Origin: Eremomyces bilateralis CBS 781.70
Taxonomy: Eukaryota
Strand: one strand, 5' to 3'
Length of the DNA stretch: 64,000 nucleotides
Assembly: GCA_010015585.1 (NCBI GenBank)
Contig: ML975165.1
Shown here: in pieces, positions 1-64,000 of the stretch
Layout: each line of letters opens with the position of its first letter
Numbering within the stretch: the first letter of the stretch is position 1
The notes under the pieces: model-generated
Seen by the model: the letters and a program-made list of their open reading frames with translations, nothing else
The model's database searches: none
What the model was told of the DNA's origin: nothing
Program-made: the position numbers and the translations under genes

Positions 1-3000
1 TCGAACACCAGCGCCGACGCATCCCGACAGAGGTCGACGGACTTCGGCGCGCCGCACTCCTCGCACGTCATCTCGACGGGGCATTTCGCGCTAGGGTTCC
101 GCCAGCGGGCTTCGGAGGCGAATTCGCGGACCTCGCAGAGGGAAAGGAGTTCTTTGCGGAGCATGCGCGCCTCGAGGGAGATCTCGCGGTCAAGGGAGAG
201 GACTTGCATGAGCGACTTGATGAGCTGGAGGACAGGGTTGTTGTTGGCGGCGGAGGAGAGATGGGCGCCGGGGAGGGAGGGCATGGCATAGTCCGAGGCA
301 AGGTCAGGATGCAGGAGCTCGGCGACCTGGCGACGGACGTGGCCTGCGATTCGCTTGGTGAGAGCCTTGGTGAAGGACTTGGGGAGGACGGATGTTATGA
401 CTGCGGTATCTTGGGTCAAGCTTCGGACTGGGAGTTGCGTGACTCGCAGCGTTTCGCTTTCCCCTTCTCCTGATACCGTGGGCCGCTTGCGTCCATGCAT
501 GAGATCGATGAACTGGATCACCCAGTCGCGGAAAACATCTTGAAGGTGCTGAGGAAGGACAGAGGCAAGTTGCCAATGCATCACGGTCTCCAATTGTTGT
601 TCGGCCTCCGCGACGACCTCTTTGCAGCCAATGCCGCCGAAGTTGTAGTCATCGTACCAGACGAGGTAGTCCCAGTACTCTTGGATGTCGAGCTGAACAA
701 AACTGAAGAGCGGTTTCGACTGCACGGTCTTGAGGATATACTGCGTGTAGGCAAAGGCGTTGCCAACCTCGCTCTTACTGGTCTGCAGGAGCAGTCGATG
801 AGGGCTGGCGAACACGACCTGTGATCCAACCCGACGGAAGTCGCTGATGAGCTGCTGAAGCGCTTTCCGGGACATCATCTGGACGTAGTAGTGCAAGGCG
901 CGGTCGTAGAGGAACGAACCCGGCGACTCCACCCATCGGACGAGGTGCTGGACCATGACGTCGGCCATCTGTCCGCCGTCGCGACATGCTTCGGACCACC
1001 ACGCCTTCACCATCTCGCGAAGCACAACGATTCCAGTCGTCGCGAACGCATTGTCACTGTAGATGACGTGGCCGTCGTCGGCGATATTCTTATCCGAAGG
1101 AGCGGCAGGGTTGAACGAGAACGAGTCGGCCCCTTCCGCGTCATTCACCAGCGAGGACGCTAGAATGGTGTTGATCGCAAGGTTTCGTAGGCTCAAGTCG
1201 ATGCAGACGGAAGAATACGTCCCCGGGTTGTTGACCTCGGGCATCTCAACCGTCTCCAGCGGCCCGACAATGTCGTCTTTCTCGTAGCCAGCATGATCAG
1301 GTTTTGACCCGGTGGACCACCACAAGACAACCCGCTCTTTGAGTAGACGTCGAGCATACGCCACATCGATCAGGAAGCGAGGGTCATGCCCTTCCATGTT
1401 ACATAGCGGAACGTTTCCGTATCGGGCGAGCTCGATGAGGTGCGATACCCACGCACCAAGGGTGAGGTAGTGCGTGACCAGCCGCTTCGCAACGAAGGTC
1501 TGCCAGCCCAGGGGCGGAAGGTTTTTGTCCGACTCATCGAACTTCAACGGAAGATTAGGGAACTCCTTCATGATCGGCACGACGTGAGGAAGAAGTCGGT
1601 GGTGCTGGCTCTGCACGACAAGGATGAAGCTCCCTTCCTTTTCGTCGTTCCGCATCTTCTTCATTGCGTCGCCGAGTTCTAGGTATGCCTTCCTTTTCGT
1701 CGTCACTTGGGTGGTCTTGAAGTGCATGTCGGTCTGGTACTCGAAGCACTGCTGCCATGACTGATCCTCGGCACTTTCAGTGACTCGTTTAGAGTACGCA
1801 TCTTTATAAAGCTTGTCGACATTCGGTAGACTCTGAGTGTCACGTCCTCGATTGAGGATGATGATGTGTCCCTGCGTGCCGGTACTGGAGCAGATGGCAA
1901 ACACCTGCCGATCCCCGACACTGACATGATAGAGGTAAAGGAATTTCAGCTGTGCTTGAGCGAGATACGGATCCGGCTTTGCCACCTGCCGCAATGCACT
2001 GAGATCGAAGCCCTGCTCCAACCCCTTCCCCAGAACGCCTCGTTGGGTTTCATCAAAGGTGCAGACACTCCCTAACTCGAGAACTGCTCGCATGTTCAAG
2101 GGCAGCTGTCGCTCGTACACACCTTCGACACTAGGATGGTTGAAGAGGATGGAAAGTTGCTTGGACTCTCGAAGGTACACCGTTTCGGGCATTGTGAGCT
2201 TGAAAAGATGAACAGAGGGGTGGCTGTTGGGTAGAGTAAAGCCAACGACCTTCTCCACGTCACAACCTTCAATCTCAACGTCAGGAAGTTCGCTTCCCTT
2301 TAGATTCAGGAAGACAATTCGGGGGACAATGACCTTCAACGAGTGGATCTTCTTGTCAATCAGCACGAATGCCCGCACTTCTCCAGGTATGTCAGTCTCC
2401 TGGAGCTGCACAAGCTGCCAGTTCTGGATATACAGCATCTCCGATTGATTCCTAAAGTAGCTTCCAATGGCATCAGTTGGATCTGTGCGCCGATCGCCGA
2501 ACAACTGACGCCGTCGAAGTCTCGCTTGCTTCTGGATCTTCCACTTTTGTTTCTGGTATCGAAGCCATCCTTCGTAATCCTTCGTGATCGACGGCATGAC
2601 TGGAGGCAACGCAGCAAACGGATCGGCCTGCACGGGCACGGCAGGCTCAGGGGCTTTCCGCTTCTGAACCATCCTGGTCGCGATGGCTTTCTTCGTTTTG
2701 GCCACCGGCGTCGACCCAAAGTCCTCGAGATCCACCACTCGGTTCTGCAGGGTGTTGATATCCGCGTCATCCAATGGTTTCTTGGCCGCGTCGAACATGT
2801 CCGTCATCTTCTTCTGCTTGAGGACATCCTCCTTGTTGCGGATGCGGCGATCTAACCATTCCGGATGCGGTACACGGGGCACGGGGTTTTTGACTTTCTG
2901 TAGCGCCGCGGGAATGGTGATGAGCTTTTGGATGACCGATCCGAGACGGTCACGGTAGTAGTCCCAGTCGATGATCGTTCGTGGGTCCATGTCCTTCGGG

Positions 3001-6000
3001 TCTTCTCGGAGCCATTTACGAAGGTAGAAGCGTTTCGTCTGCGGCTCTGACGAGAAGATGGCCACTGGAATGGCTCGCTCGGTAACAGGGGCGTGCTTCG
3101 GCCTTGAGGAGATAACGTATTTGCAGTTGAGACCTTTGTCCTTCACCATCTGCTCTCCTAGGAACTCGGCTAGTCGCTTGGCTGTGGTGATGGCGGTCGA
3201 TTTTTGCGCGCCATATTCGTCCAAGGCTTTGGCCATGTTCTTGTTTTCGCAAATCAGATCGATGAGCTCCTCGTCCGCCAAAGTCGATCCACACTGATCC
3301 AGGACATCCAGCCATCGGTTCGCGACCTGTGCCACGGCTCCGTAGCATTCGGCGAGCGTCGATCCTTCCAAGAAGAACTTGAAGATCTGCGTCTGGAAAA
3401 TTTTGATCAATTTCAGCTCGCCACGGCGTTTGACCTCAAACCCTTTCAGTTCCGCCAAGGTGCCATCGTGATTGAACACGGCGTATCGCTTCTTCAAGTT
3501 CTTGTCCTCCTCCTTCGATGTCGGAAGCATCATTGCTTTGTACGGGCCATCCACCTCGAAGAAGATCGAGTTCTCGCTATGCGTCTCATAACGGAACGTT
3601 CCCGGGTCCTTCAACTCCTGATACTGATCATTTGTGAACTTCGCGTGCACAAGGTGATTCAGCATGACACATGGATAGGATATCGCCAACTTCTTGCCGT
3701 TCCTTAGTTTGAAAGCGAAGTTCTCCGGGAAAGTCGCAGGAAGAATACACCAGATACCGTCGGTGTCGAGTTCAAGTGGACGGCCAATCCGCTCGACCAA
3801 CGTACGCGCCATTTGAATGATATGAGCTCCGGTAAGACACGTAACTCCCGCCATCTCCATTGAGTACCATCGAGAACCCTTTCGCATGACGTAGCCGTAG
3901 AAGCTGTTAAGAATGACCTTGTGGGCCAGTTGCAGGGAGTCGAACAGGATGATCATTTTCTTCGCTTCGTCCACCTCAGCAGCAGATGCGCCGGACGACT
4001 TGAGGGCATCCGTCTTGCCTTTCCAGACCTTTTGCTTGCCTTTGAAGTCGTAACGTCGATCTCGGAACATCTTCACAGTGTCCACGTAGAATGGGTTCTC
4101 TCGCTGGCAAATGATAGCTTCACGTTCGATAGTTTCAGTTGCGTGGATCTTATGGTAGATCTTCTTGCTGTAGTCCGTCAGTCGCTTCTTCACATGCGCG
4201 GCTTGTTCCGGTTCTGGCAGTTCGTGAAATGTCTGCAGTGGGTTGTTCGGGTATTTGCCCGGAAATCTTTCGTTCTCCAGTGCGTGTCGAATCATGTTGT
4301 ATTCATCCCGCTTCGCAGGTAGGAATTCTCCTCGCCATGACCATGGCATCCGTCGATCACAGGTCTTCCCAGGCCGGTTGAAGTCGCATGCAGCGCAATC
4401 AGACTCCTTGATCATCGAATCGGGTTGCAAACGATTCGTTGTCATGATATTCGGGTACATAGAAGCGACGTCAAGATGGTATATCGATGGCCTTTCGTGC
4501 CGGTTCGGGGTTTCCTTGAGTTCAAGAAGCTTCTCCCTGATCTGTTGCTTCACCTCCTCATAGTTTGCAACATCTTCTAAAGCTTTTTTCTCCTCAACAA
4601 CGATGCTGAACGTCAAGGCGGCGTCAAGATCCAGCAGCAGCTCATCGATTGCCGCAGTGTCAATGGCGAAGTTGCAAGGAATGTCACTCCGGAAGACGCC
4701 TGCTTCGATACTTTCGACATGGCCACCAACGTATGTTTCGGATTCGAGCAAATGCCCGTTCCAAAATGACTCGTTCGGTGGTTTGTGCTTGTTCGGCAGG
4801 AGGATCCCTTTTTCGTAGGCTTGAACCATCAGCAACATCTCGCAAAGTGTCCCCGTGCCCTTCCTAAGCACATCGTCGGGTCCCAAGGGGATTATCGTGC
4901 AAAGAGAGTAGACAAAGGGGTGCACATATTTCATGTAAAGGTAATAGGTGGCAACTGCATCAGATACTGAGTACTCAGCGAGGGTTTGAGGTCGCTCGCT
5001 TGCGTATCTGTAATCATGTAAGCAACAGCGCGGAATACCGATTACAACCACTTACGGTGTCATTAGTTCTGGATCCAATTCGTCGGGATCATAACCAAGC
5101 TTAGCGACAGTGACCGCCTTCAGGCCTCTACTGCCCTGGGGAAGGTAGCTGTCTCGATTGACCCACGCAAATGCGTCCATATGGGCACAATAGTCGGAAT
5201 GGTAGATCTCCTCATTATTCTTCCTGAAACCGATCTCTTGGAACATATCCATCCCATTCACGCTTGCTCGCGCTTCGACGAACGGCCAATCGAAGAAATC
5301 ACCGTTGTACGTGACGATGACCGTGGGTTTCGCCTCCTTGATATGCTCGAAGAATCTCTGGAGCAGCGCTCTCTCATCGGGCTCGTTGAAGATCATGAAG
5401 GGGCCGTCATATTCGGGCTTCGGGGTGTAGTCAAAGTCAGAAATATCCTCCGAAACAATTTCGCGGTTCGTTATAAGGAATCCTTGCCCATCGATCATGT
5501 ACGATATCATCATAATTTGGTCGATAGCGGCATCGGGGAATTTCAGGGGCAGTTTGGTCGTTTCGATATCGAAGGCCATGATGACCGGATCGGCACGCTG
5601 CAGTCGTTCCTCCAAGCATTTCATTGATACAACTCCATGCTTGGCCTCGACCGTATACCACTTTCCTACCCGAACATCTGTGTCTGATTAGTATGCTGTA
5701 TTGACTCGAGGGAAAGCAGCCATCATACCGAGATCAATAGCCACTCGAACATGGTAAGGAACATCATATTCCCGGATGTCCACTATGAAGTCGCTGGCGT
5801 CAATTACGCCGTTATTTCGTGTTTCATAAGCATTCTCATCATCAAATATATCGAATCCCGCATTGGCATTGGCCACCTCCGCGTAGGTGTCCATCGCGTT
5901 CATTCTTTTCTTGTTCTTCTCGGCGATTGGCATCAGGATCTTCCGCGACGTGAGAAGGTCGGAGACGTTTGCGAAAGAGAGCTTGAGGAGAACTCGGCGA

Positions 6001-6541
6001 TACCCAAGGAGGTGATTTGGCTGTGTCCCGTTAGGCCGGGCGACATTCAAGCCTCGAGCGAGGTGCCGCAACATACCATCTGCAAATCCTCCTTTTCCAC
6101 GCGCTTCACATCCTTGAGTGCCCCATCCAATGCCCGCCGGCACCATTCCTCCACTTCACCTTCTCTTCCTCGGCGAATTGCGATCAGAAAATACGGATCG
6201 TACTCCATAGTTGCCTTGAAGGTGTTTCCATCCTCCTCGATGAAGTAGAAGTCCACTGCAGCTCGACCTCCGGGGACGTTGTCATCTTGTATGGTGGTGC
6301 TGTGGAAGTTACACAGCCATCCTTCCTTTTTGCGTCCGGCATCATATCTGGCAAATCCGAAGGTTTCGTCTATTGAGTGTGCAAGTCGGATTGACTCAAA
6401 TTTGTCGTTCTGCGATGTTTCCTCTCCGCGTCTCAGGGACCCGAGTGATATGGGGTCTCTTCTTTGTGTCCGTGGGCCATAGGAGGTTCTCCCATCTTTT
6501 CCGAGTCGTTTGTATGGCTGGTTCGGCCGGCGAGTGGGCAT
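1..6541 (-). CDS. POL2: DNA polymerase epsilon catalytic subunit (3' end beyond window start)
   Basis: ATG at 6541, introns inferred at 6021-6076, 5678-5728 and 5008-5055. Exonuclease motifs [16 protein letters not shown] and [11 protein letters not shown]-family motifs [31 protein letters not shown] and ELDTDGIW; CysA zinc finger ([13 protein letters not shown]) near position 20-60. About 2130 codons up to the window edge, so there is no room for an intein. Confidence 0.97.
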
Positions 6542-6761
6542 CTTGGTTGTCGTGTGACGCGGGGGATCAGTAAGGTCGAAGACAAAGGAGATGGAGTACT
6601 ATGAAAATGCTATTGCGGATGTATCATGATCTGTAAACATGAGCCACCTGAACTCCTTGCGATGCAGAATGAAATGGAGTATCACAAATATTGAAGGCAC
6701 AATAAAGCATGAAATTGATGTTCTTTACAGTAAGCGGAAGACGTGAAGTGGTGGATGGACA

Positions 6762-6808
6762 TCGCGTCTTTCCTCTTCCTCTTTACGCGCCAAAACGCCG
6801 AAACGCGT
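6762..6808. promoter_or_regulatory. Cluster of MCB-like (ACGCGT/CGCG) G1/S cell-cycle boxes in the POL2-COX20 divergent promoter
   Basis: Perfect ACGCGT at 6803-6808, ACGCG at 6785-6789 and TCGCGT at 6762-6767, all 220-270 bp upstream of the POL2 ATG. Confidence 0.6.
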
Positions 6809-6973
6809 CGAGGTTGGACCCCTGTCGCATGGTTTCGGGAACTATGCCTATTATGGGTTAGCGTCTTTTTTACTTGCAGAATAGCAGAACCGCATCTCAA
6901 CTACATCTTTGGGTTGAACAGTCGGCGTAGCCAATCTCACCATACTCGCCGCCACTAGACACACATTGTAAAT

Positions 6974-7738
6974 ATGGCGGATGATACCAGTCAGCAAGGA
7001 GAGCATGTGGAGGAGCAGAGGCGGGAAGTCGAACGACGGACCTCGGCGCGTCGATCGAACATCAAAAAGGACTACGAGCGCCCAACCGACCCAACCCAAC
7101 TCCATCCCTTCGATCCAGAGTACGAGCGGCCGACCACGAAGCCGAAACATGGCGTGTGGTCCTTGCTGGACCGCGCACGCGCGCCGGGGAAATCGCAGGA
7201 GGTGTGGTTGACGGAGGAGGAGATGCCCAAGTACCGGATGCCGGAAGCGAAGCCGCGGGCGCCTGGAGCGAAGCCCGACGAAAACGATCCGGTGGAGAAG
7301 AACGTATGGAATGCCATGGAGATGTTGGGCGTGGACAACTTCATGGTTGCTATTCGGACCCGCTGTGTTCGGAATGCCTTCATGACTGGATTGGGGATGG
7401 GTTTCGGAATGACCGCCCTGCGGCTGATCATGCGGAGTAAGTAGTCCCAATGCCGTGGTGAACAATCTACTCATCGTTCGACTGTAGAGTCCAAAGGCGC
7501 CGCGACCTGGGGTGTCTTAACCTCTGCGGGAACGTCATCGCTGGTATTCCCCTATTGCCTATACAAAAACCGCCTCGAAAAGAGCCACATGCAGAGGGCC
7601 GTGGACATCTCCCAGCAGAAGAAAATCGCCGCGGAGAAAAAACGCGAGGAGGACCGCGCGGCAAGGAGAAAGGCCAAAGAGGAGGAAGACCAACGACGAG
7701 AAGAAGCGAAGCGGAAATCGACGTGGAAGTTTTGGTAG
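6974..7738 (+). CDS. COX20: Cytochrome c oxidase assembly protein Cox20-like
   Basis: Intron 7437-7487 (gtaagt...gtag). Spliced product has RCVRNAFMTGLGMGFG (TM1), ATWGV...FPYCLYKNRLEKSHMQRAV, a charged coil and a WKFW C-terminus typical of fungal Cox20. Confidence 0.75.
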
Positions 7739-8121
7739 CGGGCGGCTCATACCTCCACATGATCTATGTCTCGACTTTTGTATACCATTGTCACTGAATG
7801 CATTTCATGGAGTCCTGCATCATTTGAAGGGATATCTCGCCAATTTCACTCGACGATACAGGTGTGCATCGATCACTAACGCTTCGTCATGGATTGAAGT
7901 TGACTACCGGCGCAAGTGCTCACCGCTGAGCGATTTTTGGCACCCCCTTCGACGAACCACTTTCCATGAATTCTCAAGCGGATACCCGGGTATCCAAATC
8001 CAACGCCTCCAATCCCGCTCATGTGCAATATCGCCCAAATTCGTCATCATTCCCTACGCCACACGACTTTCCGCCATCCCAATACGGTACAAACCAACGC
8101 CATCCCATGCAAGCTAACCCC

Positions 8122-9012
8122 TTAAACAGCGAACTTCGACGCCCCTCGCAGCGCCGCATGCGTCTTCAACGGCGAGCTATTCCGCGACTGGTTCCGCGAC
8201 TTTCCCACCCGCATCGCTCGCCGACGTTCATAGCGCCTCTCCCGCTCCTCGCGCGCCATGCGGGCGCGATACCGCTCGAGCTGCTCCTGGCGCTTCCGCT
8301 GGCGCTCCGCCTCGATCTGCGCGGTGGGTTTGAATCCGACGCCGTTGATGCCGGTGCCGTCATCGTCGGGGTCGGTGGCAAGGTGGCCGGTGATTTCGAA
8401 ATCTTGCCACGTCAGGGAGAGTGGGGCGGGGGTGGGGGATGGAGGAGAGTGGAAGGTCTCGGCCGTGCTGAAGGTGTCGGAGAGGGCGAAGGCGACGTGC
8501 TTCTGCTTCGGGTCCTGAGATGGCTCCATGGATGTCGGTGTGGGGGGGTCGGAGGGGTCGGGAGAGGGGGTCTTCCGCTTCATCTTGATGCCATCCAGGG
8601 CGTCAAGGCGTTCGCGGAGTAATGCAGGCGGTGCGGACGGGGAGATGCTCGATTCGGCCGAATTTCCATTTAGGTTATGAGAAGAGCCCCCCATTTCTTC
8701 GTTCGAGCCCTTGGGCGGTGTCTGGTCAGGCGACGGGAGCGTGACATCACTCATCGGGGAATATATCGGGAGCCCGATGGCCAGATTGAGCCCCGCAAGC
8801 TGTGCTGCGACTCGGCTCCGGGGACTAGCTTGGCCCGACTCGTTGGTCATTCCATCATCGTGAAGGGATGGGTTTCGGTTCGATAGGTGCAATGCCATTG
8901 GCTTCGTCCAGGCATATTTGGAGTTGTTGATGGGGTTATCGGCGACCATGTTAGATGGGGCCGGCATCTCATACTTCAAGGTTGATTGCGGGGTCCAGGA
9001 CCAGGATGACAT
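8122..9012 (-). CDS. Hypothetical protein (296 aa) with a conserved-looking LTWQDFEITGH..DPDDDGTGINGVGFKPT block followed by an Arg/Glu coil
   Basis: Single long ORF; disordered Pro/Ser N-terminus, structured-looking motif near the C-terminus. Confidence 0.7.
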   Translation of the reverse strand: MSSWSWTPQSTLKYEMPAPSNMVADNPINNSKYAWTKPMALHLSNRNPSLHDDGMTNESGQASPRSRVAAQLAGLNLAIGLPIYSPMSDVTLPSPDQTPPKGSNEEMGGSSHNLNGNSAESSISPSAPPALLRERLDALDGIKMKRKTPSPDPSDPPTPTSMEPSQDPKQKHVAFALSDTFSTAETFHSPPSPTPAPLSLTWQDFEITGHLATDPDDDGTGINGVGFKPTAQIEAERQRKRQEQLERYRARMAREERERRYERRRAMRVGKSRNQSRNSSPLKTHAALRGASKFAV

Positions 9013-9801
9013 GAGCGGCGGGGCTGTCGCTGGCTCGCTGCAGGGGTGGGGTCACCCTGAGATGTTGAGAAGAGGTAAAGAATACAAGGGATTGATGATT
9101 TATGAAATTCTAGGGTGAGGATAAGATGCTCGAACTTGGGGTCTGGAGAAATATACGAAGTAATCTAGCTGTCCGAATTAATAATTGTGATTTGTGTGCA
9201 TGCGGTGGCAATAGTGACTCTGAAGTGGAGATTCATCTGGGGGCATTGTATGCTGATTGCGTTCTCAGCCACTTATACAGATATCCATGGCATGTCCAAT
9301 CGATTGTAGTCGTATTATCTCCTATTTTGATATTGTCGTACTATATTGGGATAGGTATTATGCGAGCAGCATAAGCCACTGGTCAGCATTATAGCGTAGT
9401 CCTTTGGTGGACGAAGGATGGATTTTATATTGGAAGTGTATCTGTCTCAACCATTTCAAGGCAATTGCAGGATCCTGCATCTAAACCATTCCTGTTATAC
9501 AATTCAATTGAAAGGAATACTTCTCCTCATGGACGGAAAAGTCAAACTCCAACCATCGGTGTTTGATCGAGAAGTTGAACACTAGTTGTCTGTCTTGGAA
9601 TTGTCAGTGACGTCGAAATGCCATGCTGCACGTGACAAGTTCCAGGCCCAAAATTTTAAAAGTGGATTTTCGAATGCGATACATGAAGAAGAATAATCAA
9701 GATAATTATCTTTGCACACGCCCTTCAAAAAAGGCACTCGAGAACCCCATAGATGACAATGCGCTCCACGTCACGATAGCCAGAACAAATCCATCTTCAA
9801 A

Positions 9802-11037
9802 ATGCCAGCACCAGGCGATCCCTCCACCGCCCCTCCTCCCCTCCGCTTTACCGGGCACGATGCCCTTCCCACCCGCCTCCTCCTCTCCACCCTAACCGGC
9901 CGCTCCATCCACATCTCCCAAATCCGATCCAAGTCCCGCTCGGCACCCGGTCTTCAATCCTACGAAATCTCCCTCCTCCGTCTCCTCACCTCGCTCACCA
10001 ATGGAACCCACGTCGAAGTTAGTATGACGGGGACGAGCCTCCTCTACCGGCCGGGGCTCATCATCGGAACGCCGCCGGGCTATGGCGCGGATGGGTCGGG
10101 CGTGCTGCGGCTGGACATCGAGGCGCCGCCAAGCACGGAGAGGAGGGGGATCAGCTATTGGGCGCTGCCGGTGTGCCTGCTTGCGCCGTTCGCGAAATCC
10201 CCCGTGAATGTCATCTTGGGCGGACCGGGAGTGATCACGGGCGCAACGGAGAAGGACATTAGTATCGACACCGTCAGGACGGGGGTGTTACCGCTCTTCG
10301 AACGATTCGGGATCCGCGGCGACGTGGAAATACGGGTATTGAAACGCGCCTGCCGGGGAGGCGTAGGGGGCGGTGGAGGCGGTGAAGTGCAGATTGTGTT
10401 TGGGAAGATTGCACAGGTCCGGCTCCCGAAGACGGTCCATATGATGGTGCCAGGCCGAGTCCGACGGGTAAGAGGCGTGGCATATGGGGTGGGGATTGGA
10501 GGCGGCAGCAATGCGAGGATGATCGAGGTCGCACGGGGAATTTTGAACCCGCTCTGTCCAGACACATACGTATACTCGGACGTCGCATCGGCGCCTTTCC
10601 TAGGAGGTGGAAATCAACAAGGAAAAGGAGGCGGAAAGAGAACTGGATTGGGCTTCGGGCTTTCACTGGTGGCGGAAACATCGTCTGGGGCCTTGTACTC
10701 GGCCGATTGCGCCTCTCCGTCTGAAGGAGGCGAAACACCGGAAGAGGTGGGGCGGAAGGCCACCCACCAGTTGTTGGAAGTCATCAGTCAAGGTGGCTGT
10801 CTCTCGAAAACGACGGCACCTCCCTTCCTACTCCTCATGGCGATGGGGTCGGAAGATGTGGGCAGAGTGTGCATGGGAAAAGGCGTGATCGGATCGGAAG
10901 AAGTCATTGCTCTTGGAAGGGACCTCAGGTCATTTGGTATGAATGCTTGGGGCATGAGAGATGCCGACGATGAGGACACGGTGATTGTCAGTGTCGTAGG
11001 CAAAGGAGTGGGCAACGTCGGACGGAAAGTAGCTTGA
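9802..11037 (+). CDS. RCL1: 18S rRNA biogenesis RNA 3'-terminal phosphate cyclase-like protein
   Basis: LRFTGH..RLLLSTLTGRSIHISQIRS, PGLQSYEISLLRLL..LTNGT, GFGLSLVAET, C-terminal GKGVGNVGRKVA; intronless 411 aa. Confidence 0.93.
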   Translation: MPAPGDPSTAPPPLRFTGHDALPTRLLLSTLTGRSIHISQIRSKSRSAPGLQSYEISLLRLLTSLTNGTHVEVSMTGTSLLYRPGLIIGTPPGYGADGSGVLRLDIEAPPSTERRGISYWALPVCLLAPFAKSPVNVILGGPGVITGATEKDISIDTVRTGVLPLFERFGIRGDVEIRVLKRACRGGVGGGGGGEVQIVFGKIAQVRLPKTVHMMVPGRVRRVRGVAYGVGIGGGSNARMIEVARGILNPLCPDTYVYSDVASAPFLGGGNQQGKGGGKRTGLGFGLSLVAETSSGALYSADCASPSEGGETPEEVGRKATHQLLEVISQGGCLSKTTAPPFLLLMAMGSEDVGRVCMGKGVIGSEEVIALGRDLRSFGMNAWGMRDADDEDTVIVSVVGKGVGNVGRKVA

Positions 11038-11507
11038 TACCCTGTACAGTTTGTACAATCTGAATTCGATTTGGTCGAATGAACTTTTTATGTTTCGCCG
11101 GAGCACCCTGTGGTATTTGACAATGAAGTCGACTGTTTAATCCATCGATTGGCAGCAGAAATTGAACCACTCCGGTTTCGTCGGGGTGGTCGTTGTGGTC
11201 GTCCGGAGCAGCTCTGCGTCCAAGCGCAACACAGCTCAACGAACGTGTTTCTGACGCGTTTCCCTGAACTTGCCGGAAATTCCGACGATTCTGTCGCTTT
11301 TTACGAAAGTACATAACATGTTATCACCAAGGTAGCGTAATATATGTTCAGCTTTACTGCTCCTAATCTCACTTCTGCTAAACTCACATGTCCCTCTGGC
11401 AGCACCCCTCAACGTTCGTGTAGTCTGTTGTACTACAATTGACCTAAAACATCTCAACTTCTCATCGTCTGCCTTCCATCACAATTGGGAATGAATACAA
11501 TCAATTA

Positions 11508-13298
11508 ATGCCAAGACTCCCTCGAATAACCCGTCCCTTACTCCAATTCGTCGGCGGTCAAGCTGTCGACACATCCAAGATGAGCATACACCCTTCGTTA
11601 AGAAATCTGGTGGACCATCACTCAATCAATGCCTCCCCAGAACCCTCAGGTGAGAGTGAATCTGAGGAAGAGGAGGAAGAGCAACGCCGAAAGCCTTCCC
11701 CCCAAAAGACCAGAAGCCAAAGAGTAGTAACGCAAATGGCAAGAAAAGACACGCAATCTAAAAACAAAGATAGCAATGCCGACGACACCGGAATGTCGGA
11801 CTGGAACACGGACCGACTGAATGGTAGCCAAGGCCGCCGAATCTATGGATCAAGCCAGTCTCAACGTAGTGCTCCCTTGAGAAACATCCGCTCAGGATCG
11901 CAGAAATCGAGTGCTGGAAGTAACGGAGAGGGTCGAAATCCTTCGCAGAATGGTATGATGACAATCTCCTTGCTCAAGAATAGGACTTAGAAAGTTGCAG
12001 GGACACGCTTCAAGGCGCCATCAGAACCTCCGAAACAGGCCCGTGGACCTACCCCAAAGTTCAAACCAGGGAATAAGGAGTCTTCAAGCAGTCCAACTGA
12101 AAACGGAGACGGTGGTCCCAGAAAGCGGAAAAGGGGCTCCGTGGACGACGGCTCCGTGGACGCTGTGAAGTTCATAAAGCCTCCTCTAACCACTCGTCCC
12201 GAGTCTGGAGCTCCCACCGCCCGGATTCAGCTCCCCCCTGATGTCAAACCCGCATTACACACTGCAGCTCAGTTCCGAGTACATCCCGACGCACTTTTCC
12301 AACCGCCTCCGGGTGCTCATTTCAACGTTCCTTCTATTGCTAAGGATATCCAAGAAATGCCTTTGTCACCCCAACGACTGAGCTCGTCACCAAGCCCACT
12401 GATCAAGGTCTCCTCTGATGAAATCCAGGCCCCGGAGGAATTCACCGGGCCAACATGTTTGATCTGCAAGTCTCCGATTCCCGCAGAGCTGTTCGAAATG
12501 TTCCTGCAAAATCATGGCAAATCGTTCCTGAAAGGCGGCTCTACAGACTTTTACCTAGCAGCGGCGAGCATGCGTTGGCCATACCAGATGCAAGCCCTAC
12601 TTCATCGAATCCACCGGCAGGAGTCTGCGTCGCAAGAATGGGTGGCGAAAGGCTACCCGCAGATCGACTGGGAATCGCTCAGCATGCGCGTCGCGCGGCA
12701 CAAAACGGAGCTCGTCAAGGTGCTGGAACGGAAGACTCCCAGCGAAGTCCGCGACCGGTACGAAAAGCGAGTTGCGGTGGACGGCCACATGCCAGCTGCA
12801 CAAGCGTACTTGATGCCGGGAAGGAACAAGGGGATGGATGGAAACGCAGCAGATGACCTACTGAAAGGGTTGACCCCTGGGTACTACGGTCTCCGTGGAG
12901 CCCAGATGATCCTAGACGAGCTGGAAGACTTGCTGCAGGCACCGCTCGCCAAGGCGCGGAAGAAAGATAAGTTGGTTGGGAGGGCGACGGTGACGTACCT
13001 TCAGGAAGTCATGGTGCCAGAGGTGGGATGGCGGTTGATCATGGACGATCTGGGGGTGGACGAGACGGAAGCACGGAAGATACTGAAGGACAGCGCGGAC
13101 ATTGGGATGCTGGTGCACTCTGGAGAAGAGGCACTGGGAACTTTGGAGGAGGAGGATTTGTCTGAAGAGGATGGCGATGAGGACGATGAAGAGGAGGAAG
13201 AGGAGGAAGAGGAGTGTGAGGATGGCGATGAGGAGGAAGCGGAAGCAGGGTCTGATGACGATCGTGAAAGCGGAAATGAGTTAGATGTCATGGTCTGA
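11508..13298 (+). CDS. RTC4-like domain protein with acidic C-terminal tail
   Basis: GYPQIDW, TPGYYGLRGAQMI and VMVPEVGWRLIMDD motifs; probable intron starting at 11953 (gtatga) joins the 11508 ORF to the 12141 ORF frame. Start codon and acceptor are uncertain. Confidence 0.7.
13157..13262 (+). repeat. GAG/GAA/GAT-rich coding low-complexity tract (poly-Glu/Asp)
   Basis: Encodes EEDGDEDDEEEEEEEEECEDGDEEEAEAGSDDD. Confidence 0.8.
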
Positions 13299-13850
13299 AC
13301 CGAGATCAAGAGGCGCCGACCGCTGTGTAGAACAAATATGGGGCTGTTCTCGAGCAGGGAGAACTGGCTTCAGTATCTATCTCAAATATTCCGGTATCGC
13401 AGAGGCCGTTGTTCGGAATGACCAGGATTTCGGAAGCAGTCTCATGGATCGGGCGCAGAATGATATCAATATGTATGGTAAGGCTTGTGAGAAGGCTTGG
13501 GATATATTTATTCTATCAGTTCTACCATATTCAAGGCATAGATGAACCTAATTAAACAATTGCGGTAATTCGAAAGTACTTTGAAATTCGTGGTATTCTT
13601 ACGGTAGTGGATGTCTCCAACTCGAAATGAGACGAGTAAACGGAGAGCATTGGAACAGGGTTCGGCACTTGCCGTCCAACCTCCAACGTCAAAATTCACC
13701 GCATGCGACAGCTGGGAAGGTTCCAGTATCACAATCCAATATCACAATCCAGCCACCTCAAGCTTCAGCCTTCACTGACACCGAATTACCTTGGTATACG
13801 CGCACCATTCCATACATTAATTCTACCGGATTCATAATCTCACCGCTATC

Positions 13851-14359
13851 ATGAAGCTCGTCCGGTAAGGCGCCCGTACAACTGCCCTGGGAACCACGCG
13901 CCCGCAGCTAACGCATCTCTTCTAGGTTTTTAATGAAATGCCAAAATGAGACGGTGACCATTGAGCTGAAGAATGGTATGTGCATTCAACAAAAAACCCG
14001 ACCAGATCCTTGATTGGCCTTGCTTTGAATCCGCCGCTCACCTTTCGTCGTTAGGCACCACCGTCAACGGCACCATCGCATCCGTGTCCCCCCAAATGAA
14101 CACCGCCTTACGCACCGTCAAAATGACCATGAAGGGCCGCGACCCCATGGCGCTCGACACCATCAACGTCCGCGGTTCCACGATCCGATATATCGTCCTC
14201 CCGGACAGCTTACCGCTCGACACCCTCCTCGTCGATGACACGCCGAAACCGAAGAACAAGGCGCGGAAGGAGCAGGGCGATCGCGGACGCGGGAGAGGAG
14301 CGCCTCGGGCAGGCGGCCGTGGAAGGGGACGAGGCCGGGGCCGTGGCAGAGGGTTTTAG
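13851..14359 (+). CDS. SMD1: Small nuclear ribonucleoprotein Sm D1
   Basis: Spliced [38 protein letters not shown]...[23 protein letters not shown]-terminal RG dipeptide repeats; two introns. Confidence 0.96.
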
Positions 14360-14712
14360 AGGCGGATGGGGGTTTCGGAAGCTTGACTTTGCCTGGACGG
14401 TGTCCGGGATTCTCATGATGTAATCACGAATTTGTTGGGTCGCTCGGACGGACGGACGGGCGTGTAGCCGCATTCTTCAGATGGTACGGCGTTCTTCATC
14501 GGTCACGGCTAAAAGAAGACTGAGAAGCAACGAGCGCAATGGCGCCAAGGCGGGTTTTGGATGGAACGAAGGGACATAGAGAGTGTACATGTCCAGTTTC
14601 GAAGCAAAAGTGGTTCGAAATACAAAATGACTACGCATTTGAGCTCGTCACGTCTTGGATTGTAAGTACCCTTGGAACGACTTTGTGATGTTGCGCTTCA
14701 AAGTGGATTCAT

Positions 14713-15931
14713 TCAATCTGCCTCGAGATTGGCGACTGGCGGTGTTCTATTTACTTGTATCCCACTTCTTAGTCTCCGGTTGCTGTCTTCGAACGGTATT
14801 TTCCATCCCCCTTCATATTCCGGTGTACTCAACCATAGCCGGAGCAGATGCCGCCTCGGAGCCGGCGGGGCCGCGTCTTTGTACGCAGTGCGAGCATGCA
14901 AGACTTGCGCATTCGACAGGAACTGGATATCTCCGACCTCGAGGATCATGTGGAGCGCGAGGCGCAGACACGTGGATTCGAGGACCTCCAGGGCGTTCTT
15001 CTGCTCGTCCGACAGCGGCGGCACCAGGCCCGCATCCGAGAACCGCTTCAGCGATGTCACATAGTACGGATCGAAGCTTCCAAAGACGCGACCGCCCTCC
15101 TTGGGTTCAATGTACAGCATTGTGCCTCGGATCCACTCCTTTTGTCCGTCGCTCGTCTCCCCTTTCTGATCAAAGTACCAAATCGGTTGCGTCAACAGCT
15201 CCGCGACACGCGGATTCTCCTCTTGCAATACATTGAAGAGATTATGGGTGCTCACGACGTCGCTCTCGCCTCCCTCTAGCGCGCGTGCTAAGCACAGCAG
15301 TCCGACCATGTCGCCAGCGTCAGTGTGGAAGAATTGCCGTGCATTGGTGCGGTAGATCCGGACTTTGTCCGTCCGTGTCGCATCCTCATTCAGATCTTTG
15401 ACATGGCCGAGGATGTGGCCTTTGCCGTTCTGTGATACTGCGTGTCCCAGATGTGAACCGAGAGCCATATACGCAACCGCCGATTTGGGAGTGCCCCATG
15501 TCTCGACGGGGATGCCTTTGAACAGGACGAAGCCGGGGCCATCTAGGAGGATTTGACGGATGTTGGCCAGAACTCCGGCTAGCGTGGGGAATGGGAAATA
15601 TTCCTGTAGCCAATCAGCCCCCCATTCTCGTAGGCAGGCGTGCAAGCCGAGATAGAACTGGGCGACTTACTTTAGTGATCTTCACCAGGGGCTTCCCACT
15701 CGTAATCCACTGGTCTGTCGCGTCTCCAAGCTCTTTGATTTCTTGAGAAGTAAAAGCATGAGTCCACCGGGTTGGATTTTGTTCGTACTCCTCTTTGGTC
15801 CATACCGTAGGCCCGGTAATCTTCTTGGGAAATGCAGCGTAGGGTCGTAGAAGGGAATATATGGGGGGAGATTGGCCAGAGGTGAGCTCCGTGTCCTCAG
15901 GAGGCGGGGAGGGATTGCTGCGAGATGCCAT
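14713..15931 (-). CDS. TauD/TfdA (clavaminate synthase-like) 2-oxoglutarate/Fe(II) dioxygenase
   Basis: Intron 15604-15670. Motifs GPGFVLFKGIP, QNGKGHILGHVKD, FFHTD (HxD), GDIQFLSNAQVLHARTAY and RHLLRLWL. Confidence 0.9.
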
Positions 15932-16246
15932 AATTCAACCTATGCCGTATTGCAAGTGACTTGATTGATGTACTCTAACAATGCACGCAATGCGTCCTGC
16001 AGGAATATATTTTCCTTTTGTTTGTCAATTGTCCATCCCTATCTCCACTCTGGAGGATGGCGTGCGATTTGTCATTTTGCGTGATGGCCGAGGAGCGGGG
16101 GTCCATGGGCTGTTCGTGGAGCTACTGAACCACTTCGTACCACTCGGCATCTTACACAGCATCTTACACGGCGCTACGGCACGAGTAATCATACCTTATC
16201 TATTAAAGTATCAAGTTTCGTGGTAAGGCTCCGAATTTGTTCTGGC

Positions 16247-17218
16247 CTATACGCTTCCCGATTCTTCCTCATCGCGTGAATGCACTTTTGGTCTATGGCC
16301 AGGATGACGATAGCTCCAGATATTCAATCCGTACTTCTCCCCAGCGGTGACAGGAAGACCAGCATGAAATGATTCTTCATACCCCGATCCGTCGCTCCGA
16401 AAATTCTGCCAAAATACCGCGTTGCCTTTGATCGGTTTGAAGGTGACTCCATCAACGACCTTCGAAGCAGCCACGGTCTTCTCCCCCTCACATTCAATGA
16501 ACTTGCACCACCTCCGCGCCTCCACACTGTTCGCGTCGTCCATCTTCGGGGGTTCTAGACGAGGGAAATTGGTTCCGCCGCCCTGGAGCTCCTCCTCGGA
16601 GCCGCCGTTCAAGTACACCATGAAGCTACTATCACGTCGGCCGGAATGGCGCCCACCCGCATGTCCCCAGTCGTAGTGGTGAACATAATGGCCACCGGTT
16701 CCGTACCGTTGCGCCCATAACCTCTCGATGAAGGTGTCTCGTGGCCAGCCCTGGAATTCCCGAGCCCGAGATTCGATACACTTGACGAGGTTGGTCCGTG
16801 GGATTTGAGCTTTGCTAGAATTCCGGACACTGGGATCGAACTTCTCCGTGCCACCAGTGAAGGTCGTCGAGGGGGTGAAATGAGGAGCACTGAGGACGTT
16901 ATGAATAGGTTCTTGGTATCATAGGAAAGATCGTTACCTTATGCGAATAATCTCGTCTGCTTCAAAGGGACTTAGGAAGTGTTCAATGTAGATGACAAGA
17001 GGATCTTTGGACAAGATGTGGGTATTGACTTGGTGGTCATCACATTGGAGACCGGATTCAGGATACGCCAACGACTCTAGTTTATCAGAAAAGATCGATA
17101 CCGCAGCATCCTGGCCACTATCTTCCAGGTATGACCTAACCAAGGGTAATATGATGAAGAAGAATATTGGAATGGAAAGGAGAGCATATTCGACGACGGT
17201 GCCGAGTCTTAAAGGCAT
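16247..17218 (-). CDS. Prolyl 4-hydroxylase-like 2OG-Fe(II) oxygenase with N-terminal membrane anchor
   Basis: Intron 16890-16937. N-terminal hydrophobic helix; DPLVIYIEHFLS..EAD; HHYDW (HxD); SFMVYLN; GGGTNFP; FHAGLPVTAGEKYGLNIW. Confidence 0.88.
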
Positions 17219-18385
17219 GGCGACGACCGCGCTGTACAGGCTGGGGCTCCGGGTCCTTTTATCTGTTCAGCATCAACGGACCAGCGTATCATTGAAAGTT
17301 CATGTCGAATAACGTGTCTCATTACATAAAGATATATCAACGCCCACTAATACAGTAGAGTGCGGATACATATAAAAATTAGAATTCGCACGATCATCCC
17401 GTCGACGCGTCTGAATCCGAGGGGCTCCCTAGTCCCTACACAGTGGCTGGGACGTGCTTTAGCTGCCTAAGCCACTTTCTTGCCATCTCCTCCATCCAGT
17501 CCATGTCATCCGTTCAAACTCCAAACCATAACTAGTATTCTCTACACATCTGCTTGTAAGGTTACTCTCACGCGTTGTACTGAGTTGATATCTCTAAGTA
17601 ATTCTTAAGCAGCCTGTCATGTTGTAGATTAAGACCTACCCAGAATACCGCTCATAACTCCTGATGATTCTCCTCTTTCTATTTTGATGCTATTCTCCTT
17701 GCTCTCGCCCAGCTCACTTTCTGAGCTATGGGTGCAGACTGCAATCTACATTCTCATCCCCCTTCTATCCGTTGTCCATCTCTTCGTTTTTGACCTCGGC
17801 AGCACAGTAGACCTCATCACCTCAATAAGTACTTATGATAATCATAGCAATTGTAAGTCATACCGTAGGGCTCACACCCCCTCCTATCGCATGTTGCCGA
17901 ACGAGCCCTCCCAGGACCATTTCTCCACAAAGGGGAAATCCTTCAATCGGAATGGTACCTGGACCTTCGAATTCGCGCCGCGATCAGCTCAATAATCGAG
18001 TTCATATCATCGTTTGCGGGGTGTTGAAGCTCTGTATCAAGGTCTCTATCATCAAATTTCTGCGCCCGAGGAGCGTCGTTACAGTTTACCCTACCATCCA
18101 AGGTTGACCTTGGACGAAGGTCACTTGACCACTTTTCTAATCTGGGGGTATCTGTTTTGACGGGTAGATTAATTGGGCCATATTATTATCGGAAGATGCG
18201 AATGGCATCTGGACCTTCACGTCGATAATTCGAGGAGAGCAGCCCGTGAGTAATGTTGTCGGCTCTTTATATCTTGGATGAAAGAGTGTTTTCTAGATTC
18301 TAGTCGTTCAGTCTTCGCAGCTCCTATCTGTTCCATAAATTTCGAGTCGTCTTTCAACTAGTCCAGACCTCGCGTTGTTGCAGTC

Positions 18386-19055
18386 ATGCATACATTCAAT
18401 CTAGTGCTCTTACTGGGCAGTGTGGCCGTTCTTGTTGCCGGTCAGGCAGAGTCATATACTGGTGAGCCTGCTTCGTCGACGCTAATACCCTCCTTACTGA
18501 AACCACAGTGACCTTCTCCAAGCCAACAACATTCGCTACCGCCAACTCGAATACCCTCTTTGCAAATGGCGTGAGCCCTGCGTTGCCGGTAATCGCAAAA
18601 AATCCCCTGGTATACCCAGGCCATGACTGACATGACGTGAACAGTTATCACAATTTACCTTCAGCGCTGCTCGAGGCGTCAATTTTGAATCGGGGCAGCC
18701 CGACACCAAACCCTACCTCACAACGCCGTTCTCCATCATCCGCCCAGTCGATGTCTATTCGAGCGAATTACTCCTCGCCATGACGACTTCTGCCACGTTC
18801 CCGACCGTGAATGTGCGCTCGTCTCAGAATGCGAATAGTAGGTCCTCCAACACTAGCAAACTTAACACAGCTGATGAGCGATCAGAGGGCTACACTTTCA
18901 CCGGAGTCCAAGTGGTCGGGTACCAACACCAGAAGCAAGATGGGATTGCGCTGGAGCAGATCCAATTGTCCTCCGAATCCCTTCAGGTAAACTACCCAAT
19001 GCTGACTGGTACCGGCGTAGACCAAGTCCGGTGGGATATCGGCGCGGCGGCATAA
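18386..19055 (+). CDS. Secreted protein (about 182 aa) resembling T6SS Hcp/phage tail-tube fold
   Basis: Exons 18386-18461, 18509-18570 and 18645-19055 with canonical gtgagc...cag introns that stay in frame; signal peptide MHTFNLVLLLGSVAVLVAG. The gene model is well supported; the Hcp resemblance is from visual motif comparison only. Confidence 0.65.
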
Positions 19056-19364
19056 GCTGCGAAAGAATAGCAGCAGATCTTCATGTCAGACAATGGCAGG
19101 TCCACTGTTATAGAAGATTGGTTCCGCAAACGATTTTGTATATCACAGAAATTGATCCATATCGTCAAACGGTCTATTGTTCGGTGAAGTATGTACATGA
19201 ACAGAAACCCAGGGTATCCCACGACAAATCCACAAGATGCTATCCCAATCCTAGCAAATCTGCCTAGGAGCTGATAATGCAAGTCTTGCTGTCGTGACCA
19301 AACGAAACACCCTTTCACGACCACCGAGGGAGCCTCGACGCCGAGCCTCGACGCCTTTCGAAAA

Positions 19365-19918
19365 TCAAGTCGAAGTCCCGTTGACTGGGTAGACCTTGAT
19401 CTTCCCCCACACCATGTTGTTGGTGTGGAACGTATGGGGGCAGCCCATGTCGGCATAGAACTCATCCGGTTTGTACACGGCCCAGGTCGCCTCGGGAACG
19501 TCCATCATGAACTCAGAATTCACCCAGTGCAGGACATTGTCCGCATCGACGCTGAATCCGGTGGTGATATAGTCATCGCTTGGCTTGATGCCCTTGAGCT
19601 GCGTCATGTCCGAGACCTTGCGGGTGCCGATCACGGTGGCGCCGCCATCGCAGCTCATCTGGGTGGTGGCGAGTATGGAGCAGGTCGCGGCGCTGGCCCG
19701 GGAGTTGGTGGTCAGGCCGGCCTGCGTTAGATATACTTCTGGGTTCCCCTCGATGGTGAGGCCGACCTGGAAGGCTTCGGGAGTGGCTACCGGTACGGCG
19801 CAAGCGGAAGCGGCGAGAGCGCTGAAAGTGTCATGTCAGCGTCGGTTCTGGATTCCTTGGACTCGGTGGCATCTTTGACGTACCTAAGGCTCATAGCGAA
19901 AGTGACAAGAGCGAGCAT
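19365..19918 (-). CDS. Small secreted beta-rich protein of unknown function (about 163 aa)
   Basis: Intron 19822-19883 (gtacgt...gctgac...cag). Signal peptide MLALVTFAMSLSALAASACA; mature part includes ITTGFSVDADNVLHWVNSEF and three Cys; high GC3. Confidence 0.8.
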
Positions 19919-21096
19919 CTTGAAGATTAGTTTCAAAGATTTGACCAAGGACGACTGTTCGGAGTGTTGAAAGAGCGAATTCGATCACGCGAATGGGCTG
20001 CTGGCAGAGAGTAGGCTTGGTGGAACATTCTCTAGACCCGAACGGAGAATTTCCCACTTACTTATATACATAGGGCGAGAGATCGAGCGATTATCTTTGA
20101 GTGTCAAGAACCTTGCCAGCTTATCCAATCGTATATTAAGCCGATCTACATGAACATGAGGGACGAGGAGCGCGTGGCAGGATAATGTTTGTAGACAACT
20201 CGTACAGGTCGAATACGCATTATTTAAGATCCTTGAGAATTGAAGACGACGGGGCATCTCCAGAATCGAGACCAAGACCGAAGAGCGAGAATGAGGAAGC
20301 TTCGTGTAAGAGAGGTCAATCAAGGTTTACATTAAGCTTAATTTGGGAGGAGATGTCGAACCAATCGAAGGGCCGATCAACAACAGGGTTCTCCATGTGC
20401 CATATTCAAGATTCCGAGGCACTCACTTTATTGGAAGTGGAATGAAAGCAGCGGTTCCAGATAGAGATTAGTTGCTGTTAGGAATTTGATGAGACAAAAA
20501 TGGTATTTGTCACTTGTCATATGTAGTGGCAGAACGGCCTGTTCTCGAAGAGACGGAACGTCCGGATTCCAAGCTTGGATAAATTCGCGAATCAACAGAG
20601 GCAGTAAACGGATGCTTGGTCGCATCGAATTCATACCTGTGTATAAAGACAGAGGTGAGATGGTGTTTTGTGTAACCGACAACTGCCGAATAACCCCGGC
20701 TCCGTAGCTGGAGATGAATCGAGAATGTAATTAAGTGGAGGGGAAGGGAGTATCAAAATGCCCCCAGTAAATAGGTAAATCCAGTCGTGTTCTCATCCAT
20801 CCTCAGCTGCATCTTTATCTCGCTCAAAGTCTCCCTGAAGTCATCAACCCGTCCGGACATTATGCATCCAATGTGGAAGGACGGATGGATGATGACCATG
20901 ATAACCTCTGCAACGGAATAGGAAGGAGCAGACAGCATCAGTAATCAATGAGCAATCTCATAAGAGCATCCTCAGAAGAGGATCAATATAGCATTCAGCC
21001 ATCAACTATACCAATACTATGTATAACTACTCTTGTTGCATCGCATCTAGCGCTCCGCGCACTGATAGAACAGATCACTTAGCCCCTACCTCCACC

Positions 21097-21702
21097 TCAA
21101 ACGATCTGCTTCGTCGCCCCATTGGTAGTCTCTTCTTCAACATCAGCCTCATCGGCGGCGTCAGTTGCAGGGTCACTCTTGATCTCCGAGAACCCATTCG
21201 CCTTTGTCTCCTTATTGACATCGGCGAACCCATTAGCGTTGGGATCCTGCTTCACCCGCTTCTTCGGCCCTGCAGAAGCGTTCTCATCCTTAGCCTTTCG
21301 GCCGCGCTTCTTGGGCGTAGGCCTCGCACCGTCGTCAGTGGCACTGCCATTCGCGGTCGCCTTCGGCTTGGAAGGTGTTCCTTGAGCTGAGCCACCGTTG
21401 ACGCCACTCATCCCCCGTTTGACGACGGCGGTGATATGCTGCTCTAGAGCGCGCATGGTCAGGGGGTTCTCGTTGGCTGCCAGTAGAAGTCAGTATGCTT
21501 CTTGAATGGTATCTTGACAACGTCCTGAGGGTGCATACGCCAAATCTCAAGGATCTTCTCCTTCGCATCCCTGGTGAGCGGCTGGACTTTGACGATGCAT
21601 GCGAAGAGCTATTTCATCGAGTTAGTGGGAATCTCCAAATGTGGGACGATTTCCCTGTTCACTTACCAGAGCGTCATTCTGGGCGTCCCACTGGATAGGC
21701 AT
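21097..21702 (-). CDS. Small basic hypothetical protein with AT-hook/NLS-like motif (TPKKRGRK)
   Basis: Spliced MPIQWDAQNDAL|LFACIVKVQPLTRDAKEKILEIW|PNENPLTMRALEQHITAVVKRG...; two canonical introns. Confidence 0.7.
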
Positions 21703-22436
21703 CTTAAGAGTTCGATTGCCAAGTGATATGGTCTTCGACTGATGTGTTTTGAATTCAGAGTGGGTGCGGTAGAGTTGGTTCAGTGCGGCAAGGTGAAGTC
21801 GGGTTAGTAAGGTGAAGTAGTATTCGCTCAAGGGGATGAGAATCGGATGTGAAGAGAGAGGAGTGAGAGTGATAGTCAGTGAGAGTGGAAGTCGGAGTAA
21901 GAGTGGTGAGAGTAGAAGTCGAAGTAAGAGTGAAAGCCAGCGTGAGCAGTTCATATGGAAAAAAACCCAAGTACGCACTGAAATAAGTGAACTATTCAGA
22001 GTCGTAGGCAACGACATGAAAACACTGAATATGAGCTATCACATTGGTAGGGTCAGCGCAGAGAGCAGTAGCCTCGCACTGAATATTATATTCTACATGC
22101 AGATACTTCGCGCAGGAAAATCCATCTATACTAGAAGTATTTCATTCGGAGGTCGTTCTTTACTAACTGAGCGGCCCCAATCGACTAAAGGATATGATCT
22201 CGATGTGATCTTCTCTGCCAGCTTCACGAAGCTATACTGATGCTCTTCAGGGGGTGCGTCAGGACAACCCCACTATGGTAAGCTTCTTTGACTCTCTATA
22301 CCGGATGTACAGATGGTGTTGTGCAAGAAACTATCATAACGTAGATGTTCTGTCGACTGTTATAGAGTTAGTATCGAGTATCTATCTTTAACAAAGCTTC
22401 ATGGAATAGGAGAATGGACGTTATTTTATCTCGCAC

Positions 22437-22490
22437 TAGTTAAGTTACTGTAAGTTAAGTTAAGTTAAGTTAACTAACTTAAGTTAACTA
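22437..22490. repeat. TA-(N2-3) tandem array (TAAGT-rich) abutting the transposon TIR
   Basis: tagt taagt tactg taagt taagt taagt taagt taac taact taagt taac ta; one more taagt ta follows the right end at 24337. Confidence 0.85.
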
Positions 22491-24336
22491 ACGTAATCCA
22501 CCAGCGAGTCGCCCAAACCACCGAGTCGCCCACCTCAACCGTGGCCCACTACCGTAACCTGAATATCTCAACAACTACTGAAGCAATTTATTAATTAGGA
22601 AGTAGGCTAGGATCTACGTTTTCTGGTATAGCTAATTGAGGCATTGTACAGGTCTCAACGCGATGTCCTGGCTCGCGACAGCGTCCGCAACGTCGCTGGC
22701 GCCTTGCGGGAACGTCATTAGAAGTACCATTTTCACTGATTATATCTTGATCCCGACGTTGTACAGCTAATTCAAGCCCATCAGTAATTGAGCGCGTATT
22801 AGCGCCCTTAAGCACCTTTTTTTTGCGTTGTTTGCGCTTTGATAGCGTCTCGTTTGCCTTCCGAAGCTTTCCTATCTCGACCTCCATGATTGAAGCTCCG
22901 TGCGCGACCATTTGAACACCCTTTTCAAGGCTTGAAAAGCTTTCTAAAAGCGGTGTTGGGGAGGTATTTTGATCTCTTTGAAGGCGCTGTCGTATGTACT
23001 CTGTTTGGGACCTTATTTCAGCGACGTTGCGTGGTGTTTGCGACTCCCATTGAGTGATCTCTGGTAATGGCGTCGGGGTCTGTAATCGGACATCAAGCTT
23101 TGAAATAACAGCTTCTGGATCGAAAGGCACTAATCCTGCGCCTTTGAAGGCGCCCTGGATATTCTCCGTAGCAATTGCTTTTTCGAAGGCGGTCTTGAAA
23201 GCAGGTAAAAAGTCCTCTTTCGTGATGTGGTTGATGCGGCACCGGATAAAGTCCTCAATCTCCTTGCTATACGCGCGCTTTAATGGCCCAAAACAGCCAA
23301 CGTCGAGGGGTTGTAGCAAATGAGATGAATGCGAAGGCATGCAGAGAGTAATAATCTTCTGGTCCTTGCAGAAATCCTGGAATTGGATAGTGTCATGGCT
23401 GTTATGGCCATCCATAATCAGAAGCCGATAGGCGCCAGTCGTACGGTCTTCTGTGAAGCGATTAAAATGCTTTAACCACTCAAATCCATGCTCAAGGGAC
23501 GTCCAGCCCTTCTCGCTAACTGATAGAACCCAATCAGGCCTATCCGCAATCGCCTCGTACCAGGTATTGTAATGTCGAGCGCTTTTGAAGATGATGAAGG
23601 GTGGGACAATCCAACCTTGCGCGCTGGCAGCAATGATCGATGTCACCCATTCTGTATTGCCTGGCTGCAAGGTTTTTGGAGTCTGACGTCGTTCGGTACC
23701 CGTGATGACCATGCGCGTCCCGATTACGCCCATTTGAAAGCCAACTTCATCAAAGTTGTATGTATCTTCATCCAGGATACCGTATTTTGCCTTCACGTTG
23801 CGTACGAGGCGAAACCACGCGCCAATAATCTCTGGATCTTCGTTCAGGGCTCTTTTATAGTCGTACTTTCGATTAACACGTGTTTTGAGCTCTGGAACGC
23901 GTTGTACGAATCTTGACGGCCAATTGATACCAACGTGAGCCTGACCGCGATCGCTGAGTAGCTTGTTGGCTATATCTCGCAACATATCGTAATTGAGCTG
24001 AAATCCGCGCGCGTCGACATCGAGGCAGTAGTCGATAATCACCCTTTCTTCCATATTTGAGAGCTTTTTCGAATTCGGGACACAATCGCTTCGTGCAGTC
24101 ATTCCGTTGCGGCGGTCACGTAAGGTACTCCACGGGACGTTGTAAGCTTTTGCAGCTTCTCGAATTGATTGAACTTGGTCTTGTTCGATAGTCTGGATGG
24201 CTAGGTTCATTCTAGCTTCATTTGAAGGTAATTGAGGGCTCTGTTGTTGAGACATTGCGAAAAAATCGTGATGATCGCTGTTACGGAGATGAAGTGGGCG
24301 ACTCGGTGGTTTGGGCGACTCGCTGGTGGATTACGT
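22491..24336 (-). mobile_element. Full-length Fot1/pogo-family (Tc1/mariner superfamily) DNA transposon, 1846 bp
   Basis: 43-bp perfect TIRs (acgtaatccaccagcgagtcgcccaaaccaccgagtcgcccac, extending to 47 bp with one mismatch), each with two internal cgagtcgccca repeats; TA target-site duplication at 22489-22490 and 24337-24338. Confidence 0.97.
22591..24255 (-). CDS. Fot1/pogo transposase (HTH-psq, CENP-B HTH, DDE_1 domain, C-terminal CCHC)
   Basis: 554-aa uninterrupted ORF: SIREAAKAYNVPWSTLRDR, YNFDEVGF, LLIMDGHNSH, HLLQPLDVGCFGPLK, CGRCREPGHRVETC. Confidence 0.96.
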   Translation of the reverse strand: MSQQQSPQLPSNEARMNLAIQTIEQDQVQSIREAAKAYNVPWSTLRDRRNGMTARSDCVPNSKKLSNMEERVIIDYCLDVDARGFQLNYDMLRDIANKLLSDRGQAHVGINWPSRFVQRVPELKTRVNRKYDYKRALNEDPEIIGAWFRLVRNVKAKYGILDEDTYNFDEVGFQMGVIGTRMVITGTERRQTPKTLQPGNTEWVTSIIAASAQGWIVPPFIIFKSARHYNTWYEAIADRPDWVLSVSEKGWTSLEHGFEWLKHFNRFTEDRTTGAYRLLIMDGHNSHDTIQFQDFCKDQKIITLCMPSHSSHLLQPLDVGCFGPLKRAYSKEIEDFIRCRINHITKEDFLPAFKTAFEKAIATENIQGAFKGAGLVPFDPEAVISKLDVRLQTPTPLPEITQWESQTPRNVAEIRSQTEYIRQRLQRDQNTSPTPLLESFSSLEKGVQMVAHGASIMEVEIGKLRKANETLSKRKQRKKKVLKGANTRSITDGLELAVQRRDQDIISENGTSNDVPARRQRRCGRCREPGHRVETCTMPQLAIPENVDPSLLPN

Positions 24337-24948
24337 TAAGTTAAATAAACGGTTATTACCAGACACCAGTTCGGCGCATGATTTGTCTTATCAGCACGGC
24401 CGAACCATGAGCTAATTAGGGTGTGAGGCGGGGCCACGCCTAGCAATCCCATTGGATGAGAACTAACCCCACATCCACCTCTTGGTGCGAGTCTTATCTC
24501 CGATCAAGAGTCCTTCGTGCATCCAGAAGCCTTCACTTCTAGCGCCACTTCCTCGCATGACGATAAACCACCTTGGATGCCCAATTGCCACGCGAGATTG
24601 AACCTGAGTTCGAGATCATGGGCGGGGTTCGAAGCCAATTGTATCCAATAACCATTCATGGAATCATGGTTCCTCCTACTAGTTCGCTGAATTAGTGGGG
24701 GATGGGTACAGTAGTCGAGAGGGAGAACGGTCTTGTGGAATATCTTGCCCATGCTTATCTGCAGTTCTCCCCGTAGTCGAGAACTTGGGAACGGTAGCTT
24801 CGTAGATCGTTTGGTTAGAAACGGAGGTAAGTATCTGACCTGGTCTTCTTCACCTGCCTCTTCATTCAAGTTTGTGAGCGTGGACATCGTTAATCTTCCG
24901 CGTGTATTGCTGTCTCATTGTTTGTTTGATGCATCGCGAGCAGCAAAC

Positions 24949-26661
24949 ATGGCAAACAAGGACGAGAAAGTCGTCGATGGCCCCATGACTTCCGCGATTA
25001 CGTCTGACGAACTCCGGACGGACGATCATGAGCTGGTCAATGCAAGTGGGCATGCCCAAGAGCTGGAGCGAAACTTCAGTCTACTCAGTGTCGCGTCGGT
25101 ATGTGATTGAATGAACGCGAGGCGCAACAGGGAAGCAATTGACTCTTCCATAGGTTGGTATAACCACTGGGAATACCTGGGCTGCTCTGGGTGGCTCAAT
25201 TGCCATTGCCATCTACAATGGAGGCCCTCCAGGAGTTCTATATGAGCTGTACGATCCGTCCACTCACATCCCACCGTCTCATACTCACTTCCACATAGCA
25301 TTGCCTCCTCCGTGTTCTACTGGATGGTCGCTGCCTGCATCGCCGAGCTCGCCTCCGCCATCCCCTCCTCCGCCGGCGTCTACCACTGGGCCACCGTGAC
25401 CGCCGGCCCGCGCTTCGGCAAGCCGGTCGGCTTCTTCGCCGGCTGGTGGAACTTCTTTGCCTGGATCTTCGGCGCCGCCTCCATGTCGTCCATCGTTGCC
25501 AACCAGACCATCTCCATGTGGTCGCTGTTCCATCCCGACTACGCGTTCCAGCGTTGGCACGTCTTCGTCGTATACCTGATCACCACGTGGATGTGCTGCG
25601 CCGTCGTGCTGTTCGCCAACCGCGCGCTGCCGTATGTAGGGCAGATGGGCTTGTTCTTCATCCTTGCCGGTGTGCTCGTGTCGATTCTGGTCTGCGCCAT
25701 CATGCCGAGCACCACCGGGACCGGCCACGCCAGCGACCACTTCGTGTGGAAAGATTGGCAGAACATGTCTGGGTGGCCGGATGGATTCGCCTTTTTAACC
25801 GGGATGCTGAACGCCGCGTATGGCGTCGGCACGCCGGACTGCGTCTCGCATCTGGCGGAAGAGATTCCGAATCCGCGAACCAACATCCCGAAGGCGATCG
25901 CCGCGCAGATGGTCGTGGGATTGATCACTGCGATCTGCTACCTGGTGACGCTGTTCTACTCCATCAACGATCTGGACGCGGTCCTGAACACGAGCAACAA
26001 TTTCCCGTTGGCGGAGATCTACCATCAAGCCACGTCATCGCGAGGCGGCGCACTGGGCTTGTTGCTCGTCATCTACATGCCGACGCTGGTTACCTGCATT
26101 GGCTGCTATATCACAGCTGGTCGCATGCTATGGACGCTTGCACGAGACTCGGCGACGCCCGCGAGCGGATGGCTTCGAACGATCAGTCCAACGTGGAAAA
26201 ATCCATTCAACGCCACCCTTGTATGTGGGATTATTTGCTCGATCATGGCATGTATATATGTGGGCAGCGACACTGCGTTCAATGCCTTTGTTGGCTCGTT
26301 TGTAATATTGGTCACGCTGTCCTACCTGTCTGCTATCCTGCCTCATATGTTGACGAGGAAACGAAATGTGGCTCCCGGGCCGTTCCAGCTGAAAGGCGTT
26401 TTCGGATACACTCTCGGCATTATCTCTTGCGCCTACATGGCCGTCTTCATCGTCATATTCTGCTTTCCATTTGCTATGCCGGTGGATGCTCTCACGATGA
26501 ACTATGCGTCCCTGATCACCGGCGGGTTGACCATCTTTATAGCCGCATGGTGGTTCTGGAAGAGCACACGGGGATATGAGGGACCGAAAGGCCTAATCGA
26601 GGTTGAGGCTGCACTAGTCGCCGAAAGAAGGGCAGATTCAGTGAGCATAGAGAAGGTGTAG
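24949..26661 (+). CDS. APC-superfamily amino acid/choline/GABA permease (HNM1/UGA4-like)
   Basis: VNASGHAQELERNFSLLS, IAELASAIPSSAGVYHWA, HLAEEIPNPRTNIPKAI, GRMLWTLARD; many hydrophobic helices; two 5' introns. Confidence 0.92.
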
Positions 26662-26893
26662 GATATATTTTGAATCGCAACCACTATCTTTTGACATTGA
26701 AATGTATCGTGCCCATGGCGTCAGATACCCCTCCACCCGACATCCTCAAATTCTCAAACCTTTCGATCTATTAGCTGAGGTGACTCGGCGCCATTGAAAC
26801 CCTCGAGACACCGTGCAAATATGTTCATGGATGATTCGGAAATCATTCTGTATCTGTCCATCCCCTGGGCCCTAGAACCGATGCAAAGTCCGT

Positions 26894-28765
26894 TTAGATC
26901 TTGTCTGGGTCATTGATGCCTCCCTGCGTAATGACGTATGTCGCCTCCTTCTCAGGCATGTCTTAACCACATTAGCGGAGACCTTGTTGGAGACCCACAG
27001 AGCGATACATACCAGGCGAGTCTTGGATCTTCGCAACGCGTTCCTCGCCCCGCCCCTTCCTGAGCAACAGTCGGGTTGCTGATGCGTGAGAGAGAACATG
27101 TCCTCCCACGGCTTTGCGTCCATCCGCACCGGCGAAAAGGGCACTAGCCCCAGGGTCGCTTTGGACTTGGTTGGTCTGAAGAGATCAGCACTGTCGAAAG
27201 TTAAAGACGTGTCGAACTGACCATGAAGGCGCAGACGTTGAAGTCTATTTTATGTTAGCGTCTTCTAGAAGATCTTATTGGATAAAAGTCCTACCCTCTG
27301 CAGTACGCGTGAGCTTGTACAGGAACTGGCCGAGTTTCTGTTGACGCTCAGAGAGCTCCCCACGACCAGAGAAATCTACGCGAAAGAGAGCGATGATGCT
27401 GTCGACAATGATAAGTCGATACTCGCCGGACGCGAAGGGGTGCGCCAGCTGGTTCAGCAGATCTTGTAGATGCTGCAAACTATGTCAGTAACAACGACGA
27501 ATCCGCGGAGCGAAGGAAGATACCTCGCTATTCACTGCTCTTCCGACAAGAATATTCTCGAGACACGTATCACCATCCACTTCAAAACAGTTGGTAAGTT
27601 GTCCGCATCAGAAAGGGTCTTTGAAGGTCTGCCACTTACAGCCAAATCGCTCAGCAATCTGGTGGATCCTTTGTGGAGTAAATATCAGGCTGAGTGTAAC
27701 CGAGGAGCGAGTAGGACTCTTACCTTTCAGGCCGAAATGTTCCTTCGGTGTCTGCAGCTTGTGAGCCGAAGCGATTCTCAATGTATGAAATCGGACACTA
27801 ACCAATGTATGCAACCTTGCCTTCAGCACCACCCTGGTCCTTTGCGAGGTTAGAGTGACAATTGCTACATCCCTCAATGATAGAAGCAGTGTTTACCTTG
27901 GGAAGCTGTAGAATGGGGTTAGTCAAGTTGCAACTTGATGCCGTTCATGAACAATACAAGGGCCATACCTGAGCAATGACAGACAAAGTGTGGGCGATTT
28001 GAGTCTTCCCGCAGCCTTGTTCAAATTAGCAGAGTATTGTACCTACGAATTAAGCTATTCCGTACGATACTCTCCGAAAACCTAGATCAGTCAGAAACCG
28101 TCAGGGAGCAAATCATGTCGATAACTTACCTCACTGAGACTTGCGCTCTGGAACCCGCTGTACAATGGTAAGCATAGTCCGGACACCGTGGCGACAGGCT
28201 TACCCTCCTAGAATGGAGTCTAGGTTCTTGCTACCAGTGCTGAGCCTGAAAACTCGTTTCCGCTTCTGACCGAGTTCCATCGCCGTCATGAAGCTGAACG
28301 CTGTAGGCTGAGAGCGAGGTGAGCCGTGTGACATGTTAGCAAGTCTCGACGATTCAGCTTACCTGGCATTTCGTGATTGCCTCCTTGACTTTGTCGACCT
28401 TGATCTCACTGAAGCCTTTGATTTTGGAGAGCGTACGACGAGTCGCAGCATGGACAGACTGATTGATTAGCTTCTGTGCCGCTGCTCGATATCGTCCATG
28501 CCTCCAAAGGAGGCCATAGCCATCACAGAACTTACTGCGACTGTACAGTATCCATTGACTTTCAGCTTCTGGATATCCGCCGCATTGATACCTAAACCGT
28601 GTCAATCGTCTCATGTACGCGACGAAACCGTTAGAACCATACCATGGGCCTGGATGGCGTCAATGTCGACGATAAAATCCTGTTTTGCCTCAGATCACTG
28701 ATTCTCCTCTCAAGGTTGGGGAAGTCTACGTCTTCAATTTCGTCGCTAACCACCGAAGAAGGCAT
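26894..28765 (-). CDS. DMC1: Meiotic recombinase Dmc1
   Basis: Reconstructed across 17 exons: [26 protein letters not shown], Walker [98 protein letters not shown]. The DFSGRGEL and SDPGA signatures favour Dmc1 over Rad51. Confidence 0.93.
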
Positions 28766-29876
28766 GGTGATCACGAAAGTATGCTCCCTGAATCCGATGC
28801 TGCTACCTAGTTAAAGTGACGCTGTGATGTAGCGACTCAAACAAAGTAAATCTGATGGGCAAAATGAATGAACATGTAGTACCTTCGTGAAGATGTTCCT
28901 CGAACGAGTATCGAAACGGGAGGTATTCAAATTGCTAGAGGGCCATTGAAACAGGCAGTTCAGGTCGCGCCTACCGTTTGGGGACGATGTCAAGGCCTGA
29001 GGCCTGATTTGACAGCTTGGGCAGGGAAGTACCCAAAGGGGGTGGCTCCTTCCCTATATGATGTTCCAAAGTCATGTGTCTGCTCACATGATTCATCGAG
29101 TATAATTCGCGTTGATCGCAATGACGTGGGCGGACATATATGTATTTCAGTTCGTAGGGCATCCCGCGATACCAAACACGGGACGGCGGACAAAGGGCAG
29201 GTCAAAATCACAACGTGGACAGAAGTAGATAGTCAGATAGGCCATGATGCGACTGTGAATTTAAGAACTACTTGCCCAACTGTGTGTGGAAGAATAAAAA
29301 ACGGGAAAACGAAAAGCATCACGATGGATGCCAAACAACCTTCAAGAGGCTGGCCGACACATGCAGAAACACCACCTTCACTCTTTAATCTCCCTTCCAT
29401 CTGAACTTATCCCCAGCTCCGCCTGAAACTTCGCTCTCGGGTGACGTCTCGTCACCTTGCCGTCACTTCCCTCACAGCTCTCCACCATCCTTTGCCTTCG
29501 TTGGATACTCGCAGATGTTGGTCCAGTGGAACCTGGCCCGATCGCCGACCATGATACATGATCGAACCTCACTGGAATGGATAGAGTACAGGACTGAAAA
29601 CCTCAGGCCTTTCGTCGACCGGCCTTGAGGTGTGTAAAAGGGATGCAAACGCATGGGTATCGGGATCTCATCAACGTGGTAGAGGGTCGTGTAACGTCAT
29701 GCCGGTGTCGGGAAAAGGTGTAAGGGCAACCGTGGGCATTGGTGAAACGATCGTGATAAGGTAGGAAAGTGAATCGAAAAGGAAATTGATGCACTCCAGC
29801 TACAAGATGTAGCGTTATATCTCTTAACAGGGATAAATTGTGCCGTGCCTCTGCGCTATATAATCGGTCTGCACAA

Positions 29877-30749
29877 TTAGGCGACCGCAGGAGCGGTAGG
29901 CGCAGGCACACTTTGAACGGGTGGGATGCCGTCCCCATTGACTTCGCCAGCCTGAGGGCATTCCTTCGAGATGTGGCCGACTTCACCGCAGCGGTAGCAA
30001 GTCTTCGCAGCTCCAGATCCAAGAGGTCCTCCGTTCGGGGCGGTGCAGTCGCGAGAGATGTGACCGAGCTTTCCACAGGCGTAGCACTTCATCGCCTGCG
30101 CTTGACAGTCGCGGGCGAAATGGTTGGGACCGCCGCATTTGTAGCAAGTCGCAGCGCGAGGAGCACCACCGGCAAATCCACCGCGCATGCCACCATAGCC
30201 ACCGCGTATGCCACCCGCACCACGAGGGGGTCCAGCACCAATTCCTGGCGCGGCCGCACTCGTACACTGACGCTACTTCTTGTCAGAACACCAGCACTCA
30301 TCAACTCCCACACCCACTCACAGCTAGATGGCCAGGCTGTCCACAGTTGTAGCAGCGACCACTGGTTGCACCACTCAATCGAAGGGTCGGGCAGTCAGCC
30401 TGGACGTGTCCGAGGCCTTGGCAATGGTAGCATTGCTTCGCTAGTCGAGTGTCAGGCATTGTCCATCAAGGATTCCAATTGCGAGATGCTTACATTCGGT
30501 CGTTCGTGGGTGAGGGCAAGCGTTGGACTCGTGGCCTGGTTGCTTGCCTAACGAGCCGATTAGCACTTATCCGAGACATTGTCATGGTGGCGCATGCACT
30601 TACAGTTATAGCAAAGTCGTTCAGACGATGAGCAGACCTCTAGTCTATCCGTTAATATTGACATCACGTCATCCAGCCCAGCTCGACGTACCGGCATAGT
30701 GGCCGACGTTGCCACACTTGTAGCATGCACGACGCGAAAGTGAAGACAT
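29877..30749 (-). CDS. CNBP/Gis2/Byr3-like multi zinc-knuckle nucleic-acid-binding protein
   Basis: MSSLSRRACYKCGNVGHYA...; seven CX2CX4HX4C knuckles and an RGG box across several introns. Confidence 0.92.
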
Positions 30750-32570
30750 CCTGAATCCTGATCCTTCCGTATGTTCCTATTCCTGTACTCGATTCGAATG
30801 TCAGATATTCAGGTCGATCGAAGCGCTACGGCTGGCCAAGAATGCGACGGAGGAGAGGTGATAGATTCTTCGCAAGGCCGAAACGTGGCGGTGAAGCTAG
30901 CTAGCTCCAGGTCAAGGCAACAACTCGATCGCAGTTCAACGACAGTCAACCTCCAAAATTGCGATCGGAAATGCGCAACGTGATTGGATTGCGTGAATCG
31001 ATTGGGGTGAGTGTTCGTTTGATGGAATATATTGGAATACCTTTCAACGGCTTCCCGAGCTCTCTGCAAATCCTTTCATTGTCAGCATCAGGATGAGAGT
31101 TGGCGGAAGTGAAGAGCCACGGCAAGATCTCATGACAAGAGCGTCCAGCGGCCAATCAAGCCACGAGTAGAAAGGATGAAGAATGGATAACCTACAGTAG
31201 TCCAAAATCTCAAAGCTCCTGTCCTAACCTTCCCGCAGCGACTCGACTCGTCCGTCCCACCAAGAGAAACACCGGAAGATATAAGTTTAGTGTTACGAAG
31301 GGCATCCGTGTCGTGGCGGAATGGATGGGAAGTTAGTTTTGAGGGGGAGAAAGGTTCAGAGGACGGACGGGGAACAGCGGTCCTGTGCTGAGAGCGTCCT
31401 GGACTCCTGGTGGAGTGCTGCGCATGCGGCGGGTGCTGAGGGCGTCTGGGGGTGCCAGCCAATTAGGAGTGGCTCTGACCTGGTCGCCCACTCAGCCACG
31501 CATGCCAGCTCTGTCACCCATCGCAATTTGCAGCAAAGTTGGCGGTTGCTAGGGAGTGCATAGCTAATACCTACGCCTACACCCCAGGGCGGGCTACATC
31601 ACCGCCTGCACGGACAGCACCGACATCCGCACAACCTGCAAGTCTTCTGCAACTGCTGCACAGTGTACTCCTCCAAATCTCCAACTGTCCACCATCATGA
31701 AATGCTAGAATGTGAAAATCCCTCCATACTCCTGCATACTCCATGCCCGATGATACTCACCTCCGGCATGTTCCCTTTGCTCATCGCTCCCCTGCAGCAA
31801 AACCAGGCCTCGGGATGTCGGGATGGACGGACAATGCAGCCGAATCGACAGGCCAATTGTCCAATAAACCTGACAGTCTCTGTAAAAAGGGACACATCTT
31901 TTCTGGCATCCTGACACTTTGTCCATTCGTTCGCAAAACCTATTAGCCAATCATCTCTTCAGGGCTCCTCAGGATGGTTTCGCTTCTATGGCTTGTTTAG
32001 GCATGTGAGTTGACATGTTCATACTTCATACTACAAACTGATGCCATGGAACTCGCTTTCACCCTCGGGAATCTCGTATTGTCGCCTTTGCACAGGGGTT
32101 TACGTATTACTTTATTACTTAGGACTTGGATTACGGATTGGTGCCCTTAGTTTCATCCATCCAGCTCAAACCATTTATTATTCAATTTTTTAACTTGTCT
32201 TCCTTGCGATTTGCGAAGGCATAGAGTATCTCTGTAGCTATAATTAGGAGTAATAGTGTTAAATAGGACACGACTTTCCCTCCCGTCCACACTAGTCCAC
32301 GGCGGTGCTTGGCCATTTCTTCTCATGGTTAGCGCGCTCTGAGCTCTATTCATGAACCAGACAGGATCCAGGTGGAAGAGTCTGCTCGGCTCTACTTCGG
32401 TAACATCAGGTATCCCGCGCCCCCGCTCCGTCCCGCTCATCCTCGTCGCCGACATCGCGCACCGCCACAGCATAAAATTGATTCTCACGTGCATCGTGTA
32501 GAGTCATAATTGAATGGAAATATGCCTTCGGTAGATTCATAACATTCCGGCAAATTGTACATTCCAAATC

Positions 32571-34747
32571 ATGTCGAGTAACGCCCCCATTTCAGAGGGG
32601 CGAGGGCGTAGTCAGATCTATCTCTCAACCAGAGGTGGCGCCTCCGGGGTGCGTTTTCCTTATGGGATATCTGAGCGGCATACTAAATCGCCATAGCTTT
32701 CGTTCGAGAATGCCGTGCTTCAAGGACTGGCCCCCGATGGTGGCCTCTTCTTGCCCTCGGAGGTTCCAATTGCTTCAGATTGGGTACGTTGAATCATTCT
32801 GCGACAAATTGTTTGCGGGTGCCGGGACTAAATCCAGGATTAGGAGAGCTGGAAGGACCTGTCATACACTGAATTGGCCTTCCAAATTCTGAGCTTGTAT
32901 ATATCGACCGTTGATATTCCCTCCGAGGACCTGAAAAACATCCTCAATCGAAGCTACTCGACTTTCCGGGCCAAAGACGTCACGCCCCTAGTTCATCTCA
33001 AGGATAATCTCTACCTCCTTGAGCTCTTCCATGGCCCTAGCTATTCGTTTAAAGACTGTAGGTGTGCTATATCGTCGATAGTGACTATTGACTTACAGTG
33101 ACGTAGGTGCATTGCAGTTCTTGGGAAATATCTTCGAGTATTTCCTAGTCCGGAAGAATCAGGGCAAGGCAGGAAGAGGTGGGCTCACTGATATCCTTGA
33201 CATCGTTAATCGCGCTCGGTGACTGACTGGCCTCTAGACAGACATCACTTGACAGTCGTTGGAGCAACAAGTGGCGATGTATGCGCTCTTTGTCAAGTCT
33301 TGCCGCAGACGATTACTAACCGAGTGTACAGACTGGATCGGCCGCAATCTATGGACTCCGAGGCAAGAAAGATGTCTCGGTATTCATCCTGCATCCAAAG
33401 GGGCGCATTAGCCCTATTCAACGAGCTCAAATGGTCACTGTTTTGGACGAGAATGTGCATAACCTGGAGATTGAAGGAACGTTCGATGACTGTCAAGTAA
33501 GTGAACTCGCATTGTCCTTATGGTATGCGCTCACCGAGTGTTCAGGATATCGTCAAGGCGATCTTCGGTCACTTCGATACGGATTCAAGCTTGAACATCG
33601 GCGCCGTCAACTCCATCAATTGGGCAAGGATCCTGGCTCAGATCGTTTATTATTTCCATTCCTACTTCCAACTCGTCAAGACGAATTCCATCAAGATCGG
33701 AGAGAAGGTCAGATTCGTGGTGCCCACTGGGAACTTTGGGAATATTCTTGCAGGTTTGACCCTCCGCCTCGATATATTGACCGGGACTAAATGATCTCTG
33801 CAGGATATTTTGCACAGCGGATGGGACTTCCAATAGAGAAGTTGGTCGGTACGTACAGCTTCTTTCGAATTCTGATTTTATCTATGATTTATGCTAATCT
33901 GTTTTAGTGGCAACGAATGAGTGAGCTGCATTACGATCTTGTTCTGGGCCATTGCTAATTCTAACCAAGGAATGATATTCTCGACCGGTTCTGGAGGTCC
34001 GGTACGTACGAGAAGCAACCAGTCAAAGGAGCGGAGGCAGAGGGTGGTCTGGAAACAGACGGTGTGAAGGCACACACTGAGGGCTGCAAGGAGACGCTTA
34101 GTCCGGCGATGGACATTTTGGTCTCCAGTAACTTTGAGAGACTCATGTTCTACCTTGCCAAACGTAAGTTATTCAGTGATACCAGTCACCAAGCACTGTC
34201 TGCGCTCTGGATGTGCTAATCGGATGCAGAATTCGCATTAACCAACGGTATGGACGACGAGTCGAGCAACAAAAAAGGAGCACAAGACGTTGCATCCTGG
34301 TACCAATCCCTCAAAACAACGGGCAAGTTCGGGCCCGTGCCCCAAGATCTCCTCGAAATCGGCCGCCGTACCTTCGAAAGCGAGCGCGTGAGCGACCCCC
34401 AGACTGTCCAGACGACGAAGGCCTACTACGAATCAGTCGGGTACATCCTCGATCCGCACTCTGCGGTCGGCGTCACTGCTGCCGAACGATCCATCTCGCG
34501 AGCTGGCAAGGACGTCTCGCACATTTCGCTGTCGACCGCGCATCCGGCGAAGTTTTCGTCGGCTGTCGGACTGGCGTTGGAGGATGAGAAGGACTTCGAT
34601 TTCGAGGCGAAGGTGCTTCCTGAAGAATTCCGTGGCCTCTTGCAGAAACAGGAACGGCTCACGACGGTGGAGAACTCCTGGGAGCATGTGAGGGAGCTTC
34701 TCAAAAAGCAAGTGGAAGAGGAGTTGAAAGCCGGAAGCAGCAGCTAG
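32571..34747 (+). CDS. THR4: Threonine synthase
   Basis: YLSTRG, GLAPDGGLFLP, LELFHGPSYSFKD (PLP lysine), VVGATSGD.GSAAI, GAVNSINWARILAQ, VPTGNFGNILAG, LDPHSAVG, STAHPAKF; about 10 introns including a 13-nt exon at 33908-33920. Confidence 0.96.
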
Positions 34748-34933
34748 GCGGGCATATGTCGGTATATTGTGGTTTCACTTCATGAGAGGATTGTAGAGAT
34801 TACAGAGTCAAATAGAGCAAACATGCGCCGCTCGAGGACATATTCCATGGTCATCGAGTAAGATAGTATATATAAGTCTGAGTATTTGACGTTGCGTCAT
34901 CATTCATGATCTTTCCCCATATTAGGATCATCT

Positions 34934-35425
34934 CTAATAGTACGGAATTGCTGCGATAGCCTCAATCTCCACCAGGAAGTCTCCAGGTAGCTTGGCCACC
35001 TGCAGGGCCGTACGAGCAGGCTTGGGGTACGGCAACATCTTTTGATACACCTCGTTCATCGCTGCATAATCTTCAATATCGGCAAGGAAGACGGTGCATT
35101 TGAGGATATTCGCCAACGACGTCCCGGCCTCTTCGAGGACGACTTCGATGTTCTTGATGATTTGTGCCTGTACAAAACGTTAGCACGTTCATGAAGGGGG
35201 GTGTATTCACTATTAGCTTACGGTTTGATTCTTGATACCTCCTTCGACTATAGAACCGTTGAATGAAGGGGTTGTCCCTGATGTGTACACCAGTCCTTGG
35301 GCCGTGGCACCGCCAGACAAGAGTTTACTCTGGCTTCCGAGATAGGTCACCGGTCCAGTAGCGTTGTAGGCGCAAGCGGTACCAGCTACTGCGAGGCACG
35401 TAGCGAAGATACTAATGAGCTTCAT
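34934..35425 (-). CDS. RidA/YjgF/UK114-family imine/enamine deaminase with N-terminal signal peptide (145 aa)
   Basis: Intron 35168-35221. MKLISIFATCLAVAGTACA signal; LVYTSG, GIKNQT, ILKCTVFLAD..DYAAMNEVY, PKPARTALQVAKLP..LVEIEAIA; catalytic Arg of the PAR motif is present. Confidence 0.9.
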
Positions 35426-37505
35426 ATTCAGGACGTGTAGTGTAAGATTGTTGGAGTAAATGAGCAAGGACTTTCAATAGAACGGCTTTTGTTGGATAGT
35501 ACTGGCGAAAGTTGCAATGACTGGACTTGACAAAAACGCTTCTTCCTGACAACAGTAACTCAACATTTAGAGAGATTCATCCAAGTAATTATACCAGACT
35601 TCGTCACAGCACGGTGTCTATGCTGCGGCACTTTTCCTTCTCATGCCCAGAAGCGGCGGGACTTGATATCAGGAGCTGTGCATCTAGGCGCCTTGGCCGA
35701 ACACGGAAAGATATCCATCGTATCTCATTTACCTAAGTCTTCGAGTTCTTGACATGTTATACGAAGCAATCGTTCAAGATAGCTGATAGATCGTCACTTC
35801 ATCAGTGGTCACTGGTCAAGAGTGCAGGTAAGCTTGGTGTGGAGCAACGGCTGACCCCCGGCGAATACGAGATAGAGATCGGCAAAACTCGGTGAACTAC
35901 TTAGAGGTTAAAATCCTACGAACGGTACCTTATCTATTAGGTTTTAGGAATGGGGATTGGGGACATCATTCTATCAAAGATGAAAGAACCAAGCCTTTCC
36001 AATGCCCACAGCAGAAGGTTGCGGAGCCCTATCCCCCAGCGCTTCCACACTGCACGCGAGCGATCTTCAGTTCCCATCCGATGATCTGAAGCTCTCCAGT
36101 GCCGTTATTCCTTAGAATGCCGAAATGCAGGGTCTCAGAGATCGGCTGCCGATCAATTCGCGTGCAATGATATTCTAGAATAGACAGAGACCCACTAGCC
36201 TTTCAACATCAATTAGATATGACACATCGGTTCTCTGCGGTCCAGAGCTGTCCAGGTCTCAGGTCTCAACCAATCCATCATGTTCACCGTATTCTCCGAA
36301 ACGTTACATTGCTCCAAGCCTCCAGCAACTTGATGAGCGAGGGCAAGCCGTATCTTGGAGCCAAGAGACCGGAATGAAACCTAATTTCCTCCATCCATTG
36401 ACTGGCGAAAGTATCCGCAGTTCCGCACCCACACCACTCGTGTGCCAGACGCCAGTATTAATCGTCAGCAGAAGACTACGGCTGTCTGGGGCAAATTCAA
36501 GCCGGGCTATAATCGAAGTCGCTAACTTGTGGAGCAGCAGGATGAAGTAAATCGCAATGTGTGGGGGGCGTTGTCGCTCGTCCATAGCCCATCTCGCTCT
36601 GCTGTTCGATTTGGAGCCTCTTGACTCTTGAGAGTCGTCTAGACAGCTTCAGCTTTGAGCTTCCCGAAGAGAAGCATATCGGCATGCTTCATTCCGTGCG
36701 CGGATGAAGTTGTGGTAAAATTACCTGAAGGGGAAAAGCGCATGATGGTGGTCGTTTAGCGAATTCATCCTCCACAGTCCAACAGTTCATGGGGATAAAT
36801 CATGGCTGCAGCCTGCAGGCTTGCCCCTGTCGATTTCTCCAACCCGCCAAGCGGACAACAACCGATATCAAGATCTTCCTCCGGCCGCCGTCCCCACTCC
36901 TCTATTTAAGTCCTTATCAATTCTTTAGACGACACACCATTAGTACACAAGGCGAAAAGATCGGCATATGTACACTACAGCACACTACTGTCAACCGACT
37001 AACAGACAACAGTTCGGCCACCAAGTTCGTACCGATATCAAGTTGCGAACAAGCGACCTCATCCCCCCGGATATTCCACCGTTATCCACCACGTTTAAGG
37101 AATATGCCTCCTATCAGCGTGGGTGACGATAATGATCATCCCGCCGACTGGCCCGGAGATTACAATTTCCCTGCTAAAAGATCCCGCGGCCACGATGGCA
37201 GTGCATATTACGATAGACTTCCTAGTCAACGTCACCTACGCGAGTGTTCGCAGGAATCGTCTAAGACATGATCGCCCGTCGGCCTTTAGAACAGTCATAA
37301 GATTGATACACACTTGAAAGACCCTTAGCAGCCCGATATTATCGTATCTCGAGGTCGCCGAAATGCAGACAGCAATCCGCACTTGGGAGTTCGGAGGGCT
37401 TGAGGTTGTGGAACCAAGTACTCTTATAAGAGGAGAGTGTTCCGCTGTTGGAAGTCCGTGAGAGCTTCATCGATATCATCAAGTCAATTGCTATTATATG
37501 CCAAG

Positions 37506-39533
37506 ATGAAGACGCCCCACGCCATTTATACCGCGCTTTCAATAGCAACTGCTGCGCTTTCAACACCCCTTGGTACCAACCATGGGCTCGTTCAGTTCAA
37601 AGGCCCCATTAGTGTCGAGTCTGACTCGCTGCACAATGTCCACATTGGCTATGGAGATGATCTTGAAGGTGAACTCCGGGTGGTGTATGGAGACTGCGGC
37701 ATGAGTGCGGAACACGAGAAGCATCACGATATCACCATCACCATCGTTGACAAATCCTCCCGCCCCGATCGTCTGGTCTGGATTGTACCCCGAGAGATCC
37801 AGGCCAATGGTTGTCTTCATGCTTTCTCCAATGGAGGACTCGTGGGTCGATCCCTACCTATTGGCGTCTCTGCACCTCTTCGAAAACGTGAATTGTTAGC
37901 TGATGTTGCCGAAACAATGGGACCTTGGTTTGACGGTGTGGCATACATGCAATCCAAAAGCATCAATGCCGCTGCTTCAAAAGAAGCAAAGTCGAAGAGC
38001 ATTGCCATTGTCGGCGGTGGCATGAGCGGGCTCATGACCAGCTTGCTTCTTGAGTCGGTTGGTATGCACAACTGGCATATCCACGAGTCCACCCAGAGGG
38101 TTGCAGGTCGTGTCCGAACCAAGTATCTCAACAACACTACGCCTGACCAGTACCAATATCAAGAAATGGGCCCCATGCGCTTCCCAGTGAATATCAAGTA
38201 TTCCGATACCGACGAAAAAATCGATATCCAAGATCACAAGATGGTGTTCCAGCTCGGTGAGACTCTTAACAAGCTCAACAACAACGACCCAAGCGTAGCT
38301 GTCAATTTCATCCCCTTCATCCAAAACAGCCCGAACACTCCTGCCAGTTCGAATGGATACCGTCTCCCCGATGGTCGGATTCCAAGCAGCGCTCAACTCG
38401 AAGCCGACCCGTCCCTGAAAGGCCCTGCGTCCGTATCATCCAATCCCGAAGCCCAGGCTTTTGCCGAAGAAGCACTGGAACTGTTCGGAGGCATGACCCC
38501 CGACCGAATCAAGGCTTTTGCGACGAACGTCTACAGGGCCCACAAAGACGCGGTCGACCGCGGGTTATTTCACTGGTCCGAGGCTACTTATATTAAGTAT
38601 GCGCTTGACATGGACGCCAACCTCACGGACTCCATCGCAGGGGCTGAGCACCATCCGATGTGGCTTTATGACAATGTCTACTTCGGCGCTTCCGAATGGA
38701 AGACGATCGACAAAGGCCTCAGCTCCCTTGAGCGCGCATTCACACCGCTCGTGAAGGACAAGACCACCTTTGGCCGCAAGATTGAGGGACTTGCCTACGA
38801 TGCTGAAACCGACAAAGTGGCTCTCCAGTGGCGCGAGGATCCCTTCCAGATGGTACCCGAGACCGAGGAATATGACTATGCCATCGTCGCCGTTCCATTC
38901 TCGAAAGTGAGGGGCTGGAGCCTCCCGCGGTACTCAAGCCTTCTGACCCGTGCCATCGACACCATGAACTACCAACAGTCGTGCAAGATCGCACTTCACT
39001 ACAAGACTCGCTTCTGGGAGAAGTTGGATCCGCCAATCATCGGAGGATGCGGTTCCGTTGACATTTATGGTGTCGGTTCAGTCTGTTATCCTTCCTACAA
39101 TATCAACTCGACCGACCCCGGTGTCCTCCTTGCCGCGTACGCATCTGGCACTCCTGCGCGAACAATGGGCGCCCTGAGCGACGCGGACCACGTTGGTCTC
39201 GTTCAACGTGCCATGGTCGAGGCTCACGGCCAGATCGCCGCCGATGAGTACACTGGCATCTACGACCGTCAATGCTGGGAGATGGATGAGCATCAGGCTG
39301 GCGCGTGGGCCGCTCCCCTGCTCGGCCAACAGGAGCTCTACCTTCCTGCTTACTTCAACACGGAGTCCAAGACCATCTTTGTCGGAGAGCATACCAGCTA
39401 TACGCATGCCTGGATCTTCTCTGCCCTGGACAGCGCTGTGCGTGGAACCACGCAACTCTTGCTTGACCTTGGTTTGGTGGATGAGGCGAAAGAGATTGTC
39501 AACACTTGGATGGGTCGGTGGATTGCGGTCTAA
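37506..39533 (+). CDS. Secreted flavin L-amino-acid oxidase precursor
   Basis: Signal peptide MKTPHAIYTALSIATAALS; propeptide ending in LRKR (Kex2-like); FAD motif IAIVGGGMSGL, RVAGRVRT, QEMGPMRFP, KIALHYKTRFWE, FVGEHTSYTHAWIFSALDSA; intronless. Confidence 0.92.
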   Translation: MKTPHAIYTALSIATAALSTPLGTNHGLVQFKGPISVESDSLHNVHIGYGDDLEGELRVVYGDCGMSAEHEKHHDITITIVDKSSRPDRLVWIVPREIQANGCLHAFSNGGLVGRSLPIGVSAPLRKRELLADVAETMGPWFDGVAYMQSKSINAAASKEAKSKSIAIVGGGMSGLMTSLLLESVGMHNWHIHESTQRVAGRVRTKYLNNTTPDQYQYQEMGPMRFPVNIKYSDTDEKIDIQDHKMVFQLGETLNKLNNNDPSVAVNFIPFIQNSPNTPASSNGYRLPDGRIPSSAQLEADPSLKGPASVSSNPEAQAFAEEALELFGGMTPDRIKAFATNVYRAHKDAVDRGLFHWSEATYIKYALDMDANLTDSIAGAEHHPMWLYDNVYFGASEWKTIDKGLSSLERAFTPLVKDKTTFGRKIEGLAYDAETDKVALQWREDPFQMVPETEEYDYAIVAVPFSKVRGWSLPRYSSLLTRAIDTMNYQQSCKIALHYKTRFWEKLDPPIIGGCGSVDIYGVGSVCYPSYNINSTDPGVLLAAYASGTPARTMGALSDADHVGLVQRAMVEAHGQIAADEYTGIYDRQCWEMDEHQAGAWAAPLLGQQELYLPAYFNTESKTIFVGEHTSYTHAWIFSALDSAVRGTTQLLLDLGLVDEAKEIVNTWMGRWIAV

Positions 39534-39800
39534 TCATTGGTCGGACGCTGGTCGAGTGTAGCTGGAGGAAGTGTTTTATTTAATGCGTCGACAGGTCGAC
39601 TGATAGGTGCTTTGAGCATATTGATGACAATGACATGATCTTTTTACGTGTATGAGTGCAATCCCTGAGTGCAATCCCTGAGAGCCCCGCTGCTGTGCAT
39701 GACGGTCTTCGATTGATAAACTTTTGCATAAGCGGACGTAACATCATTCACGTACATGTTTTGCTCTCTGTGCTGGCCGGAGTTTTGGTTGCTAAAAGCA

Positions 39801-41503
<1,703 letters not shown>

Positions 41504-42185
41504 CTTTCTTATGCCAGGTATGGGAGAGACTAAGGTATTTGGTAGGAATTGACAAAGTAGTAGCACTTCGAGAATGTTCAGATGATAAGGTTCCCTGTCT
41601 CTGGCTTTAAATACTTGTAGGATTGAATCAACTTATTTTCAGCCCATCACCCTCCTGCACTTTCGGGTCTTGAGTCTGGTCTTGAATTGGAGGGGGTTGA
41701 ACTGTGTCCAACTCAGTCCAAGGCCCCAAGGCTCAGGGCAAGTTGCAGCTCCATGTCACTAGCTCCGGCTGTGCTACGCCATTGTCCCCACCAATGTCCG
41801 TGTGCGCTGCAGTGCCAATTGCGAAGATGCCCGAGACGGAACACGCCAAAGTGTAATTAGTGTCAAGTACGGACTACTCCGTACTCATCGAGCCAGAACT
41901 GCATCTTAATCAGGAGCGTGCAGGAGGCATAGGAACGGTTCGCCTAAATCGTGACGCCACCAGGTATGAGGTAAGAAAAGGAAAATTGACGAGACAGATG
42001 TTCAGGAGATTAGGAAAGTACCCAGAGCTCGAGCTTCTAGGGGTGAATATCATTGATGTTCGATATATGCACTAGGTTGCCTGCGATTATCTTATGCGAA
42101 GACGAATCCAATATCAAACACCGCCGTGAGTTTGCCGCATTCAAAGAACTTTATTCAACCCTCAAATACCCGTGCCTTCGGAAAC

Positions 42186-43540
42186 CTAAGGAATGTGTCC
42201 ATTAATCGCCAGCACTCTTACGCTTTCATCGACCGTTTCGGGGTTCGCACCAGGTTCGGCCGGTCTCAGCGATGGCAGAGGAGCAGGGTTCAGAATCTTG
42301 ATCGCATCGATCAATGGAGCACTTGGGTTCACCTCCAGACCAAAGCCCGGCTTGTTTAGCTCAGAAACATCAAGATAGCCGTTTACTGGGATTGGCTCGT
42401 TCAGGAACAAGTTGCCGAACACAGGTAAGACCGACTTGCCATCCGGTGAGTTGGCAAGATACTCCTGAAAGGGGGAGTTCGCTTGTGAGACAACGAAGTG
42501 GTAGCTGTACGAACCGCTGGCATGCGGCACAATCGGGATGTCATACGCAGATGCCATAGCGGAGATCTTCAGAAGCTCTGTCATTCCGCCAACCCACATG
42601 ACATCCGGTTGAAGGATGTCCAGATTTCGGCCCTCGATGAGCTTTCGGAATCCATAGCGGGAATACTCATGCTCTCCGGTCGTGAATTTGGTTCGGGGAT
42701 GTGCTCGCTTGATCAGCTCGTAGCCCTCGGTGTCGTCTGGACTTAAACACTCCTCAAACCAGTTAATCTTGAGGTCTTCGCATTCCCGGGCTAGTTCGAT
42801 CGTATAAGGAACGTTCAGGCTCATGTAGCAGTCGACCATGAGAGGAAAGTCGAATCCGACACTCTCGCGATGTTTCCGGAGAAACTCGACATTCTTTCGC
42901 ATGCCTTCCGCTCCCTCTCCAGGGCCGTAAGGCAGAGGGACCTTAGCACCACTGAATCCCATGGATTTTGCAGCGGCAGGTTCTGGCCCTGTGCAATAGA
43001 AGTCGAGCCTGCTTCGAGTGGCGCCTCCTATCATCTTGTACACGGGCTCGTTCCGTATCTTCCCCAGTAGGTCCCAGAGCGCAAGGTCAATGACTGAAAT
43101 GACCGCAACTGGCAATCCTTTTCGGCCATAGAACATGGAAGCCCGGTACATCTGCTCAAACACATGGTTTGTGTCTCTTGGATCTAGTCATATTAATCGG
43201 AATTTATATCCAATGTGCAGTCGAAGGCCTTACCGGCTCCTATGAGGAATCGTTCAAAATGTTGAGCAACGAGCCAACACGCAGGAGGTCCACCAAAACC
43301 AGTAGCGAACCCTTTACTGCCATCTGATGCTTCGATTTGCACGCAGAATGATCCAAGGACATTGATTCCCCAACTGGTCCGAGATTGTCTGTACTCTTCA
43401 TACTGCGACATGGGCGTGGAGATTTTGGAATCAATCAACCAATGCCCACCTTTTACATTGTGATAGTCCCCTCCCGACCCCACGCCATGCAGGATGAATG
43501 TACGAACGCCATTGACTAGGGGAAACGCCTGAACCGGCAT
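42186..43540 (-). CDS. L-rhamnonate dehydratase (mandelate racemase/enolase superfamily, LRA3/LraC-like)
   Basis: GGDYH..KGGHWLIDSKISTPMS, SWGINVLGS, DLALWDLLGK, LMVDCYMSL, WFEECLSPDD, TTGEHEYSRYGF, LQPDVMWVGG; one coding intron near 43185-43233. Confidence 0.92.
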
Positions 43541-43957
43541 GATGCCGTTCGTCTCGCCTTGAGGGAGCTTAGCAGCAGGCGTCTTAAGTGTCAAATGGTT
43601 TTTGTCGCGTTACGCAAACTGATCAGGTCTATCACTTACGGTCCGTGTCTACTGCAGCAGGATGGTATATATCCAGAAGCGGGCGCTCTCTACTGCAAAT
43701 CCGCTACATTTTCAGACAGATTGCGGCGAGGGTGAGATGAGCCCGACGCCAGGATTCTGAGTCGCAGAGATTTCCGTCGGTGTATTAAATGCTGACTAGA
43801 ATTCAGACATTTCACTTATTCTTGCGTCTGGCAATCTTCGTCACTCGACAATCGACAGCCGACACTAATTATTATTAGCTGCAACCAGACCGCTAGGCGA
43901 CTTCAGTCACCCCATCGGAGCCATTAGCCCGATCTGGGGGATGGTCAGCGGCCCCAG

Positions 43958-43974
43958 CGGGCATTGATGGCCCG
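43958..43974. promoter_or_regulatory. CGG-N11-CCG inverted triplet, candidate Zn2Cys6 (RhaR-type) binding site
   Basis: CGG gcattgatggc CCG in the divergent promoter; a CGG-N10-CCG lies at 43916-43931. Confidence 0.45.
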
Positions 43975-44173
43975 CGACATTGGCGTGACGGATGCCGCAA
44001 CAATATTCCCGTCTCTAGAGCCCAACTTGGCCCATCCCCAACCCCGCAAACCGGTCGGCTGTCACAACCTTGCAAGCCCGAATCTGACTGAGATCAGCTC
44101 TCTCGGTCTATCACCGAACGAGAAGGAATGGCAACTCCCTCAGTTGCTTCCTCTGTCTCGATGCGCTGCAGCC

Positions 44174-46732
44174 ATGAGCTTGCCCGGCAACCAGCCGCAG
44201 CATTTCGCCAGTCCGCAGTCGCATTCGGCCTCATCTGGCGCCCACCAGTCCCCTGACGAAGTAAACAACCTGAGACACGCGAATGGTCAGTGGGACGGCA
44301 ACGAGAGCAATGGGGAGGACGAGCAGGATGGCTCCAGGAAGCGGAAGAGATCGAATGGACCGGTGTTGGAGGGACCAACGCCGGTCTCATGCGAAATGTG
44401 CAAGCAGCGCAAAGTAAGATGCGATCGTGGACAGCCAGATTGCGGCTGGTGTGTGAGGAACGGTCACGTATGCGAATACAAGCCCCGCAAAAAGCCTGGA
44501 CTAAGAGCGGGTTATGGGCGGGAATTAGAATCAAGACTTGGTAAGTATACGATCGAGAAAGCGCCTGGGATGGGATGGCTAATGTTTGGATCAAGATCGA
44601 CTTGAGGAATTGGTCCGTATTCAGCAAACCACCATCACGCAGCTTGCATCGGCGCAAGGGACGGTTATCGAGACATCAACTGCTCCTCCTACAACCTCAG
44701 ACGTACAAACTGTCTTTAGAACTCCTGCGCCGTTACAAAAACCTCACATCCCTGGCCCGGAGACAGCACTGTTTTTGCAAAAACCATCCTCTTTCAACGC
44801 GGCCCCTACAATAGCTCACGACTATCGCACCAACCTCAATGGTGGACAGACATCGTTACACAGCGGATCAAGGACCAATAGTCTTCAGCAGAATATATCC
44901 GGGGAACCTCTCCATCCACAAGGTGCTCGAAATCACCCACGCTCCTCAAGAGACTCATATGGACAAGTTCCTGACCCGATTTTGGAGTCTTCATCTCTCA
45001 ATATCCGTAACAGCCCGCCTGCGTCGGACTCCATGGAGGGTGATCTACCGCCTCAGGATCTGGTATGGGCACTAACGACCCTTTTCTTCCACCATGTAAA
45101 TACATGGTGTCCAATCTTTGTACGGCGTCAGTTGAGCGATTCCCTATTCGGCTCCAAACCCTTGAATGACGATGATCGTATTATGCTTCATGCTATTGTA
45201 GCCACCAGCCTAAGATTCTCGACGGACCCACGGCTCACACCTGAGAGACGGACGAGGTATCATTCGATCTCGAAAGAGAAGGTGCTCCTCTACGGCCTTG
45301 AAAATAGCTCGGTGAGATCACTTCAAGCCCTGGTAATCCTCGCCCTGGATGTCGTTGGATCTTCCAATGGACCACCAGGCTGGAACCTCCTCGCTCTTAT
45401 CACGCGCTCAGTCGTCCAACTTGGACTTGCTGTGGAACCGAATTCTTCTACCGTGGTCCCCGCTTACCCCTCGATCTACACGCTTCGGGCCATGGTATTG
45501 CCGGGACCGATTGACTTTCATGAAGAAGAATGCAGGAGGCGGCTCTTCTGGATGATTTATCTGCTTGATAGATACGCCACGATCGCCACGGCGTTTGAGT
45601 TCGCGTTGGACGAAAAAGAAATTGACCGGAAACTGCCATGCCATGAACAATTCTTCGAGAACAATCAGCGTGTGGAGACTCGATGGTTCCGGTCCAAAGC
45701 AGACCCAGCAGAAGTTTCGGAGGACAGGCCAGACAACCTAGGAGTGTTTTCTTATTACGTTGAACTCATCGGGATCCTTTCACAGATTCATCAGTTCCTC
45801 AAGAAACCAGTTGACATCGGTGCGCAACCTGATGTCGATGCGTGGAGGAAGGAATACAAACAGCTGGACAGTGCCATCCAGCAATGGTATTATAGAGTTC
45901 CGGCCGAGATTCGCAATATTTCTTGTCTCTACCGTTCCGATCGCAACCCGCGGAATGCTCAGACCTGTCCATGGGTTATGCTGCATGCCGCTCACCAAAC
46001 GTGGGTCTGGCCAACCTTTCGTCCCGGGTTTTACTAACGTCTGCCAGCACCATCATCCGGCTTCATTCTTCAGCGGCATACCCGACAACCCGTTCTCCGA
46101 AATTCCAGCCTTCACGGTCTGCAGCGGACAATTGTGTCACTGCCGCCCAGCGGATCGTCGACCTGTGTACATATGTGCGGGACCACCAGCTTCTGGACAA
46201 GCTGGGTCCGCCCTTCGTATTCTCGGTCTGGGTCGCCGCTCGCCTCATCCTCGTAGACTGCACCACGCGCAAGCAGGGCATATCCACCGGAATCTGGACG
46301 CTGGTCGAAACCCTTCGAACCATGGGCAAGTACTGGCAAGTCGCCGAGCGATATGCCGACCTGCTCCAACGCGTCCTGGACGAGTATCAAGATTCTCTCC
46401 ACGCACCGCCTGGCCCAGATGGCGAGCGGACGACGCCGTCGGCCGTAAAGATTCTCGCCGACATGAGGAGGACGGCCTTCGATTCGGACTTCTTGATTTC
46501 TCGACAGCCTCGTGAACCAACTAGAAATGGTTCCATGGCTGGCGCCGGGACGTACAATGTGAGTGGGGGGGCACAGATGAGGGCCCTGGCGCCGAATGAG
46601 CTGGATTATCTGGAGATTTATGATTTCAATTGGCCACCGTTTCCCCCTCATGTGGATATGGGTCAAAACGAGTTCAATTCCGATCCCTTTCCGTTTCCGA
46701 ATGAAGATTGGATCTTCAACGCTCCATCATAG
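44174..46732 (+). CDS. Zn(II)2Cys6 transcription factor, RhaR/PDR-1-like
   Basis: CEMCKQRKVRCDRGQPDCGWCVRNGHVCEY..RKKPGLRAGYGRELESRL; fungal TF middle homology region (RRRLFWMIYLLDRY); two introns; divergent from the rhamnonate dehydratase. Confidence 0.88.
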
Positions 46733-47876
46733 ATTTAAAGAGCGGCTCGTTTGAAATTTCGGCTAGAAGAGGTTATGGAAGATACCACTCAGCTTTCGGG
46801 TTTTTTAACGGCTTGATGATACCTAATGGATGCCTAGGGAGCATTTCTACAATGTATCCAATTGTTCGGTTCTTTGTCTTGGCTAAAATATAACCACACT
46901 TGTTGTGGGAAGGCACATAATTATAACTTTAATAAAGTCAATCTTTGTAAAGTGGAGCATGAATGGCTATAGTGGCTTAGAGGGGGATTAGATTATTCTA
47001 GGACCCCCTGAATGTTCACTGTCATTGACCACCTCTTTTTGCAGGATGGTACAGAATAGAAGTACGTGTAGACAGCATGTCTCTGGATCAACAAGAAGAA
47101 GAATGAAGATGTGAGTTGCATCAAATGCCCACTCTAAATGGGGAGAGGAGGCTTACTGCTGCCTACTTAGATAGGGAAGACTGGATCAGTGAGAGACGTG
47201 CCTTCCACACAGCAGCGAGCATCCACATGTTACTGCATGCAGATGGGAATACCTGCGATGTAGGCGGAAAACTCGGAGCAGAGACTTCTATCCGTTGTGG
47301 TGAAGTCATAGTGCCGTACCATGGAGATGCTTGGAAGACAAGGACGGGGTTTTTAAACCCACCGATTCCTGGATCCAAGGAAGGCATGCTGCAGTCATGA
47401 TATTGAATGTTGATAAGGCGTGAGCGAATCCAAAAACTTAGGGAAGCACGGGAAGATTGAATGAAGCGTGATTGCATTTATCGGTTCATCTATATGAGGA
47501 CGCTACTCACACCTCGCGTCAAATCATCCTGCATTGCTCCATCATCAGATAATCTCTCCCAGACCATCACATCGTCACTGGAATCGTAGTGATATCGTGA
47601 CGCCCACTCTCCCGAATGGCCCCAACAGTGCGTCCCGTGGGGGTCGTTGGGGGTCGAGGGATCCATTGCCAAAAAAAACCCGGTAAACACCATGCTAAAC
47701 CTCAAAGTCGTCCTGAACTGTTCGTCGAGCGCGTGATGCCAAATCATCAAGCGCGCTGCTATGCCCCGTGAAGGCGAAAGTGCCTCGTGCGAATGCCCCG
47801 AGCATATGCCTTGAAGCCATGCAGAAAAGCAAGAAAGCAAATAATCTCGTGGTGCGGTGGAGATCGTGTCTCCGGA

Positions 47877-49448
47877 TCAGTGCTTCCCGGACAAGCGGAT
47901 GCCTAATCGTAGAAGGCGAGTCCGGAACCACGCGAGGAACCCAAACCACGTCCTCTTGAACCCACCGCCACGCTTCCCCTGTCCCGTGAACTCAACGTAT
48001 TCCTCCTTCTCATTCATCGCACTGATGGGACGCCCCCTGATCGGCATGCTCACCGCAGTTTCGCTGTAGCTCGGGAAATTCGCATGCTCTAGCCCCTCTA
48101 CCTCCGTCTTCTTCTCCGCCTCCGACTCTACCCCCTTCTTCTTCTTATTCTTCTTCTGCTCCTTATCTTCGCGGCTCCACTCACGCTCGCGGGCCTTCCG
48201 GCTCTGTCGCTCCGCGCTGCGCTTCCGCTTTCGCTCCTCACTCTCCAGCCGGCGCTCGTGCGATCGCTGGTGCCGCTCGGTGCTTTCGCGGCGGCGATGC
48301 TCCTTTTTCGCCTCGCGTTCGCGGGCACGGCGTTCTTCGGCTTCGTATTTGCGCTCCTTGGCTTCCTCGCGCTCGGCGAAGGCGGCGCGGAGGCGCGCGA
48401 TGTCTTGGGCGCGCTCGGTGTTGGGGTCGACTGGGGAGGAGGAGGCGGTGTCGGCGGTGCGAGTGCGGGAGAAGGAGAACGGGTGGGTGAAGGAGTGGGC
48501 GATGCTGGAGGCTTTGTCAAAGCTGGTGCGAGTCGAAGAGGTCGCGGGGATGTTGCTGGTGGCGGCGGTGGAGGTGCTGAAAACGGCCATGCTGTTGTTG
48601 GTATTGGGTGTTCCGTTCGTCGTGGCAGTGTCGACGGATGCATGCGTATTGCCACGAGGCCGTGGGAACGCGTGATTGGGAACGGATCCGCTGCGAATCG
48701 AGGATTGAGAGGGGTTGGGGTGAGTGTGGGGAAGACGAGTGAGGGATGGTGTTGCGCTCGGAGTGTGGCTATGAGGAGTGGAGTGAAAGGTGCCGTTCAT
48801 CTCGCCATCGGCAAATGCGACGCGAACACTTCGAAGGGCTTCGTCGTCGCCCGTAACGGGAGTGATCTCGTCAGGGTCCGTGTCCGCAACGGAAATCGGG
48901 TTGGATCTCGCATAGGGTGGAGTGTATGCGCTGGGAGTTTGCTTCATCGGGTGGACAAACGGGGCGGAAGGCCGGTAAGGAGAAGATGAGGCGGAGAATT
49001 GCGAGTTGCTGCTCCTAGTGCGAGAGTGACGGGATCGAGACATCGGCGCGAAGTTGACATCTGAAGCCCTTGGAGTCGGTCCGAAATGATAGTCGGCGTT
49101 GATTCCTAAGCCGGCAAGCCGCTCTTGCTCCGATCGGGACATGTTGATCTTGCCGTGTGAATCATTGGTTGCTAGTTTGCGGATGTATGGCTTGATCTTC
49201 AATCCACGAGAGCCATGACCAGAGCGCTGGGAATCGAGAGAGGGTCGGGTCTCCCTCACCAGGTCACCATAGGTCGCTCGAAGCTCCTCCGTCCTTCGCG
49301 ATTCAGTGCTATGACGCAGCATCTCGTTGGCGTATGGTGGAGTAGGTGAAGTGAATGAGGAATCGGAGTTGCCACGCTTGTGGAGGCGACCGTGTGCAGA
49401 GGTTCCTCGTGAGGGGTAAGGTTGAGAGACGTTGTAGGAAGAAGACAT
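47877..49448 (-). CDS. Hypothetical low-complexity protein (Ser/Thr-rich, charged coiled coil, amphipathic C-terminal W/F helix)
   Basis: ORF of more than 520 codons from ATG 49448; KIKPYIRKL, PFVHPMKQTP, RAAFAEREEAKERKY, KRTWFGFLAWFRTRLLRLG. Confidence 0.75.
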   Translation of the reverse strand: MSSSYNVSQPYPSRGTSAHGRLHKRGNSDSSFTSPTPPYANEMLRHSTESRRTEELRATYGDLVRETRPSLDSQRSGHGSRGLKIKPYIRKLATNDSHGKINMSRSEQERLAGLGINADYHFGPTPRASDVNFAPMSRSRHSRTRSSNSQFSASSSPYRPSAPFVHPMKQTPSAYTPPYARSNPISVADTDPDEITPVTGDDEALRSVRVAFADGEMNGTFHSTPHSHTPSATPSLTRLPHTHPNPSQSSIRSGSVPNHAFPRPRGNTHASVDTATTNGTPNTNNSMAVFSTSTAATSNIPATSSTRTSFDKASSIAHSFTHPFSFSRTRTADTASSSPVDPNTERAQDIARLRAAFAEREEAKERKYEAEERRAREREAKKEHRRRESTERHQRSHERRLESEERKRKRSAERQSRKAREREWSREDKEQKKNKKKKGVESEAEKKTEVEGLEHANFPSYSETAVSMPIRGRPISAMNEKEEYVEFTGQGKRGGGFKRTWFGFLAWFRTRLLRLGIRLSGKH

Positions 49449-52103
49449 AATAGGAGCGGAAGAAAAGAAGAGCGACGAAGGAGGGAGTGAAAAGGTAACA
49501 AGAAGTGCAAAGTGCAAAGTGAATTCGGATGTTGTTGTTGTAAACTCGCCGTTTCACAAATGTGAGTGATTGAAATGAATCGCCCACGGGAGATTTGAAT
49601 TCAACTGCAATTGCCCGCAAAGTGAAAATCAATATTTCACTTCACCCCACAGCCTGGTTTCAAGTGAGAAAGATGTGAGGCCGACTAGAACTCCGGGTGT
49701 GAGGATGTGTCCTGCATTCTGGGGTCGCAGAACGGTATATCCAGTGTTTTCCCGCGTCGCGATACACAAGACTAGAGGATCGACGAGCGGAAGTGAGTTG
49801 GAGGTAGATTTCGCAGGGCTTCCACTGGGCAATCTCGAGGATGAATCCCCTCACCAGCGACGGATTCGCGGAGAATGAAACGCAACGGGGGACGAGGCAG
49901 AAATAAGAAGGAACTCGTAGGCTCAAACGTGGGCGGAGTGACGGTATGAGGGAGTCTCGTAATAGTCAGGATCGGAGTGGACAGGATCTGGCCGGATGGT
50001 TGCAGCTGATTAGCGGGCAGGGTTGCATGGGCAACTGAAATGCAATGATGATGTTGCACCAACTGTCAATCGATTTGGCCCAGCTGAAATGTAACGATGA
50101 TCAGGAGGGAAGCCCTGGGAGATGAAGGCGTGGATGGTTTTAACGGATGGATTTGATAAGAGGATTGCAACGCTCAAGTGCTCTAGAGGGGTGGAGTGAA
50201 ATGCGGAGGAGAGATAAAAGCCTGTCTGCCTGAGCCACAGCGATGATGGAAGTTGACGTCTTGTAGATTCAAGTGCCAGGGACCCAGGTAGCTAGTGAAG
50301 GTAAACTGGGCGAGAGAGTAGTGGACCGCCCAACCAAAGTGCATGTGAAACCCAGTGAAGGTAAAGCGAACGAAATGGCGGAGATTTGGGGAAAATGCGG
50401 AGGAGGGAGGTGGATCCTGGCGTCGTTCCAGATGCGAGCACACGATGTTATCAAATCATCAATTCCTTGATGATAATGTCGATGTTCAGCAATGATGTTC
50501 AGCAATTACCGTACTTTCACCTGGCACGGTAACGAAATGACCGGAGCCCTGGATTTGGAAATTGGAATGTGCGGCATAGCAGCAGCGGCAGCACTGCAAT
50601 ATGGTAATATGGCCAAATTCCCAAGACCCTTCCACGTAACCATCAGGCGCAGCCCACTTTGAAATGTCAACCTGAAGTCGATCGTCAAGATACTGTAATT
50701 AGCGGAGGTACCGGTCTGGGGACAGCCACAACCTAAATTATCCAGATCGTCCAGGAGAATAATGAATGGTTGCTTTTATCATCGCCTCTTTAATAATAAC
50801 ATGGCAGCAGATACCGGTATGGCACCATCTCATGATTCTCTAACATAGCTTACATTTAATGACTACTACCTCTGTTTACAGACATGGCCACACTCCTCAT
50901 GGTGTTTTTGCCTGCCAAGATTCGAGTCCTTGCCTTCTCTCATGATAAAGCCTCAGAGTGAAGCACAAGGACCACCCAGCTTTGTCACTGCCGGAACAAT
51001 CGCCGTCTGTCACTCCAAACCACCCGCAGCACTCATCCGCCTCGTACCGGTGAGGGCTTGGCCTCCGTCGGTCAAGAATACTCCACCATCACAAGTCACC
51101 TACTAACCACTGCCTTCCTCGTTCACTTCCAGCGCGATCGAAATCCACTGGTCGAGACTTGACAAGGTCAGAAATGCCGGAGTGCCGACTAACCCGGCTG
51201 AGCCAAGCCTACCACACTGTCCGGAACTGCGGAGTGTCAAGTCACAAGTGGATAATATCATAATATGGCACTGCACGGTGGACGGAATTGCGGGACCATG
51301 AGGCTGCGAATTATGATGGATCTTGACCTCCATCCTTAAATAGCAGCGCAACGTAATGTTTGCCACTCCACCCCTGTCATTGCGATTAGGTGCTGAGTCG
51401 ATATCTCCATGATTCGTATGAATGGTGTTCCCCTCACGAATCATTCATAAAAGACACCACTATGACTTCCACTGCACAATATTAAACCGTTGCCTGATAC
51501 TCTGGTCACTGATAGCCCCCCCAGGATCCAAGCGTGTGATACCCCTCCATTAGACCGGCGTGGATAGGCCCGTAGCCGAGTCTGGAACTATGCATAATGC
51601 AAGTGATGGACGCCACTGGAGACTTTTCGGCTGCTTACCGGAGTGCCGGGCGCCCATCTGGATCAGATTTCAGATCTGGATCGCTTGCACAAGATATGCT
51701 GATATCCAGGTTGCAGCGCCCGCTTTCTATTGGTGCAGATCGGAGCGAGGGATCGGTACTGGCCTGAAAGTCGATACTCTACGGCAAACGCAGAGGGATT
51801 GCTTTATACGGATGGTGATGTGTGTATCGTCAGCCGTACTCCATTAGCTCCAGGAAGCACCCAACATGTCCATCTAATCTTCATTCCCGCATTAAGTACT
51901 GCCGGGATACTGATATCTACCCCACAGCGAACGATCACATGGATGTCTCAGCAATCGTCATGCACTAATGCCATAGATAATGCCGTACCGGATCAAGAGA
52001 TGTCAATGTTGATACCAAGTTTCTTTAACTATGCACAGTCTCAACGACACTCCATAACCGTGGCCCGCCGATAACCCGCCTTAGTCCCACCATCCCCAAC
52101 AAC

Positions 52104-52917
52104 ATGCCCACCGCACCAGAAACCTACTTCCTCCCCCCCACGCCCCACGTCCCCAACTCCCGTCTCCCCGCCCTAGTCTACCGCTCCGTCCTCACTGCAC
52201 CCCTCTCCGCCACCTCCACCATCGCCTCGGTTGAACCGAACCACTGGCTGAAAGGCGGGGTGTTCAAGGCTGTGCGAACACATCATTTTCATTCCGTAAC
52301 GCATGAATGTTATGCTGTGTTTAGGGGGGAGAGTAGTTTGCTCTTGGGGAGAGGACCGGGGGATGATGTGGAGATGGAGAGGGGCGAAAGGAGCGGGGAG
52401 GGGGCGGAGGGGTGGATGACGAGGCGGGTGGTGGTGAGTCTGAGGGAGGGGGATGTTATTGTTCTGCCAGTGGGTCTCGCTTTTGTTCCTTTGACCTTTG
52501 CTTGCATTATTCAGCGCTAAATCTATGGAATTGTTCATCCAATCCTTAAGGGGATTGAGATGGGATGGTGCTCAGAGCTAAGCACTGCCACATAGGCTGG
52601 CCTATCTCACTGCTCCCTTGACCCCGCCGACGGTTACGAGTACGTTGGTTTCTATCCCGAGGTTTGTGCGTCTCCTTTGCGTTGAATGGCCATTCCCACA
52701 CTGCCCGCCTCTCCGGTGAGTCCCTCATCGTTGACCCTAACAAAGTTCTCAGGGGAGCCTGAAATGGGACAACAATTGGTGCAAAGCCGACGTCACCGAA
52801 ACGGCGGAGAAGGCAAAAGTCGCGAAGTCGGTGGCGATACCGGAGTTTGACCCGATATACGGGCGGGAGGGGCCGCTGGTGGAGATTTGGAGAAAGGCGG
52901 ATGATTTGGCGGGTTAG
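52104..52917 (+). CDS. Cupin-domain protein (YjlB-like)
   Basis: PNSRLPALVYR, HHFHSVTHECYAVFRG, GDVIVLP|AGLSHCS..YEYVGFYPE|GSLKWDNNWC..DPIYGREGPLVEIW; two introns. Confidence 0.82.
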
Positions 52918-53047
52918 GAGATTGTCAACTCATCAGACATACCGACATAATAGAAGGAGGGTCGGTAAATGGGGCCGGGACGTGTGGCACGTCTACCACG
53001 AAGAGGGGTATATTCACATATATCATACATATCTACTGTCCTTCGGA

Positions 53048-54921
53048 TCACTCCAGAGCCGATTGATGACCGGACTCGGCGCTATCATCCTTGCTATCAT
53101 CTTTCCGTTGCGTTTCAAAAACCGCATCCGGATGCCCCTTTCCCATCGTGACCACGTTCCTTAGCGACCCAAACGGCAACACGTCCGCGATCCGCTTCTG
53201 CCCCGAGAACAGCATCACGAGCCGATCGATTCCGCAGCCCCAACCGCCCGTCGGTGGGAGACCCCACTCGAGCGCTTCAAGGTAGTTCTCATCCACCTGA
53301 AACTCCTCACCGTCCGCCTGCGGCTCCACATCTTCGAACCCGTCCCAGTGCACATCGCTGCCCACCACCGTCCGAAGTAGCTGCTGCTCGACGAGCTTCT
53401 TGCGCTGGTCGAACGGGCTGTTCTCTTCCTCGTAGCAGTTCATCAATTCCACACCGTTGATGTACAACTCGGCCCGCGCAGCGACGTATTGCTCGGTTTT
53501 ACTGCAGCGGAAGGACTTGGCGAGGGGAGACATCACGACGGGGTGGTTAACGATCCAGGTGATGTTGTCGCAGAGAGGCTCGATGAGATGGCTGCCGAGG
53601 GAGTCGAGGAGACGGGGAAGCGTGGCATTGGTGGGGAGCGGCAGCTTTAAGAAGAGGTGGAGGGTCGTGAGGGCGGTGACAGTTGAACGGAGCTCGGCGC
53701 GGGTCTTGACTGCAATCATAGGAAATTTGAAGTTAGGGTTATCAAGGCGCTCGCCGATGACAGACTCGAGAGTAGGGATGAATTCTAGGGTTTTCCACTG
53801 TCCGTCGAAGTTGATATTCTCCGGAATATGCGGGGGCTCCTTGAGTATGCCTTCTGAATGCGCCTTTCTCAGTGCTTTCACTATGCGGACCAGGATATTC
53901 CGTGTTCGTGAAATGAGTACTTTCTTATTGGCATGCGGTTCGTAGAATTCGCACATGGTGAATTCTGGGTTGTGTGTAGCGTCAACTCCTTCATTCCGGA
54001 AGGCTGGTCCAATTTCGTAAACCGGTCCAATGTCGCCAACAATCATGCGCTTCAAAAAAAGCTCAGGGGCAATTCGGAGTCTTAAATCGACATTTGTCAT
54101 CTCCGTAGCAATTGTTCGAAACGACCGAGCGGCAGCCCCTGATGCGCCGAAGCCGAGGATTGGAGTGTTGACTTCGGTGAAGCGGAAGCCGTCGAAGTAC
54201 GACCGCATGGTCTGCTGAATGATATGGCGTATTCTGATGGCGTTCGTGAGTTGTGGATCCGTCATCATAGCCACATGCCTGCGTCTGGCAAGAGCCTCCT
54301 TCTTTGCGATCCCCTTCGGGATGAGGTGCAACGAGGGCGCAATGATCTCGGGTAGTTGGTTCGCTCGTAATCCAATTGTCCCGGGCATTCGCTCAACTTC
54401 GTGTAAAGTGCCACGGACCCGAATATGATCACCGACGCGGAGGAGTTTATGTAGGTTTCGGAAATCATCCTTCAAAAGGAATTCCGGCATCGAGGAGTAG
54501 CTCGCAGTCACCTGCGTATGTGTCTTTCCATCGGTGATGTGGATGAAATGGAGGTTCGAGCCGAGATGCGCAAGCTTTTCGATCCTGCCTAACAAACATC
54601 AGCGGGGAATGGAAGCAGCTATCTCGACTATAGCGAACCGTGAACATAGACAGAATGAACCGGTGACGGCTCATCGGATTGTTGGCGTTGCTGAAGGTTG
54701 ATAGAGGCATTGTAACGGTCCGGGAGGGTGGACAATTCTGTAGGATTGCTTAATATGCGAGGGTAAAGCCGTCGCAGGGGAGCATATTCCTTCAAATCTT
54801 CCACTCGCTTTTCATATTCCGCGGTCGTGGGACTGGACCTTTGTGTAGGAGGTTGTGGTTGAGGAGCGGTAGCATATTTTCGAATGGAGTTCGCAGCGCG
54901 TCGGACTACATATCTGCGCAT
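53048..54921 (-). CDS. MSK1: Mitochondrial lysyl-tRNA synthetase (class II)
   Basis: Arg-rich presequence MRRYVVRRAANSIRKYA; OB fold; GAAARSF, LRIAPELFLKR, FRNEGVDATHNPEFTMCEFY, GLPPTGGWGCGIDRLVML; one intron near 54590-54635. Confidence 0.92.
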
Positions 54922-55384
54922 ACTACAACGTCGTCAGCACTGTTGTCGTCTTCAGCAACATGGAACATGAGTGGAATCGATAAGGGGCCAGAAATAAAAC
55001 AGAAATGTAGTCATGCGATGAACATCGTCATACGCAGCGGTTCTGAATGTACGCAGTTTCACTAATTGCTGAGCGCAAATTGAGATTCGACTTACTTGGC
55101 TTAAGAGGAACTCAGTATGAGCCCCCAGGCATTCCGATCAGCCAAAATTGACGACAATATGCTTCGACAACAAACCGGGAGTGAGTCAAGCTGTGGTCAC
55201 ATTCAATGTTAAAAAGGTTCAATTGGAGATCCTGATATTCATGACTACATTCCTGGTGGATGCGATCGAAGACCCCTGTCCCACCCCTGCTTGCTCCAAG
55301 AGCCTCAATATCGTAAACCTTAAAGAGTAACATTCAAGTTCTGACCAGCTTCTCCTCTTGACGATTTCACTTAATGAATTCGTC

Positions 55385-57022
55385 CTATCCATCTTTGTAT
55401 ATGTCAGAGTCGAATTTCGCGGGAAACCTATCCCTTCCTTCAGCACTCTTGCTGACCCAAACGCTGATGCTGATCCCAGGACATTTAAACAACCCCCATC
55501 CCTCCTCATCAATCGTAACTTCGTCGGGCTGCCAGCCTAGCAAGTCGGTCCAAACTTCCCCAGCATGCTCGTTGCCCACGAGCATCTTCCGTTCCCCTGG
55601 ACCTGCGTTGCTCATCACGCAAGCGAGTCCGTTTGGCCTGTCGCTCGTCCCCTGACGCACCCAGCCGATGCAGTTTTCCTCGTCGAAATAGTCATTCTGC
55701 TCTCCATATCCATAAAGTTTGCGAGCAAGGATTAGATCGGGCAGCTTACCGCCGCAGGAGGGCGGTTCAGGGTGCTCGCCACCTATCCCGTAGAGGTCGC
55801 CGTAGAATACGCAAGGGTACCCGTCTTGCCGAAGAAGAATGAGGCTGTAGGCCAGCGGTTTGAAAAATCCTTCGATTGGAGTCTCCATTGTCTGCCCGGG
55901 TTGCGTATCATGGTTCATTACGCAAGTCTGAATGCGGTTTTCTGCGTCAGCTGAAGGGTATATACGTGGGTATTTAAGAAGTGACTTACAACAGCATTCA
56001 TGGGCGCTTCCTGAACAAGACTGTTGTCGAGAACTTGCCTCAGGTCGGCATTTTCTGACGTCGATATTTGGGAGAAATTGTAGAGCAACGGCGAGTCAAA
56101 GAGGTGAAATTTTGGACCCATGGAGTCCAGCCACTCCTTCAGCGTCGACGTTTCACCAACCCAATACTCTCCCACCATGAAGATGTCGTCGCCGCATTCT
56201 TGTCTGACAAACGACACCCAATGATCGGTGAATGTCTCCGAGTAGTGCTGAACAGCATCCAGTCGAAATCCTTTCAAGCCAAGCTCTTTCGTAATCCAAA
56301 CCCCCCAGTTCTTGACATCGTCGGAGCACTCCTTGTGGTGGAAGTCGACGTCCGCAAACATCATATAATCCTCGTTCTTCGGGACAGTGTGGCTCCAATG
56401 CTTGTCGTCGCCGAGGATGCGGTAGATTGCCGTCTTTTCATTTGCGCCGTTGTAGTCAGTCCCGGTGAAATGATCCCAGTGATACTTCTGAGAACTGTAT
56501 GCGTCTCCTCGTCCAGGGAAGTCAAATCCCAACCATGCGTCTATCTCATACGGATCGGTCACTGCCTTCTCATGGTCTTCGGAGTCGACTTCAACCGCTT
56601 GGCATTTCTCTTTGTGGTCCGCTCCGGCCTTGTGGTTCAGAACTGCGTCCCAATATAGGCCGACACCAACGTCTTTGGCCTTCTTGGCTAGTTCCATGAG
56701 TTCCTCTTTGCCGCCCCATTTCGTGCGTCGCGACCCTTTCTGTTCGAATTCGCCCAGATCATACAGGTCATAGATATCATAGCCGTTCCCCTCTGAGCTG
56801 GATGCTTTACATCCTGGAGGAAGCCATATGTTGTCTATGCCAACTGATTTGAGAGTATCGATCTTGGAGAGAAGTCGCTTCCAGTGGTTGCCATCTGCTG
56901 GTACATTCCACTCAAAACCCTGAAGTAGAGTGGCATTTTCAGCAGTCGGGGTATCTGCTTGCAATTGTCATTAGTCGGCTGCCACAAATTAGTGGGAATA
57001 TCAACGCACGTTGGGATCCCAT
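55385..57022 (-). CDS. Intracellular alpha-amylase, GH13 subfamily 5-like
   Basis: TLLQGFEW, GYDIYDLYDLGEF.QKG..RTKWG, DAVLNHK, GFRLDAVQH, VGEYW, NHDTQPGQ, GYPCVFYGDLYG; no signal peptide; two introns. Confidence 0.92.
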
Positions 57023-58155
57023 TTCAAGTCTCGTTTATTTGCCTATCCGTTGGATTTTGAGGAAGAGAGGATCTCACTACCGTAACTGCAGCATTTTCTA
57101 TAATATGATTTGGGCCAGGAAAGCGCGAGCAATATGTCATACTGTTGCATCATGCCAAGCAGTGGTTCTCCCCAAACCTGCATTTTTTACGGAGCTATAT
57201 CCAACCAATAGCACTACATACTATATTGGTAACACTAGCAAATAGCAATTTATGGGTTGGAATTAAGAGTTTGAAGTGTATCGCGAACCGTAATGTTGAT
57301 GACGTCGAAGGTTGAACAACATGGGGCTGGCGATCAAGGAAGATCGAAGCTGCGGTTTTGGATCTTTTAGTGCGCCAGATTAGGTATCAGCCTTGGTGCC
57401 TTGAGATTCGCCCCACCACGTGACTCCCTCCTACCAACTAGCCGGAGGAACCATCTCCGATTGGCCTCGTCACCCAACACCGCGGCTTGACTGATGATTA
57501 CTGATCACCTTTGCTGATAACGTTATGCTTGGTGCTGTGAAACCCTGCATTCATCACTCGCGAGCCGCGGAGCCTCGTATTCTTTGGTCGCAGGCTTGAA
57601 GGTTGAGCCGGTGAATTACGCCTTTCGTGGGGTCCTGATATTGTTAGGCACTCGTGGAAGCAACTGGGACTACCTGGCTATCGATCTTAAACTTCTGATC
57701 GTGTATCCTTCTATCTGACGTTTCCAACCTTCTAATTTAGTTAATATTGTTCATCCTTGAGTCTAGACTTCAGAATACAGTCCATCCCCAGTCAGCACTA
57801 TGTATAGGAATTAGGAGGGTCTCCACCCTTCCAACCTTCCCATACGACAAGGCCGCCTGAATACGTCTTCTTTGGAACTTGCCATAGTTGAAAGGCCCTT
57901 GAGGATATATCTTACTCATCATTGACAGAGTCTTCGAATCGACTTCTAGAAGGGCGTGCCACCGCCTCTGCTGACAAAAGTCGCCTTGCGTGCTCTGGCT
58001 CCATTGAATGCCATTGCTACCCAGTATCCTGCCAACTACAAAGGAATATGCGAAGTAACGATATCAAACTGTGACAATAAAACTATTTCAAACTACATTC
58101 AGCTTGTCTGCCTGAAGAGGTTCATAAGAGAAGGGCGACGTGGTGATCCGGCAAT

Positions 58156-60381
58156 ATGACATCCTCCGAAAGCGAAACAGGGGTTACGAGAAAGAGGCAA
58201 CGGACTTCCTCTACCAAGTCCGCCGGCGCCGATGAAAGCAAAAGACATCGAGGAAGGCCTCGAGTCGACCCGCAAGACGAGACCGCAGCAGATGTGAGTT
58301 ACGATAATTCCCCTATTCCGTTTCGAATGGACATTACAAAGCATCCGAAGTTTGAACTTCGAGTAATCAGCTATCCCTCCAAGCGTTTGAAATCTTGCCA
58401 ATTGATACCCGTTACCCCGTTACCCTGTTGCCGTCCCAGAGCTCCTATTGACATTATGACAGAAACGGCGAACGCAAATTCGCTTGGCTCAGAGAGCATA
58501 CCGGCAAAGGAAAGAGACCACTATCGGTTCGTTGAAAAAACAGGTCTCTGATCTTCAGTCGATCATTGAGGAAATGAACAAGTCATTCCTTAACTTCAAC
58601 GATACGGCCGTGAATCTAGGGATTCTTCAAGCAAAACCTGAACTAGCGCAAGCTTTAAGGAACGCAACGGAGCAATTCATCACCTTAGCGAAAACCGCAA
58701 ATAGCGGAGATGAAGAGAATGGAGACGATGCAGAAACCCCGGAGTCTAATGCAAGCAAAACAAAGTCTTCTCAGGACTCCGCGGCTATATCTGGAGGCGA
58801 TCGAGAGCCGCCCAAGGAACCTACCCCGCAGAAACAGCGTACCGTGGACATCGGCATGGGATATACGAAGACATTTTATGATGCTTCGTCCTCCCCTCGT
58901 CCATCTAACCTGGAGTCGCATGATGCCTTCCCGTTGACAGGATCCCCCGATCAAAACTTCGTTCAAAGCAACGATGCATCAATCACCACGAGTAACAATT
59001 ACAATCTCACCCAATATCACGCATTCATGCCATCTCCCCCAGGTTCACCGCTTGGAATGGCCCTTGATGCGTGGCATAAGACAGTATCCGTACCACAGCC
59101 TCTTACATTCTCCTTCAATGAGACCACATTCGCTCGCCGCCTACATCGTGCTGCTATAGAGTCAGGGTACCAACTTCTTGCCAACGCCGATGTTCGTACC
59201 ACGCTTTTCAAACATGTCTTCAAACTCTCTTTACTTTATAATACACCCGAACAAATCTTCCTCAAATTTCGGTCTATACTTCTGCGAGAGCCGACCGCAT
59301 CTCTGGAATTTTGGCAAACGCCTTTCATTCATCTTGGTGGTGCTGGCACTCATTATCCCCGACGGGACGAGACAGGCGCTCTCATAGGGCCAAAAAACAG
59401 TTGGCAAGTGCGGAGCATAGGACCTATGAGATCAAAGATCGGAAGAGCAAGATTGGAAAGCGGCCAAGGGGCTGGAGACGCTGGGATCGATCTTGATCTC
59501 GAAGGCTTTGATGGCGAATGGTTCGATTCCAACGATGTCCAAGGTTATCTCGAGGAGAAAGGGATCTTCATTCAACCTCGCGCTAGCTTTGCAGAAGCGG
59601 AATACGTGGATATTGATGGCTTGACTGGCACTGGTGATGGATTCTTGGTCAGCATGCCGACTGATGAGGAAGACCTCACTGTTGGCCGATCCTGTCTGCG
59701 TAACGCATCAATGAACTTAGGGTCGAGTGCAGATCAAGGGATGGACTATTTCTCACCAAACGAGTCGCCCCCGCCCACATTTTTAACAAAAGGAGCACAG
59801 ATGGACCTTCTATCACAGCCGACGATAACAGGAGCTCCAGAATTGAAGTCATCTTCATTCACCCCGCCCTCTACCGACCTTGGCTTCGATCCGCAGATAG
59901 GTCTCCTTGGCGATGTGATGGATAATTCTAATCTGGAATTCGGCGACCTCGCCGCTGGTGTCCCCTCCCTCGGATCGTTCTCCAACATTGATATCGACAC
60001 GTCGGAGAAAATATCTAATGCATGGTTCGACGACTTCAGTCTGTACGAAGAATCCTCGATATCCAAAAGTGGGAGCAGTGTGTCAGCGGGCACGTCAGCA
60101 GGCACACCATCACCTCCGGCCATTCGGATGCCGTTGCCGAGGGTCGGCGATTCTGCTTTTGCTGGCACAGGAAAGGATCGTGCAGTCAGGCGGAAGGTGG
60201 TGATTGATGTTCCTAGGTTTGTTGATGGTGAGTCGCGTATCAGGTTTCATACTCGTATTGAAGAAAGCTAACCACGCGCGCAGAACTGATCATGCGTGCT
60301 GTTTGTCTTGGTCGTGCGCCGGGGTTCCGACGAAGAGATGTTGATCGAGCGTTTGAGCGATCTATCATACAAATGGGCTAG
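58156..60381 (+). CDS. bZIP transcription factor
   Basis: RGRPRVDPQDETAAD|KRRTQIRLAQRAYRQRKETTIGSLKKQVSDLQ; FSFNETTFARRLHR; last exon VCLGRAPGFRRRDVD. Confidence 0.88.
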
Positions 60382-61569
60382 CTGGCATTTGCGGTTTCGG
60401 CGGGCATTCTTGCAACCTGCTTGGACGAGATGCGTTTATGGAGTTTTGGATACTCCATCTAGGTTGATCCGGTTGGCGGGTGACTACGGTTCGATGAAAC
60501 ATTCGCTCTGGATGGCGCACGTGTTTCGTAGGCCCTGCCTCTTAATCACTTGAGTTATATGTGTCAGATGATCGAGTCTCGACGCGTTCCTCACTCTATG
60601 GGGAAAAGGGGATATGGGCATGATGAGAGACAGGGTCGGTTCGTGTATCATTATCGATGCAGACGCGACGAATGCCATCACTACGACAGTCGACAGGAAA
60701 TTCACCTTTCAAAATCGAAACTTCATTCAAGAGCGCACTTTTTCCAGTCTCCATCCAGGCGCGTTGCGGCGCTCGTCTCTGTTTTCATTTGCAAAACGCG
60801 CTGCGAACCTGGTTACCAAGCGACGGTTGCCGGGATTTATTGTTTCAAACGAAGGTTTAAATAATCAGCCACGTCCATACAAAGTTCCACACAGACCATA
60901 GCTAATTGTGACCTCTATCCATCCACTTTCTACCAAATTGGGATCTCAACGCCACGACTAACTTGTTCCTGACGCGTCTGTCGCGACAGATTTGATCAAT
61001 AGACGCGACCTCCCCTGTAAGAACGGATTCGGCGGCGCAGTGCATGCGTTAGCGGCTGCCAAGTGCTGCAGCCAACCACACCGAACCTCCCCGCCATTGG
61101 CTGCCCCGGCTACACTCGAAACATCCAGCACATCCCCCCGCCTCTGCTCCCACTGACCGACCAAAGAACACGTCCAACACGCTCGATACTTAATCGCACG
61201 ACCGCGACATAGTCGCGATGCTGTTTAACACCATCCTGTTTTCGATTCCTGGTCGCGTTTTGGCTCACGGCCACACTGGCCAGCCGTTGCCGTTGAGTCA
61301 TACTTGCATCGTACATGTTGTTTTCGACAGCCATCGCCCGCGTTCCTCACCGGACGGGTAGAAAAGATGGCGGGCATGGTGAATGAGTTGCCTGATGAAC
61401 CTGAGATGCCCAGTTTTGCGATGTTGCGATCTAGATATCCAAGATTCCTCCATGCGCGTGGCTGTTTATCGTAGCAATCACTGTTATTAGCTATCGTCAA
61501 TCTTCGCTTCTTCTAATTCAATTGCTGGGTAAAGGCTCAGGGACTTGGTTGTTACGACTTACGAATGAA

Positions 61570-63878
61570 ATGAATTGCGAATCCTCAAATCCGTCCCTGC
61601 GTCGCACGGAGTCTGCGGAATCGGCCGGTCAGCAATCGGCGAAACGATTGTTGTTTGGCGAGATTGATACTAGTAGTTGTTCTACATTGTCGACTGGTCG
61701 AAGATGTAAGCGCTTTTGGCTTTTGAGTCCCATCTGAATTTGCGCATTTATACGAAATCACTGCGGTGCCTTTCGAAAAGGGAGGTCTGGCTGGTTGCTG
61801 ACTGGCTATCTGTAGCACGAACAAACAGCTCGGTCTGCGCCTTGGTGGACTCCAGAGACCGGTTCTTCAACCGCTTCTGGGCAGAAGAAAACTGTCGGGA
61901 TTCCTTTTTGTCGCAGGTCGACAGGAAGACGTTGCCAAATCTCAGACTTGTTTGCCATGACTTTGGAGCGCGGGCAGCTCCAATTCTTTTCGAAGAGGTC
62001 AGTATCACTTTCAAGACCAGTACTTTCGCGCGGCCGACGCGACTCCTGGCCCTTGAAAGGATCGGGCATCATGTGAAGACTTTCAAGTTCAATATGCCTC
62101 ATCTGCAGGAGACTTTCCTCCCGCCGCTCATTGACGACGTGACGGGAGAAGGGAGAAGCTTTGTCTACACCCCGCAGATACACAAGCCGGAAACTCTCAT
62201 CGGGAAAGTCAAACTGCCAAAGTATGGAAGTTGGGAGATGACGGATATGCTGATCAAACAGTATCCGCCCCTCTTCCATGCCGCTACCAACATCCCTTCG
62301 TTTATTCGCGCTCTTGAGGCTTTGCCGACATTATCGCATTTAATTGTCAATTGCCCTGGTCAGACGGTTGGACAGCGCAATCGGCGCAGCACTGTTGACT
62401 ACGCACTGATATCATTGCGCATTGCGGTTGAACGCGCGTCACTGCCTCTGCTATCGCGGTTGACCTTTGCCCATATCCATCCCGGGGGCCTTCTTTACAT
62501 GCACCCGATGCTTGGCCTAGGTTCTCCTCCAGGAACGGCGAAGTGCTGGAGACAAATCAAGCACCTTAGCCTTACGGTGGACGCCATTTCCGTGGAACCA
62601 ACACCAGCAAATATGAGAGGTGACGGGCTGGAGCACTTAAGGGTTCTTCACACCTTTTTTAGTGCCTTTTCACCACGCGTGAAGCAGCTCTACTTCCAAT
62701 GGTTAGGTGGAAAGGGCCCATGTCCATTATCGTTGGACCTGGAGCCTGCGTTGCAATCACAGCCGTCCGTTGATGGACCATCGCCGAAGCCGTCGTTGTC
62801 ATCCTTACCGCCACCTACTCCCCCCAGGTTGCGAAAACCGCACGCAATATCTTCGACACCGCCGCCGCGTCAACCGCCGCGTCCGCAAACGCCGCCTGTG
62901 GATTTCTGCCCCTCCCCTTCTCTCTCTACAACTTCGACCTTCTCCAAGTCCTCCTCGATCTCTAACTCCTCTCCGAAGCGGTCAAATTCCACCAGGCGTG
63001 AGATGCCTCCTCTACCGCGCCTCGACACTGCGTTCTCCCGTGGCCCGAACCCCTACTTCCCACCTACCCCTCCCTCTTCTTCCTCATCCGTCAACTCCTC
63101 CGGTTCCCGGGGTTCTTTCTCCCCTACCAGAGTGCCGTCCACAGCGAACACCACACCTTTAAGCCCCTCGCCTTCCCTACCCGCTGTCTACTTCCCTCGC
63201 CTCACCCATCTCAGTCTCCAGTCCCTTAGCACCCCAGCATCTCATCTCGCTGCTCTCATCACACGCCACCAACGGTCTCTCGAAGATTTTGCTTTCGAAG
63301 CGTGTCATCTAACCTCCGGCGACTGGGACGAGGCACTCGAGCCGCTCACCGCCATCACCGGCTCTTCCCGCTGGAAAGGTCGCGAGGTTGAGGTGTGGGA
63401 CGTACCGCTCATCATCGACGGAGCCGGCGGCATGGGTGTCAGGAGTAGCATGGTGAGCTCTCGGAGTCGGAGAACGCCTGTGCCACGTGGTGTGCGGAAC
63501 CAGGTAGTACTGGATGCAGCAAAGAAGGCGAAGGAATCCAAACGGCCGATGGAAGTGATGTTCAAGGAGGTGGCGCTGGAGACGGAAGCACCGCGGAGGG
63601 ATGGCGGAGGTTGGAGACCTGCGCTTCCTCCGATCCCTCCCACGAAGATCTTCGATGGGGAGGGATTCACGGGCATTCCACGTCCTATGAGCCGGCTCGA
63701 GAGACACGCCTTGGGAATGTCGGACGAGGAAGGGAAGAAGAAAGGGAGGCTGGGGAGGTGGTTCGGCAGGAGGAAAAGGGATGCGGTTGGCGGGAGCAAT
63801 GTTAACGGGACACTTCCGCCGATAAACGAGGAAGAGCCTGCCAGGAGGAATTGGTTAGGTGTATTGACTTGGAGGTGA
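61570..63878 (+). CDS. Hypothetical protein with F-box-like N-terminal segment and Pro/Ser-rich insert
   Basis: First exon from ATG 61570 spliced (gtaagc...gtag) into the 720-aa ORF frame; LPNLRLVCHDFGARAAPILFEEV resembles an F-box. Confidence 0.7.
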
Positions 63879-64000
63879 TGAGAGATGTTTGCTTGACAGT
63901 ATTGCACATATTCACCGGCTTCCTCTTGTACCAAAGAGGTTGCAACGGATTGTTATTACCATGCTTTATGGACGACGAACTTTGCATTCGTTTATTTCAC

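Follow-up and report, generated by a model that had tools for sequence, protein, structure and literature searches.

An L-amino-acid oxidase (LAAO) that works with a protein of the Rid family has precedent in algae and in bacteria. Published accounts of Chlamydomonas, as outlined in the sources cited, describe a periplasmic oxidase, LAO1, together with a RidA-like protein, LAO2 (LAO2/RIDA) (PMC10805672, PMC5053998). In the same outline, the lao-cccA-ridA cluster of Gluconacetobacter diazotrophicus places an LAAO gene beside ridA, with which it is co-expressed, the oxidase being predicted to be exported, and lao-ridA co-occurrence is mentioned for other bacteria as well (PMC5053998). Rid2 and Rid3 proteins have been summarized as deaminating the iminoarginine made by an amino-acid dehydrogenase (PMC5619798). 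Rid proteins have nevertheless been studied almost entirely as intracellular guards against reactive imines, and the first-pass annotation of the locus described here took the characterized members to be cytosolic or organellar. That statement was too strong, given the algal periplasmic LAAO with its RidA-like LAO2 and the bacterial lao-ridA operons, as far as the cited outlines go (PMC10805672, PMC5053998), and given that 42 of the 74 bacterial-type Rid relatives we examined have signal-like N-termini. The genes for the nearest exported bacterial Rid proteins have no LAAO neighbor among 1713 ORFs across 80 loci.

The window, a stretch of 64,000 nucleotides from Eremomyces bilateralis CBS 781.70, contains a Rid gene and an LAAO-type oxidase gene arranged head to head. 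The distance between their ATGs, given earlier as about 2.1 kb, measures 2080 nt. The features of the pair are as follows.

34934-35425, minus strand: whole Rid gene (Rid/YjgF), two exons, 145 amino acids
34934..35167, minus strand: Rid exon 2, 77 codons and the stop; encodes the last two thirds of the Rid domain, including N106, R120 (of PAR) and E137
35168..35221, minus strand: Rid intron, 54 nt, GTAAGC...ACAG, from the sequence and from an X1 contig that skips exactly 54 nt
35222..35425, minus strand: Rid exon 1, 68 codons; predicted signal sequence (35369-35425, residues 1-19) followed by the first part of the Rid domain, with N21, N56 and N66 as sequon positions
35426..35525, minus strand: region 5' of the Rid ATG on the spliced contig, with no upstream ATG
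35426..37505, no strand: shared divergent intergenic region, 2080 nt, 10 HGATAR sites, without a Pfam or Rfam match
37074..37505, plus strand: region 5' of the LAAO ATG, sharing a contig with the coding region, with 6 upstream ATGs
37506-39533, plus strand: LAAO gene, a single exon with one ORF of 675 amino acids
37506..37889, plus strand: N-terminal part of the LAAO; predicted signal from about residues 1-19 to 1-23, all-beta prodomain 29-122 and the start of a linker
37890..39533, plus strand: mature part of the LAAO, residues 129-675 and the stop; VGGGMSG FAD motif, R225 and four conserved cysteines

The spliced Rid product (145 residues) is identical to a database protein annotated as 'endoribonuclease L-PSP [Eremomyces bilateralis CBS 781.70]' (P0001). 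A contig of run X1, which is only presumed to be RNA and was used solely for what its contigs cover and bridge, joins 35166 to 35221, leaving out 54 nt that on the minus strand have GT..AG ends; the contig extends to 35525, and thus covers the Rid ATG at 35425 and 100 ATG-free nt upstream of it. Positions 35526-35694 and 36649-37073 lie outside X1 contig cover and were not counted as evidence. Exon 2 alone matches PF01042 with 84.2 bits (cut-off 27.3, E = 9.1e-24), and the best solved relatives are YabJ/RidA proteins, the match to bacterial YabJ (5e-25) being stronger than those to yeast Hmf1 and Mmf1 (2.6e-17 and 2.5e-16). The protein falls narrowly below the NCBIfam RidA-subfamily cut-off (TIGR00004: 103.5 versus 106.25 bits). 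A structural model (pLDDT 86.9) adopts the RidA fold, which is chorismate-mutase-like alpha/beta, with a helix at residues 2-17, and only YjgF/RidA structures stand at the head of its Foldseek ranking (TM 0.72-0.89 on the target). R120, N106, E137 and K91 are invariant in all 44 aligned rows (34 fungal and 10 bacterial). R120 is the arginine of the PAR motif that had been read as catalytic in the first pass, and is found in 34/34 fungal and 10/10 bacterial rows; it corresponds to the catalytic Arg105 of enteric RidA numbering. Other conserved pocket residues of RidA are Tyr17, Asn88 and Glu120. The Asn and Glu equivalents are invariant in the 44 rows; where many RidA proteins have the Tyr, 33 of the 34 fungal rows have Leu and the bacterial ones Tyr or Ile, so the specificity or activity of the fungal protein may differ.

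The N-terminus of the window's Rid protein consists of MK, an uncharged core of 17 residues and A-C-A before Y20, with a 12-residue Kyte-Doolittle mean of 2.50. The cleavable-looking hydrophobic N-terminus reported in the first-pass annotation thus belongs to a conserved signal-type sequence, which 40 of 46 fungal-type Rid rows share, as do the Rid proteins of all 11 Rid-bearing metagenome loci considered below; this call is a heuristic based on hydrophobicity, charge and conservation. Fungal-type N-termini carry 0-3 K/R in their first 25 residues, and their 12-residue Kyte-Doolittle means range from 1.96 to 3.10. The three sequons noted earlier, NAT, NGS and NQT, are present and begin at residues 21, 56 and 66. 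A sequon at one common loop occurs in 33/34 fungal and in 0/10 bacterial rows. Neither a KDEL/HDEL-type ending nor another retention signal or membrane anchor was found in the Rid protein.

The oxidase matches PF01593 with 122.2 bits (cut-off 19.8, E = 4.7e-35), and the glycines of its FAD dinucleotide-binding motif (G170, G171, G172 and G175) are invariant. Its nearest solved relatives in HMMER and Foldseek searches are L-lysine oxidase (LysOX), L-glutamate oxidase (LGOX) and LAAOs, at about 20% identity to characterized enzymes. R225, conserved in 108/108 rows, aligns to the Arg of GAMRIP in the G-x-M-R-x-P motif, an Arg with a carboxylate-binding role. The signal peptide and KR-terminated propeptide attributed to the oxidase at first reading recur throughout its family: a signal-like N-terminus is found in 102 of 108 rows, and the processing site PLRKR|E, with K127-R128 as its dibasic pair, corresponds to KR in 95 rows and RR in a further 12 (107/108 together). 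Five cysteines are present in all 108 rows, and the prodomain carries the conserved C64 and C103. In the model, K127-R128 lies within a linker (126-149, pLDDT <50) that follows the folded beta domain (29-122) and extends into the mature part. A search of the ESM Atlas with the prodomain returned no usable match. A conserved and, in the model, exposed dibasic site between prodomain and enzyme fits a zymogen processed by a Kex2-type protease, with cleavage as a prediction.

A Rid gene lies upstream of and divergent from the oxidase gene in 11 of 15 evaluable metagenome LAAO loci, where the two ATGs are 1490-1791 nt apart, and Rid and LAAO genes have adjacent locus tags or accession numbers in 15 named species (Dothideomycetes, Chaetothyriales, Hypocreales). 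These counts place the pairing far beyond chance; it is a real conserved module. The linkage extends over three fungal classes while the flanks differ: when the 19 kb surrounding the window's pair are compared with related loci, the pair alone is held in common, and the flanks are not shared across classes. Pairwise distances among Rid proteins also correlate with those among the oxidases (r = 0.73 for 12 pairs, a value reached in 1 of 2000 permutations). As a separate observation, the Pleosporales loci have in common an alpha/beta hydrolase, a short-chain dehydrogenase and an ORF of unknown function, which the window and the L010 and L011 loci do not share. Four of the 15 evaluable loci (L004, L022, L025 and the 39%-identical L023) have no Rid gene, and a search of these four for Rid remnants found none even at E = 50. 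The Rid and oxidase tags of one Fusarium genome are non-adjacent, and searches that returned oxidases of Aspergillus and Penicillium returned no Rid protein of this clade from them. In many fungi, then, the oxidase functions on its own.

A hidden gene in the 2-kb spacer between the genes was considered and rejected: none of the spacer's ORFs matches Pfam, the region has no Rfam match, and tblastx showed no conservation. Across nine Rid-LAAO intergenic regions we count 91 HGATAR sites where shuffles predict 42.4, an approximately twofold enrichment, and site density is 4.7-7.3 per kb in the intergenic regions versus 0.8-2.8 per kb elsewhere in each locus, the background being shuffles and mostly coding flanks rather than other promoters. 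The longer word GATAACG is present in 10/10 intergenic regions, with a shuffle maximum of 8. AreA control of LAAO is known, and the enrichment of GATA sites in these sequences points to nitrogen control.

We favor, as the probable reading, a secreted two-gene module in which a zymogen oxidase and a glycosylated Rid protein release ammonium from amino acids. Rid and LAAO would be transcribed divergently from one GATA-rich intergenic region, and cleavable signal sequences would direct both products into the secretory pathway. The oxidase would be a zymogen that loses its folded N-terminal beta prodomain by cleavage at the KR/RR site, with a Kex2-type protease acting late in secretion as the probable agent. 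Once in the wall space or the medium beyond the cell, it would turn L-amino acids into 2-imino acids and H2O2, the glycosylated Rid protein would accelerate hydrolysis of the imino acids to 2-oxo acids and ammonium, and the hypha would take up the ammonium released. Because many filamentous fungi keep the back-to-back pair, the two proteins probably cooperate outside the cell. An extracellular two-enzyme module had been proposed in the first-pass annotation; the signal-type N-termini, the linkage and the GATA enrichment support that proposal in part. The analysis establishes the gene structures, the family memberships, the conservation of the signal-type N-termini, the sequon and the processing site, and the conserved linkage; actual secretion, nitrogen-regulated co-expression, the substrate range of the oxidase and imine deaminase activity of Rid on its products are what we infer.

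A more far-reaching version, which we consider unlikely, is that filamentous ascomycetes evolved an extracellular imine-handling machine independently of algae, in which a dedicated, glycosylated Rid clade with a Tyr-to-Leu change in its pocket is docked or disulfide-linked to a Kex2-activated oxidase and imino acids are channeled to ammonium at the hyphal surface. If so, the clade would be the first Rid subfamily of the secretory pathway, and the system the first in which imine hydrolysis is important outside a cell. A rather improbable alternative is that Rid is a bound subunit of the oxidase rather than a free deaminase. It would then take imines directly at the active-site exit or stabilize the enzyme, as might be expected from the tight co-inheritance of the two proteins and from the algal enzyme, which is outlined as a catalytic LAAO subunit complexed with a RidA protein (PMC5053998). 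In several fungal Rid proteins the last residue is a lone Cys, through which a disulfide to another molecule could form; however, the window's own Rid lacks it, and many oxidase orthologs have no Rid neighbor. We give about the same low weight to a module that is mainly antimicrobial or competitive, in which the oxidase supplies H2O2 and Rid boosts turnover or clears imines harmful to the producer's wall proteins. LAAOs are widely reported, in the portions of the literature cited here, to be antibacterial through H2O2 (PMC7248570, PMC6149928), and Rid proteins are summarized as able to accelerate, in vitro, the reaction of an amino-acid dehydrogenase (PMC5619798), but the GATA-site enrichment points to nitrogen control, and the loci examined encode no immunity or catalase functions.

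It is quite improbable that Rid is retained in the secretory or vacuolar system, where it would shield the lumen from imines of prematurely activated oxidase. Such protection would suit two proteins that share a route, the oxidase being a zymogen with a dibasic activation site; yet Rid lacks both a membrane anchor and a retention signal, and the zymogen design already restricts intracellular activity. Yeast Mmf1, a mitochondrial Rid protein, is the precedent for reading the Rid N-terminus as a mitochondrial presequence, or else as untranslated with a coincidental neighborhood, but this is close to refuted by the low K/R content (0-3 in the first 25 residues) and strongly hydrophobic conserved core, by a Rid ATG that is the first on a spliced contig covering it, by a sequon kept in 33/34 fungal rows, and by linkage in 11/15 loci and 15 species while flanks differ.

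If the favored module is correct, a conserved secretory-pathway Rid clade linked with a secreted oxidase would mean that fungi control imine chemistry outside the cell as well. The pair is a ready two-gene system for asking whether the release of ammonium from amino acids is limited by enzyme-catalyzed hydrolysis of imines, and tractable fungi such as Parastagonospora nodorum and members of the Fusarium solani complex have it. Many genes now labeled 'endoribonuclease L-PSP', 'translation initiation inhibitor' or 'hypothetical protein' thereby receive a predicted function, as do others labeled 'amine oxidase'. Biocatalysis with fungal LAAOs may gain as well, since co-expression of a Rid partner could raise keto-acid yield. 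Our literature searches found no report of a fungal secreted Rid protein or of a fungal Rid-LAAO pair, although supplementary tables of fungal secretome studies might list such proteins.

The best structural matches of the oxidase are the Trichoderma viride L-lysine alpha-oxidase precursor (PDB 7d4c, 7d4d) and other solved LAAOs (Foldseek 1.6e-26 to 5.7e-25, HMMER 6.4e-23). The Trichoderma protein is a secreted fungal enzyme with a precursor form, as is predicted for the window's oxidase; however, identity is only about 21%, and the window's prodomain does not align to it by sequence. We know of no Rid partner for the Trichoderma enzyme. Housekeeping RidA proteins (yeast Hmf1, PDB 1jd1; Mmf1, PDB 3quw; mammalian UK114) share the fold and the catalytic Arg with the window's Rid, but are intracellular and have neither a signal sequence nor the conserved sequon. 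In Pseudomonas aeruginosa, as outlined in the cited accounts, a Rid protein hydrolyzes the imino acid of a neighboring flavoenzyme (DauA; DadA/DadY), as is proposed for the fungal pair (PMC5619798, PMC9714295); there, the Rid proteins are cytoplasmic and of the Rid2/Rid3 subfamilies, and their partners are dehydrogenases rather than oxidases. The Gluconacetobacter diazotrophicus genes differ in forming an operon instead of a divergent pair, in including a cytochrome c and in being implicated in auxin synthesis, and the outline available does not describe the RidA protein as secreted (PMC5053998). The Chlamydomonas system, which we compare by description only, resembles the proposed fungal module in having an extracellular LAAO clustered with a RidA-type gene, induced by nitrogen starvation and scavenging ammonium from external amino acids (PMC10805672, PMC7412212, PMC5053998). 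It is algal, and its RidA partner is outlined as a non-catalytic subunit of a large enzyme complex, whereas the fungal pair combines a small stand-alone Rid protein bearing a classical signal sequence with an oxidase whose prodomain is predicted to be cleaved at KR.

The Rid gene and the gene for the oxidase, an L-amino-acid oxidase (LAAO)-type flavoprotein, are divergently transcribed, with 2080 nt between their ATGs. The window is fungal, and the protein encoded by Rid exactly matches a database entry of Eremomyces bilateralis CBS 781.70, annotated as "endoribonuclease L-PSP".

Features of the Rid-oxidase region
34250-34744, convergent with Rid: flanking threonine synthase, C-terminal part
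35167-34934, minus strand: Rid exon 2, PF01042 match (9.1e-24)
35221-35168, minus strand: Rid intron, 54 nt, GT..AG, from sequence and skipped by a contig of run X1
35425-35222, minus strand: Rid exon 1, from sequence
37506-39533, plus strand: oxidase, single ORF of 675 residues, PF01593 match (4.7e-35)
37575-37889: oxidase prodomain, residues 24-128, all-beta, with two invariant cysteines
40100-41503: flanking UDP-sugar pyrophosphorylase

Contigs covering the region were available from one public sequencing run (X1), whose RNA nature is only guessed; they are uninformative on transcript ends and expression levels, and we claim neither. One contig links 35166 with 35221, omitting exactly the predicted Rid intron, and the same contig reaches 35525, thereby covering the Rid ATG (35425) together with 100 nt upstream that are free of other ATGs. 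As it both skips the intron and covers the ATG, a spliced form of Rid that includes the signal-coding part exists. The stop codons of Rid and threonine synthase are only ~190 nt apart, and a 2618-nt X1 contig covers the whole Rid gene and extends below 34700 toward the threonine synthase gene.

Every feature that the first-pass annotation had read in the two proteins could be located: the hydrophobic N-terminus, sequons N21, N56 and N66 and the PAR arginine R120 in Rid, and a hydrophobic N-terminus and RKR site in the oxidase. The closest solved structures to Rid are bacterial YabJ/RidA proteins (5e-25), with yeast Hmf1 at 2.6e-17 and Mmf1 at 2.5e-16, and the top structural matches of the Rid model are all YjgF/RidA proteins. 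All 44 aligned Rid rows (34 fungal, 10 bacterial) keep R120, N106, E137 and K91 unchanged. Two features distinguish this Rid: its score of 103.5 bits is below the NCBIfam RidA-subfamily cut-off of 106.25, and 33 of the 34 fungal rows have Leu at a site occupied by Tyr in many RidA proteins. In a tree built after removal of 14 rows that were mis-modelled or retained introns, the 32 fungal rows form a single clade against 74 others (SH-aLRT 100). Mature fungal Rid proteins are nearly free of cysteine, yet several (P0009, P0012, P0023, P0043, P0045 and P0048) carry a lone C-terminal Cys within PDC, PRC or PHC, which could form an intermolecular disulfide; the window's Rid has an internal C92 instead. 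Many top-scoring relatives in the representative library, among them P0257-P0266 and many others, are proteins of ~320-460 residues with three tandem Rid domains; they include one of the diplonemid Lacrimia lanifica, and the start is signal-like in some.

Residues 1-19 of Rid consist of MK and 17 uncharged residues, the last three being A-C-A. The Kyte-Doolittle mean peaks at 2.50 over 12 residues, the first 25 residues contain one basic and no acidic residue, and the structure model places a lone helix (residues 2-17) ahead of the Rid fold. The same type of N-terminus is found in 40 of 46 fungal-type relatives (means 1.96-3.10, 0-3 K/R) and is encoded in the DNA of all 11 Rid-bearing metagenome loci. 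The six relatives without it (P0006, P0007, P0014, P0017, P0027 and P0030) have unrelated first residues and are gene calls from metagenomes or run assemblies, and we read them as mis-called first exons. In several members from Chaetothyriales and Sordariomycetes, KR, RR or RK follows the signal-type stretch. An N-[G/A]-[S/T] sequon occupies the same loop in 33/34 fungal but 0/10 bacterial rows of the alignment, and none of these 44 rows ends in an ER-retention-like C-terminus. These features argue strongly for a predicted signal sequence rather than a mitochondrial presequence; the earlier reading of the N-terminus as signal-type and translated is supported by its conserved hydrophobicity, its low charge and the presence of the ATG on a spliced contig.

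Among solved structures, the oxidase is closest to Trichoderma L-lysine alpha-oxidase and the precursor of that enzyme, to L-glutamate oxidase, and to LAAOs from snakes and fungi (HMMER ~1e-22; Foldseek 1.6e-26). Across 108 relatives of 660-690 residues, R225 and cysteines 64, 103, 493, 515 and 527 are present in all, C590 in 106, and a signal-like start in 102; positions 127-128 are KR in 95 and RR in 12, with one sequence incomplete. The first-pass annotation had described a KR-terminated propeptide. The dibasic end stands, but the segment is a prodomain that is folded and has its dibasic site exposed, since the model (mean pLDDT 70.3) places a confident all-beta domain (29-122) after the signal helix, and then a low-confidence linker (126-149) containing the KR site ahead of the flavoprotein. 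The prodomain has no match in Pfam or the ESM Atlas, and it may serve as an inhibitor, a chaperone or a wall anchor.

Scanning metagenome contigs with the oxidase yielded 26 loci, of which 15 extend upstream by at least 1.9 kb, far enough for a Rid gene to be visible (the other eleven have at most 1462 nt). Conservation of the linkage, a point on which the earlier proposal turned, is borne out by Rid genes at 11 of these 15 loci and by adjacent locus tags or accession numbers in 15 named species. At the metagenome loci Rid is always upstream of the oxidase on the opposite strand, with an ATG-to-ATG spacing of 1490-1791 nt at the eight loci where both ATGs can be placed; L013 and L014 are identical across the pair, which leaves 10 of 14 distinct sequences. 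No Rid or Rid remnant was found at L004, L022, L025 or L023, the last of which carries a 39%-identical oxidase paralogue. The species with adjacent genes are Rhinocladiella mackenziei, Cyphellophora europaea and Lithohypha guttulata; Sarocladium strictum; Fusarium solani, F. piperis, F. phalaenopsidis, F. lateritium, F. kuroshium, F. euwallaceae, F. sp. AF-6 and F. falciforme; and Parastagonospora nodorum, Alternaria rosae and Curvularia clavata. The one exception seen, F. solani-melongenae, has non-adjacent tags (013660 and 013347).

In a translated comparison, Rid and the oxidase are the only genes common to window positions 28000-47000 and the 26 loci. Pleosporales loci share additional neighbours among themselves that are absent from the window and from L010/L011. 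These include, next to Rid, a 258-residue ORF of no named family, and also a short-chain dehydrogenase and an alpha/beta hydrolase; the extra neighbours lie at 6646-7422, 12294-13364 and 13544-14371 of L002, with matching parts in L001, L012, L013 and L016. The oxidase tree follows taxonomic order with Rid-linked members scattered throughout, and pairwise Rid and oxidase distances correlate (r = 0.73, 12 pairs), a value reached by 1 of 2000 permutations. Taken together, the locus counts, species adjacency, tree and distance correlation indicate that the pair is old, co-inherited and lost in some lineages. Among the matches listed there is no Rid of the fungal clade from Aspergillus or Penicillium, though oxidases of both are present, which is weak evidence for loss there.

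The shared spacers are rich in the GATA-factor pattern HGATAR, with 91 occurrences in nine intergenic regions against 42.4 expected from shuffles, while enrichment of CreA-, PacC-, Gcn4- and CCG..CGG-type patterns in these nine is absent or weak. HGATAR density is 4.7-7.3 per kb in the spacers and 0.8-2.8 per kb elsewhere in each locus, and only 19 of 620 sliding windows along the window attain the spacer count. Across ten spacer regions (the window, L001, L002, L007, L010-L013, L015 and L016), GATAACG occurs in all ten (shuffle maximum 8) and the 8-mer TTCCAAGA/TCTTGGAA in eight (shuffle maximum 6); the latter is a candidate for a further control element common to these regions, beside the GATA motifs. 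LAAO genes of Aspergillus and Neurospora are under nitrogen GATA factor control, and the HGATAR enrichment fits such control here. A separate 954-nt X1 contig (35695-36648) covers the middle of the spacer; its ORFs (at most 93 residues) have no Pfam match, and it has no Rfam match and no conservation across loci, so it may represent a non-coding or promoter-associated transcript. The oxidase-coding X1 contig also takes in 432 nt upstream (37074-37505) with six ATGs and upstream ORFs of at most 61 codons, which may control oxidase translation if this is a real leader.

The Rid-oxidase pairing is real, and its linkage is conserved. Extracellular oxidative deamination is the likeliest mechanism, and we place moderate confidence in it: the oxidase would deaminate amino acids outside the cell, and Rid would then carry the imine through to ammonium.

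Predicted export of Rid is not specific to fungi, as signal-like starts occur in 42 of 74 bacterial-type relatives, a biased set in that all have at least 136 residues. In Acidobacteriota, the Rid genes lie between relA/spoT and a SurA-like gene rather than next to an oxidase; gene order across bacterial loci L027-L106 is conserved as relA/spoT, Rid, SurA-like isomerase and ABC-F, and an LAAO profile matched none of 1713 ORFs from these 80 loci. In the Rid proteins of these Acidobacteriota (mostly Pyrinomonadaceae; e.g. L040, L044, L054 and L059), the N-termini are signal-like and PISPAI replaces GPYSQA.

The literature searches turned up no account of a secreted Rid in fungi or of a fungal Rid-oxidase pair. 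Chlamydomonas is reported to deaminate external amino acids via periplasmic LAO1 and LAO2, the latter a putative RidA gene in the same cluster (PMC10805672, PMC7412212), and the algal enzyme is reported to be an LAAO-RidA complex (PMC5053998). In bacteria, a lao-cccA-ridA operon is described, and lao and ridA are reported to occur together in 19 further genomes (PMC5053998); Rid2 and Rid3 proteins are reported to deaminate iminoarginine made by a Pseudomonas dehydrogenase (PMC5619798). The algal and bacterial LAAO/RidA pairings already contain the concept outside fungi, and the pair described here is a variant of that known arrangement.
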